A DNA stretch of 64,000 nucleotides, taken from Phoronis australis (lineage: Eukaryota > Animalia > Phoronida). Under the pieces are notes generated by a model. It saw nothing but the letters and a program-made list of their open reading frames with translations. It ran no database searches and was not told the DNA's origin. Positions 1 through 64,000 of the stretch are shown piece by piece (the stretch's first letter is position 1; the number at the start of each line of letters is the position of its first letter). Location of the stretch: NCBI GenBank assembly GCA_002633005.1, contig NMRA01000222.1, positions 1 to 64,000 on the forward strand, in the 5' to 3' direction. A program made the position numbers and the translations under genes.

Positions 1-593
1 TGGAATCTGTGAGAATTTTAGGGGGGCAATGGCTCCCTTGGCCCCCCTCTAAATCCGCCACTAGCTGTCATTACCGAACAGTTTATTTTGAGTGATATGA
101 ATCCATAACAATTATTATTATTAAGCGTTTTTCAAAAATACTGGTAGACAAGTTGAATTGGCTTCAGCTGCTTCCATGATAAGGAGAGCAGTCCAGGCTC
201 AGTTATCATCACCTTGTTGGACTTAAGGTGCTTTAAGCACAACTAAAGATATGGAAACCAGCTGCCTGGACCGCCCTGGTCAATCTAAGCTGGTATTCAA
301 TGTAAATGACTTATTCGTGTCATGCAGTCTTTTGACTGTCGTGGAATTATCTGATATGTTATCATATATCAGGCCTCTGGAGCATGTCAATTAGATTATA
401 TAAACTGATGACCACTGCACTGATGGTGGTGGGTAAACAGAGAGCTAGAAAGGGTTCTGTAATGAGTTGAAAACTATGGCAACAACTTAATGAGTCGAAA
501 AGGATATCTTTTTAATTCATATTTATTATTGGTATAAGATTGGGTTTTGTAGGCTTCGAGCATGTTTGAATTTAAGTTATGTAATCATTACAG

Positions 594-760
594 GGTGCAT
601 GTGGTCCATTTGTGGTATTCACGACCAGGGCTGGGCCGAAAGACCTGTATTTGGCAAGATTCGTTACATGAACTACAAAGGCTGCCAGCGCAAGTTTGAT
701 GTCAACGCATTTGTAAAGAAATATGACGCTAAAGCTTACAAGTATACCAAGAAACATTGA
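594..760 (+). CDS. phr: Final coding exon of class II CPD photolyase (deoxyribodipyrimidine photo-lyase); upstream exons lie outside the window
   Basis: Translation [37 protein letters not shown] matches the class II photolyase C-terminal signature. Acceptor ttacag ends at 593; TGA at 758-760. Confidence 0.95.
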
Positions 761-1553
761 TGAGACTATTTTTGGCCCAGATCAGCAACGTTTAATACAT
801 GACCGTGTAGTTGAGACTGTAGATTATATTTTTGTACCTAGTCTTTATATTCCTGTGGGTTTATTGTCATGCGCACAAGCTGTACATTATTAGAAAATGT
901 AGTTTTGAATATTAGCATTATGTCGGTTATTATGACATTTTATCATTATACCACTTTGAAATTAAACCTTCGTAGATAACACCATGGGGTAATATGAAAT
1001 TGTTGTTATAGTTCTTGTGTTATATTAAATGCCCAGAATTGCATGATGACACTTGGCTTTCCTCAATGTCCAACTGCTGGTTCGTGACCCTTGATAATTG
1101 GCCCATTATGTTGCATGCCCAGCAGAATCAGTGAAGCATAATGCTGGCTGTGGACTATTGTGTATTCAATGGGCTTTGCAAACGTTTTAGGTTACAAAAG
1201 TCACATCTCTTGTCTCATTTTCAAAATTCAAAAACTCAACCAAATGTACTTTTCACGATCTATTGGTATGTTATATAAACACTTTCAAAATGGAAATTTT
1301 GTTGTCTCCTTAAGTGTCTACAACCTCGTTCATAATGGTCAATTTCACACCTGAATAACCTCATTAATTTCCAGAGCACAATAACAGCAGCAGCTGGATG
1401 TATTCTTTGAACATACTGGCAGATTTTCTGGTTCTTAGTTGGGTTTGTACAGCTCGACCCATCAGTTTTGTCAATGTAGGATTCATTTCATGTTGTCCTC
1501 AATTGTTTTGTTGTTGACTGTGTAGTCATTATCTAAGGATTTTAAGTTTGTAA

Positions 1554-1559
1554 AATAAA
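1554..1559 (+). terminator. Candidate polyadenylation signal of the photolyase mRNA
   Basis: AATAAA about 800 nt after the stop, followed by T-rich sequence. ATTAAA alternatives occur earlier. Confidence 0.4.
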
Positions 1560-3059
1560 TAATGCGTTTTACTCAATATTTTATTACACAGTTTTCATTG
1601 TAGTGAATTTTTTAAAGTCGTAGAGACCAGTTGGTGTCTGTGAATTACTGACCTCACTGGTGTGCATAATAGTTTCGCCATATTACGGCTGCCAACAAGT
1701 CCATGAAATGCCCTCATAACTGTTGGAGAGTGACATTCGACCAAGGCATGGGCCTGCACCTCTACAAAAATGGTTCAGAAACGGACAAAACGTGCTTACT
1801 AGCGTCTACGAACCAACTCTAGTGCTCAATAAACTACCTGCTCTGAAAAAGATTGTATCGCCTCACTTATCTTCTCTGCGTATTGGAACAATCACGGCTG
1901 CAATACCGCATTGCTCAAACTTTGGCAGTGGAGTGCCCCAGGTCGCCGCACTCATTTTGAACCGTAACGACCTCGTGCTATTAATCCCTCTTATGTTGCG
2001 GACGGACGAGAATAACTTGAGTTACGACTCTAATCATGCAAACAATCTGGAAACAACACAAACTGGAATCGCAACACCATCCACCAATAGTCTCTCTACG
2101 TGGATCGCAATAAAAGCAATGCTGCATCAAAAAAAAAGAAAAGAAAACCCGGCAACAGCTGGCTTCACCTCACTCCTTGTAGACTCAATCATCAAGTCAA
2201 CGCTCCTTCTGGCGACCTCTGCAAACTTGGAGTAAGATTATTTTTCTTATTATAGTCCTAGCTACTACAGAGTAAATATTGACAACAAACTGCCCATTAC
2301 CAATATCGTAAAAAGACCGTAGCATACCNGCTCTCAGGGCTCCCTTCATATTATTTCAAGCATTCGTACACACTTTCAGCCACTAACTCGGCATCGTGTG
2401 GCCTTTCCTCATCGAAAAAGTACCGATAAACTGGAAAGTCAGGACTCAAAACTGGACATAAAATCAGCCAGCAGGTGGAGTACGCCGGACACGGGACCTT
2501 CTGGTCTATCCGCGACTAATTAAAAATTTCTAGAGGTCATCAGAACTGTCTCATCCTCAGTACAAGACCCTTCATCATCATGCTCCGAAATCAACGATTT
2601 GTAATTGATTGATGTACGCACGAGTCTCGACATTGTACGTCCGAGGAATCGTGAGCCTTTTGATCTGCAAATAGGCCCACTAGTGCCACTGCCAAACGGA
2701 CTTCACTGTTTCAAGTATCCCGCCCCTGTGGAGCTCCATGGACCGCGGTCCGCACACTGATAAAGGCACTAGTACTATATTAGCTTACAAAAGCATCTGG
2801 GTACCCAGCATAAAAATGGGGGGGGGGTTTGAGAATGTGGACCTTTAAGTTTCACGGGTACCGGTATAGGTTCAGAGCTCTGAATTGTGCATTCGCCGAA
2901 TTTTGGTTCCTGCCTTTTTAGTGAACTTTCGTCTCGTTTAATTCTTCATTTTTTGGATTTTTTGTTTCTCCGATCACTCAGGCGAACCTTTTTTGCCCAC
3001 TTCGCAAAATGGGGCTCATTCGAGCCTTTCGATCGAGCCCCCTTGGGTGCGCGCGTGAA

Positions 3060-3900
3060 AATGACAATAGGATCCAACTCTATGCGACGTTCAATATAGG
3101 AAGTTCAATAGGAAGTTCCATACTAAAGGAAGTTTAATCATTCTGCATGAAATTCAGTAGCATGCGTGCACCCAGGNCGGGGGGCTCAAACGAGCCCCCC
3201 TCCCACCATTTGGCGAAGTGGGCAAAAAGTCCGAGAAAATGAGACAAAAAGTCCGAGAAAATGAGGCATAAGTCCATTTAACATGCGCCAACGCGCAAAT
3301 CACAGTGGTGGTCCCGTTTTTTTAAATTTTTTTTCTTAGTCCGCCCGCATTTCTTTGTTACCAAAAAGTCCACAAAGTCAGGAATTTGAGCCCCCCGGCA
3401 TATTTAAGGCTGGGTGCGCGCATGAATAGGGTCCTATATATGTAGGATGTTCAATAGGATTGGAAGTTCAATAGGATTCTGTTGGATGTTCAATATCATG
3501 CTATTGGAAGTTAAATAGGATCCTATAGGAAGTTCAATGTGATATTTTCTACAGGAAGTTCAATAGGCCGATTCTGTATGAGGTTCGAATAGTATCCTAT
3601 AGCCTGAGGAAGTTGAATAGGTTCTTACAGAACATTCTAAAGAAAATCCTTTTGGATCCTATAGAATTTCCTACTGAAATCGTTATAAGTTCCTAAAAGT
3701 ACTATTTTAGCATATTAATTAGTATTTCCCTTCAGGTGGGAAAGCCTTTCAGATTATTCATACAGTATTCTATAGCCTGAGGGTTTTCAACGAATATGAG
3801 AGGTTCAATACACGATGCTGTAGGAAGGTCAATACAATTGTGTATTAAGTTCAACAGGGTTCTATAGGAGGAAGGAAATTCAATAAGATCTTATAGAATA
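3060..3900. repeat. Degenerate ~22-bp minisatellite (AGGAAGTTCAATAGGATCCTAT-like) within an interspersed repeat
   Basis: Many imperfect copies of ggaagttcaatagga. Confidence 0.7.
3161..3424. mobile_element. MITE with CATGCG(C/T)GCACCCAG termini
   Basis: catgcgtgcacccag ... ctgggtgcgcgcatg inverted ends; the same terminus recurs at ~3040, ~21540 and ~33370. Confidence 0.7.
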
Positions 3901-6900
3901 CTCCACACAATATCATTTTGGATCATATGGAATTGCCTTTTGGAGTTGCTTTTCATGTTCCAAAATGTGCTTTTTACACAATACGTAAAAGAATGTACGT
4001 CATAGATATGATTTTTAAAATAAATTAGTTTGGCAATGAAATGAGTAGAACTAGTATATTAACTTGATAAAGGAAATCTAGTCTTCAGAACACCAAAATG
4101 ATGGAGCAACATATTGATCGGTCGACTCGCCTGAATATTAAAATTTAGAAAAATTAATGACTCAGAAGAGTAGAAAATAGATAAAAACAAACTGATATCT
4201 TACTATGTATATACTCTTAGCATAACTGTTTGTTAAAATGTTTCGAAATCACATTTCTGAAAAAAAAAACTCTACAGGAAAATAGGAAATCTTGATCCCG
4301 TTAAGACATCCTATAAGAAATCAATATTCCTATAGGAATTCCTACAGGATCCTATAGATTATTTTAAATTCGTAAGTGAAAATACTGTAAATATCCTAAA
4401 GCACTGCTCTTGCTTCGCTTTGACTGGTCACTGGCATTGTTCTCGTTGCTTTGAGCACAGAGTGAAATAAATTATCATGCTGTATCATGTTGCCCAATGT
4501 TATGTACGTCTGGTGTCGAGTCGACTCTTAGTTCTGATGTGTGTGTTACCATTACCTCCAGCGCTTATGCAAGTCAGTACAGGCTTTAAAAAGTCCTTTA
4601 TTGGTGTTCTGTGTAATGTACATTACATTCATCCCTGGTCTGTGCTACGTTGTTGTTTTTCAAGCTCCATGGTCAGTGACCACTAAGCTTCGTGTTTACA
4701 CCTCTATCAGTAAGTTCGAGCCTTGTGAGCGACATAATGCTAGCACAGTTATGTAACGCGTTGCCCTTTATTGACTAGCATATATAACTACACTCCGGAG
4801 GCTGACGTGCGTTCCGAAGCGGCAACCTCACTATTGAAAACACAAGATTACGTAAGACATGAGATATCACCGTATTATAAGCGAATCACGTTATCACACC
4901 ACCTGACTAATTCAGACCGTCGTGATAGGCTTTTGTCTACGGAACTCAACTCGGTCAGCATTGTGCCAGACTTGATCGGCAGTGTTACGGTGAGTAGGCC
5001 TATTCGTCAGCGATATTTTTATCGCCAATCGAGTGCCTCTGTGATGCACGGTTGTTGATATCCCTAACATTCATAATATCAACTTATCAACTTTGTTGAA
5101 AACATTTTTTATGAAACTGGTTTTACTTATGCGAACATACGGCTTTCTCATGCGCGTTTTGAAAACGCGGGCTCGGAGCTTTTCCGATATAGGTCCATAG
5201 GTCCGACGAGTTAACAAGCCACAAATTGGAGACAACATGGTTGGAAGCTTTGGTTCAAACGTAGTATAGTATAACGTCGTATGGGAAATGACGAATTTTA
5301 TCGAGTAAAGCGTACACCCATAAACCACGGACCCAACACGCTACATAGCCCAATTTTCCATTTCGATTACAAAGAAAAAAACTCTGGATGTTCATAGGTT
5401 TTTGCAGCACTCAAAAATTTCCGTTTGACTAAAAACAAAAATTGAGGAGCACTGAAGCCTTTTGGTTGGTTAGGTTTGCTTGACACTCTTCTTGCCGAGT
5501 GCAAGTCCGCCGTTCATTTGCCACCGTCCCGTCAATTAACTGAAATATTGATTGCAATGACAGTGCAACTGGTTCCATGTTCTAGCACGAATGTGATTTG
5601 AGTCATGTATTGTAGCAGGTTGTGGGTAATATCATGCATTGTCGTAGATTGAGAGTTTGCCACGGTGTGTCAGGTTTCAAACAAAATGAAACCATAGAAA
5701 TAACGTTAAAAAGCATTGTTCTTTGAGTTGAAATTACCGGAATGAAACAATACACTGACCATAATTCTGAGTGATCTGGCACCAAATTTCTTGCTGGACA
5801 CACAATATTGATTTGACACCATGCTTCCCGTGACAATTACAGGAAACACGGGTGTCACTAAAAAGTAAACAAAGAACACAGAAAAATCATTGTGTCAGTT
5901 TTCTTTTTCTTGTCATCAAGTCAGTAACATAAACGGAGTAACGGTAATTACAAGGACTCGGACTAGCGGCAACTTTGCAGACGCAAAATATTTAGAAATT
6001 TGGTTCGCTGTTTTAGCACTGAATGCTTAAAAACACACTGAAGTCAGACCAATTAGTTCGTTCGGTTCCTCAAATTTAGCCGCAGAATGACATAATAACG
6101 GCAATCGTTTTCATCATACTGTTTTCCAGTGAGGCATTTAATTTTTATGTAATGGTTGTTATTGTCAAGTGCCATCAGAGCTTTTGTAGGACCATAGATA
6201 GGGGGAATGGACCAAAAATTCATTGAAATGTCCCAAGTTAGTGTAGCGAGTGACGGGCTAGCCAGATGAGGCCCAGATCTACATGTACATGTTTGTTTTG
6301 CTGGCCAACCCTCGTTTTGACTTTGGAATGTTAACCACGCGCAAATTTTGAGAATGGCCTACATTGTGTTCACGTTGACTGGACATCGTCACCCCGACAG
6401 ATCGCACAGCATGGACGCATTTTCTGTCTCGTTTTACTTCAGCACCCGGATTCATCTCAGATTCCGAAAATGCCTCCACTCAAATGACAAAATACGTACC
6501 GGGTGAACCTAAGATTTTTTGTCCTTTATGTGGCCCGCCTAACAAGGCCATGGGGGTTCACTAGTAATTGCAGGTTGTTATTGTGGAAAGAAGTTCTTCA
6601 CGTCTCTATTTTTTCATAAAGCAGCTCATCCATGGAAAACGTTCTTTCAATCAAATTGCCACAAGCAGTTGCCTAATAACTGGCAATTTCCGCGTAAGCG
6701 CTCGCCTTTTCGAAAAATGACGTTCTTTGCGCATTTTTCGGCGTGTACCTGGCAAGCTGACCATAATTTCCCCAGATTTCGGTAAAACCACGTACAGTCG
6801 AGTAGCTACCCTAAGAGAACCTGGAAATTCTTGGTAGTAAAAGGGGTTTTACTATTTTATCTTAAGGTGGCCCCTTAAGCATTTTGGCTGTGTTTTAATC

Positions 6901-9900
6901 TTGACATCCTTGAGTATCTGTAAATTAAAGTTGCCATTACACTAATTCTATTTTTGCTTATAAGCCCCTTACCAAGCACCGTGAGTAGATCATTTTGACG
7001 CTTTTCTGTTGTTCCCAAGGTCAATGATTTATTTAAAGCACATTTACAGGTGAATAAATCTGAATCTGCATAATTTATGGTAATTAAAGTCGCCATTATT
7101 CAAAAATTTTCATGCGCTTATAGCCGAGTTTCCAGCTACCACAGGTAAAAAAGACATTACTTAAAGCGTGGCATGCACATGATTCAAAACAATGCCGTTA
7201 CAAAGTTTCCACAAGTCGTGCTATTCAGATTTCCCACGGATGATTGTCTACATGCTATCATGAGGACGAAATAGTTCCAAGATCGCACCACTACATGTAC
7301 ATTCCAGTTACGATAGCCTGAACTCCAGTCCTGGATCAGAAGACACCAATCCGTGGTACAAATCCCCAGAATTGGACCCCTGTGGTCGGTTGCATGAAAC
7401 AGTCCCAAATAGGGACTCAACTAAGGTCCCTAAGTATTTTGCGTATTTGTGTCTTTATGGACTCACATATGCAATATTTTTCTATCATTTCATCTTCATT
7501 ATGAGCTCCTCCTTGAATAATGACATTTTCTAAAACTAAAACTAAAAACTGAGCTCAGACTAGTTCATTGAAAATAAATAGGGACTTAGTCCTTAAATTG
7601 GGGGTGTTGCATGAAAAGATCCATAATTATTTTCAATAATATTGACAATTCAACTTTGAGTTCACTCTCGATTCGTATCAAAGTAAAAAAGTTGACTTGG
7701 CCCACTCCACTGCATGTTCATTGCATATCTATTTTGCAATCAAAGTTTAGTTTCAGATTTACGTATCATATCAAGCCCCTCGAACGCCAAAACATTAATT
7801 CGGTCAGCATGCCCAGCACCTGCATTCATTCTTATGCCATTGATCACTGAATAGGGGTTGCGGCCCTTTTTATGATTCGCATTCAGCTTTTCAACAAATA
7901 TTGTTTGCTGTGGCTAAACAATATGCTCTCAATGACCTGCCGGACGCCGTATATACGGTGGCGTATATACGGTTACTTCAGTGAGGAGAGAGGTGCACAC
8001 TAGTGTAAGTATCGGAATCTATAGTAGTTAGAGACTAAGGTGTGATGTCGGACAGTAGGTCATGAAATGATATTGAGGTTTTTCAACTAGGACCCTAGTT
8101 TTCAAGTGGCATTTGACTAAATTAGAGAACTCTCACTGTACAGATTGTCGATCGCCGCAGTCCATATCTAGGTACTTGTTCTTGTTAGTAAACAACCGTT
8201 TGAGCTGGTGTAATGGTCAGTAAAACTATAGCTTCATTCAAGTTTTATGCTAAATGCCATATCCGGTAAACCTTAGATTCTGGTTTTAGCCACATTCTGC
8301 TATCGACTGGGACGTCATATCCCCCCGTTCGAATATTCTGGCATCCAAGATCAAATTTTGAATCCTGGGAGTACTTCACTGTTGAAGCCAGTACTGTGTG
8401 TGAACTTGGAATCCTGCTCAGTTGATCTCAAGATCATGCACGTATTTGTGGACTTGGAATACATTGTGGAAACTTGGAAAGTTCACTCAAACAATCACGT
8501 TCACGTTGATAAAATTTGCACTGCACGAAAGGAAATGACATGTTCCTAATACAGTGCAAATTTTGACAACGTCTTTTCAAATACTGGCGTTCTTATTCAC
8601 AAAACAAAAATTGAATAACTGACATGAATTCACAAGTTCCAGTAAAGGAGGAAATGGTTAATCGTGTGGTCAATAACAGCAAAAATCATCTTTACAATGA
8701 CCAAAAAATTCACCCGATTACCTTTATAAATATTCATTTCCAATTTCACTCATACGCGATCTTGAGATTAAGCAGGATTCCAAGTTCACGCACAGCTTAG
8801 CTACCTCTAACTTACAGCAGGTACATTTCAGTTTGGGCCATATCCGTCTACCCGTTATTGTGTACTGAGCTATCACGCACTACCATACATGACGTGGTCT
8901 GTATACTCTACCGGATGTTTTGAGGCCATTTCTTGTGACCACTTCCGGAGGGCCGTTGTGTTTTGATGTTTTGCTGTCACTCGGCGTTGCGTTATGTAAA
9001 AGTGAAATGTCACCATGTTTAAACTTTAACATTTCCATGAAATCGGGCTGGCAAATTTTGGCAATTCTGCAAATTGAAATAGAACATGTGAAATGAGAAG
9101 ACCACATGTGTGATACTGCAAATATTACTTCTATAAGATGCGTCAAGTCGTGAACACACGAATAGTTTATTTTTCACATTCAAGGCAAATTTATGAATTT
9201 GCAAGCTTCGCCTGGTGATGAAATTTGGAACTGCCATTCCATACATTTAATATCTTTATTGACTGAAGATGTAAACTAACAGATATTAGGAAACTGACAA
9301 TGTTAATTTGATAACACGCTTACAAATCTTTCATAGGTCTAATTGGAAAATAGCTGGATTTACAAAAAAAATGTAAATTTACAAGCGATAAAGATTCCCT
9401 ATTTTAATTCCAGACCTTTCGTACCTTCTTTATTTAGAACCCTTTAGCAATTTGCATTTCGTCAATCCTACATTTATGTTTTTGGTAATTAAATTAAATT
9501 TACCAGTTTTACTCAGTGTTTTATCAAATTAGACAGAAACACTTTTGGTTTTGATCAGCTAAAAAGAACAGTCTTCATTTTTAGAATGTTTTGATTCATT
9601 GCAATATTGATTTGACTTTGTTTTAAAAGAGAATACACATGTCCGCCGACCCTTAATGAAAAAGGAGCTCGAACATAAATCTCCAGCGTTACCTTTCCAA
9701 CTGCTTCTCGGACAATGCTTCCCCATCCTGGTGATAAATGAATCCGTTTAAGTGGTCCAGTAGTCCTCCAGTGTCATTTTTCCTCGGCTCAGTGTCCCCT
9801 TGGCTGGCTATCCCTCTACTCTTCAGCGCGACTTCCTGTTGTGTCACGTGCACGAACCCATAGACCCTATTCACGCCAACAGGAGGCGCGTTCCAAAACG

Positions 9901-10178
9901 AGGCTCGCTACGATAGCTCTGTTAGCTTATCGGCATAGGAGTCTGTGTTTCAGTCCGTGTTGTTCCCCGAACGGCTACAAAAAATACGGACACGCTTCAC
10001 AATCTCTAAAGACGTTTAGATTCGGAAGCGTTGGGTCGTTGCCATACGCCGACGAAGCAAAATATGTCCGTGTAAAATATATATGTTTTCGAAAAGTTAG
10101 ATCATATTTTGTCGCGTCTCGGTCAGTTGTCAAGCATCATAGTAACGACCGGAGAATGGGCCAGCCAGGTTATATTTT

Positions 10179-10613
10179 NNNNNNNNNNNNNNNNNNNNNN
10201 NNNNNNNNNNNNNNNNNNNNNNNNNNNNNNNNNNNNNNNNNNNNNNNNNNNNNNNNNNNNNNNNNNNNNNNNNNNNNNNNNNNNNNNNNNNNNNNNNNNN
10301 NNNNNNNNNNNNNNNNNNNNNNNNNNNNNNNNNNNNNNNNNNNNNNNNNNNNNNNNNNNNNNNNNNNNNNNNNNNNNNNNNNNNNNNNNNNNNNNNNNNN
10401 NNNNNNNNNNNNNNNNNNNNNNNNNNNNNNNNNNNNNNNNNNNNNNNNNNNNNNNNNNNNNNNNNNNNNNNNNNNNNNNNNNNNNNNNNNNNNNNNNNNN
10501 NNNNNNNNNNNNNNNNNNNNNNNNNNNNNNNNNNNNNNNNNNNNNNNNNNNNNNNNNNNNNNNNNNNNNNNNNNNNNNNNNNNNNNNNNNNNNNNNNNNN
10601 NNNNNNNNNNNNN
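10179..10613. other. Assembly gap (other gaps: 30438-31105, 34066-34840, 35886-35915, 42193-42301)
   Basis: Runs of N. Confidence 1.
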
Positions 10614-11127
10614 TGAAGGAAAAGTTCCAAGTAGAAATTTGTTTCTGGCATTCTAATGCTGTGCTAATCTCGTATGTTGGTAAATTTGTTTTTAATTCTA
10701 TGTTTCTGTGGTGCTTTAAGCAACTGGTGTATAGGATGTGCTTGTATTATGAAGATTACTCACATTTTGCCCCTAGCCTATTGGGGAGACAAGGACCATG
10801 CCTTTCCATTTTGCAAAGTACAACATACTACATATATGCCCTCTACTGGCCACTTTATGGTACCAATAAACAACCCTAGAAGGATACCGTATGCGGTGCA
10901 ATTGTGGGCGCATTTCAACGCTCTGCGTTGCTATTGTTTAAATATTATTCTCATAATGTGTAAAACCCTTATCAGATGTCGGAACCGGGCGAACTTGAGT
11001 GCAGCCACAGTTGCCGCTGAATTTGGGTATTGTTGCAGTTTTACGGAGAAGTTAAATGTCCATATGTCTTTAAAAGTCGCTTGAGTCGTAACTATAACCC
11101 ATACCATTTGCCTTGCAGTTTTTGAAG

Positions 11128-11283
11128 ATGGGCAATACCCCCTCTGAACCGGATGGAGACTCGTATGATCCATCGACGGATCCAGTTGACACTTCAGACA
11201 TTGAAGGACACAACTTTCCTTATGAGAATCTCGTTCTCGAGGGTGGTGGTGTAAAAGCGTGTGCCTACGCTGGTGCATTCGAA
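11128..11283 (+). CDS. Patatin A coding exon 1 (MGNTPS...; glycine-rich oxyanion loop LVLEGGGVKACAYAG)
   Basis: ATG in AAGATGG context after acceptor ttgcag (11118); donor GAA|gtgagt; near-identical in copy B. Confidence 0.9.
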
Positions 11284-14200
11284 GTGAGTGCTAGTGTGTT
11301 TTTTTGTGGATTATTTTGTTTAAAATGTTATGGTTCTTTTATACGCAGCAACAACTGAGAAATGTTAACGAAAATTGTTAGCGTCTGACGTGTCAATTTA
11401 AATTGAGGCTGAGAGAATTACTCACTATAAGCGGCGAGTGAAAAATATCTGTAACTAGGCCAACCGGTAATTAAAGTGTTTAAGTTTTTTCATTTGGTGC
11501 ATATGAACGACACCCAAATTCTGATTTTTTCAAAAACAGATTTTGGACAAAGTCGGTATTCTCAAAAACATCAAACGGATAGCTGGTACATCAGGCGGCG
11601 CCATTGCGGCAACACTTCTTGCTCTCGGCTGTAGTCCGCAGGAGATTTCAACACGGTTCACTCCTTGGGATGAGTTGCTAGGTAAGCGATCCATTCTTAT
11701 TCACCTGTAACACTCACGATTCAATGTGTGTGTGTGTGCAACATCGCCGGAGTTTTCCCAATGGTGTATCAAACTTTGTATCAAGTCTAGTCCGCAAACA
11801 TGTCGCAACCGCAGCCTTTTCGCGCAGTAAGTTGCAGACGTTGTCGTGAGTACCTCCAAACTGCAGTTATCGTGAGCTGTTGTGTTTGCATTAGCTGTAC
11901 GCAATGTTGCCACAAGATTGTACAATACTCGCCGACGATTGACTAATTTTGTTATTCAACGGCTACAGTAATGACTTACTAAAAGCCTGCGACAACAGAA
12001 AGCTAACAAGAAGATTAGGTTAGCATAAAAATGTCAAAATTACTTTTTCTTGTGTATCCGGCTGCCTTAACTGTAAACACCAGAAGATGGTTTTATCTGC
12101 TAAAAACCAGGCGTTCGTTCCGCAGAGGAGAGAAATTTGAGAAAACGCAAGCATACACAAGACTTCGCAAGGTATCGCAGTGGCGGATCTAGGATAGCAT
12201 AAGGGGGGGCAACATGTTGCCTTGGGGAATTGGGCAAAGCGCGATTGTATATGCACATGCCGCCCGAAAGTTGCAGGCGGCCAAGGATGTGCACCTCCTG
12301 TTCGCAAAGTCTATAGTGGACTAAAAAACCGGAACACGGTTGTGTGCGGTCTGCTCCCCCTCATCCGATACTGCTCCTACTTCTTTCTTACTGCCCTCAA
12401 TATTTCCTCACGCTTCGCGTTGTTGCTCTTTCATTTTCCTTGCGGCAGCCAAGGGGGTGGGCCGGTGGGGGGGCGCTTCCCCAAAATCCACCTACGTATC
12501 GCCATGTATTCCAAGCTTCTTTTGCTTGAGAAATTCTCGCGTCAACGGAACTCTACCCTCATATACACAGTGTTGTAAGATTTCAAATCGCAGCCTTTTC
12601 ATTGGTCATTCCTGCAGTCAATCATTTGCTAGTGTAGCACTAACTTGAGCCAACAATGTGACTACAAATAATACGTACACAACAGCTGACGATAACTGCA
12701 GTGGTGGTACACTCAACTACGTCTGCAACTACCTGCGAAAAGGCTGCGGTTACGACGCGCACGCGAAGTAGGCTTAAACCCTCCCACTGAGACTAGTCGC
12801 AGTTTAAGCGATGAGGGAGTAAAGAGTACCTCATGAGAGAGAGAGAGAAAACGCTTTTATTTACATTACATAATAATAATACATTGATTAAAATTTGATT
12901 TCAATTAGGAGGCCTTCTAAAGGTTATTGACCGCTAATAAGAAGGTCCCCTGTACAAGATAAACAAATGGAAATGCAAAAATCAGTAGGAATACTTAAGA
13001 AAACAGTGAATTAGTGCTGAAAACGACCGACAAGCCAGGAACCAAGAAGTAAACTGGCACAGCTCAGGAGATTTTGAGAATACAATTAGATACTGTTACA
13101 TATGAAGCAATTGGAAATATGACAATATGAGGTGACAACCTTGATGGCGATTGTAATGCGATGGATGCGATGAGAACGTTGGTGTTGGTGGTGGGCGTGC
13201 TGTCAACAGTGACAGTGATGGTGGGGTATGGAGGGGGGCCTGTGTGGTGTTAGTGATGGTGGGGTATAGAGGTGGGTCTGTGTGGTGTTAGTGATGGCTG
13301 TGACGCCACGGTGATGTTGAGGAAGAGGATAACGATGATACGGTGGTGGTAGTGTCAGTAACTATAAGGTTGCTGTTAAGGATTTGGTTGGTGGTAGTTG
13401 TGACGGTAGTAATGGAAAGAATGAATGTCATCTTGGTGGTGGCCGTCAGAGTTATCGATGTCGTTGTTGGTGTTGCTCCTGATGGTGACGGTGCAGATAA
13501 TGGAACCCATCATCACCATCAGCAGCAACTTCACCACTAGTAACGCAGGCAAGAATTACCAAGAACCTGCCGTTCGAGGGTTGCACTGTAGGATATGGAG
13601 GCACAATGGCCTACAGTTAGGCCTATTACAGGGTTGGTTGCTGAGACTCACCCAAGTGGAGACGAGTTCTTTATTTGACGTCCTTACCGAGAGTCTGAAA
13701 AAACAAGGTGTTTTGGCGTTGTCAACTCAAAAGCACTACTCATGACAACTGAAACTTAATTCTGCTACAGATTTTTAATCGGCTAATTCACATCGGGTAA
13801 AAATACCGGCACACAAAAATAGGACAAAAACACCAAATTTGACAATTCTCTTCCCAAATTTACCATACTTCCCTGCTAGTGCTAGAAAAAGCTAACAACA
13901 GATTCAGAATGCTCTTTCTCACTATATTCTAAAAATGCGGTCATAGTATGCCCCTTACTTGCTACCTTTTTCGCAATTTCGATCTGTCCGACAGCCACCT
14001 GAAATCGCACCCGGTTTCTGAGTAGGCAGGCGACAGGGGTTGAAAGCAAACGACAGCCATCATGGTGCATGGAAAGTAGGTCACGGCTAAAAAACGTGAC
14101 TTTTCTCATTCGAAGATACAAGTAAATCATTTTTTTTGCAATTGTTGTTCCAACAAATTCCTGAAAGCATCCGCCAAACCTGACACACGATGTATTTAAT

Positions 14201-17200
14201 TTCTAGGGACGTGGTTATAGCCTAACTGTTCAGTGCTACCAATGGAATTTTGTAAGGGGCATCCAAGAAAGTGAATTTCTTGCATATCCCTTAAACATGG
14301 CTTATCATCGGCATGTTTTTCTTTGCTTGTGTTGAGATGGGGTTTCTCTGACCCCTCCTTAATGCGCCTTTGTAGTAAACTACTTTATGGCGAGTTCAAA
14401 GTGTACAAGCATGGAAAAAAATGATTTCCTTGCAGATGCTAGATTCGGTAAAGCCTCCTATCCTTACAACCTGATGAACATATTTGGGTTTAACCCTGGC
14501 GCTAAAGCCCATGCCACAATCGCCAAGCACATTGAAGAATTGTCGGGTGATCCAAATTATACGTTCAAACAGGTACGTAATTATTCTAAGAAAATGACTG
14601 TTAAAATTATATTTCATTCGAGCATTTACCTTCAGTCAAATGCAATCCTGCTGTCCTGATGACTGACCACGCATCGACTCACAGACGACAATCTTTCGCT
14701 TTGTTTTATGGTCTCAAGTAGGCAATTTGTAATTTGAAAAAGCATCACAGGCAATGTCTCTTAAAGTTAGTCAACCAAATGTGCTAGTTGTACTGTTAAG
14801 TTCAGCGAAAAAAAACAACGTATTCTATAACTGGGAAATAGATCTTGGTGTTGATGCATCTCCTGATTGGTGGAGAAAGGTGAAAACTTATTCTTGACAA
14901 TTTCCTAGTGATACCGCAGTGTCAGTTTGCTCCGTGTCAGTCCGTTTACACACTTGAACAACTCGTTCCGTGTCAGCTGATCCGTGTCAACATTGTAAGT
15001 GTAAACGGCACTTTAGAGGTTTCAAATTTAGATATATTTTTGGAAAGAATGAAGTACATGACGTAATTAATCTAATTGTTTGTTTATGAAAAACTCATTA
15101 TTAATGGACAGCGTCTTAAAAACACGGCTTCCAATTTAACATACGTTAAAAGGGAAGTCTTTGAGTATTTCAAAATTTGAAAAATACATATTTTACGATA
15201 ATTTAAAATTCGAAGATGCTAAAAACAAGTGGACCACTACGGTACTGTTATTTTGAGGCAGTTTATTTTTGAGTTGTAAATGACCCCCACCACAAGTGTG
15301 CATGTGCGTATAATTGTGGTTCTAAATGTCTTCCCTTCACTTTCACGTGTATGCAAAGGTATTATGTATAATATTAATAATAATAATAATAATAGTAATA
15401 ATAACAATGACGATGACGGTGACGGTGACAATGACAATGAGAATGAGAATGACAATGATAATATAGAACAATAAGAAGAACTGTCATAAGTAACGTGTCA
15501 AGGTGTTGTACAAATAGAATACATTTGATGAGTCCCCTAGAAATGATTTCTACAAAGAACCACTTTAATAGAGATCGACAAAAACTCATGATTCCCAGAA
15601 ATCAGAAGCACGAATGGTCCCTTGGTATTCGAATGTTTAGTGATGGACCCGCAAATAAGAAAAGACATGCCGTCACATTGGGTCCAAAACGTCAAAATGA
15701 CGTCATGCTACACATTCCTGTTGCTTTTCTTCAGAAAGGCGCTAACTCTGACCGGATATCAATAAGGTTATACACGGTAGTGTTGGCGCAAGAAATAACG
15801 GTAGAGATAATGATGCAACTCGACTGACAAGTACTGATCAGTGCAAGTTCCTTTTTAAAGTCATAAGAACCCGGATATCACCTTCAGTCCCGTGAGTGTC
15901 CAGTGTCTTGAGTCGTTTTCTCATTTAGGTCATCTAATCGTTGGAAACGTCTTGGAAGACGAAGTGAACGAGCCAGGTGAAATTTAATTAGTAAGAAACT
16001 TAACTGAAGATCTCATTCCAAAAATTTCCAATCAATTTTCTGGTGAGACGTCAACTGTTTGAACACATTGTACTACATTCTGATTTGTGTATGCAGCTAT
16101 ACGAAGATCGAGGTACAGAGCTGTGCATTGTCGCTAGTAACATCAATGGCATGACAATTGAGTACTTCCATCCCAAAACCACTCCACATGCTGTGATAGC
16201 AGATACTGTTCGGATGTCCATGAGCATTCCAGGTAAGAATTATGCATTCTGGTGACAGTACCACGCATGCAAACAAGTATGCCTAATCTTATTGAAGTAC
16301 ATGTATACTCTGCTGAGCGGATAACTAAACAGAAATGTGATAATGCAAACTGCCATCAATCGAAACTCTTTATGTAGCTTTGATATGTTCAGATAAATAA
16401 CACAAGTACCTGGGTCCTATTCATCCACATGTAGGCCTACATGAATAGTCCACTCTGCTTAGTGTTCCAGTTCAGTGGAGACTGAGCGCATTCTGCGCGA
16501 ACGCCGGAGGAGGTAAGACAAGACCTTTTAAAGGAGCTTTATGTTTTTAGCATTGTGTCCCTATCAAGATGAAAGTAAAAGGCTTCGACGCTCTGAAAGA
16601 TGGTGAAGGTCGGAACCACTCACCCTCGAACCAGCGCCACCTATGCCGGTGTGACATTAAATTTTGACCCCCAGGGAAAAATGACCCCCGAAACTTTTTC
16701 AACTTTGAAAAATGACCGGGGATCAATTGAACCAAGGCATCGTTTATTATTAGAAAAAATTTGAAACCGGTTTCCTATACGAAATGAAAATATGCTTTTT
16801 GATAGTTTAAAGCAAAATGCCTCTGTACACTGTGTGTTTCACTAGAATGTCACAATTTTACGGTGCTTTCACGCTTAGTTTTAACCACGACTTAAACCAA
16901 GAATTATGTCTTGTCGCAAGTCCCCGTTTAGACTCTGTAAAACTTGTTAAATCACGTTTTAGCGAAAAAGCACCATGATTAGACAGCTTCTTTTCCTATG
17001 TGTATTTCAGTCGTAATGGCACCCTGGAAGGACACGAATGGCAAATCATATTACGTTGATGGCGGAGTTCTGTGTAACTTTCCTATCCACGTGTTTGATG
17101 GTAAGATTTACCGTATATCATGTGCACGTAATTTGGTGATAATAGCCATTCCACGAGAAAATCCAAAAAAATAAAAAATCACTCTAAAGGTCATCTCTCA

Positions 17201-20200
17201 CGTTCAACTTAAACTTTGGATATGTAATCGTGGTGTGGCTCTGATTAAAAAATCACCAAATTTGCTCTTTTTTAGCCTTTTATCTATTTACCGATGGGCC
17301 TTCAAATGTTCACGACGAAAATGACACGTTTTTGCATAGCGAAAACAAACAGCAACTTTCCAATGTCAAAAACAAGTAGATTGCATGCAATGAAAGAAAA
17401 CTCAAAATGCGATTACTAAGCGAGACGTACAGTAAGTGCCCGGTTGCATGAAACAGTCCCAAATAGGGACTCAACTAAGTTCCCTAAATTTACTGCGCAT
17501 TTTTAACTTGTGAAAACATCGATTACCCTTTCTTGTATTGCTTTAGTTTCATTATTAAATCATCTTTTGACTTTGATAAAAATCGAGATTGAACTCTACG
17601 TTGAATTGTCAATATTATCGAAAATATTTAGGAATCTTTTCATGCAACACCCCTTACTTAAAGATTGGGTCCCTATTTATTTTAAATGAACTCGGGGCTC
17701 AGTTTTTAGTTATATTATTAGAAAATGCCATTAATCAAAGAGGAACTCATAAGAAAAGATTTATGGACCTATTTGACACTGTTTCATGCAACCGGCCACT
17801 GGACTCCCATATAAAATTGATACTGATAATTTTGCTGCATTCATCACGTTACAGGGGAGATATATCCGGAGGCACTTTTTGTAGTGTTGAAACTGGGTGT
17901 CACGCGAGTGCTTCTACAAGCTAGTTTGTGGGGTTGCGGACACTGGACGATATGTTTATGGATAGATCTTCAACGATGAATAAATTTAAGATATCTTTCG
18001 AATGGGCTCTTTCCCTTTTTTCAAAAAAGGCTCCATTTGCGCATTCTACACATTTTATCGAATATTTTTTCTAACTTCATTACATTTAAAATGTTTTCAA
18101 GATGAAATGATTAATGAGAATCGACATTTTAGACACCATAATGCTGTCTGACATATCCACACACCGTTTCACCCATTGAACGTTCAAAAGTGACGATGGG
18201 TCAGAGGTTAAATAGGCAAAAACTGCGTGGTGCCAATACCCAAAACAATTGACAATCTTAGAGACAATTTTAAGGCTGACGTGAATAATTCATGTGATAT
18301 TTTAAGGCGAGTTAGCTTTTATTTATAAACAATTCTTTTGAGGTACGATTTCGATACCATGAAGCAGACGAACCAAAATTATTTGTTCTCTTTGAAGGCA
18401 GAAGCCTACATCAAAGGAAAGACATTGATGTCTGAAATGCATAAAGTGAAAATATAGTCGTTTTCAAACATACATGTGCCATCGTTTCCTCGCTGGAATT
18501 GTTTTGGTCAAATTTCAAGAAAGTTCACCAAAGAAAACTAGTTATAGAAAGTGCCACCAGGGGGCAGCAGCAGTAGTCGAATTATCTAGAAGTCGAAATC
18601 GATGGATTCAATCACTATAGAAACATATTTAGCAAAACATATGAAGCCCCTTAATGAGGTTTAAGAGAAACAATTATATACTGACCGTAGGCAAGCACTT
18701 TAAGATGGGCGATGGTATGTCCTTTCTATCGACTCAATGATACTTTAAAACAAAGAGCCCATTTTTACTTTCTAAGTCAGACAGCCAATTGGCGGAAAAT
18801 ATATGAAATCACCAACACCCAGCATATTGGCCCCAGAGCACTTCAAAAATGACAAAATAATCAAAAAACACAAAACTGGGTAAAAATTACCGAATTTTGG
18901 TGATCCAGTGAAGGTTATGAAAACTCCATTGAAATTCAAAGGCTGTTTTCAGATAGAGAGGTTCAATGTTTAGATATTAAACATCTTAAGTCTTTCCCTG
19001 TTATTTGAAGTCTTGTTGAAATAACTTAATCAACTGAACCTTTTTGAACCAAAAATGTGCCACTTTGGGCCAAAATGTTCATAATGCTTTTACTTAAAAA
19101 ATGGCAAGAATCAAATAAAAATTTTGAACATATCTCATCGAGATGACGACCTCACAATTTTTCGAGATCTAAATCGGTGACTCTAGAGTCGACCTTTTGG
19201 TGCTCTCGACGGTGGAATGACAGTTTTAAAATTTGCGCCTAACATGTATAGTCGAAACTAGGCACAAGTCATGCGGCTATATTAGATACTTCAGTAAAGA
19301 CTAGAAGGAAATTTCTAAAATGTAGAATCAGCGAAAACTGGCTTGTCCTTTATAAAGTGGTAGACGTGTGTCCAATTTAGCATCAACTGTTAAATGGAAA
19401 AACAGCCTGTCAAACAGACGCAACCACGAAAACCGAACTAGTTGAGACACGTACCGAGGGAACTGCCACCTGCGCTAATATGCAATACATTTAAGCAGTA
19501 AATCGAGAGGTGGAAATAATTCCGTCATCGAGCCTCTGAATTTCAGTTACGGACCAGCAGACACCAGTTCTGTTTTATAAATCCAGAGGCCCGGGCCTCT
19601 GAGTTCACACACTCGCCGAAAATGTCCCATACATGGTCCCGAACTTCATTCCCGAGGACCAGATTCCAATGTAGTGACTCGAAATTTCGGCTACAGACGA
19701 ACCCATGTAGTCTGGTCCGTTAGATTGTACTTTGATGACGTGTATGGAGAATTTTACGCGCGGTTGTATATACGTTTCTCAAACACACAGAAAAAACATA
19801 AGATATGGTGCCTGTGGCAGCTGTTGTTTTTAGCTTTCACTCCCTTGTAATTCCTTTGAAAAATCGTGCAAAGCCACATAAACTTTTATCTTATCCGTTC
19901 TATATGGGTTAGTTAAAACAAGAGTTCAAAATGCGTCCAATCGGACTCTGGCCAAATTGGAAGTTGAATTCGCGCAGACAATACGAATCTCGTTCCTCGT
20001 CGACATTGAGCAGTTGCTGAAATATCTATGACGACATTTTTTTATTAAAAATCACGAGTTAGAAGAGATTGGTGTGGACTAGTTAATACTAGAAACTACA
20101 TGTAGTCTTTTAAGACTTCTTCCTAGACAATCCTCGTTAACAGCTAATCGAGGAATAGGTCCATATTGCACCCACACGTTATACAACCTGCAAGGAGTTG

Positions 20201-23200
20201 TACGTTGCATTTCATGTAAACGCTATATGTATGACAATATATACAATGTAGGCCTGCTGCTCACAGGAGTTACTTTTTAGGTTGGTTTCTGTCGATGGAC
20301 CCAAAGGATTCATTTTTCCGTCGGCTACCAGAGGGTTATAAGAGTTGGTTCAACACTTTCAACGAAAAAACGTTGGGTATTTGCGTGGTAAGTATAACGA
20401 TTATTATTTCACCCCAGGGCCCGGTCTCTAATCTTTGTACTCGAAACGAACTCGAAACTATTTTTGGCAATTTCTCTACTCCTTTTGTGCTAACTTAAGA
20501 TAAGTGGTTATCAGGCTGTGCTCGAATACATTATAGTTTATGCATAGGAGTTTCTAGTTCAAGTTTGCCCTTGAAGACCCTTATATTCGTGCTACAAACT
20601 CGAGTAAAACCTCGAATTTTCGAGTTCAAACTCGAACTTATTGCTTTAATATTGGGTTTACAATCTGTGAACTAAGGACAAAAAATTATCTACGTAAGTT
20701 ATTGTGTACTCGAGCATAGAATAATAGACACTTATCCTGAGTTCGCCCAAAAGTAGAGTAGAAAATGCCAAACCTAATTTCGAGTTCCATTTCGAGTAAA
20801 AAGATTGGAGACCGGGCCCAGGTTGGCTTCCATTTCTCAGTGATTCTGGCCTGTAAAGCTACAGGTCCGTTTACTTGACAGATCGCTTTCCTTTCTCAAC
20901 AACGTCGAAACGAGTTCGCTAAATCAGTAACAGGCCAAGTATACATGTATCATATACCCGGCGATTCGCATTTTCTGTTCCTGTTCAAGTTGTTCGAGAG
21001 TTTTCAGAATGTAAAATAATGTCCGTTTAAACTTATCCCAACGTTTATCGAGGACAATTCTTTACTGTTTTTTAAGATATTTGAATATGTGTTTAGAACG
21101 AAGGCTTCTGTATCGTTGATTGCCAGCTCGTGTTTTACACGTAGTTCTAGCACTCAGTTTAAATACTGAGAAACACTTTTTGACGACTGTGGGGGGGGGG
21201 GGTCACTAGTCTTCATGTAAGTCCACTGTACACGTGCTAAATTAGAAGAGTGGTCTGTACGAATATTGATTCATTTCAGCACGAGATGGGCGAGGTGGAT
21301 AAAATGTCAATAAGTGGCAGAGGTAAATGTCACGATAAACAAGTTAAGAGACCTGACACGCCACAAGCACGGTAAAATTTCATTTACTACTTCGCTTCAG
21401 TTTTAGTCATCTCAAAATGGCGGCAAAATTCTTCTTAACTTGGAGAGGTCGGTTTGTTTGTTTCTATGAGGCGGATCTTTTTGCCCCCTTCGCCAATGGA
21501 GGGTGGGAGGGGGGATTGGAAGTTGTCTCCCCTCCCGAGCCCCCCTGGTTGCGCGCATGTATTTTACTTGATGTTTCTATAATTACATGACTTGATTGTT
21601 TGTTCTGAGAACACTGTGATTAAGACGAACCGAAAGAGAAATGCTGCATGGCTACCTATGTTAAAGAAACTATGTATACGCAAAAAACCCTTTTGACACC
21701 AAATTTGTGTTTGCAGTGAAAAAGGAAAGATCTGTGACGACCACTTGAAACGTATGGATGACAGATCTAATCTTTGCCAAGCTGTTTATGCCATCCTGAA
21801 AAATGTTGGGAAGTTTGACAAAGACGAGTCTGGCGCTTTGAACAAAGAGGAGTTGCTGGCTTCATTTCACAGTGTAAGTATGGAAATGCAAACATCTTAG
21901 AAATGGGCGAGACCAAAAGATACGTGCTTAGCCAGCCTCTTAAATGAACGAAAGCTAAGCGGGTGGGACATTTGTAAATGTAATCAATTTCTGGGAATTA
22001 AATCGCAGCTTTAATTCGTTGTGAAGTATGTTATCGCCCTCTGCACAGTGTTTTCCCGGGAGACAAGCTGTGTCGATGTTGACTGCATTTATTGTTGCGC
22101 TACATACGGTTCAGTAGGGCCTATGCAGCATGCCTATATGGAGCCGAGGGCGGGAATGAATTCCACAACACACCAGCTCTTTTAGAATCAGGCCAAAAAA
22201 ACTGCATGGTACACTGCTCGGTTTTATCTGTTCATGGTTGCTTCAACCGTACCCTCAGAGCACACGATACGACTTATCATAACTTTGCTTACGCAGGGAG
22301 ACCAGAAATTGGAAGCTGCCTACAAAACTGTGTTTGGAGACAACACTATACCGGAGGAAATTCTGGAACATGTGAATGCCGGGGAAGAGGTAGTCCAAGT
22401 TAATTTCATACGTCCACAATGCTTTGCTGTTTTCGACTTTGTAGCACTTTTGAAGTGATTCGTGTATTAAAAATTACACAACACACAAGCGGGAGACCGT
22501 CACTAGCTGACATTGAATGGCAGCATAGCCATAATAATTTCATACTTGCTATGAGATTAAGCCACGCTGCTGTCATTTGCCAACTCGAGATATTACGTTT
22601 TCAGAATTACTAGTTTGTACATATTTCAAGACCTGATTGTTCGTTTCCTCTCCTACTCGACTGTAACACTGTATTTGGTTCCGGTCCCTCATTGGCTCAG
22701 AGTGAGTACTCATGTAGACTTATTAGTTTTGAAAACCTATGGTTGTACTTACGGTGTATTCCTGACTTGTCGTTTGTTTTTTCAGTTTGATTTTGAAATG
22801 TTCGCCAAATACGTGGAGAATCACATTGGCATCTCAATGTTTGAGCTCAAAGAAAGCGTCAGTGCCCTACCCGTGTCAAATTTCACGGAGTTCATGTCGG
22901 CGCTCGTGAACACGTGGCAAAACGGGACGGCTGACAGATTTGTCTCAGTAAGTATACACGAAAGATAAAATTTTTCACGATTTCCATGTAATGATTTAAT
23001 TAAACGGTCTGTGAGCATGATATACAGAGCGATTTCGAGTGCTGCTGCGTCAAACGTCTCTCCTACGCACAGTGCCCGACTCACCATTCAGGTACTGGCT
23101 ACTGATTGGAGCCCAGTGCAAATTAGGGGTCCCATCGTACTTGCAGAGCTATTGAAAGCCTGTTGGAACAGGGGGTAATCCCGATGGCTGACGTAAACAA

Positions 23201-26200
23201 ACTAAGCTTTGGGACCTGCACGAAATTTGAACCCTTGCCTCGTCGCTACAGGTGCCTGTCGGAAGTGTTGACTACTTGGCACTGGGGGAGGGGTTGGGGG
23301 CAATACGAAAATTATTGGTACAGGGAACCGTAATGACTAAGGCCCCAAACGTTATAGCTTGGGTTCCCAGAGGAACATTGATCTGGCATGGTAGAATGGC
23401 CTACTCGATATTCTCCTGGTGACGCTAATGACTGGCCTCTTTTGACATCTGTTCAGTGAGAGCAGAACTCATTTCTTCAGCAAGGGGGCGTTCGTGTGAC
23501 GAGGGACACATATGATTGCTATACGTCTTTAGGTACATTTTCTACTAACGTGTGCAACTGAAAAAAATACCGGTATGTGGAAAAATAAAAAGTAGTTAGG
23601 ATTGCAAAAATTGTTGGAATTGGACTGTTAAAGTGGAAGGCAACCGTTTCCTGTGCCATTTTTGGTTAAATTGCGATTTTCTGGTTTTCCTTAATAAAAG
23701 TTCAAGGTATTATCCCCCAGATTCTAAGTTTAATGCATGCGTCAAGTACTCCGGAAGTGATCATGTTCGTGGCCCGAATCATTCCCTGTCATCGCTGTTT
23801 AAATACATTTGAGAGTATGTTTGTTATCGGATAGTCATTGTCAAGGTGAGATTGGAACAAGACAGACCGCTATTAGCTGTTCTCAGACTCTTGCTAAATA
23901 TGTTTGGAAGGATTTGCGTACCGGAATACAAGCATCATGAGCTATCGAAGAGCATAGGAGTTAGTTTTCACCGATTACTTGTAAACGACGATTAGCCGGG
24001 GTGAGATAGCCGCGGATTAAGCGGGGAAACTATCCCGTGTGCGGCAAATTTCTATAACCGTCGCATTACGTTGCAGAGATCATGAAGGTGCCTACTAAAC
24101 TTGTTCTGATAGGATACTTACCTTCTATCCTCCGTCGCCACCTATTAGTAAATGTTTTTGAAACGTGAAGCGTCGAGAGCTGCAGCCACTGGCTGTTGGT
24201 GTCACCTGTGCACGTGAACAATTACCTGTTCGTGACTCGTGTTTTTGTGGTTGCCAACTCTAGCTATTTCCCGTAAATAGCTGAATTCTACTTAACTGGT
24301 TTCTTGTTCAATCTTGGATTGTCAGAGGAATACTCGTCGAAGGCAAATAATTGCGGCATTATTTGTAAAATAATATACAACCAACAGAACCCTGTGAGAA
24401 TTTAGTAAATTTGGCCGGAAACTTATCTAGATTAAACGTGGCAATTTAATCAAAAAGAAGCTAAAATGACTGCTTTCACCTTTATTGTAAGTAGCAGAAC
24501 GCCTCTTTCATAAATTTATTGATTGTGATTGTTCGAATATTCAAATATCAGGTGTTACAAATCATGTTTGATTACTGTGCCAGGTTGCAAAAACAGCTCC
24601 AAATAGGGGCTCGACTAAGTTATCAAAATGTTTGGGTGTTTGTTTCGTTCTTTACTCCCAGATTTTTATATTTTTATCGTTTTACCTTATTACGAGCTCG
24701 TGACATTTTCTAATGATATAACTAAAACTGGCCCCTTAATGTAGTCATAATAATCAGGGGCTTAGTACTTAAATTAGGGGCGTTGCATGAAAAGCTCTCG
24801 ACTCCTTACTTTCAATAATAATAAGAATTAAACGTAGGGTTCACTTTCGATTTGTATCAAAGCCAAAAACTGACAATCAGTGGTTTCACAAGCACCAAAA
24901 ATACTCGTTAGATTTAGGGAACTTAAGTGAGTCCCTATTTGGGTCTGTATCATGCCACCGGGTGTTGATGCATATGTTAAAATATGCGAACCTCATCAAC
25001 ACTGGGCACCAATTCACAAAGTCACTTTTGGTATCTAATGACGTATCGGAAGAATTCACGGTTAGTTAAAATGGAGTTTCCGTGAGCTTTTTGATGGAAC
25101 AGTAGTGTTCGGCTGCTTATTTGAAGTTAGTTTGTCATTTAAAGAGATAATAAACCCGCCTTCCGTCTCAAAAACAATTTAATTTAGACCTGTTGTCGTT
25201 TAAAATTGTTCTCAAATTGTTCAAGATAGTGAAAAGCGGCGTGATTTATGGAAATGAAGAAACGAAAGTGTGTTGTATATTGCTCGACTCCACACTGAGG
25301 CTCTTCAAGCTGACTTGTTATTCTGTCTCACAGAATAAGGAACTGCCAGTTCTTTGGAAATCAGACTGAAAATCACTTCACTTTTGAGTAAGGGTGAAGT
25401 TGAGATGAATTCCGCTTTCTGCATATTTTCGTCCGGGGACAACGCTTTTCTGTTTTGTGTAAATTAGTGGAGAATGAAGCTATATGCCACGATAAGATTG
25501 CACGTCAAACGGTTCACTTTTATAGAGCAATGGTGAATATCAAATCAACGTCCAGTGACCTTCACCTTGAGACCATGGGAACATCTTGTGGGAAGGTAAC
25601 AATTGAGAACACTGACATTCAGACTTCCAGCAAATAATTTTTACGGGGAGCTTAATTATATTTTACACGGTATAAGCAAACTGACTGTTCTCTGATGCCA
25701 AGTGAGCCATTCAAAATTTGCATTGTGGGATCCGGAAACTACCGTAATATCTTCATACACTGCCTTATCTTTACTACGTTAATGCGACTGCTTCATTGAT
25801 TTAGGAGCGTGATCCCGGGAGAACAATAAGCATATACACGGACTACATTGGATCGCTGGACATCAACATGGAACAACTTGATCTCGAATTCTTGAAACGG
25901 GTAAGTTGACGAGTCCCACATCCTACACGTTTCCAGTGGCAATGGAACTCAGTGTGCCGCTGACCAGTTTTTCATTTCTCATATTTTCCCCAAGTACACT
26001 TCAATGAAGGAAAATCGTTACCAACAAAAGATGATTGTATTGCATTTTCAGGAAAGTTCACCATTACTCCAAATTAAATTTGGTCACAACCACCTGCAAT
26101 GTTTTGGCCGGAGTTTTGTAATCTGTTGTAGTTCATGTTTAAGTGATTTGAGAGTTTATGGTCAACTAAATGAAAACAAAGGATATCGGTTTACAACGAC

Positions 26201-26581
26201 ACCCAGCCACCTACTTAAAACAACTGCATATGCGCGTTGTGGCAGTACCTTGCGAGTTGGGCGAGACCTGTCATTCTCCGGAATTCATCTGGCATGTCAG
26301 AAGCAAAATCAATGTCCCAGAATCCATGAGTGGATCATGGGGCGAGCGGTATGCCGCAAAGGTTACCCTTAGGAATATGAGCCCCCCCCCTCTTCGAAAC
26401 ATCCTAAGTACCTTGGTGGAACGGGTTGTATGCACTGAGGAGCTGCGAGATTCAATACAAAAGAATGTTTTCTTTGTATAGTAATTGTTGATAAATCTGA
26501 GTATTAGTTATGTTTTTTTTTGTCTTACAGCAAGGTCGTGTCGCCGCAGCCAATTTTCTGAAGCTGGGAGTCAAACACTGA
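11128..26581 (+). CDS. Patatin-like phospholipase with EF-hand insert, copy A (12 coding exons, 1419 nt, 472 aa)
   Basis: join(11128..11283,11540..11681,14436..14572,16097..16232,17011..17100,20281..20387,21280..21371,21717..21873,22297..22389,22786..22947,25805..25900,26531..26581). All introns are GT-AG with compatible phases and there is no internal stop. Motifs: GGGVKA, GTSGG, RMSMSIP, DGG, EF loop DKDESGALNKEE. Confidence 0.92.
11540..11681 (+). CDS. Patatin A coding exon 2 (catalytic Ser motif RIAGTSGGAIAA)
   Basis: aacag|ATT TTG GAC...CTA G|gtaagc; GxSxG nucleophile elbow. Confidence 0.92.
11783..12776. mobile_element. Non-autonomous TIR element in intron 2 of copy A, with nested MITE fragments
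   Basis: ~110-bp imperfect inverted repeats (accgcagccttttcgc...ctgcagttatcgt versus acgataactgcag...gcgaaaaggctgcggt); nested cagtggcggatctagg terminus at ~12178. Confidence 0.65.
14436..14572 (+). CDS. Patatin A coding exon 3 (DARFGK...GDPNYTFKQ)
   Basis: tgcag|AT...CAG|gtacgt; phase matches exon 2; conserved in copy B. Confidence 0.9.
15370..15462. repeat. (AAT)n / (GACAAT)n microsatellite
   Basis: Direct reading of the sequence. Confidence 0.9.
16097..16232 (+). CDS. Patatin A coding exon 4 (LYEDRG...YFHPKTTP...RMSMSIP)
   Basis: tgcag|CTA...CCA G|gtaag; RMSMSIP is a typical patatin motif. Confidence 0.92.
17011..17100 (+). CDS. Patatin A coding exon 5 (catalytic Asp motif YVDGGVLCNFPI)
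   Basis: ttcag|TC GTA...GAT G|gtaag; DGG motif. Confidence 0.92.
17438..17797. mobile_element. MITE family with GCCCGGTTGCATGAAACAGT termini (PIF/Harbinger-like)
   Basis: Inverted termini; further copies at ~7384-7750, 24579-24962 and a fragment at ~61560-61640. Confidence 0.7.
20281..20387 (+). CDS. Patatin A coding exon 6 (GWFLSMDPKDSFFRRL...TLGICV)
   Basis: tttag|GT TGG...GTG|gtaagt; conserved in copy B. Confidence 0.9.
20418..20818. mobile_element. PIF/Harbinger-type MITE with CAG target-site duplication in intron 6 of copy A
   Basis: cag|ggcccggtctc...gagaccgggcc|cag; long imperfect TIRs; absent from the equivalent intron of copy B. Confidence 0.85.
21280..21371 (+). CDS. Patatin A coding exon 7 (HEMGEVDK...RPDTPQAR)
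   Basis: ttcag|CAC...CG|gtaaaa; same length in copy B. Confidence 0.87.
21717..21873 (+). CDS. Patatin A coding exon 8 (EF-hand, FDKDESGALNKEEL)
   Basis: tgcag|T GAA...AGT|gtaagt; canonical 12-residue EF loop D-x-D-x-S-G-x-L-x-x-x-E. Confidence 0.9.
22297..22389 (+). CDS. Patatin A coding exon 9 (GDQKLEAAYKTVFG...NAGEE)
   Basis: cgcag|GGA...GAG|gtagtc; conserved in copy B. Confidence 0.87.
22786..22947 (+). CDS. Patatin A coding exon 10 (FDFEMFAKY...RFVS)
   Basis: ttcag|TTT...TCA|gtaagt; conserved in copy B. Confidence 0.88.
23632..24481. mobile_element. Probable Kolobok-like non-autonomous element
   Basis: ttaa|agtggaaggca ... tgctttcacct|ttat imperfect short TIRs; absent from copy B intron 10. 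Confidence 0.45.
24579..24962. mobile_element. MITE, same family as 17438-17797
   Basis: ggttgcaaaaacagctccaaataggg ... ccctatttgggtctgtatcatgccacc inverted ends. Confidence 0.65.
25805..25900 (+). CDS. Patatin A coding exon 11 (ERDPGRTISIYTDYIGSLD...FLKR)
   Basis: tttag|GAG...CGG|gtaagt; conserved in copy B. Confidence 0.9.
26531..26581 (+). CDS. Patatin A coding exon 12 (QGRVAAANFLKLGVKH*)
   Basis: tacag|CAA...TGA; conserved in copy B together with its 3' UTR. Confidence 0.88.
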   Translation, partial: QGRVAAANFLKLGVKH

Positions 26582-27361
26582 TGCTTGAAACAAACGACAG
26601 ATACACGAACACTGTTCTTCATCTCATTAATCGATACGTTACATATATGTGAAACTATTGGAATTTAAGAGGTCTGGAACGCGAAAACTCGTGAAAATAT
26701 CTTGATTAAGGTACCATCTCGCAAGCTGTACTACAGAGTTTTTCACTTTCCCATGTGACGAAATTTTCAGAAAAAATCACAAAACTTCCATGATTTTTTA
26801 AATACGAACGAAGGAGAAACTCTGTAATAGCCACAGAGTTTCTAATTTCACTCCCACTTAAATAAATGCGCGCATGAGCTCTTCGTCATTTGACAACAGC
26901 TGACGGCCATGATGGATATTAACAGGATTATCATGTCCGATTTCACTCCGAAGCAGAGGTCAACAGCACAATACGATGCAAAGGTCACATTTTCCATGTA
27001 AGCGAAATGTGCCACGCCTATGTCTTGCCATACCAAATAAGGAGACGTGCTTTGCCTTGAGGGAGAAAATTTGACGAAGTGACGACCATTTGACAGATCG
27101 TTTTTTAAGATTTGAAATCAAAATAAAAATGCTTTGAGATTCGCAGAAATTCAAAATCTTTATGAACAAACCATAGAAATACTTGGTAAGCAGGTTCAAT
27201 TCTATTTTCAGAGGCAGAGTTAGAGTAACGTAGTTTGGTTCTCGTGTTCCACGTCTCTTAAAAATGTTGAAATAGCGATTATTGTGTCTATGATAGCAGT
27301 GCTCTAGTGGGGCTTATGCGCACGATAAACTACCACTGTACCTATTTGTGTAGCTAAGTGA

Positions 27362-27435
27362 GCACACACACACGCACGCACGCACGCACGCAAGCACGCA
27401 CACACACACACGCACACACACACACACACACACGC
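27362..27435. repeat. (CA)n/(CACG)n microsatellite
   Basis: Direct reading of the sequence. Confidence 0.9.
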
Positions 27436-28747
27436 ATAGGTTATCCCAAATCCAAATACAACATAGGAATACTACTGCCATATCCATCGAAGATTCATTT
27501 CGTCTGAGAATGTCCCACGAAGACCGACCAGACGAAATGAGTTCACGGTAGGATATTGCAGTAGTATTTCTTGTGTATGTGCCTGGGATAACTTTATCCC
27601 ATAGATATGGACTTATTTGCATTATCGTGGCAATACCTTGTTGCCGTATGCTCCGGCTTGTTGTTACATGACGTCATATGTGTGACATGTACGGTAGGCT
27701 GGTTAAGCGACAAGACAATCTGTGAAAGTGTTGAATAACCAGTAAAGTTTTCTTTCCTAATAAATTGATCAGAATTTTCAGTTTGTAAAATATACAAGTT
27801 AAAGCACCGAACCATTCAATAATATCAAAAGTTTGTTGGAAACTTATAAAAATTGAAACATTCCCTGAACCTAGTTGTGCAGCAGTGTGTCGTTTTAGCT
27901 CCAATAATTTCTTAGTTTTCTTGTCTTAGATTCTGGGCTGTAAATAGTTAAAGAAACATTTCCTCTTGTTGATCACAGCATTAGAAAATAACTGGAAACT
28001 GTTCTGATTTGCTGAACATAAGGTAAGGACTGTATCGCAAAAAGCAGACTTTAGTTAGCTGCTGTCGGCAGCGACGGACGGAGTTGAACGTTGCGAGGAG
28101 ACGATTGGCTCAGGAAAACATACTCGTTATTGGGTCTTAATTTCCTGTAAAGACCTTAGTTCCCAGTGTAGACGTATTGTATGCATCCATAATGAAACGT
28201 TTTCGTTAGATTTGAGTTAGATTTATGCCGGGCTTATTTTGTTGGCTCGGGACACTTTACCTTGACCTATTTATGATGACCCAGATCGAAACTTCAGCGA
28301 GGCCCAAAAATAGCCGCCTGATCACCATGCATCGGAATTTTCTGTTTTTAGACCAGTAAAGCTTCTTTTTCAGGAACGACGCCATGGATTGATGATTTGA
28401 GTAACCCAAAATGAATGAGTTCAATCAAATTTGGCGTTACACACGCGAATTTACTCGACAAGGAGACTGCTCCCCAGCCGTGAAATGCGGCTTCAACCGT
28501 TGAATACGGCCTCTACCGTGGTATACGAATTGGCTCTGCAGTGTATTTTCCCGTATTTCACAGTAAATAACGTGACGTATAAATCACCCGTATTTTCACT
28601 TATATGGGATAAATAAGCCTATTGTATTTTCTCATAATATTTTTTATGATCGACATATGTCCCGAATGATATATAGTTCGTGCGTCGCAAGCTCGTTACC
28701 AGAGAGTGAAACCTAGACCTGGGTAGGCGATATAAGGCCATTTATTA

Positions 28748-28835
28748 TGACTAATACAATTACAAGTATGGTCATTTAAATGACAAATACAATTACAAGT
28801 AAGGTGAGTTATATGACTAATACAATTACAAGTAA
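28748..28835. repeat. 33-bp tandem repeat x~3 (atgactaatacaattacaagta...)
   Basis: Direct reading of the sequence. Confidence 0.8.
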
Positions 28836-29389
28836 TAGGTAGTGACTAAACATAAGTAAGGTAAAAAATACTAATCTCTGGTAAGATAGGCAAATGAAAA
28901 GCGCCACAAGAGATGTAGTAAGACAGCTCTAGCCTGTTGTCGAGATATAATGTTGATTCAGTAATGATATCTACCCGTGAAATGAATTTAAAAGTGAAAA
29001 ATTTGCCTTGTGAAAGAATCCAGTATTGTGCGTTACCGAGAGCAATCTTTTCAACTGTCCCGCTCTGGACGGAATGCCTCACGTTTTGATTTTTGCCCGA
29101 CATCCCGCCTCACCATCAAAATGTCTCGCTTTTTGGCATTCGACGAATTTATATGAGCATCAACGCGAAATAGCCCAATTTTCCCGATCGACTACAAAGA
29201 AAAAACTAGATGTTCATGATCGTTCAAGGATTTTTGGTTCACCCACAATTTTTCGTTCGATTAAAAGTAACAAAAAAACGCTGCCGCGTGCATTATGAGT
29301 GTTGCTACTGGTCCACAAAGTTAACAACACTGTCTGGACTTTTACGTGTGTAATTGCGGTTACCATTTCGCCTCTGAGTTTTGCTGTAG

Positions 29390-29990
29390 GAACAGATATC
29401 CTGCTTTTCACCCGGATGTCCCACATTCAACCCAGTAGTCTCGCATTTTTATATCTGAATGGTGACAACTGTGCTACAGATGTTCCAAATAACACTGTCT
29501 CTGTGTCATCGCTTTTCTTATTTTCCACAGTCCACTTTCGTTAGTGACATAACAATCACAAAAATGAGCTCGGTAACGCACACTAAGTGCATGAGAGTCG
29601 ACTAAGCTCGGTAACGCACACTAAGTGCATGAGAATCGACTAATGTCACGGTTCTTAATGAGTGCCAGTCCGCCAATCGTTTGTCGTCAAATCAAATATT
29701 ACATAACATTTAACTTTTTATCAATGCTATTGGTTGATGTCCTGCTTTTTACCGGGATGTCCCAGTTTTCAACCCAGTTGCCTCGTTTTTCATCCTTGAA
29801 TGTTGACAACAATGCTACATCGCTATTGTTATTTTCCACAGTCCACTGTCGTTAGGAACGTACATGTAACACTCGCAAAATTGTGTTCCGAAATCACGGT
29901 AACACACACTACATGTACGTGCATCAACATCGACTAATGTCCCGCTTGTTGATGGGTGCTAGTCCACCGATTGTTTGCTATCATCTTGTC
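29390..29990. repeat. Local tandem duplication (two units of ~300 bp) containing a 38-bp doublet at ~29568-29643
   Basis: tcctgcttttcacccggatgtccca...ttttccacagtccact...ggtaac occurs twice; gctcggtaacgcacactaagtgcatgaga x2. Confidence 0.75.
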
Positions 29991-32900
29991 AATCGAAATA
30001 CTGCGTAACATTAAATATTTTATAAATGCTATTGGTTGAAATGAAAGTCAGCGCAAGGGGTTTAAAGTTACAGCGCGAGTGTGCGGGCTATATCATGCAT
30101 TGTCGCAGATTAAGAGTTTGAATAAATTGTCGCTGGGGTTTCAAACATAAATAAATCATAGAACTTTTAAGCTTAAAGTCCTTGTTGCAAACTGCCCATG
30201 TGGTTCCAGTATCCGAAAATACTTACTACATAAATTCTTATTTTCGACACCCTTTCTTTATATTCTTTTCGCCTTACTTGCCAAAAGCGATTTTGTAACA
30301 GTATTTGACCCTTCTCTCTGAGCGTATGATTACCGGTTGTCATCGGTTATTTCCGTACCCACATTTCCGGCTCATCAGTTCAGGAACTTGTCCTGAACGC
30401 CGCCATTTTTTCCTTGTAACTGAATGTGCTATGGCTTNNNNNNNNNNNNNNNNNNNNNNNNNNNNNNNNNNNNNNNNNNNNNNNNNNNNNNNNNNNNNNN
30501 NNNNNNNNNNNNNNNNNNNNNNNNNNNNNNNNNNNNNNNNNNNNNNNNNNNNNNNNNNNNNNNNNNNNNNNNNNNNNNNNNNNNNNNNNNNNNNNNNNNN
30601 NNNNNNNNNNNNNNNNNNNNNNNNNNNNNNNNNNNNNNNNNNNNNNNNNNNNNNNNNNNNNNNNNNNNNNNNNNNNNNNNNNNNNNNNNNNNNNNNNNNN
30701 NNNNNNNNNNNNNNNNNNNNNNNNNNNNNNNNNNNNNNNNNNNNNNNNNNNNNNNNNNNNNNNNNNNNNNNNNNNNNNNNNNNNNNNNNNNNNNNNNNNN
30801 NNNNNNNNNNNNNNNNNNNNNNNNNNNNNNNNNNNNNNNNNNNNNNNNNNNNNNNNNNNNNNNNNNNNNNNNNNNNNNNNNNNNNNNNNNNNNNNNNNNN
30901 NNNNNNNNNNNNNNNNNNNNNNNNNNNNNNNNNNNNNNNNNNNNNNNNNNNNNNNNNNNNNNNNNNNNNNNNNNNNNNNNNNNNNNNNNNNNNNNNNNNN
31001 NNNNNNNNNNNNNNNNNNNNNNNNNNNNNNNNNNNNNNNNNNNNNNNNNNNNNNNNNNNNNNNNNNNNNNNNNNNNNNNNNNNNNNNNNNNNNNNNNNNN
31101 NNNNNTCTGTCAAAATTTATTCGCCACATTTCTTCAGCAAATTCCATAAAATTGTCCGTAGTTTGATTTTATCAAAATTAAGGCGCGCTGTCGATTTTTT
31201 TATCCCCGTTTGCTGGCTGGTAACAGTACAGGCACTGCTCCAGTCGCACTGACGGCGTTTTCTCGGCCTGGGATCCTGAATGAATTGTACTTCCGGGTTC
31301 GCGGCAAGTTCAAAATGGCGGTGTTTCTTCGGGTGCGAATCGTGTGTGGCGCGTTCATTTAAACTGTTTTCGAGTACGGATCGTGTATTAGTTATGGGGT
31401 AGGTACTTCTTGGATCCTTATAACATCTTCTAACCATGTAATAAGGGTTAACAACGCGTGAGACAAGGACTTTAAAAGCTAAAAACATTGCTCTTGATGT
31501 TGAAATCACCATAAAGAAACCACAATACACGGACCATAATTCTCAAGTGATCTGACGCCAAATGTCTTGCCGGACACAAATAAGAATAGAAATAAATGAT
31601 TTGACACTTTGCTTCCCGTGAAAACAGGAAACACGGTGTCAGAAAACGAAACAAAAGAACGCAAGTCAGTCAAGTCAGTAACGTAAACGGAGTAACGGTA
31701 AGTACAAGGACTCGAACTACAATGTAGCGGCAACTTTTGCCAATGCAAAATGGTTAGACATTTGGTTAGCTGTTTTAACACTGAATGCTTAAACTATACT
31801 GAAGTGAGACCAATTAGTTTGTTGCGTATCAGTGTATTAGTGCAGAACGGTACCTCAAATTTAGACGCAGAATGACGACATAACGGCAGTAATATTCATA
31901 CTCTGGTATTTGTTTTCCAATGAGATGATCAATAGTGTTTATTTGTATGTATAGTGGTTGTTATTGCCAATTATTTACCTGTTATTCGTGGATACGACAT
32001 CTGGTGCTAATTGCAACACGCCACGGTGACTCGCACCCCGGGGTGTAGCCCTATACTTGTCATTGAGTTTCAACAAATGGCTACAAGCATGAATTGATCG
32101 CAGACTTATATATTTGATAGATTTTGTAGGACCATAGATAGAGGAAATGGACCAAACATTCACTGAAATGTTACGAGTTAGTGTTGCAAGTGACAGGCTA
32201 GCCAGATGAGACCCAGACTCTATATGTACATGTATGTTTTGCTGCTCAACCCTCGTTTTGACGAGCAAATTTTGAGAATGGCCTACATGTACATTGTGTT
32301 CGCGTTGGCTGAACATTTTTGTATCGTCACCTGTTATGCCGAATTGGTTTAATAAATACTCGACAATTGTCGTTGTTGACTATGCATATGTATGTGTGTG
32401 TATGTATATGCAAAATTTGTTAAAGACACGACACTTGTTGTTGTGGAATACCTTTATTTCCGTTCGTATTCTCGGAGCAAAGTTCGACATTCAGCAGAAC
32501 AATTGGTGAGGCAGCTGACCAAGAGAAATGATTAAAACACGATATTTCGAAACTTACTTGCTTCGTTCTCAAATGGAAATAAAAATACACAGTACTAACA
32601 CCACAGAGCAATTAAATCTAATAACATACATAGGCGGGTTTAGGGAAGGGCCCAGGGAGCCCGTCCCCCACATTGGCGGCCACAATAAATAAAAAAGGAA
32701 AAGCGTGAGGAAATAGTATGTTCATTAATTAACTACGGTAATTAAAGGAGCATGCCACCCAAAAAACAACCTAATTTGTATCAACTTAGATCGAGTAGTT
32801 CTACTCCATAACGGCACGTACGGTTGCGTTACCTGTCACCTAACAGCAGACTGAGGTGTTGAAATTATCCAATGACGTAATTGATTTCACACGCAGTCTG

Positions 32901-34840
32901 TTCAGCAGTTCACAACACGGGTTACTGGTGTCAGCTTATCGCTTGAATTCATCGTTTTACACCAATAAATCATCAAACTTCGATGTAAAACCCTTAAAAA
33001 TACACAGAGTTCTTATAAAAACGTGCTGTTTTATTTCGCTCTTACGGATTTATTGGTATTTGGACCCGGTCGTAGCCTACAACAGCTCGGCAGGCCAATA
33101 AGGTCCGTAGCAGGAGTTTGGGGTCTGTTCGGAGATAAATTCGAAGTATTTTTCCGTGAGATACAGACAGGAGAACCTAGTCTATGTTGTTTAGAATTGT
33201 GATTTTTTGAGTTCTAAACACGCAAAACGCTCGTTATCCTGGCCAGTGTGAATTGCGCGATTGTGCTTATTAAAAGGACTTTAGTCTCATTTTCTAAGAC
33301 TTTTTGTTTCCCAGAGGCGGACCTTTTTGCTCACTTCTCCACTTTGCCTTCGTTAGAGCCCCCGAGCCCCCATGGGTGCGCGCATGGTCAGGGCAGAAGT
33401 TGTATATTGACTATCATTATTTAAATAATGTAAATATAAATAAAGATTCCCCTAACACCTGGCCGTGGGATGGAAATCGAGTTCATTACCAGCAATATTG
33501 AAACCGTGAATTGCGCATGCGCGAAAATCACTCAGTTAGCCCCCTTCAGAATACATGGGATGCGCAGAAAACACAGCGTGAGGGTCTTATTCATGAATCA
33601 ATCACATTTGCCGATAGCACATAACATAGATAAGTATTTTGTTAAAAACGTGGCCAAGTTTCAGCAAAATTGGAAAAAAATTTATGTTTAACATGGTATG
33701 GCCAAAGTTTTGGCTTATTTTGTCGCTTCGATCAGTGGAATTGCCGCTAAAAACCCGAAAGTGCATGTGAGAAAACGATAATTTTCTACCAAGCCTTTCA
33801 TGTGCGGTTAGTTGCCGATAGACCCAACAGATGTCATTATAATCAAGATTGAAATGTAGGATTTTGAAGAAAATTAGACAAAATTTTGTATTTAACATGG
33901 GGTCGCCGAAAATTGCCAATTTTGGCCTTTTGATATCAGTTTATCGTCATAGACTAGCATTAGTGGGTCTAGTTAATTCGAAGTTTTTGGTTAAATCACT
34001 GATAATATTCACACCAGTATACTAATAAACGTTTTCTCTATATATAACAATTTGATTCCAATGCTNNNNNNNNNNNNNNNNNNNNNNNNNNNNNNNNNNN
34101 NNNNNNNNNNNNNNNNNNNNNNNNNNNNNNNNNNNNNNNNNNNNNNNNNNNNNNNNNNNNNNNNNNNNNNNNNNNNNNNNNNNNNNNNNNNNNNNNNNNN
34201 NNNNNNNNNNNNNNNNNNNNNNNNNNNNNNNNNNNNNNNNNNNNNNNNNNNNNNNNNNNNNNNNNNNNNNNNNNNNNNNNNNNNNNNNNNNNNNNNNNNN
34301 NNNNNNNNNNNNNNNNNNNNNNNNNNNNNNNNNNNNNNNNNNNNNNNNNNNNNNNNNNNNNNNNNNNNNNNNNNNNNNNNNNNNNNNNNNNNNNNNNNNN
34401 NNNNNNNNNNNNNNNNNNNNNNNNNNNNNNNNNNNNNNNNNNNNNNNNNNNNNNNNNNNNNNNNNNNNNNNNNNNNNNNNNNNNNNNNNNNNNNNNNNNN
34501 NNNNNNNNNNNNNNNNNNNNNNNNNNNNNNNNNNNNNNNNNNNNNNNNNNNNNNNNNNNNNNNNNNNNNNNNNNNNNNNNNNNNNNNNNNNNNNNNNNNN
34601 NNNNNNNNNNNNNNNNNNNNNNNNNNNNNNNNNNNNNNNNNNNNNNNNNNNNNNNNNNNNNNNNNNNNNNNNNNNNNNNNNNNNNNNNNNNNNNNNNNNN
34701 NNNNNNNNNNNNNNNNNNNNNNNNNNNNNNNNNNNNNNNNNNNNNNNNNNNNNNNNNNNNNNNNNNNNNNNNNNNNNNNNNNNNNNNNNNNNNNNNNNNN
34801 NNNNNNNNNNNNNNNNNNNNNNNNNNNNNNNNNNNNNNNN

Positions 34841-35810
34841 NAAAAAACGCTACTTGATTGCACGCTAACACAGGACAGTGACTTTGCCCCCGCCAAATAC
34901 GTCACGAGACTAAGCAGCGCTCCAAGCCGGTAATTTTTTGAGCTTCGTTAGAGAACATAAGTTTAATTTTTGGTGTTGAATTATTTGTGAAATTAATCAA
35001 CAATTCATAGAAAACTATCCAGAATTTATTCAGAATAAAATACAGTTCCCTTTTAAAGCCGGTAACGCAGTGATTTATTCATCGCTGGCTTCTCAAATCA
35101 TTTGCACTCAGGAACACTCCAAAGGCATTACAAATTGATCTAATGAGACAGACTTTGTTTCAGTTTTATATAAGTATTGGTTAGGGCGAGAATAATTCAT
35201 TTTGAAACAGAACGCTCAGTAATAAACGTCAACATGGCACTCGCAATCCCCCGCGACTTAGACGAGAACTCATCAGTCCCGACGAAGACTTCGCAGGCGG
35301 ATCGTTAGGTTTCACATGCTATCAGTTCGAACAGGAATACACGGTGATGAAGAAATACTAAAGAGGCGCCGTGAACAAGCTCAGACAACGGAACGTAGGA
35401 ATAGTTATTTGGCAAGCTGGCATTCGTCAGGCACTCACGCGGCTGTCGACGACTGCAGGCCACAGACAAGGAGATGTTTCACGGCCTCATACTTGCTATT
35501 TATAGCGTACTTTTCATTCTTCACTACTGCGATCCACTTCCTAAACATTTCGGACTCTCGAGGAAATCGGAAAACGATATACCCGCTTTCCTCGCAGCTG
35601 CATAGTTCACACAAGCGGGAACGATGCACTGCAACATAGCGGCATTCACTCTGCAGATGAACCACTGACGTCACTAGCGTCGTTTCTCACCTTCCTCAAA
35701 GGTTAACGCGACACCTCTTGGCAAGGTAAGGTCGACCATGTGGGAGGCGATGTGGATATAAACCGATTAATAAGGCAAAAAAGACTAATTAAATCGGGTG
35801 GCATTCTCCT
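34841..35810 (-). mobile_element. Non-autonomous DNA transposon (Kolobok-like) carrying a degenerate THAP domain
   Basis: Minus-strand FRFPRESEMFRKWIAVV...LLVCG (35435-35600) resembles a THAP core, with frameshifted MPLCC upstream. The element ends ...ctcct|ttaa; the other end is probably in the gap. Confidence 0.6.
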
Positions 35811-36049
35811 TTAACTTTATACCTCTGAAACAAGATTTGAAACTGTGAGTTTTAGTTTGTTTCTGCATGAGTGGGGGGGGGGGGGNNNNNNNNNNNNNNN
35901 NNNNNNNNNNNNNNNGGGGGGGGGGGGATGTGGCTGAGAATCGATTTCAAGTTACCGATTCAGACAACCGGCGCAATCGTAACTGTAACTATGATTAGGT
36001 AATGCCGCTCCCGGTCGATATGGGCGTCATATCCACGTGACCGGCTTTG

Positions 36050-36665
36050 GCGCTGCCCACTACCGTCGTCTGTTCCTTTGTGCTATGAAAAAATTACTTC
36101 GGAATCTGAGTGGCGAAGTAGAAACAAAAGCTGCTGGTATAACGTAAATTTTAATCGAAGCCTTAGTGATTCACTCAGAAGCTTATAATTCTCTCCTTGT
36201 CAAACATTAAAATTCAGACGATTTGCAAAGCAATTGCGTAGTTGATGCCAACACGAAAAATGAATTACTGTTTTAAATACAACAACTTTTGCTACGAACT
36301 AGTTACACAAAATGTAAAGCGCGTAATAAACATTACGGAAGGAACCACGTTCATGCGAAAAAAACTGTGGACCATAAACAACTATGTCTCTTATGGCATG
36401 CTAGTTTAGTTGGAGGCGTGGTGGCGCTATGGAAAAGCACCGGCCCTGACAAATAAGTCCTGAGCCTGTGCAGTTTTCGAATTTTCCATTTTACACCTAT
36501 TCTCAGTGTTTTTTCTTTGATAATACTTCAGAAATTAAGGAAAATTCTTGTTTTTAGATGCAAAAACAACCGATTTTCCCCTATGTGCCTTTACAATCGT
36601 ACTTTGCGCAATTGTTTACAAGACAAAATGTTATCCTCCTTTTTGATATTCTAGATCCCTCACTG
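36050..36665. mobile_element. Interspersed repeat, homologous to 42302-42997, ending in a ctagatcc(g)ccactg terminus
   Basis: Shared blocks such as aagctgctggta...ttttaatcgaagccttagtga and ctgtggaccataaaca. Confidence 0.7.
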
Positions 36666-37579
36666 GACATAGCCTACGCTCTTCCTTTTTCAATCTTTGC
36701 AGTATTTCACACCCGCATATGCCGTGTCCCAATATGTATGATACACATTGTCATACGTAATCCACAGTAAACAAACTTGGCTAAGGCCTGGTAGTGAGTT
36801 ACGGTGGTTTCAATACCTTGGCAGGATTACCACGCTGAAATCAAACCATACCGTGAGCTAGTTTCGTTCAAACGCCGTTCTTCAATAGATTTTATGCTAG
36901 TAAGTAGAATCGGACGGTATACATGTACGGTATTTTGCGATGGTTGTTGTGTTGTTCACCCACAATGCTCGAGATGGGCTGTCTTGCTTATGGTTTGCAA
37001 GACCATGGCGGCGTTTGGCTGTAGGGAACCCAACTACCTCAATGTCAACACCAACGTTGAGGCGGGACTATTATTGCGGGAGGAGGTTGTTGACGTTTTC
37101 GTTTAGGACTATCGCCACGATTAGTCTTATGGAATTTCTGGTTGCTGTACCCCCGCATTTGCAACGTCATAGATCCGCCACAGTTTACATGTATATACGC
37201 AACTAACCAGTTGTCATTATGCATGGAATGAATCAAATCCACGAAACAGCTTCTCGTATTCTAGTTTCGTTCTCGATCAACTTCTCACAATGCAACTATT
37301 CTTGGCGATAAGCATAATGATTAACAATTACGGACGTGCATCCTTTGTTTAATTTGCTAATTAAATAAAACGTTTTGATTTCAGGAAGGAGGCGTGTCAT
37401 TTCCAATGCTGTAAGAATGGGTTTCATTGCGTCCCTTCTCTACTTTATGTTCATTGGATATCTATTTTGTAATCAAGTTCAGTTTCTGATGTACGTATCA
37501 CCAAGCCCCTCGCCAAAAACATTTTCATTCGGACAGCATGCACATCACATTCTTTGTTTTCCACGCAAACGTTGCATTG

Positions 37580-38470
37580 CCACCGATCTCTGAACAGGAG
37601 TTGTGCGTCCTTTTCATGCGCTCACATATTTCCGTCATCTCTGGACGTCCATCTGTCTGGGCGTCCGGCATCCGCAGCGGTATCTCGTAAGCCCCTAACA
37701 GGATCTTGATGAGATTTGGCAGATGTGTTTCTATGAAGCTGACTACAGCTGGCGACAACTTTCGGACGGATCCGATTACTGGTGTGCCCCTAGTGGCAAT
37801 TTTATTTTTTTTACGGTTTACCTCTGTATCTTCAAAGGTCCTCATTGGATTTTCATGAAATTTAGATCATAGGCAACAATTAGTGAGATGACGCTATCCT
37901 CTCGCTTTCGGATGGAATCGTGGTATTTTGCGCCACCTAGTGGCCATATTTCTTTTTGAGTCTGTTTTTGGCGTCCGCACCTCTACCTACCAAACCACTC
38001 CAAAGATGATTGTGAAAATTGGTATATTTGTTCTTCACGTAAAAAGGACGGTTGACGATGATTTTCCGGCAACATCGACTTCTGTGGCGTCTTCTAGTGG
38101 CAGTTTTTGCACCCATAGCTGTATCTCCTGAGTATACTCACTGCAGCATCTTTATTAAATTTAGCAAGTGTATTTAAATAAAGTTGACAATGGACGACGA
38201 AGATTTTCAGACGGATCCGACAAATGTTGTGCTCCCTATTGGCAATTTCATTTCTTTCCGGTTTTTTGTGTTTTTCTGAAATTCCTTGAAGGATTTTTCT
38301 GGATTTAAATAAATATAAATAGGTTTTTATTACAGAGGCGATGACATGTTCCCGTTTTCTGATGACTTCGACATATTTTGCTCCATCTAGTGTTCATTTG
38401 TTTACTGTTTTCTAGTCTGTTTTTGGCGTCCACCCCCCCCCTATCAACCAAACCACTTTAAAGCAGAATG
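37580..38470. mobile_element. Interspersed repeat with internal tandem subunits (Helentron-associated/HINE-like)
   Basis: cgtccatctgtc head followed by repeated tatctc...ggattttcatgaaattt...ctagtggc subunits. Confidence 0.45.
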
Positions 38471-41400
38471 CCTCCCAAAAACAATCTATTTTGTATGAAT
38501 TTAGGTCGAGTAATTCCACTCGATAACAGCAAGTACAGTTCATTTACCTAACGCCTGACGGCAGAAGGAGGTGTTGAAATTGACCAATGACGTCACAGGT
38601 TCGAACGCAGTCTGTTCAGCAGTTCACAACACACTTACTTGTGTCAGCTTATCACAAACTATTACATTATATAAAATCAAAAAGTCAGGATGTTTAAACT
38701 TGCACATTTCCATGAAATCGGACCCCAAATTTTTCTAATTCTGCAAAAGTGACATGGAATAGAACATGGGAAATGAGAGGTCCATAGGTGTGATACTGCA
38801 AATGTTATTTCCATAAGATGCGCCAAATTTGTGAATTTACAAGCATCCCCTGGTGGTGAAATTTGGAAGTATTATTGCATAGATTTTAATAATTTAATGA
38901 TTGAAGTTGTAAACTAACATGTAATACCAAACTGAAAATGTTAATTTGATAACACATTGACAATTCTTTCAACAATTCTTTTTAACAAATTCATTTTATC
39001 AATCATACATTTTGCTTTTTGGAAAACTGTGAAAATTTTTAATTTAACAACATAAATTAATGTAACCAGTTTTAGTATGTTATCAAGTTAGACAGAAACT
39101 GGCACTTCATAGTGTTGTGGTTTTCACCACTTAAAAAGAATAGCCTTGATATGCAGTAAAAAAAAAACAATTCCATTTTACGGCATTGTTACCTAGGCCT
39201 CTCCTAAAATGTTGTGACATTTTACGTCGAATGTGCACGTGAGAAATGTGCCGTTGCTACATTTTATGGCAACGTCATAACACAAATAAATGACAAAAAT
39301 CACGAACGAGTGGGATCTGACACGGTCGTCGTTACTCAAGTGTTCAAGTATTTTTGGACGCGGGGTGCTACCCAACATTTGGATACCTACCCACTTAGAT
39401 AGTGGGCTCGGACAAAATTAACCCATTTAGAGAGTAATTTTGTGTAAATCACAATAAGAAATATATTTTCTTTGCCTGTGATACAGAAATCCGTTTCTAA
39501 GTTCAACAATAATGATTTCAAAGTGAACCATAGATTAAGGCCACAAATAACGTGACATCAGAATTACAATTGCCCCAACAGGACACTCACAAGAGTATTG
39601 AAATCTTGTTTTGAAACAGTAATGGTGTCAAATATGATGAGGTTTCATTGAAAGTTGAAATAAACTATAAAATAATTAAAAGATTGAGAGAAAAATTATT
39701 AAAACAAGACGCAATAGAATTAGTGATGATTGGCCGTATATGTGCTGTTATTCTCGACCAAAGTTTACAAAAATAATACAATTTTTGAGGGATATTGTTG
39801 CGCATAAAGGCGGGCCTCCAACAAACAAACATTGTGCCTGTTGTGCATTTATATTGTAACCGACCTACATAGACGTCAATGTACTGTAGTGCAGGTGTAA
39901 CTAGAGTAACACTACACAATCCAGAAACATTCATCAAGAACAGTAGCACCTTACATGAACAGACAATACGATGATAGTGCAGTGACAATAATAACACGCA
40001 TAGGTTATGCTAGGACCCTTAACAATGTTCAAATTTGACAAACGTGCTTTTAAAATGCACCACTTATACATCAAGCGCTGAAAACATTCGGTCTATTTTA
40101 CGTTTATGAAAAAAATCAAAAGTTGTATAAAGTATAAATGAAGTGATAATTCAGAAAATTGTAACTGTTTTTGAGAGTTTATCTTGAGCATCCATATCAA
40201 ACGAAATATGGTAATGTGACTGATACCATTGTTTTCCTTCTTCTTTGACAAAACTTCAATAAGCCGGATACATGGTAATGTCTCCCAAAAATAAAACTTA
40301 TCCAGTTATTAAGTCAAACATAAAATTCTACAGGCTAATTTCAGACAATTTATGATTTTACTATGTTAAGGTTTTCAAATATTTGGCTGCACTGGTGAGA
40401 AATTAATTCTTTCATATGCAGTCTAGAAATGTAACAAATTATGAAATTTCCATAAAAAGCAATAACAAAAGTGAAAAGATTCAGTGGTCCAAAAGCACAC
40501 TTTGTTCTCACCGCTAACAGTGCATTTGCCTCCTGTCAGAAATCTCCATATCACAGTCATAGCTGCTCTTTGCTAAATCTTTTGGATAATTGATTAAGAA
40601 ATCTGCAGGCATTTTCTCGTGTTGGTACACAAAGCTAATGTTAAGCGGGCCAGAGCTTAAAGCCACACAAATGAATCACCAGGTGAAAGTCTGATTTCTC
40701 TGAAAGTCGACCGTATCAGTTGGCGTCCAGGTATGGTATTTAAATGTCGGATTGAATGAGCTTACTAGATGAACGTAGACAATGTAAACATTGGTTTGTC
40801 AACTTTCTCCCCTTGCTATCGCTGTCAAAATGATAACGATATGACTTAAACCGAGTTTCCGAGAACCGAATTCTGGAAGCTCACCTCAACATTGAGGAGG
40901 CATCCCAATACAGCACTAGAAGTAACATAAGTAATACGCTAGAAATTTGTACATACAAGCAATATGCTGTGAACATGTGAAAACTGCACATAGTACATAC
41001 CAAATTGCATAGTAGTCTCGAGCGGTGAGTTCTAGAGAAAACAAATGACCCATTACCGATAATCTGTGGAAGGATCTATCTGCAAAAGTCAGAAAAATTC
41101 CTCCAGAAACAACGTAGATATGGCTCTGCAAAACAAAATATTGAAAAGAGTCCACCACAAAGCAACCTTAGACAGTGATATCAAACACGGAATGACCGTT
41201 ATTGATGCTACTACCAATTCTAGCATTGCGCATTCCGTTTCCATGCATCGGTGACGGTAAAAGCTGCTCTAGTTTCATGTATCAGTTGGTCGTTGACGTT
41301 GTTCCCAAAACAAATATTTTCTGTCAACAACATATTGACAAATTGTATAAAATAAAACAAGTTTGAACGGGAAGACGCGAATACGTGGAAAAGAGGTGTC

Positions 41401-42128
41401 CGTCTCTACGCGGCATTTGTGCGTGAATCTTTGGTAAAGCGAATGCGATGTCAAAAAATGAAAGAAAATACACCAAGGTACACGTTTTGTGAAGCAAAGC
41501 GTCTGGTGATGTTTATAGCGCATGACCTGGCCTCCTTAGGTAGTAAGTGACGCTGAATGATATCTGGCAACTATGGCTCCAAAATAAAAATATCACGCTT
41601 GTATTACCCCCCCCCCCTTCTCCCCGAGTTCTGCACCTTCCAATGAGTCACCACGCCAGATTTGGTTCAGTTTAAGTCATAAAATCGCAGAATCATTCTT
41701 CTGTGGTCAGCTGTAACGAGACCTAAAATTTTTTGGAACGGTGCTCTATCTTAAAAACCTTTCCAGCACGAGAGTGCTTTGTCAGAAATGCCAAGCACAT
41801 GCAGCGTTCTAAGACAAAGACGTTTTCGTTTCCGTATGTCCACAAAAGTGCTTTGCGCAGCGTGTACAGATTGGTTCATTTCGCTTTTCTACACGAATAT
41901 GGCCAACACGGTGTTTTGAAAAAGTCCATTTTTGAGGAGATTTTCAAAAATGAACATGTTTGGTTGATGCATTCAGTCAGTGCCACGTCGCACATCAAAT
42001 GTAGGGGAGAGTTACCGGTTCCGTACCAGTTATCATCGTCGTATCACGTCATTTCCCGCCAAACTACGGCCATTTAATGAATGTATATTGTGTTCATTGA
42101 AATACCTTTAGGCAATCATTAGTTTTCA

Positions 42129-42997
42129 TAGGCGGATTTAGGGGGGGCCCAGGGGGCCCGGCCCCCCCCCCCCTTGGCTGCCGCAAAAAAAANNNNNNNN
42201 NNNNNNNNNNNNNNNNNNNNNNNNNNNNNNNNNNNNNNNNNNNNNNNNNNNNNNNNNNNNNNNNNNNNNNNNNNNNNNNNNNNNNNNNNNNNNNNNNNNN
42301 NCACTACGACTCCGTTTCCGTCGTCTGCTCCACTGTGCAATGAAGAAAATTTACTTCATTTTTTAAAGAAAATGGAACCTGAGTGACGATGAAAAAACAG
42401 AAGCTGCTGGTAAGATGTGAATTTTAATCGAAGCCTTAGTGAATCACTCAGAAACTCGCAATACTCTCTTTGCCAAACCTTATCTTAAGACGATTTCCAA
42501 AGCAATCCTGTCATTATTGCCAACACGAAAAATGGATTTGGTCTTTTTGGCATTTGAAGACTATTTTAAATACGAGAAATTTGTTAAGAATCGATGGCAC
42601 AAAATATAAAAGTATAATAAGCATTACAAAAAGAAGTAGGTATCGCGCGCAAACGCTGTGGACCATAAACATGTAGGTCTCTTAGTATGTAACTATTAGG
42701 TAAATCGTGGTGGTGTAGTGGCAACGCATGCGCGGACTAACCGCCAGGTCGTGAGTTCGAGTCTTTGCTACTTGCAGTTTTTCCTGTTTGACACGTTCTC
42801 CGTTTTTTTGCCCTTTTTCGTGAATAATACTTCAGAAATCAAGGAAAATGCTTGATTTTTGGAGGTAAAAACAGAAAAATTTCCCGACCTCCCCCCATTC
42901 GGTGCTATGCGCATCTACAATCGTGGTTCAGTTTACACAAATTCTTACAGCCGGACAAAATGTTGCCCCCCCTTGTGATATCCTAGATCCGCCACTG
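42129..42997. mobile_element. hAT-like non-autonomous element(s) with GGCGGAT(C/T)TAG termini, spanning a gap
   Basis: taggcggatttaggggggg at 42129 and ctagatccgccactg at ~42997; similar termini at 50-63, 12178 and 32632. Confidence 0.6.
42706..42770 (+). mobile_element. tRNA-derived SINE-like head (Pol III A and B boxes)
   Basis: TGGTGTAGTGG A-box and GTTCGAGTC B-box at tRNA-like spacing, without a clean cloverleaf. Confidence 0.55.
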
Positions 42998-43998
42998 GTT
43001 GTAGCAGAATTATTAAAGTTTGACTTGTGGCAATTTTGCATAGCGTTTTAAGACACATGTTCATGTTGACGTCATTCAGTATTTAATTCCAAAATCCAAC
43101 TGCGCCAACGCCACGGATATTTGAAAGTTTGATATTTGTAACCCCCTCTTGTTGCAACAACTAACTATGCATGGTTTCTAAAACGTTCTGATGTTTCAAT
43201 TTACGTTTAGCAATTATACGAGACGAAACGTGTTGCAATTACAGAAATTCATAAGCAGTAATAGAATGGCTGCAGGGCGGGATTAAATTGGAACCCTCTG
43301 GTACAACACTTCGGGGTGGCAGGTGGCACCAGTGGATTATTAATTAAAAAACGTTTGCCTGACTTACATGTACTTGAATGTAATACTTCTGATGCTAAAA
43401 TGTTTAGTGCCGATCATCACGAATTGTGTGGCCTCTCCCTCCTCTTCTCCAGAGAGGGTTCCGCACGAGACAAACCTCCCTCCATCCTAGCTACATGTAC
43501 GCCCCTCAGGATGTACACAGAAGTCCGTGCCCTGACTGTTGCATATTTCTGTATGCATTATACATTGCTCCTCGCTAGTTCAAAGGCTTAGTTTTGCCCT
43601 TTATATTTACCGTCAATCTTAATGAACTTGTACGTAACAAAATAGACACTGTGTATACTGTTCATCTTCTTCACTGTTTTAATCGTATTTTCTGACCTTA
43701 GAATAAGTAATGCTTGTGTAAAAATCTTGCACCACCATTTTGGTTGATATCAATTCTGATGAGACTGATCATCGTTCACATATATCAGTCTGATCATCAT
43801 TTACGGATCGTTTTTGGTCAGTGACAAAAATTCGTATAAATTACTAGGACTGATGAAAAAACCTAGATCTTATATTACGCCTTTCATTAATATTAATTCT
43901 TATCAATATCTTATGACATGACATACCATTCTTAGAAATAGTCGAAATTAATCTGTTTTAAAGAATCGTTTGTAATAAATTTTATCAACCACAATTGC

Positions 43999-44106
43999 TT
44001 GTGTACACCTGTCGTTCACGCGCAGACATAGTGCCTGTGTACATCTGTCGTGCACGCGCAGATATAGTGCCTGTGTACACTTGTCCGGCACGCGCCGATG
44101 TACATG
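43999..44106. repeat. 36-bp minisatellite x3
   Basis: tgtgtacac(c/t)tgtc...cacgcgcaga(c/t)atagtgcc repeated. Confidence 0.85.
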
Positions 44107-46525
44107 TATATAGTGGGACAAAGGGACATTTCCCGCCACTGCTCCAACGAGAGAGGGTACCTTCTGAAATGGGATACCTTAAGATGAAAGGCTAAACATC
44201 ATTAAGCTTAGAAAAAAGTGACAGTTCATTCCACCCTCGTGTGGTCCCAAAAGGATGCAGGGAGTGACCTCCTTCAACATGAAAGCACGATTTAACAAAA
44301 AACAGGAAAATAAAGGTAATCGATTCCAACATTGGACCCTTTCACCGTGAGGGGCCCCGCAAGAATTTCTTAATAAAAACACAAAACGGTGGCCACTTGA
44401 ATATCATCAATGGCCTCGTTCAAAAGCGGGGCCCCTCAATATGAAAATATCTGTATTTTCAAAGATCAGGAAATGCGCGGCAATTGATGTTATCTGTCAG
44501 GTCATCAATTTTTCTCAAGTGATATACAACTTTCGAGAAAAAAAATAAAGCGAAAGCTGTCACCGTTATCCCTTGCCAGAGAGGGACCTCTAGAAAAATA
44601 TAGTTTTGCATTCGCAAAATTGACTCATCGAATTTAAAAATCCAGTAAATTGGTACGCTCCGCAAAAACTTCGCTTTACAAATTCTCTCGATTTTTTCGA
44701 AATATATGTGTGCGTTTAGACGACCTGTGCTGCAAAAGCGAAGACCCTAACGACAATGTCTTGGCCTGGGTCCTCAAAAGGTAAACCATGCACTGATGCA
44801 GATTTGTTAAATGTTCTCTTGAATTTTCTCTCTTATCCGTTTTTCGCAGTTTTTCTTTTTTCGACTGTCCCAGGCACCACGCCGATGTGGGCTGCCACGG
44901 TTTAACCAGACGCCTGAAGATTTTTGAGGGGGCCCGTGCCCGCCCCGCCTCCCCCCGCTTCCTACGGCCTTGGAACTGTATGCAAATTTACTGACACATT
45001 TCAAATTTCCTGGTTGTTGATACTTTTTTATGCATAATATATAAAAGTTTCACATCTAAAGTGCGAAATTATGCTTCCGTGTAAACATTTAACGTTTAAT
45101 TTTACCACGCCGTCAGCAATTCAGCATAAAGTTTACGTTGGTGCAATTTCAAGCAATTCTTATTTGTAGGTTGATTCGATTTTACCACCTTTCAATAGTT
45201 GAACAAAAGTTGATAAACCGATGTCAAGACTGGAGGGGCTACTGGTGCCGAACGAACAGCGAACAGTTAAATGTTTGTTTGGCCAAAGTTCTCCCGCTAA
45301 GTCATAAAATGGTAATTGCTGACCGAGGACACGCATAATCCGAATTGGTCATCTATGCTAGGCGACCGCTTTGCCGACCCAAGTGCCGACCGCAGAGGCG
45401 ACTCAGCAGACGGCTCCCAGCAGACCATTGTTGGTCGGCTGATGGTCGACCAATTTCCGACCGGTCGGACAAAACTTCGTGATGTGTGCTGTACATAAAT
45501 GGTCCCACTCTTCGATCGCCTTCAGGCACTTCCACTATATTAATATAGGGCCCCATCTTTAATCCCGAAATTGAATTTACTGCCTAAATCATTTTATATA
45601 ATAAGCTTAATTTCTTGCCTAAATCACTTTAAAAATAAACAATTGCATGCCTCAAACAATAATTTGGACAGCACTGAAATTCTAACTGGTTTTTCATCAA
45701 GGTGTGTGTATAAACATTGTGGCAAGGTCTCAAATTCTAGGCAAATTGGAAAAGTTATAACAGAGAATGATTTTTCTGTGTTTATTTGATATACTTTACT
45801 GTTGGCCAACTTCAGCGTCTATATATTAAGTATAATAAAAGATTTGGTTGACAGAGTTTAGTGCAGCCTACAGTTCACTTTGCGAGCTTATGCTAGAATA
45901 GCTGCGAAAACAACAGAATACCCAAATATTGTTGTAGCACTGTGTGTAATTGTTTTGTATCTCTGGTTCCATTGTGTTGTTACATGAAGGTTTCGCGACA
46001 CTGTAAAATCTTATGCAGCCAACCAGTTTTATCTCACCCGATTGAAACATTAGTTAAAATGTGTCGCGTTTTCTAGAGATGATATAGATGGGCCAAGTGT
46101 GACCCAAACTAGGCAAGTCACAAAAATTCACTGTTGTGAAAACAACTGCAAGAAGCACACTTAAATATTCGCTGGTGCTTGCATTTTTGTATTACTAATA
46201 GAACTGGAAAGGTGAATTTTTTTTTCATTACAAGTTTCATTTTTCATTTTTCAGTATGTTAATGAATACGAACTTTTCAAAAGGTCATGAGACTTGTAAA
46301 ACAGTTTTCCATTGGTTGTCAAGATTACGTTGTCGTCTTTTTCCGTGTGTGAATGGCTACTACCGCTGGTAACACTTTACCCCAAAAGAGTAAATCGGAT
46401 TATTAAGTCAACATTCATCCACATGCCAGTTTAAAACCTTTCATATGAGTCCGTTTAATTGCAATCTTTCTCATAATGTGCAGTACAAAAGCATGAACAT
46501 TTTGAGACATCCAGTTGAGAAAACA

Positions 46526-46739
46526 GATCAAGTTTGAGTCTATTGCTGGAGTAGAAACTTACAAAAATTAGCGACGTTGCGTCCGCATCTCACAGACGAT
46601 GCCGCGCCGTCTGGTCAATGCGCCACCAATTGGCCAGAATAACGATAACGTCACAAGTCAAGCTGAATTCCGTGAGATGCGGAGGCAACATCGCTAATTT
46701 TTGTAAGTTTTTATTCCAGTATTAGACTCAAATTTGATC
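46526..46739. mobile_element. Palindromic MITE-like insertion upstream of the copy B start codon
   Basis: ~68-bp imperfect inverted arms gatcaagtttgagtcta...ccgcatctcac / gtgagatgcgg...tagactcaaatttgatc. Confidence 0.75.
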
Positions 46740-46927
46740 AATGTGCAGTACACTTGATGGACTTTGCCGTGCTTTTACCTATCAGTTGCCAGAACCAGCG
46801 AAGGGTAGTCACAGTGCTGAATATAAATATTGTTGTAATTTCATGGAGAAGCTGTATGTCCATATGTCTTTCAAGATCGCTACAGTCGTAACTACAACCC
46901 ATACCATTCGCATTGCAGTTATCGAAG

Positions 46928-47083
46928 ATGGGCAATACCCTCTCTGAACCGAATGGAGACTCGTATGATCCATCGACGGATCCAGTTGACACGTCAGACA
47001 TTGAAGGACACCACTTTCCTTATGAGAATCTCGTTCTCGAGGGTGGTGGTGTCAAAGCGTGTGCCTACGCTGGTGCATTCGAA
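46928..47083 (+). CDS. Patatin B coding exon 1 (MGNTLS...GGGVKACAYAGAFE)
   Basis: 5 nt differences from copy A in 156 nt; donor GAA|gtgagt. Confidence 0.9.
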
Positions 47084-50000
47084 GTGAGTGTTAACGTGTT
47101 TTTGTGAATTATTTTGTTATAAATGTTATGGTTATTTATACACAGCAACGGCTAAAGGTTATGAGACATGTTAACGTGAAATCTTAGCGTCAGGGTATCA
47201 ATTCATATTGAGGCTAAGAAAATTTCGCGCTAAGGTGCGACTGAAAAATATCTGTAACTACTGGTAATTAAAATTTTAGATTTGCCCGATTGCTGCATAT
47301 CTAATGTAATGAACGAAACCCAAATCCTATTTTTTTTCAAAAACAGGTTTTGGAGAAAGTTGGTGTTCTCAAAAACATCAAACGGATAGCTGGTACATCA
47401 GGCGGCGCCATTGCAGCAACACTTCTTGCTCTCGGCTGTAGCCCGCAGNAGATAAGGTATTTTGCTAAACATGTGTAATATTGAAAAAATGGCCAAGTTT
47501 TGTTCAATAAGGTTTGAGATATCCTTAAATACTAGACCGTGTAACCGCGTTCTGTCGCTGTAGTGCCGAATCCAGTTTCCGGTTCACATTGCCAATGATT
47601 AGCTGCAATTATGAAAAAAACATGTTAAAGTGAGATGCATTGTTAAAATCTTAAAACTTCTTCACTACACAACTTTTCAAGTGATTAATAACCAGTAATA
47701 CTTTGGTTTGCACTAACTTTAAACTAGGAAAGAAAGCATGGTATAGCAATAATGTGATGTCATCTACTATGTTAGTATCTAATCGTTATGCAGCATATTA
47801 AGCATGACATTCAGAACTTAACTTTGAAGCACCAGCAGTGGTACAAGCACTTTCATACAATTAAGTGGTTCCACGTCACTGCCTATCAATGTTGATCAAC
47901 GCAATACATCACACACCAAAAATAATGAATGTAATCAATTTGTAAAGCTTAACAGCTGGAGCACTGAATTTAAGAAGCTGAAAAATCAAGTGCTGTATGA
48001 CCTTACTAAAACAATGCTTCAAGAAGCATGAATTGGGAATGAGCAACTCACAACCAAGTAATTTGAATTAACACACAGGATGGTGCCCTGGTGTCAGTTA
48101 CTTCATATGCCAGAGCTAAAAGCAATGCCTGAACATAGAAAATACACAGTGTGTCAGTCAAATGTAGGCAGATTATCTGGCTTTTAATAAATCTTCAAAT
48201 TGTGACATGGGCAATGATCTTTCAAGAGATTTGGCAGACACACAGGTGGATGAAAGAAGTCACTCCGAAATTTTGAATATAGCCACCAGACATAAATACG
48301 TGCAGGTTGCGTAAAAAGTAGTCATTTTTAAGGAGAATAGAGAAAATTTGCAATTATTTGCTATTATTATGACTCTTAATAATCAGCAAACATAATGGAC
48401 GCATTTCTCTTTCTTCTTCTTCTATATCCGAATTTCGTTCTTCAATGTATTCATCACTGTCAGCCACATTTCGATTTTGAACAATTGAAAGAATCTCTGT
48501 CATATACCAATCGTCAGTATCCTGTAGTTATGAAATTAAAAGATTTTTAGATTTAGAATCTAGTATATTTGATGTACATAGTAGCGAAAAGAAAATCCAA
48601 AAGTAAATAACTCCACAGTGATCCTTGCCACATTCATCATTCTAGAATATAATGCAGCCAGAGCTTTAAATACACGAATTCCAATTGCCTCCAGCAATAG
48701 CATTGGAAATCACAACTGACATGAATCGATCCCAGAACCCAAATCAATTGCATGAAGGCAAACATAAAAAACTACAAATGCCACTGGGGGGCACAGCATA
48801 TGTTCATATATGTCTATAATTCACGGTCCCTGGAGAGTCGAAAATTTCGCGAAAACGCAAGCCTTGCGTTTTCGCGAAATTTTCGACTCTGCGCAATGAA
48901 CACCTGGCTTTTAGCCGACAAAACCATGTTGTGGTCTTTACACCTCAGTCTCTCATGAGGTGACAAACTTGTTGACTGTAATGAGGTGGATGCGATGAGA
49001 ACGTTGGTGTTGGTGGTGAGCGTGCTGTTGATAGTGTTAGTGATGATGGGGCATAGAGGTGGGCCTGTGTGGTGTTAGTGATGGTGGGGTATAGAGGTGG
49101 GGGGTCTGTGGGGTGTTAGTGATGGTGGGGCATAAATGTGGGCAGACTTGAAAACTTTCTTCACGAGGAGCCATAAATGGGCTCTCGTGCTTTTGCTCAG
49201 GTGTTTTGTGCAATGGGCCCAACCATGAGGCCCGCGCACGTCTGATGTACCGCAAATGACATGAGACCACCTGCACTGTTTTTTATAGAGGTGGGTCTGT
49301 GTGGTGTTAGTGATGGTGGGGTATAGAGGTGGGTCTGTGTGGTGTTAGTGAAGGTGGGGTATAGAGGTGGGTCTGTGTGGTGTTAGTGAAGGTGGGGTAT
49401 GGAGGTGGGCCTGTGTGGTGTTAGTGATGGCTGTGACGGTGATGGTGAGGAAGAGGATAATGATGATCAGGTGGTGATGGTGTCAGTAACTATAAGGTAA
49501 TCATGTTGCTATGCATTAGGTTGGTGGTAGTTGTGACGGTGGTAATGGAACGAATGAATATCATCTTAGTGTTGGTGGTGGTGGTAATGGTTGTGGTAGT
49601 AGTGGTTGTGGCGGTGGCAATGGTCATAGAGTTGTCGATGTTCAGTTGTTGTTGGTGCTGCTCCTGATGGTGACGGTGTAGATAATGGAGAAACCCATCA
49701 TCACCATCAAAAGCAACTTCACCACCAATAACGCAGGCAAGAATTACCGCGAACTTGCCGGTTGAGGCTTACAGTGTCGGATCCAGAATTTTGTAAAGAA
49801 CATCCAAGAGGGTGAAAGGCTCGCATATCCCCTTATATGGCATGTCAACGGGTGTTTTCTCTGCTTGTGTTGAGAGCTGGTTTGTCAACCGCCTTCTTAA
49901 TGCGTCTTTGTAGTAAATTACTTCATGGCGAGTTCAAAGTGTATAAGCATTTCCTTTTGCAGATGCTAGATTCGGCAGAGCCTCCTATTGTTACAATCTG

Positions 50001-53000
50001 ATAAATGTATTTGGGTTTAATCCTGGCGTTAAAGCCCATGCCACAATCTCCAGGCACATTGGAGAATTATCGGGTGATCCAAAGTATACATTCAAACAGG
50101 TACGTAATTATTCTAAGGAAGAGGGTGTGTTAAAATTTGCCTTCTATCAGAAGCAATCCTGTTGTCTAGGCTGTGTCGAACGTTTTATCTAGTTACCATG
50201 GTAATTTTCATTTTATTTTATAGCCGCTAAAAACCGTGTTCTGGTGTTTTAAAAACATCATCTTTTCAACACACGCATTCTGTCTTTCAAAAAAGTCGTC
50301 ACGATCTTGTCTTACGTTCGCCAGAATTTCACGATGGCCATTATCTCGTAGGGACTGAAACTAACCCGGGCCGGCAGTGACAGGCAACTTAATGAGACTT
50401 GTATGAAGCGGTATCAGTGTGACAGTGATTTTTCCACAACGTGATTTTGGCACGAAACTTACCTTGAGAAAAACGACGCTTTCAGTGTGCAGTGTAGTCT
50501 ATTTTATTTTTGACAAGGGTTTAGGTGGAAAATTACTCATAACTTTTGAGAGTAAACTCGAAAAAGTAACCTGTTTGTATGGAGAAAGAGACACCTTTTG
50601 TAGCGATTAGTTTAAAAAAATCCACATTTTTATAGTGGTTATTTGCACAGAACAAACCCTTTTCGTATTGATCCTTGTACACCTGCATTTGCAACACAGT
50701 AATATCAAAATAGTTCAAGGGGAAATGTATGTTGTCCAACCTCAGTGCACCTAGATGCAAACAAAATTTTGAAAATCTAAATAACATTAGAGCCTGTAAG
50801 TATAGTTGTGAACTCAAAATGTAAACCTTTCGTGGTGAATCTTGTCGGAAAATGTATCCGTTTGTAGAGAAATTTCTCGTGAAAAATCTTTTTTGAGGGG
50901 CACTGGTTTTTCTTTGGGAGTTTCCCAAGGAAAAGAGATGTAAAGTGTTCCTGGGTGAACTCTATGAGCTGGGACGTTGGGTGTTTCTTTGCCTCTTTGC
51001 AGAATTATTTTTGACAGGACCCACGAAATATCGTCGATTTCCGTGGCATGTTGTTTCACAATTCTATTTGGGCCATCTCCCAGACGAGACGGTGTCGCCA
51101 CCTGGCACCCCCTTTCTTCTCACAGACACCAAGAAGCAACGACAAGAATTGTCATAAATAACATGTAGAAATCAAAGGCGTTTCATGAGTCCACTAGACA
51201 TGATTTTTGCAAAGTACCGCTTTAAATAGAAGTTAATAAATATGCACAGAAGAGTAACAGTGTCGGATTGAAGGGGCTCCAAGGGGGCCATACTCCCCTA
51301 AAATTTTCCCACATTCCATTTGGCAGATCGTAGGTGCGAATGTATGACGGGCAAAATCCTGGCTAATCCTCTGCCCTGGCCTCCCCTAACTCAAAACGAT
51401 GGATTCCCCCTTGAGTAATCATAAGTGATTCCGAGTTTTCAGAAGCACGAATGGTCCCTTAATTGCTTTTGATGCCCGCTATAACATGCTTTTCGTCACA
51501 AAGGCGCTAACTCTGACCGGATGTCGATCAGACTATACACGTACGTGTTGATGTAAGAAGTAACTGGTAGAGAAAATGATGCGACTCGACAGACAAGTAC
51601 TGCTACGTGCGAGTTCCTTTATAATGCTATAAACTGTCTAACAGAAACCCGGATATCAACTTCAGTCCCGTGAGTGTCCAGTATCTTGAGTGTCGTTTCC
51701 TCATTTAAGTTATCTAGCTCTGGATACGTCTTGGAGGACGAAGTGAAAAGCCAAATCTAACTTAATTAATTAAGAAAATTAACTGAAAATTTCATTCCTA
51801 AAATTTCCGGTCGATTTTCCGGCTAGACGTCAATTGTTTGAACACACTGTACTACATTCTGATTTGTGTATGCAGCTATACGAAGATCGAGGTATAGAGC
51901 TGTGCATTGTCGCTTGTAACATCAATGGCATGACAATTGAATACTTCCATCCCAAAACCACTCCCCATGCTGAGATAGCAGACGCTGTTCGGATGTCCAT
52001 GAGCATCCCAGGTAAGAATTATCCGTTCTAGGGGCAGTATCATGCATAAAAGTAGGTTTAATTTCATTGAAGCACACCCTGCTGAGCGGATAACGAAACA
52101 GAAAAGTGATATTGCAAACGGCCATCAATCGAAACTCTCCATGTAGCTTTGAAGTGGTTCGTTTTTATTGTCAATGTGTTCATGTAAAAGGACGAAGAGC
52201 GCTTTAATTACAACGAATATACAGAAAGAGCCAAGAGGCATCGTATCTAGGTTAAATAAATGCAAATAAATCTATATACAATTATTATACTCCAAAACAT
52301 AAATTAAAAAACTGATGTTAAGATAACAATGAAATATGATTACGAATGTAAATAAATCATTTTCATACACAATAAGTTAAGTAGTCAATACGATGCTCGT
52401 TTGGCCATTTTATAATATAGCTTGAACATCAGTGGTGATTAAAATTGAAAGAACTAAAAAAACGATGTTAACTCATGAACTGACACACACATGATGCGAT
52501 CACTAGATCAGTAAATGAAATTGAATCATTTGAGGTAACATACATGTACATGTATTTGAATGATACGATAACAGTTGTCAAGTTCAGTGTAGTTTCAAAC
52601 TCAAGACACCAGTGAGACGTAAACTTCCTTAAAAATATGCATTGATAAGGTAAAAGATGTTCTGATTTCACTTTTTGTTGCCTCATTGTTATCATACATT
52701 AAGCTGTAGATTATTATTTTTTCTTGATAATTGACCCAGAAGGCGTCTAAAGTACTTTATCGCTTGCAAAATCAAAATTCAAGCGAGTTGTACTTTGTGC
52801 TGTACCGAGTTTGTCCGTGGGCCAAAAATTGCCATGCCAATATCGAAATCAAAATTTATCGGCAGGAACTCTTTTTGGCTTTCTTTGAGCGCATAATTAT
52901 GTCCTTGGGTCACAGGTGATAGGTTTTTTATTCACAGAATGACTTGTAAGCATACGACGGTCGGCACGTTCTCACTTCTACTAGCTTCTAAATTTATACT

Positions 53001-56000
53001 TGGCATGATGTTAACATGAACCAAGAGGGTATGCACTGGCATTTGGTAATTGCTCTGAAGCAATTTCTGGAAATTTGGATTTGGGCTAAATTAGGAGTCA
53101 GAAAACAATAGGGTGATAGTAAGGTAATAATCACTATGATGGTGCGATTTAGTTATGTAACCCTTTCATTATAAACATTGCACCTGTAAACGGATGAGTA
53201 GGTTAAAGGCAAGAATGTGTTTATTAATGGGCGGCCTGTAGGTGTACACTCGGAGTGAAGGAGACTCGGGCTGCGCCAGAACAGGGTAAACGAACATGGC
53301 GAAAGTGGATTAGGGGATTACGCTTTAGCAGGAATTTTTACATTGAATAATATTTGTTGCGTCTAAGGTTCATTTTCATGATAAATAACAATTACCTTGC
53401 ATCACGCGTAGGCTAAGAGTCAACTCCGCTCGGTGTTCCTGTTGTAGACTGGCCGCCTTCTAGGGGGACGTCCACCGATGTAGGCCCAAACCCTTTGAAG
53501 GGGCTTTGTGTTTTAGCACTATGCCCCTATCAAGATGAAAGCAACAAACTTCGAAGCTCTGATAAATGATGATGGTCCGAACTACTCACTGTCGAACCAG
53601 AACCGCCTATGCCAGTAGAACACTAAAATTTGACCACCATGGAGAATGACATAAGCCACTTTTTTAACTTTGAAAAATGACCGGAGGTCAATTGAGCCGA
53701 GACAAGTTTCGTATATGAAATGGAAATTTACTTTTTAATAGTTTAAAGCGAACTTCCCATGCAAACTGCGTGTTTCACTAAAATGTCACAATTTTACGGC
53801 ACTTTTACGCTTAGTTTTAGCGAAGAAATAACCCTAGAATTATGTCTGGTCGCAAGTCTCTGTTTAGACTCTGTTAAGTATCTTGAATCACAGCTGATTG
53901 AAAGTGTACCCTAATTAGACGGCTTCTTTTCTTGCGTGTGTTTCAGTTGTTATGGCTCCCTGGAAGGGAACGAATGGCAAAGCCTTTTACGTTGATGGCG
54001 GAGTTCTGTGTAACTTCCCTATCCACGTGTTTGATGGTAAGATTTACGGTATATTATGTGAAAGTATTAATTTCTGGTAATAACAGCCATTCCGTGAGAA
54101 AACCAAAAGAAATAGAAAACGTTGTACAGGTCATATCTCACATTCAGTTTACGCTTTGTGTGTGTGATCATGGTGTAGCTCTGATACAAAAATTACCAGT
54201 TTTGCACTTATTTACTTTTTAACTATTTATCTTCAAAGGGTCATAAAGAAAATGACAAGTTTTTGCATACCGAAAACAAAAAAGAAATTTTCCAATATGA
54301 AAGATAAGTAGATTGCATGCAACAAGAGAAAATACATAACGTGATTAGTAAGTGAGACATAAGGACTCCCAAATAAAATTGACACAAACAAATTCTATGT
54401 CAGCCATATCAAATAAGGAAACGTGCTTGCCTTGTGGGAGAAAAATCGACGAAGTGGTGAGCAGTTGACTGGTCATTTTTTGAAATTTGGTACTAAAAGA
54501 AAATGCTTTGATATGTTTAGAAGTCAAAATTCCAAACCCTCAGAATACGTGATGAGCAGGTTCAATTTTGTTTCAGTGGCAGAGAACCACTTTCAATATT
54601 GCAATTTAGGCTGTTGATAACGTCTCAGACCTCTTTAAGGAGGAACGCCTTTATGGTACCCGGTCGCACTGGTATCATGTCCGCTTTCATGGTTAATGTG
54701 ATTTTGGTTGTGTATGAACAACTGAAAATTTTTAAAGCACATTCTAAGTTATTTACTGTGGTAAAAGGTTGTTGAGATAACTTTGCAAGATGTAAGCATT
54801 AGTTACAGTGATAATTTAAAGACCGTGCGTCCACTATTTTTATCTCTTACGGGATTGTCGGAATTAAGCACATGCAGCTATGTTACATGTAAATACTTCA
54901 GTAAAAACGAGAAGGAATTCTAAAACGGTAGAATCGGCGAAAGCTGACTTGCACGGTATAAAATGATAGACGTGTATGCGATTTAGGATCATTTGACAAA
55001 TGAAAAATAGCCGGTCAAATAGACACAACTACGAAAACACACTAGTTGAGATATGTACTGAGGGTTTTGCCACCTGCGATAATATTCAAAACATAATTCC
55101 ATCATCGCGCCTCTGAATTTCGGTTACGGACCAGCAGTCATCAATTCTGTATCATGAATCCCGAGACCCGCGTCTCTATAATTCACGTACTCGCCGAAAA
55201 TGTGCATTACACGGTCCCGAACTTCATTCCCGAGGACCAGATTCTATTGCCGTGACTCCAAGTATCAGTTACGGACGGGAGTCAAGGCCGTGGAATATGG
55301 TCCGGAGTTTGCAAATTGGTGACTATGTATGGAGCAGTTTAGGTGCGATTGTATACACGTTTTTCAAGCACACAGAATAAAAAGTAAAATATAAACAGCG
55401 AGTAGCCCATGGCTCATGTTGTTTTTAGCTTTCACACTCTTGTATTTCCTTTAAAATCCGTGACTGCAATGCAAATTCACATTAACTTTTATGATATCCA
55501 TTTTACTGGCTTGGTTAAAAAGAGCTCAAAATGCGTTACCTTAAGTACATTCGGAAGTTGACGTGGTTCAGACAATACTAATCTCGTTCCTCGCCGACAT
55601 TGACCAGTTGCTGAGATAGTAATGACGACATTTTTACTACAAATCACGAGTTAAAAGAGATTGGAATAGGCCAGTTCCTGCTAGGAGCTACGTGTAATCT
55701 TTTAAAACTTCTTCCAAGAAAATCCTCGTCAACAGCTAATCCAGGAATAGGTCCACGCTGCACCCACATATCATGCAACTACACATTGTATTTCATATTT
55801 ATATGTGACAATATATAGAACTACTACTCAAAGGAGTTACCATTTTAGGTTGGTATCTGTCGATGGACCCAAAGGACTCATTTTTTCGTCGGCTACCAGA
55901 GGGTAAAAAGAGTTGGTTCAACACTTTCAACGAAAAAACGTTGGGTATTTGCGTGGTAAATATAACGATGTATCATTGCATCACATTTCTCTCTGATTAT

Positions 56001-59000
56001 GGCCTGTAAATCTACACGTCCGTTTACTTGACAGGTCGCTTTCCTTACTGAACAGCGTCGAAAACAAACTCGTTTAATCGGTAACAGGCCGTGGATATCA
56101 CATACCCGGCGATTCACTGTCTCTTTTCCAAGTTTTCAAAAAGTAAACGATTGTCCGTTAATATTACCCTGAACATGTGTTTATTGTTTTTTTTTGAAAA
56201 TATATTATTTGGTTGGAAAAAAAGATCTGTATCGGTGATTGCCGCTGTCTAGAAACGCTTAGTTTACGCGTAGGATAATTCTGTAACTCAGTTTACTGTC
56301 GTTGCTACTTATGACTTTTATGTACTACATGTAGATGGGGATGGACCTGAAACACTTTCTGACGTCTGTGACAAGAGGGGGGTGGGGTGGGGGTGGGGAG
56401 TCAATAGTTTCCATGTAGGTCTACGGTGCACGTGCTTATTTGGAAGAGTGGTCTGCGTGAATATCGATTCATTTCAGCACGAGACGGGTGAGGTGGATAA
56501 AATGATAATGAGCGGGAAAGCTAAATGTCACGAGATAGAAGTTAAGAGACCTAACACTCCACAAGCACGGTAAAAATTTTTTTTCGTCCTCACGTCAGTT
56601 TTAGTCATCCGAAAGGGTGGTAAAAATCTTCTTAATTCGGAGGGGTTAGTTTGTTTGTTGAAGAAGTATATTTGCACTGCTGAAGGACAGCCTTGAGCAA
56701 GCCGAATGAATCCACACCCAGTCTCTATTTTACATGACGTTACATGTGTTCTGAGAACACTGCAATTAAGATGAAATACTGCATAGCTAGCCACAATGTA
56801 CATTGTACACCAAAGAAACTATGTATACGTAAAAACCTGCTTTGACACCAAGTTTGCATTTGCAGTGAAAAAGGAAAGGTCTGTGACGACCAGTTGAAAA
56901 GTATGGATGACAAAGCTAAACTGTGCAATGCTGTTAATGTCATCCTGCAAAATGTTGGGAAGTTTGACAAAGACGGGTCAGGTGCCTTGAGAAAAGAGGA
57001 ATGGCTGGCTTCATTGAACAGTGTAAGTACGAAAATGCACACGTCTTTGATATGGCGAGACGGATAGCCAGCTGCCTCAATGAACGTAACCTAAGCAGGT
57101 GTCGCACAGCTAAATGTAGTTAATTTCATGGGATTAAATCGCAGCTTTAACTCGTTATGACATACATTAGTCAGGGAGCCCGGGGGCTGAACCTGGATTT
57201 GCTGGATAAAACTTTTTCGTTGCAGTTTCATGTAGCCCTGGGTTAAATGAACATCATTTGTTGGGGAGTGTCGTGGTCATATGCAACCCATGAGCATTTT
57301 TAAGCATGCAAATTAAAGCTGTCATTATGCAAAATTCTATTCTTATAATTTCCTTAACAGGCACTTCAGGTAGATTTTTTTGTCGTTTTCACCCATGTCA
57401 CCATGGTCAGCAAATTGAATAATGCAACTTTTGTTTGGTGGATACATTGTATATTTGCAGAGTTTATGCACATTAAAGCTGCCATTATTCAAAGCTCTAT
57501 TTGTTCGTTCAGCTACGGTACCGGGCACTACAGGTGAACTATCATGATAGTTGCATCCATATTCTTATGATCAATTACTATATTGTAATCAGTTTGCAAG
57601 TTGTTGCATGAAAAATTGCCTAGTTTGTCCAAATAAAGGCGACCTGTTTTTGCTCATAGTTTTCCTACAAGGGCAACATGTAAGAAGTTATTTTGGTATT
57701 TGTACTGGTGAATTTAATAACTGTTATTGCATTACAAATTTAAATAAGTTGTAATTTATTACAGACAATTCAATTTCCAATTTTTTCTGATACCCAGGGT
57801 AGATCTAATAGATAGCCAGAACAAAAGGCTATCCAGTAGGGCACAGTCACGAGATGTTTCAAATGTCAATTCAAGATTCAGGACGTATGTACATGTACAA
57901 CACTATGTAACTTGCATTAATAAAAACAACGAGATTTTTCAACTTCAGCCTGTTTCGATCTCTCAAACATCTTCATCTCGATACCTACAGGTACATGTAC
58001 TCATATGCACAAGGTTCACAGCCTGGTAAACTTTATGGTGTACCCCAAATGCACAAATGTGGAGACAATTCCATAGCGGAGTTGCAACGCCGCCATATTG
58101 GAAATGGGTCAGAATGTTGCATTGTGGTTAATGGGGTATTCTTCAGTAAACAAATACGTCGGCAAGCGTGGGGGCGAACCGGCCACAGGGAGGTTATACA
58201 TGTACGTGTTGTGTGGCTGGCTGCTATAATACCAGTTAGCGAGATAAAGAATTTAGTTACTACCTGTTTCCCAAGGATCAAGAACTGCGTTAAACATGGG
58301 TCAGACAAATCGGTAGAGCTGGTAGCACAGACCGACTTAGTGAATTCTATCCAACTTCGTAGCATAAAGTATGCAGCACTCATTTTGAGGGCGGCAAGAA
58401 AACGTATCTTGGAAACTGCCCAACAATATTTCCCTTGAAAGAAACAGTAACAAATACTCCATGGCGGATGGTAGTGAAAAAAAAATTGTTTTCGCTTGAC
58501 CAGAACCAAGCCAACATCTCCATTTAGATCTATTACGCAAGGCATGTATTGTATCTTGTGTGAACACATACAATTTTACAAATACCCCAGTGAACTACTC
58601 AAGCCCCATATTAATGAAGATTACACAGCAGGCGTGTGTTCAGTAGACGCTAGGACCTACGCTGGGACCTACCGAAAACCTAGTCAAAGTCACGTGTTCT
58701 CATTTAAAATACACGGCAATTTGTTCTTGCTTTTTAGCGAGGTCCTAGGGTTACTGAACGGGAGGCAGGTGATACTTTTTCTTTTGCTTCTGAGTTCAAA
58801 AGTCTTACTTAACCGGTTCGTGACCTGTCTGTTTATCAACTTGCCTGCTAGAGAGTAACCCAGATGCCAAATTTACTCGTGAAGAACTCACAGAACTATT
58901 GAAATTTGCAACGAACAAAACCCATTTTTGGAAGGATCGATGCTGGTATCTACTTTTTGGCAGATTCGTGCAATATCCTTGGCATCTGCTTCCAGACGTG

Positions 59001-62000
59001 CTTTTCTTTCACATGTGTGATAGGTCCGAGTACAAGATGCAATATTATCGCTCTCCATCTCTCCAATTAAGACATGTTTCAATCTTGCGGGACAAGTGGC
59101 AAGTTGTGCCCAAAGCTCAAGAGTATCTTCTTTGAGGGCACTTTCCTTCCAACGTTCGAAATACACGCTGTACCGATGGCTCGGGGCCAGTGTATTTGCG
59201 ACCGGGCCAGTAAACTTTCACCTATAGGCCCTACATGTATGTTTATGTAGTCTCACATTCAAGTAACTGGCCCAGCGGGCCAGCAAATTTATTTGCTGAA
59301 GGTCGAGCACTGTTCCCTACTATGCCCCCAGTGCTATGCCCGTACCTCATGAATGTGGTACCTATAAGGTACCTAAACTGTGGCACGGTTAACGGACGCA
59401 CGAACACGACTCACGGATTTGCAAACACCGTCCACTGACTCACAAACACGGGAACGGACGAACAAAACACGGTCCATTCACCCAAATACACGGGACACGG
59501 ACTCACATTCACGAAGAAACACGGTTAACGGACCGCCAAACACTGTGACGGTTTCCGGACAAAATGTAAATGTCAGCTGACCCAGGAAGCCGATGAGTCC
59601 GTGACCCGTGTTTGGCGGTCCGTTAACCGTGTTTCCTCGTGAACATGAGTCCGTGTCCCGTGTATTTGGGTGAATGGATCGTGTTTTCTGAGTCCGTTCC
59701 CGTGTTTGTGAGTCAGTGGACGGTGTTTGCAGGTCCGTGAGTCGTGTTCATGCGCCCGTGACCATGATGAGTCCGTTAACCGTGTAGTTTAGGTACCTTG
59801 TAAACTGATCGCTCCGAGTCCCATTCAAGCGTTCACCCAGCTCTAATCTGGGGGTTTTCAGTTTGCGGGAGTTGGACAGCAGTCAATATCTTTTTGAAAT
59901 TAGGTTTAGCAAATACAGACGCTGAAGTTGGCTAATAGTGAAATATATCAAATAAGCAGAAAAATCATTAACCCCAATTGGGAATCGAACTACAGGTCTC
60001 TAGATTGTCAGTCTAATGCTTTTAGTGGTAAGAAACATGAGTGCATACCTTGAAATAGTTTACCTTTGATGCCTGCTTCTTCAGTTACAAGCACAAGTAG
60101 AACTTTGAATAATGGCGGCCTTATTTTGCATATGAAAATTCACGACGTATCCCCCTAGAATGCTTGCACTGTTCAATTCGATGACAATGGAAACATGGCT
60201 TAAACATCAAAATAATCTTAATGGAGTGCTTGGTAAGGAAATCATGAGCAAAAATAAAATTTTGCATAATGGCGGCCTTAATCAGCATATTTAAAAAATG
60301 CTCGAGAGTTGCGAATGGTCATCCTCTTAAATCATGATTACTTAGGCCTATGCCTAGGCTACATAAGAAAACAAAAGAACTATATCCAGCAAATCCTGGT
60401 TAAGTTTAAAACAGTCTTTGGCTGCCGGGCTATATTCTTGCACTCAACGCGTGCTGTTGCTCGGGCAACAAGTTGTGTCATTGTGGACTGCATTTATTGT
60501 TGTCATGCCAGGCACACGGACAGTTATGCCTATATGAAGCCGCGTGCGGCAACATATTCCACAACATCCAGCTCACTTAGAATGAAGTCAAGTAAAGTTG
60601 CATGGTACACTACTCTGCTTTACCTGTTTATTGGTTGTTTCAACCTAATCCTCAGAGCATACATGTAAGACAAGACTTATCATAACTTTGCTTACGCAGG
60701 GAGACCGGGAATTGGAAGCTGCCTACAAAACAGTGTTTGGAGACAACGCTGTACCGGAGGAAATTCTGAAACAAGTGAATGCTGGTGAAGAGGTAGTCCA
60801 CGTTACTTTGAGACGTCCACAACGCTTTAGTGTTCTTGATAGTTTGGCATAGTAGAAGAGTCATGTGAATCAAAAATAAGCCACGCTATTGCATGGCAGC
60901 ACGGCCAAAAGAATTTCACATTTGCTTTGAAATCAAGCCACAGGGTGAGTGCTTTCATGTGCCAACTCGAGATGTTACTTTTTACGCAATTACGAGTTTA
61001 TACATATTCCCAGCCCGACTGTTTGTTTCCTCCCGTCACAGTAACACCGTATTCCTTTCCGGTCGCTCATTGACACTGAGCACTTGTAGACTTATTAGTT
61101 TTGAAAACCTGTGGTTGAGTTTCTGACTTGTCGTTTGTTTTTTCAGTTTGATTTCGAAATGTTTGCTAAATACGTGGAGAGTCACAATGACATCTCGATA
61201 TGTGAGGTGAAGGAAAGCGTCTCTCTCCTACCCGTGTCAAATTTCATGGAGTTCATGTCGGCGCTCTTGCACACTTGGCAAAACGGAAATGCAAACAGAT
61301 TTTTCTCGGTAAGTATACACGATAAAGGTTTTCACGATTTCCGTATAATGCTTTGAAAGGTCTGTGAGGATTACGTGCTGAGCGTTTTGAGTCCTGCTGC
61401 GTCAAACATCTCTCCTACGCACATTGCCCTACTCACCATTCAGCTTTTAGCTACAATTTGGAGCCCAGCGCAAAATAGGGGCCCCATCGTTCTTCCAGAG
61501 CTATTCAAAGCCTGTTGCAACTGGGGGAATCCCGAAATCCCGATGGCTGATCTAAAAAAGCTAGGGAGTCATAATAATTAGGAATTTGTCCTTAAATTAG
61601 GGGCGTTGCATGAAAAGATCCCTACTTATTTTGATTTACAATGAAAATTCAAATTTCGATTAATAATTTGATGGGGAACTTATTTCACTCGATATAAGCA
61701 TGCAGACTGTACTCTGACGCCACGTGAACCATTCAAAATTCGTTTAGTGGGATCCAGAAATTACCGTACACATTTTCATGGTTTGTCATCTTCACTACGT
61801 TAACACAATTGCTTCGTTGATTTAGGAGCATGATCCCGGGAGAACAATAAGCATATACACGGACTACATTGGATCGCTGGACATCGACATTGAACAACTT
61901 GATCTCGAATTCTTGAAACGGGTATGTTGACGAGTCTACCTTGACGCTCGCGCGCCCTACTCATTCCCAGTGAACTTGGAGCTCGGCGTGCAGCTGACCA

Positions 62001-62639
62001 ACTTTTCTTTCTTCCGTTGTTTTCCTATTTTCCATCACATACTCTTCATTGAAAGAAAATCGTTACCAACAAACCCTGGTTGCAACCATTTTCAAGAAAG
62101 TCCATCTTACCGGTAACTCCGAATTCGGCCACAACCGCTTAAAACACAGCGTTCAGTATAATACTCCGATGGAGGAGTCAGCAATATTTTGGCCTAAGTT
62201 GTGATATGTGTTGCATACAATGTTTAAGTGATTTGAGAGTTGATGGTAAACTAAATGAAAACAAAGGATGTATGTTACAATAAGACCCAGGCATGGCGAT
62301 AGTACCTTGCCAGGTGGACGAGACCTGTCATTCTCAGCCATTCGTTTGGCATGTTAGAAGCATAGGCAATATTGCAAAGTGCATGAGCGAATCTTGGGGT
62401 GAGAGTCATGCCACGAAGGTTTTCCGTTAGGAGTATGAGCACCCTCTCTTTGCAACATCCTAAATCCCCTCATTGAACGGGTTGTTCGCACTCAGGAGCA
62501 GCGAGTACCCAATGCAAACGCCATGTTTTCTTTTGCATGCTATTTGATGATAAATCTATTTTTATTTGTTCTGTTTTTTGTCTTACAGCAGGGTCGACTG
62601 GCCGCAGTCAATTTTCTGAAGCTGGGAGTCAAACACTGA
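46928..62639 (+). CDS. Patatin-like phospholipase with EF-hand insert, copy B (tandem paralog; exon 2 truncated in this assembly)
   Basis: Exons 46928..47083, 47347..~47453 (truncated), 49963..50099, 51876..52011, 53947..54036, 55849..55955, 56478..56569, 56866..57022, 60700..60792, 61147..61308, 61826..61921, 62589..62639. All except exon 2 have the same lengths and phases as copy A and no stops. Confidence 0.85.
47347..47453 (+). CDS. Patatin B coding exon 2, partial (GTSGG retained; last ~35 nt and donor missing)
   Basis: aacag|GTT TTG GAG...CCG CAG NAG AT, then homology to copy A is lost. Confidence 0.75.
49030..49430. repeat. 38-bp G-rich minisatellite in intron 2 (about 2 units in copy A at 13220-13300, more in copy B)
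   Basis: Unit gtgtggtgttagtgatggtggggtatagaggtgggtct. Confidence 0.85.
49963..50099 (+). CDS. Patatin B coding exon 3
   Basis: tgcag|AT GCT AGA...CAG|gtacgt. Confidence 0.88.
50407..51221. mobile_element. Kolobok-like non-autonomous element in intron 3 of copy B
   Basis: agcggta ... taccgct|ttaa termini; a related right end occurs at ~15520-15570. Confidence 0.5.
51876..52011 (+). CDS. Patatin B coding exon 4 (RMSMSIP)
   Basis: tgcag|CTA...CCA G|gtaag. Confidence 0.9.
53947..54036 (+). CDS. Patatin B coding exon 5 (YVDGG)
   Basis: ttcag|TT GTT...GAT G|gtaag. Confidence 0.9.
55849..55955 (+). CDS. Patatin B coding exon 6
   Basis: tttag|GT TGG TAT...GTG|gtaaat. Confidence 0.88.
56478..56569 (+). 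CDS. Patatin B coding exon 7
   Basis: ttcag|CAC GAG ACG...CG|gtaaaa. Confidence 0.86.
56866..57022 (+). CDS. Patatin B coding exon 8 (EF-hand FDKDGSGALRKEEW)
   Basis: tgcag|T GAA...AGT|gtaagt. Confidence 0.88.
59365..59800. mobile_element. Foldback MITE (Tc1/mariner-like, TA target site) with ~180-bp inverted arms
   Basis: ta|taaggtacctaaact...agtttaggtaccttg|ta; the arms are nearly perfect reverse complements. Confidence 0.85.
59973..60030 (-). mobile_element. Degenerate tRNA-derived SINE-like fragment
   Basis: Minus strand reads agcattagactgacaatctagagacctgtagttcgattccca (anticodon-like stem-loop plus B-box). Confidence 0.4.
60700..60792 (+). CDS. Patatin B coding exon 9
   Basis: cgcag|GGA GAC CGG...GAG|gtagtc. 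Confidence 0.86.
61147..61308 (+). CDS. Patatin B coding exon 10
   Basis: ttcag|TTT GAT...TCG|gtaagt. Confidence 0.87.
61826..61921 (+). CDS. Patatin B coding exon 11
   Basis: tttag|GAG CAT...CGG|gtatgt. Confidence 0.88.
62589..62639 (+). CDS. Patatin B coding exon 12 (QGRLAAVNFLKLGVKH*)
   Basis: tacag|CAG...TGA. Confidence 0.87.
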   Translation, partial: QGRLAAVNFLKLGVKH

Positions 62640-64000
62640 GGCTTGAAACAAACGACAGATACACGAACATTGTTCGTCATAAAATTAATTGATACGTTAC
62701 ATACATGTGAAACTACTGGAGTTAAAGAAGCATGGAAAGCGAAAGTTCGTCACAGATATATTTCAAACAATTCTTGATTAAAGTACCATATCGCAACGCA
62801 CAGTACAAAGTTATTTACTTTCCCCTTTGCTGGAATTTCCAGAAAATTCACAAAATTCCATGACTTTTGAAATACGAACTCAGAAAAAACTCTAGTATCT
62901 AATCTCACTTCCACTTAAATGAATGCGCGCATGCTCTCACCTTCATTCTACAACTGCTGAGTTACAAGATGGAAATAAGCGGCAGATTATCTTGTGTGAT
63001 TTCACTCCAAATCTGAGGTCAACAGCACAATACGATGAACAGGTCACATTTTCCACATAAGGGAAATGTGCCAAGTCTATGTCTTTCCATACCAAATAAG
63101 GAGACGTGCTTTGCCTTGAGAGAAAAATTGACGAAGTGACAGCCAGGCAATAGATCGTTTTTTTTTAAGATTTGAAATTAAAATAAATAAAAATGTTTTG
63201 ACATTCACAGAATTTCAGAATCTTTACGAACAAACCCTAAAAATACTTGGCGAGCAGGTTGAATTCTGTTTCAGTGGTAGAGAACCATTCTGATTAGAGT
63301 ATCTTAGTTTGTTTCTCTTGTTCCAGGTTTCTTAAAATGTAAAAATAGCTATTTTTGCGTCTTAGATTTCTGATAGTATCAGTAAGTATCAACTACAGGT
63401 ACATTTAAGTCACACTGATGGCGCGACGAATAGAAAATGAAACAAAGTTATAAATTTACAACGTCCAGCTTAGTATTTCACATTTAACGAAATGTGTTAA
63501 GTGTGTTGTCAAATAAAGCTATCTACAAAACGTAAAGGTGCTGATAAAATCTCTCACTCTATGTAGGTGAACTGTATTTTTGAAAAAAAGGGTTTTTACT
63601 GCAAGGCTTACTGTGGCAAAACCAACCACAAAATAACCTGTAGAGTGAAAACCGTACTCTTTATTCATTGCACATAAAAACTCCTAGAAACTCATCCTAG
63701 GACTGGAATGCCAACTCCTGCGCGTGGACTAGTGTTTGGGCTTATGACCCCGAGATTTCACGGGAATCAGTACCCGCGAGTGTTTGCACAATGGATTCCG
63801 TGTTGTACGCTCGACTGGGTTTGATTGAGTGTTGTAGTTATCAAATAAAGCCTAATTTCATTCTTTCATTGTTGTTTTGTATTTTTTGGCTGATTGAAGT
63901 TGTCATGTAGACATTGACGCAATTTAGATGCTGAACGAAAATCTGCAGTCACTTTAACAACCTGTCAAGCTGTATGCTAGTAGTTTTTTATTCAACAAAC

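What the first reader, a model, noticed from the sequence alone, without database searches (positions are those of the whole stretch)
11128..26581. Animal ExoU/VipD-like patatin phospholipase with a myristoylation start and a built-in EF-hand: candidate Ca2+-gated membrane phospholipase
Seen in sequence: a clean 472-aa spliced frame with the GGGVK oxyanion loop, GTSGG Ser, RMSMSIP, YVDGG Asp, an EF loop, and a C-terminal RTISIYTDY...QGR.AA..FL segment. Established: this motif style resembles bacterial ExoU/VipD-type patatins (CDD Pat_ExoU_VipD_like) more than the vertebrate PNPLA1-9 enzymes, which are Ca2+-independent and lack EF-hands. Bacterial patatins include host-activated toxins (ExoU, VipD) and the ligand-activated CBASS effector CapV. 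Inference: a lipid-anchored, Ca2+-regulated patatin would be an uncharacterised lipid-signalling or membrane-lytic (possibly immune) effector of invertebrates.
Basis: partly seen in the sequence, partly recalled or inferred. Interest (0 to 1): 0.85.

Follow-up and report, generated by a model that had tools for sequence, protein, structure and literature searches.

The report
Calcium-sensing patatin lipase, bacteria to amphioxus
This is a real, spliced invertebrate gene for a lipid-cutting enzyme with a predicted calcium-binding module built into its switch region, a design shared by many invertebrates and a few free-living bacteria and described in no paper we found, so it is likely a calcium-controlled lipase rather than a toxin or immune weapon.

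Summary
Twelve exons give a stop-free 472-aa frame; RNA reads show 10 of 11 introns as joints, and the eleventh in 2 reads.

The gene is not a one-off. It belongs to a large, unnamed patatin subfamily found from sponges to amphioxus (870 relatives), with protist-like members and full-length copies at 59 bacterial loci. These proteins carry an EF-hand pair, not one loop. It lies between strands 5 and 6, inside the 'regulatory segment' that gates VipD and PNPLA9. In this protein EF1 is canonical and EF2 is degenerate; most animal relatives show the reverse. Gly2 is kept in 36 of 60 animal-side sequences against 2 of 32 bacterial-side ones.

Ca2+ regulation is plausible but untested. The lytic or immune reading has no support: no ExoU/VipD effector domains, and no CBASS neighbours in 20 bacterial loci. 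Invertebrate members of the ExoU/VipD-like family were noted in print in 2016; none of 10 paper searches found the EF-hand subfamily. Verdict: new variant of a known kind, interest 0.5.

The parts
11128..11283 (+). Coding exon 1 (aa 1-52): Met-Gly start with Ser at 6 (predicted myristoylation site, acidic tail, no Cys or basic second anchor); oxyanion loop GGGVK at 11242-11256
   Evidence: joint 11283->11540 in X1 (5 reads) and X2 (4)
11540..11681 (+). Exon 2 (aa 53-100): nucleophile elbow GTSGG, catalytic Ser70 at 11591-11593
   Evidence: Pfam Patatin E 2.7e-7; Ser kept in 61 of 62 and 35 of 35 relatives
14436..14572 (+). Exon 3 (aa 100-145)
   Evidence: downstream joint in X1 (5 reads) and X2 (8); upstream joint only 2 reads (table 5c)
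16097..16232 (+). Exon 4 (aa 146-191): family signature Y-x-H-x-K-T-T-P and RMSMSIP (patatin block III)
   Evidence: joint 16232->17011 in X1 (8) and X2 (2)
17011..17100 (+). Exon 5 (aa 191-221): YVDGG, catalytic Asp207 at 17058-17060
   Evidence: joints
20281..20387 (+). Exon 6 (aa 221-256): end of the D-segment and strand 5
   Evidence: secondary structure mapped from the sponge-homologue model; joints
21280..21371 (+). Exon 7 (aa 257-287): start of the regulatory-segment insert
   Evidence: joints on both sides in X1 and X2
21717..21873 (+). Exon 8 (aa 287-339): long helix and EF-hand 1; canonical 12-residue loop at 21817-21852 (aa 321-332: D, D, S, G, L, N, E at positions 1, 3, 5, 6, 8, 9, 12)
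22297..22389 (+). Exon 9 (aa 340-370): linker and first half of EF-hand 2
   Evidence: joints
22786..22947 (+). Exon 10 (aa 371-424): second half of EF-hand 2 (degenerate: about 2 residues short, Met in place of the position-12 Glu) and the long helix back to the core
25805..25900 (+). Exon 11 (aa 425-456): strand 6 and the conserved loop after it (aa 436-446), which lines up with VipD's regulatory loop or lid
   Evidence: (a weak third segment of the alignment)
26531..26581 (+). Exon 12 (aa 457-472 and stop): C-terminal patatin helix; the protein ends here, with no effector-type C-terminal domain
   Evidence: joint in X1 (12) and X2 (9)
46928..62639 (+). Tandem paralogue with the same 12-exon layout, 90.6% identical in coding DNA; homology in exon 2 stops near an N at 47449, and about 35 nt of that exon are not in the assembly
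5709..5949 (+). Candidate non-coding first exon with a GT donor after 5943, conserved upstream of both copies (paralogue donor after 31697); no in-frame Met
   Evidence: not tested with reads

Best explanation
The gene encodes a cytosolic patatin-type Ser-Asp lipid hydrolase that is likely tethered to membranes by an N-terminal myristate and likely switched on when Ca2+ binds an EF-hand module built into its regulatory segment. SHOWN: spliced transcription; intact catalytic motifs (Ser70, Asp207, Gly-rich loop); membership of one family of patatins with an EF-hand-pair insert. PREDICTED (model of a sponge homologue, about 34% identical): a patatin fold with the EF pair looped out between strand 5 and strand 6, just before the conserved loop that matches VipD's lid. 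INFERRED: Ca2+ binding (here at EF1 only, with EF2 as a structural partner) shifts the long flanking helices and opens or orders the lid. The enzyme then cuts acyl chains from phospholipids or lysophospholipids at the inner face of membranes and releases fatty acids or lysolipids after a Ca2+ signal. In effect it would carry its own calmodulin half instead of needing Rab5, ubiquitin or calmodulin in trans. The direction (activation rather than inhibition) and the substrate are guesses from VipD-type lid opening. The family is older than animals or moved between domains; it is not a borrowed pathogen toxin.
For: Transcription and frame. Catalytic Ser and Asp kept in 61 of 62 de-replicated animal-side and 35 of 35 bacterial-side sequences. 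An EF-hand pattern occurs in 87 of 116 animal-side and 109 of 118 bacterial-side full-length proteins, and in 0 of 14 short outgroup patatins. At least one loop keeps all four key ligands in 53 of 62 and 34 of 35. AlphaFold model of P0091 with a 75-row alignment: pLDDT 89.8, pTM 0.87. It aligns to VipD at Z 25.1 (rmsd 2.8, 261 residues), PlpD 24.6, CapV 23.8, PNPLA9 20.7 and ExoU 18.5. Residues 337-412 align to polcalcin and calmodulin lobes at Z 6-7, which is weak on its own. The insert lies between strands 5 and 6 (window aa 257-430), the segment that a 2026 review names as the regulatory element of VipD and PNPLA9 (PMC12871566, passages). Gly2 in 36 of 60 animal-side Met-start sequences (Gly frequency at positions 3-40: 3.9%) against 2 of 32 bacterial-side ones; 15 of the 36 add a Cys and 19 a basic patch.
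Against: No Ca2+ binding, lipase activity, localisation or myristoylation was measured. The window's own protein was not folded; the geometry comes from a homologue. EF2, the better conserved hand in the family (51 of 62 complete), keeps only 1 of 4 key ligands here. The paralogue's EF1 has Arg at position 9 and fails the pattern. Several relatives have lost both hands, among them the nearest named one in the tree (Haliotis P0281, support 87/92; loop scores 3 and 2 of 4), so the EF module can be lost. The protein departs from 13 positions that are at least 85% conserved in the family, including Gly44->Ala next to the oxyanion loop. Its N-terminus has no second membrane signal (0 K/R in residues 3-20, 8 D/E in 3-28). 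The only patatin precedent for Ca2+ control read here, PNPLA9 with calmodulin, is inhibitory. Bacterial cytosolic Ca2+ signalling is a less obvious reason to keep the module (inference).
Confidence: 0.5

Rival explanations
1. A housekeeping lipid-remodelling or storage-lipid lipase in which the EF-hand pair is a structural scaffold or a protein-binding surface, so that Ca2+ does not set activity (at least in this species' copy).
For: EF2 is degenerate here and the paralogue's EF1 is atypical. Some relatives lack intact loops. Bacterial neighbours are mostly housekeeping genes; the commonest is a GH3 glycosidase, in 15 of 59 loci. One of 120 bacterial-side hits is fused to acyl-CoA dehydrogenase domains (P0190). 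Patatins include triacylglycerol lipases and transacylases (PMC12871566 passages; own knowledge).
Against: Ca2+ ligands are kept over a very long distance: 53 of 62 and 34 of 35 sequences keep a complete loop. Where EF2 decayed in this lineage, EF1 is fully canonical, whereas only 9 of 62 animal-side relatives have a complete EF1. That fits selection to keep one working site.
Confidence: 0.27
2. Ca2+ binding inhibits the enzyme, as Ca2+/calmodulin inhibits PNPLA9; the lipase would run at resting Ca2+ or after store depletion.
For: PNPLA9 is inhibited by calmodulin in the presence of Ca2+ (PMC12871566). The EF pair resembles a calmodulin lobe.
Against: The core is closer to VipD, ExoU and PlpD than to PNPLA9 (24% against 13% identity in the structural alignment). 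Those enzymes are opened by their activators.
Confidence: 0.13
3. A Ca2+-triggered membrane-lytic or immune effector, comparable to ExoU or the CBASS phospholipases.
For: Fold kinship with VipD, ExoU, CapV and CapE. Recent tandem duplication here (dN 0.080, dS 0.181, ratio about 0.44). Several paralogues per species are named (Trichoplax, Patiria, Physella). A clear defence gene lies within 3 kb in 2 of 20 bacterial loci (PglW in L025, AbiEi in L048) and a weak match in a third. An LRR gene follows directly in at least two Myxococcota loci (L001, L006).
Against: No cyclic-nucleotide synthase or CBASS gene among 108 neighbour ORFs of 20 loci. No neighbour family is shared across phyla beyond generic GTPase and ABC genes and Myxococcota-type loci. 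Seven animal members score 15-34 bits against the CBASS lipase cut-off of 200, and 63-109 against the VpdC cut-off of 1000. The protein ends at the C-terminal patatin helix and lacks bridging, membrane-localisation or Rab-binding domains. Fold kinship with CapV equals that with PlpD and plant patatin (Z 21-25), so it says nothing on function.
Confidence: 0.1

Closest known systems
CDD Pat_ExoU_VipD_like family (accession cd07207 recalled), including its invertebrate members
   Same: Same patatin core. [quoted passage not shown] Databases label relatives 'YqhO-like' or 'R571'.
   Different: In the section and passages read, that paper does not mention an EF-hand pair, a Gly2 start, or the bacterial and protist-like members of the same long design. 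The short members of the wider group (290-384 aa) have no EF pattern (0 of 14) and form a separate clade.
Legionella VipD (PDB 4akf, 4kyi) and VpdC
   Same: Best sequence hit (E 1e-25 with the family profile) and best structural hit (Z 25.1, tied with PlpD and CapV within about 1). Strand 6 and the lid loop line up weakly.
   Different: VipD is a secreted effector switched on by host Rab5 through an extra C-terminal domain. This family has no such domain and carries an EF-hand pair inside the regulatory segment instead. VpdC profile scores are 63-109 against a cut-off of 1000.
Pseudomonas ExoU (PDB 3tu3, 4akx, 4qmk)
   Same: Patatin blocks I-IV; E 2e-22 with the family profile; Z 18.5.
   Different: No chaperone-binding, ubiquitin-binding bridging or PI(4,5)P2-binding domain. 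It is an intron-containing host gene, not an injected toxin.
CBASS phospholipases CapV and CapE (PDB 9kej, 8zr9, 9iom)
   Same: Patatin fold, Z 21-24; ligand-controlled patatins.
   Different: 17-19% identity; far under the NCBIfam cut-off; no CD-NTase neighbour; the proposed ligand is Ca2+, not a cyclic dinucleotide.
PNPLA9 / iPLA2-beta (PDB 6aun)
   Same: Animal patatin phospholipase under Ca2+ control through calmodulin; its regulatory segment governs activity.
   Different: 13% identity; has ankyrin repeats; calmodulin acts in trans and inhibits; no EF-hand of its own.
cPLA2 (PDB 1cjy)
   Same: Related Ser-Asp fold (Z 14.6); Ca2+-controlled phospholipase of animals.
   Different: cPLA2 uses a C2 domain to move to membranes (own knowledge). 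Here an EF-hand pair sits inside the catalytic domain and the anchor is a predicted lipid.

Membership tests
Patatin-like phospholipases (PF01734) | Gly-rich oxyanion loop with Lys/Arg, G-x-S-x-G nucleophile, conserved Pro block, D-G-G aspartate (blocks I-IV as given in PMC5127104) | tested here: met
   All four in order; exon 2 alone passes the Pfam cut-off; Gly44->Ala is a small departure
Patatin-like phospholipases (PF01734) | Patatin alpha/beta fold with strands 5 and 6 and the C-terminal helix | tested here: met
   On a homologue only (P0091, about 34% identical to the window protein):
Patatin-like phospholipases (PF01734) | Lipid acyl hydrolase activity | not testable with these tools
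   needs an assay
CDD Pat_ExoU_VipD_like | Best CDD profile match | not testable with these tools
   CDD is not held. Proxies agree: VipD and ExoU are the top PDB sequence hits, and the family is reported to hold invertebrate proteins
ExoU / VipD / VpdC effectors proper | Extra activator-binding and membrane-targeting domains beyond the patatin core | tested here: not met
   The protein ends at the C-terminal patatin helix; VpdC profile 63-109 bits against a cut-off of 1000 in 7 of 7 relatives
CBASS phospholipases (CapV, CapE) | Score above the NF041079 cut-off | tested here: not met
   15-34 bits against 200 in 7 of 7 animal relatives
CBASS phospholipases (CapV, CapE) | Operon with a CD-NTase | tested here: not met
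   None among 108 ORFs within 3 kb of 20 of the 59 bacterial loci; the other 39 loci were only clustered
Vertebrate PNPLA1-9 | Orthology: grouping with a PNPLA in a tree | tested here: inconclusive
   No PNPLA sequence was in the trees. Indirect only: no PNPLA among the 9 PDB sequence hits; PNPLA9 aligns at 13% identity; the family groups with bacterial and protist-like proteins
EF-hand Ca2+-binding proteins | Canonical 12-residue loop (ligands at 1, 3, 5, 9, 12) in a helix-loop-helix pair | tested here: met
   EF1 meets the recalled PROSITE-type pattern (55 of 20,000 shuffles); pair seen in the homologue model; EF2 does not meet it; Pfam score under the cut-off
EF-hand Ca2+-binding proteins | Measured Ca2+ binding | not testable with these tools
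   needs ITC or similar
N-myristoylated proteins | Gly2 after the true start Met, with a small residue at 6 | tested here: inconclusive
   Pattern met, strong Kozak-type context, family enrichment 36 of 60. The ATG follows a splice acceptor and the upstream exon was not seen in reads; the candidate exon is non-coding

The most novel reading that the evidence does not exclude
An undescribed class of self-contained Ca2+-switched phospholipases. A calmodulin-like EF-hand pair was grafted into the patatin regulatory segment before animals arose, kept from sponges to amphioxus with an added myristoyl anchor, and shared by cross-domain transfer with predatory myxobacteria and freshwater actinobacteria. 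It would be a further way to couple Ca2+ to lipid signalling (beside cPLA2's C2 domain, secreted PLA2's catalytic Ca2+ and calmodulin on iPLA2-beta), and a candidate source of Ca2+-triggered fatty-acid release in marine invertebrates.
Probability: 0.35. Interest if true: 0.75.

Novelty: new variant of a known kind. Interest (0 to 1): 0.5.

Why it matters
Patatin lipases are defined in textbooks as Ca2+-independent and are switched on by partner proteins or nucleotides. A subfamily with its own EF-hand pair inside the regulatory segment would be a built-in Ca2+ switch, and a clean model for how that segment opens the active site. It is present in many invertebrate phyla and was seen in no named vertebrate, insect or nematode row, so model-organism work may simply have missed it. 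The intron-free homologue in the culturable, harmless myxobacterium Cystobacter fuscus makes the Ca2+ question directly testable. If Ca2+ has no effect, it is an ordinary uncharacterised lipase family.

Tried and rejected
No whole genome is held for this window, so copy number, other neighbours and the upstream exon could not be checked genome-wide. No RNA holder was listed by the word index; three raw RNA runs and one contig set of the same species label were laid instead.

Viral contigs: 7 pattern matches, none confirmed. Phage records: 1 weak, partial hit. Plasmids: 43 records, all partial (at most 49% of the query among the 30 listed), i.e. short patatins. No viral copy of the long design was found, but these scans are pattern-limited.

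The single-sequence fold of the nearest named relative P0281 failed (pLDDT 38.8) and was not used. The careful mixture-model tree of 61 rows did not finish in two calls; its quick version and a 36-row LG+G4 tree were used. The first FastTree was mis-rooted on a family fragment and served only to choose rows.

Direction of transfer is unresolved. The best tree puts bacteria beside protist-like rows (93/89), but eukaryotes as one clade are not rejected (p-AU 0.073).

Considered and rejected: that the second copy is an assembly haplotype (coding identity 90.6%, introns 75-83% and of different lengths); that the RNA reads come only from the paralogue (joints between exons 7-10 hold at 96% likeness, where the copies are only 84-90% alike); bacterial contamination (11 spliced introns).

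A Pfam scan of 80 other open frames found only a weak THAP match. Earlier scan notes: nothing on this family; one search gave one loosely parallel case. Ten paper searches listed no paper on an EF-hand patatin family. All were seen as listings only, except PMC5127104 and PMC12871566. Supplements were not searched, subscription papers are mostly missing, and omics tables may list these genes. No complex prediction was run.


Full report
1. Observation. Twelve exons between 11128 and 26581 join to 1419 nt, 472 codons and a stop, with GT-AG at all 11 introns. Two RNA-seq runs of the same species label (X1, X2; about a fifth of each read) show joints for introns 1, 3, 5, 6, 7, 8, 9 and 11 and for 4 and 10. 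Intron 2 is seen only in 2 reads with four differing letters (table 5c). Expression is low (exon-containing bins reach depths of only a few reads) and sample-dependent: X3 gives one joint with 2 reads, X4 none. No whole genome is held. The ATG has a strong context but lies 9 nt after a splice acceptor that is conserved in both gene copies. A conserved GT donor after 5943 marks a candidate first exon with no in-frame Met; this was not tested with reads.

2. A second copy. tblastn of the family against the window finds a tandem paralogue at 46928-62639 with the same exon layout. Coding identity is 1249 of 1378 nt; 340 codons are the same, 45 differ silently and 72 change the residue (dN 0.080, dS 0.181). 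There is no inner stop. Introns are 75-83% alike in patches. About 35 nt at the end of its exon 2 are missing next to a single N at 47449, so it may be intact or broken. Its expression was not tested.

3. The family in animals. Exon 4 found 6 relatives among 8 candidates. One of them (Trichoplax P0003) found 870 proteins at E <= 1e-10 among 7,914 candidates, of which 120 were listed. Named rows come from sponges, placozoans, cnidarians, molluscs, bryozoans, echinoderms, hemichordates and amphioxus. Cluster look-ups of 30 further proteins added nemerteans, an annelid, the protist Papus ankaliazontas and an MMETSP transcript. No named row was a vertebrate, arthropod or nematode; since 750 hits were not shown, this does not show absence. 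Names are 'uncharacterized', 'YqhO-like', 'R571' or 'calmodulin'. The window protein is 33-37% identical to its best relatives over about 460 residues. The ESM Atlas holds automatic clusters with Patatin plus EF-hand families in both eukaryotes and bacteria.

4. The family in bacteria. A scan of 185,579 species genomes with two short family patterns gave 59 confirmed loci of 65 matches: 46 Actinomycetota, 8 Myxococcota and 5 Pseudomonadota by record title (several metagenome-bin labels look doubtful). One is the complete Cystobacter fuscus chromosome. Most encode a single ORF of about 490 aa with the catalytic motifs and one or two EF loops. The Cystobacter protein found 420 relatives at E <= 1e-10; all named rows among the 120 listed are bacterial. 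Bacterial-side proteins are up to 34% identical to the window protein over its full length. The design is therefore not an animal invention alone.

5. Tree. On 248 core columns without the insert, 36 rows (LG+G4): the long EF-type proteins form one group against 9 short patatins (100/98), bacteria are one clade (100/99) beside five protist-like rows (93/89; 2 named, 3 unnamed), and animals group at 85/96. The window protein lies among the animals on a long branch, nearest to a Haliotis protein (87/92). Holding eukaryotes together costs 5.2 log units and is not rejected (p-AU 0.073). A 61-row quick mixture-model tree has the same shape. Rows were chosen by hand from about 400 proteins; fragments and near-copies were left out. 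No PNPLA, ExoU, VipD or CapV sequence was in the trees. Donor and direction are open.

6. Anatomy. AlphaFold on the sponge homologue P0091 with a 75-row alignment gave pLDDT 89.8 and pTM 0.87. It matches VipD (Z 25.1, rmsd 2.8, 261 aligned), PlpD (24.6), CapV (23.8), CapE (23.2), plant patatin (22.4), PNPLA9 (20.7) and ExoU (18.5); residues 337-412 match two-hand EF lobes at Z 6-7. Mapped to the window protein, strand 5 is aa 251-257, the EF pair aa 312-386, strand 6 aa 431-435 and the last helix aa 448-472. [quoted passage not shown] In VipD its loop Thr376-Pro386 closes the active site until Rab5 binds; in PNPLA9 it mediates dimer formation and membrane binding. The family profile aligns its conserved strand-6 and loop motif to that VipD region, though this third segment is not significant alone. 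The EF pair thus sits where this enzyme class is controlled.

7. EF-hands and N-terminus. After de-replication at 70% identity (62 of 116 animal-side and 35 of 118 bacterial-side proteins; both sets include unnamed rows), EF2 is complete in 51 of 62 and 26 of 35, EF1 in 9 of 62 and 15 of 35, and at least one in 53 of 62 and 34 of 35. The window protein is reversed: EF1 scores 4 of 4 and EF2 1 of 4, with a short loop and Met for the final Glu. The paralogue keeps the four key EF1 ligands but has Arg at position 9. Gly2 occurs in 36 of 60 animal-side Met-start proteins (33 fit the recalled myristoylation pattern; 15 add Cys, 19 a basic patch) and in 2 of 32 bacterial-side ones (0 fit). The window protein fits the pattern but has an acidic tail and no second anchor, so its membrane binding would be weak or regulated.

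8. Effector or immune role. Seven animal relatives fall far below the NCBIfam cut-offs for VpdC, the CBASS lipase, DS2 lipase and RssA and give only modest PADLOC phospholipase hits. Among 108 ORFs flanking 20 bacterial loci, Pfam and PADLOC show housekeeping genes, no CD-NTase, PglW once, AbiEi once and one weak nucleotidyltransferase match; the other PADLOC hits are generic kinase, ABC, methyltransferase or hydrolase domains. Clustering 776 neighbour ORFs of all 59 loci shows lineage-limited synteny only. This gives no support for a defence role; it does not exclude one in animals.

9. What is known. PMC5127104 (one section and passages read) already states that the Pat_ExoU_VipD_like family includes sea urchin, sea anemone, Trichoplax and lancelet proteins. 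Ten full-text searches listed nothing on an EF-hand-bearing patatin subfamily; the library lacks most subscription papers and supplements were not searched.

10. Verdict. A real, expressed member of an uncharacterised, widely spread patatin subfamily with an EF-hand pair in the regulatory segment. It works most likely as a Ca2+-activated, membrane-tethered lipid hydrolase (0.5). Rivals: a Ca2+-indifferent housekeeping lipase (0.27), a Ca2+-inhibited one (0.13) and a lytic or immune effector (0.1). It is a patatin and probably falls in the CDD ExoU/VipD-like family, but it is not an ExoU, VipD or CapV. Novelty: new variant of a known kind.

Noticed in passing
window 46928-62639 (+): Tandem paralogue, 90.6% identical in coding DNA, dN/dS about 0.44; the end of exon 2 is missing beside a single N at 47449. 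The duplicated unit seems to reach about 6 kb upstream of gene 1's ATG (5338-11130 is colinear with 29163-46930).
   Followed up: partly
window 16162, 20309, 22329, 21337-21338, 22311: All RNA reads at these exon positions differ from the assembly; at 16162, 20309 and 22329 they carry the paralogue's letter. This may be allelic variation, gene conversion or assembly error.
   Followed up: partly
window 10620-10938 and 20414-20823: Highly transcribed interspersed repeats (depth several hundred in all RNA runs); the second sits in intron 6 and has inverted ends.
   Followed up: no
window 17435-17751 and 24640-24875: Related repeat pieces in opposite orientation in introns 5 and 10, giving 'opposite strand' joints in the reads.
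   Followed up: no
window 35438-35686 (-): Weak THAP-domain match (E 5.6e-4, under the cut-off) between the two gene copies; perhaps a P-element-type remnant.
   Followed up: no
L001:4515-5735, L006:3909-5018: In Myxococcota-type loci a leucine-rich-repeat gene follows the EF-hand patatin on the same strand; a shared downstream neighbour is seen in 5-6 such loci.
   Followed up: partly
P0365, P0367, P0371, P0372, P0381: Several short, EF-less outgroup patatins from unnamed contigs also start Met-Gly, so the lipid-anchor start may be older than the EF insert or come from protists or giant viruses.
   Followed up: no
P0190: One 800-aa bacterial-side protein joins the patatin to acyl-CoA dehydrogenase domains; single case on a short contig.
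   Followed up: no
L025:3-2660 (-), L048:6632-7447 (+): PglW (BREX type 2) and AbiEi genes lie near the patatin in one locus each.
   Followed up: partly
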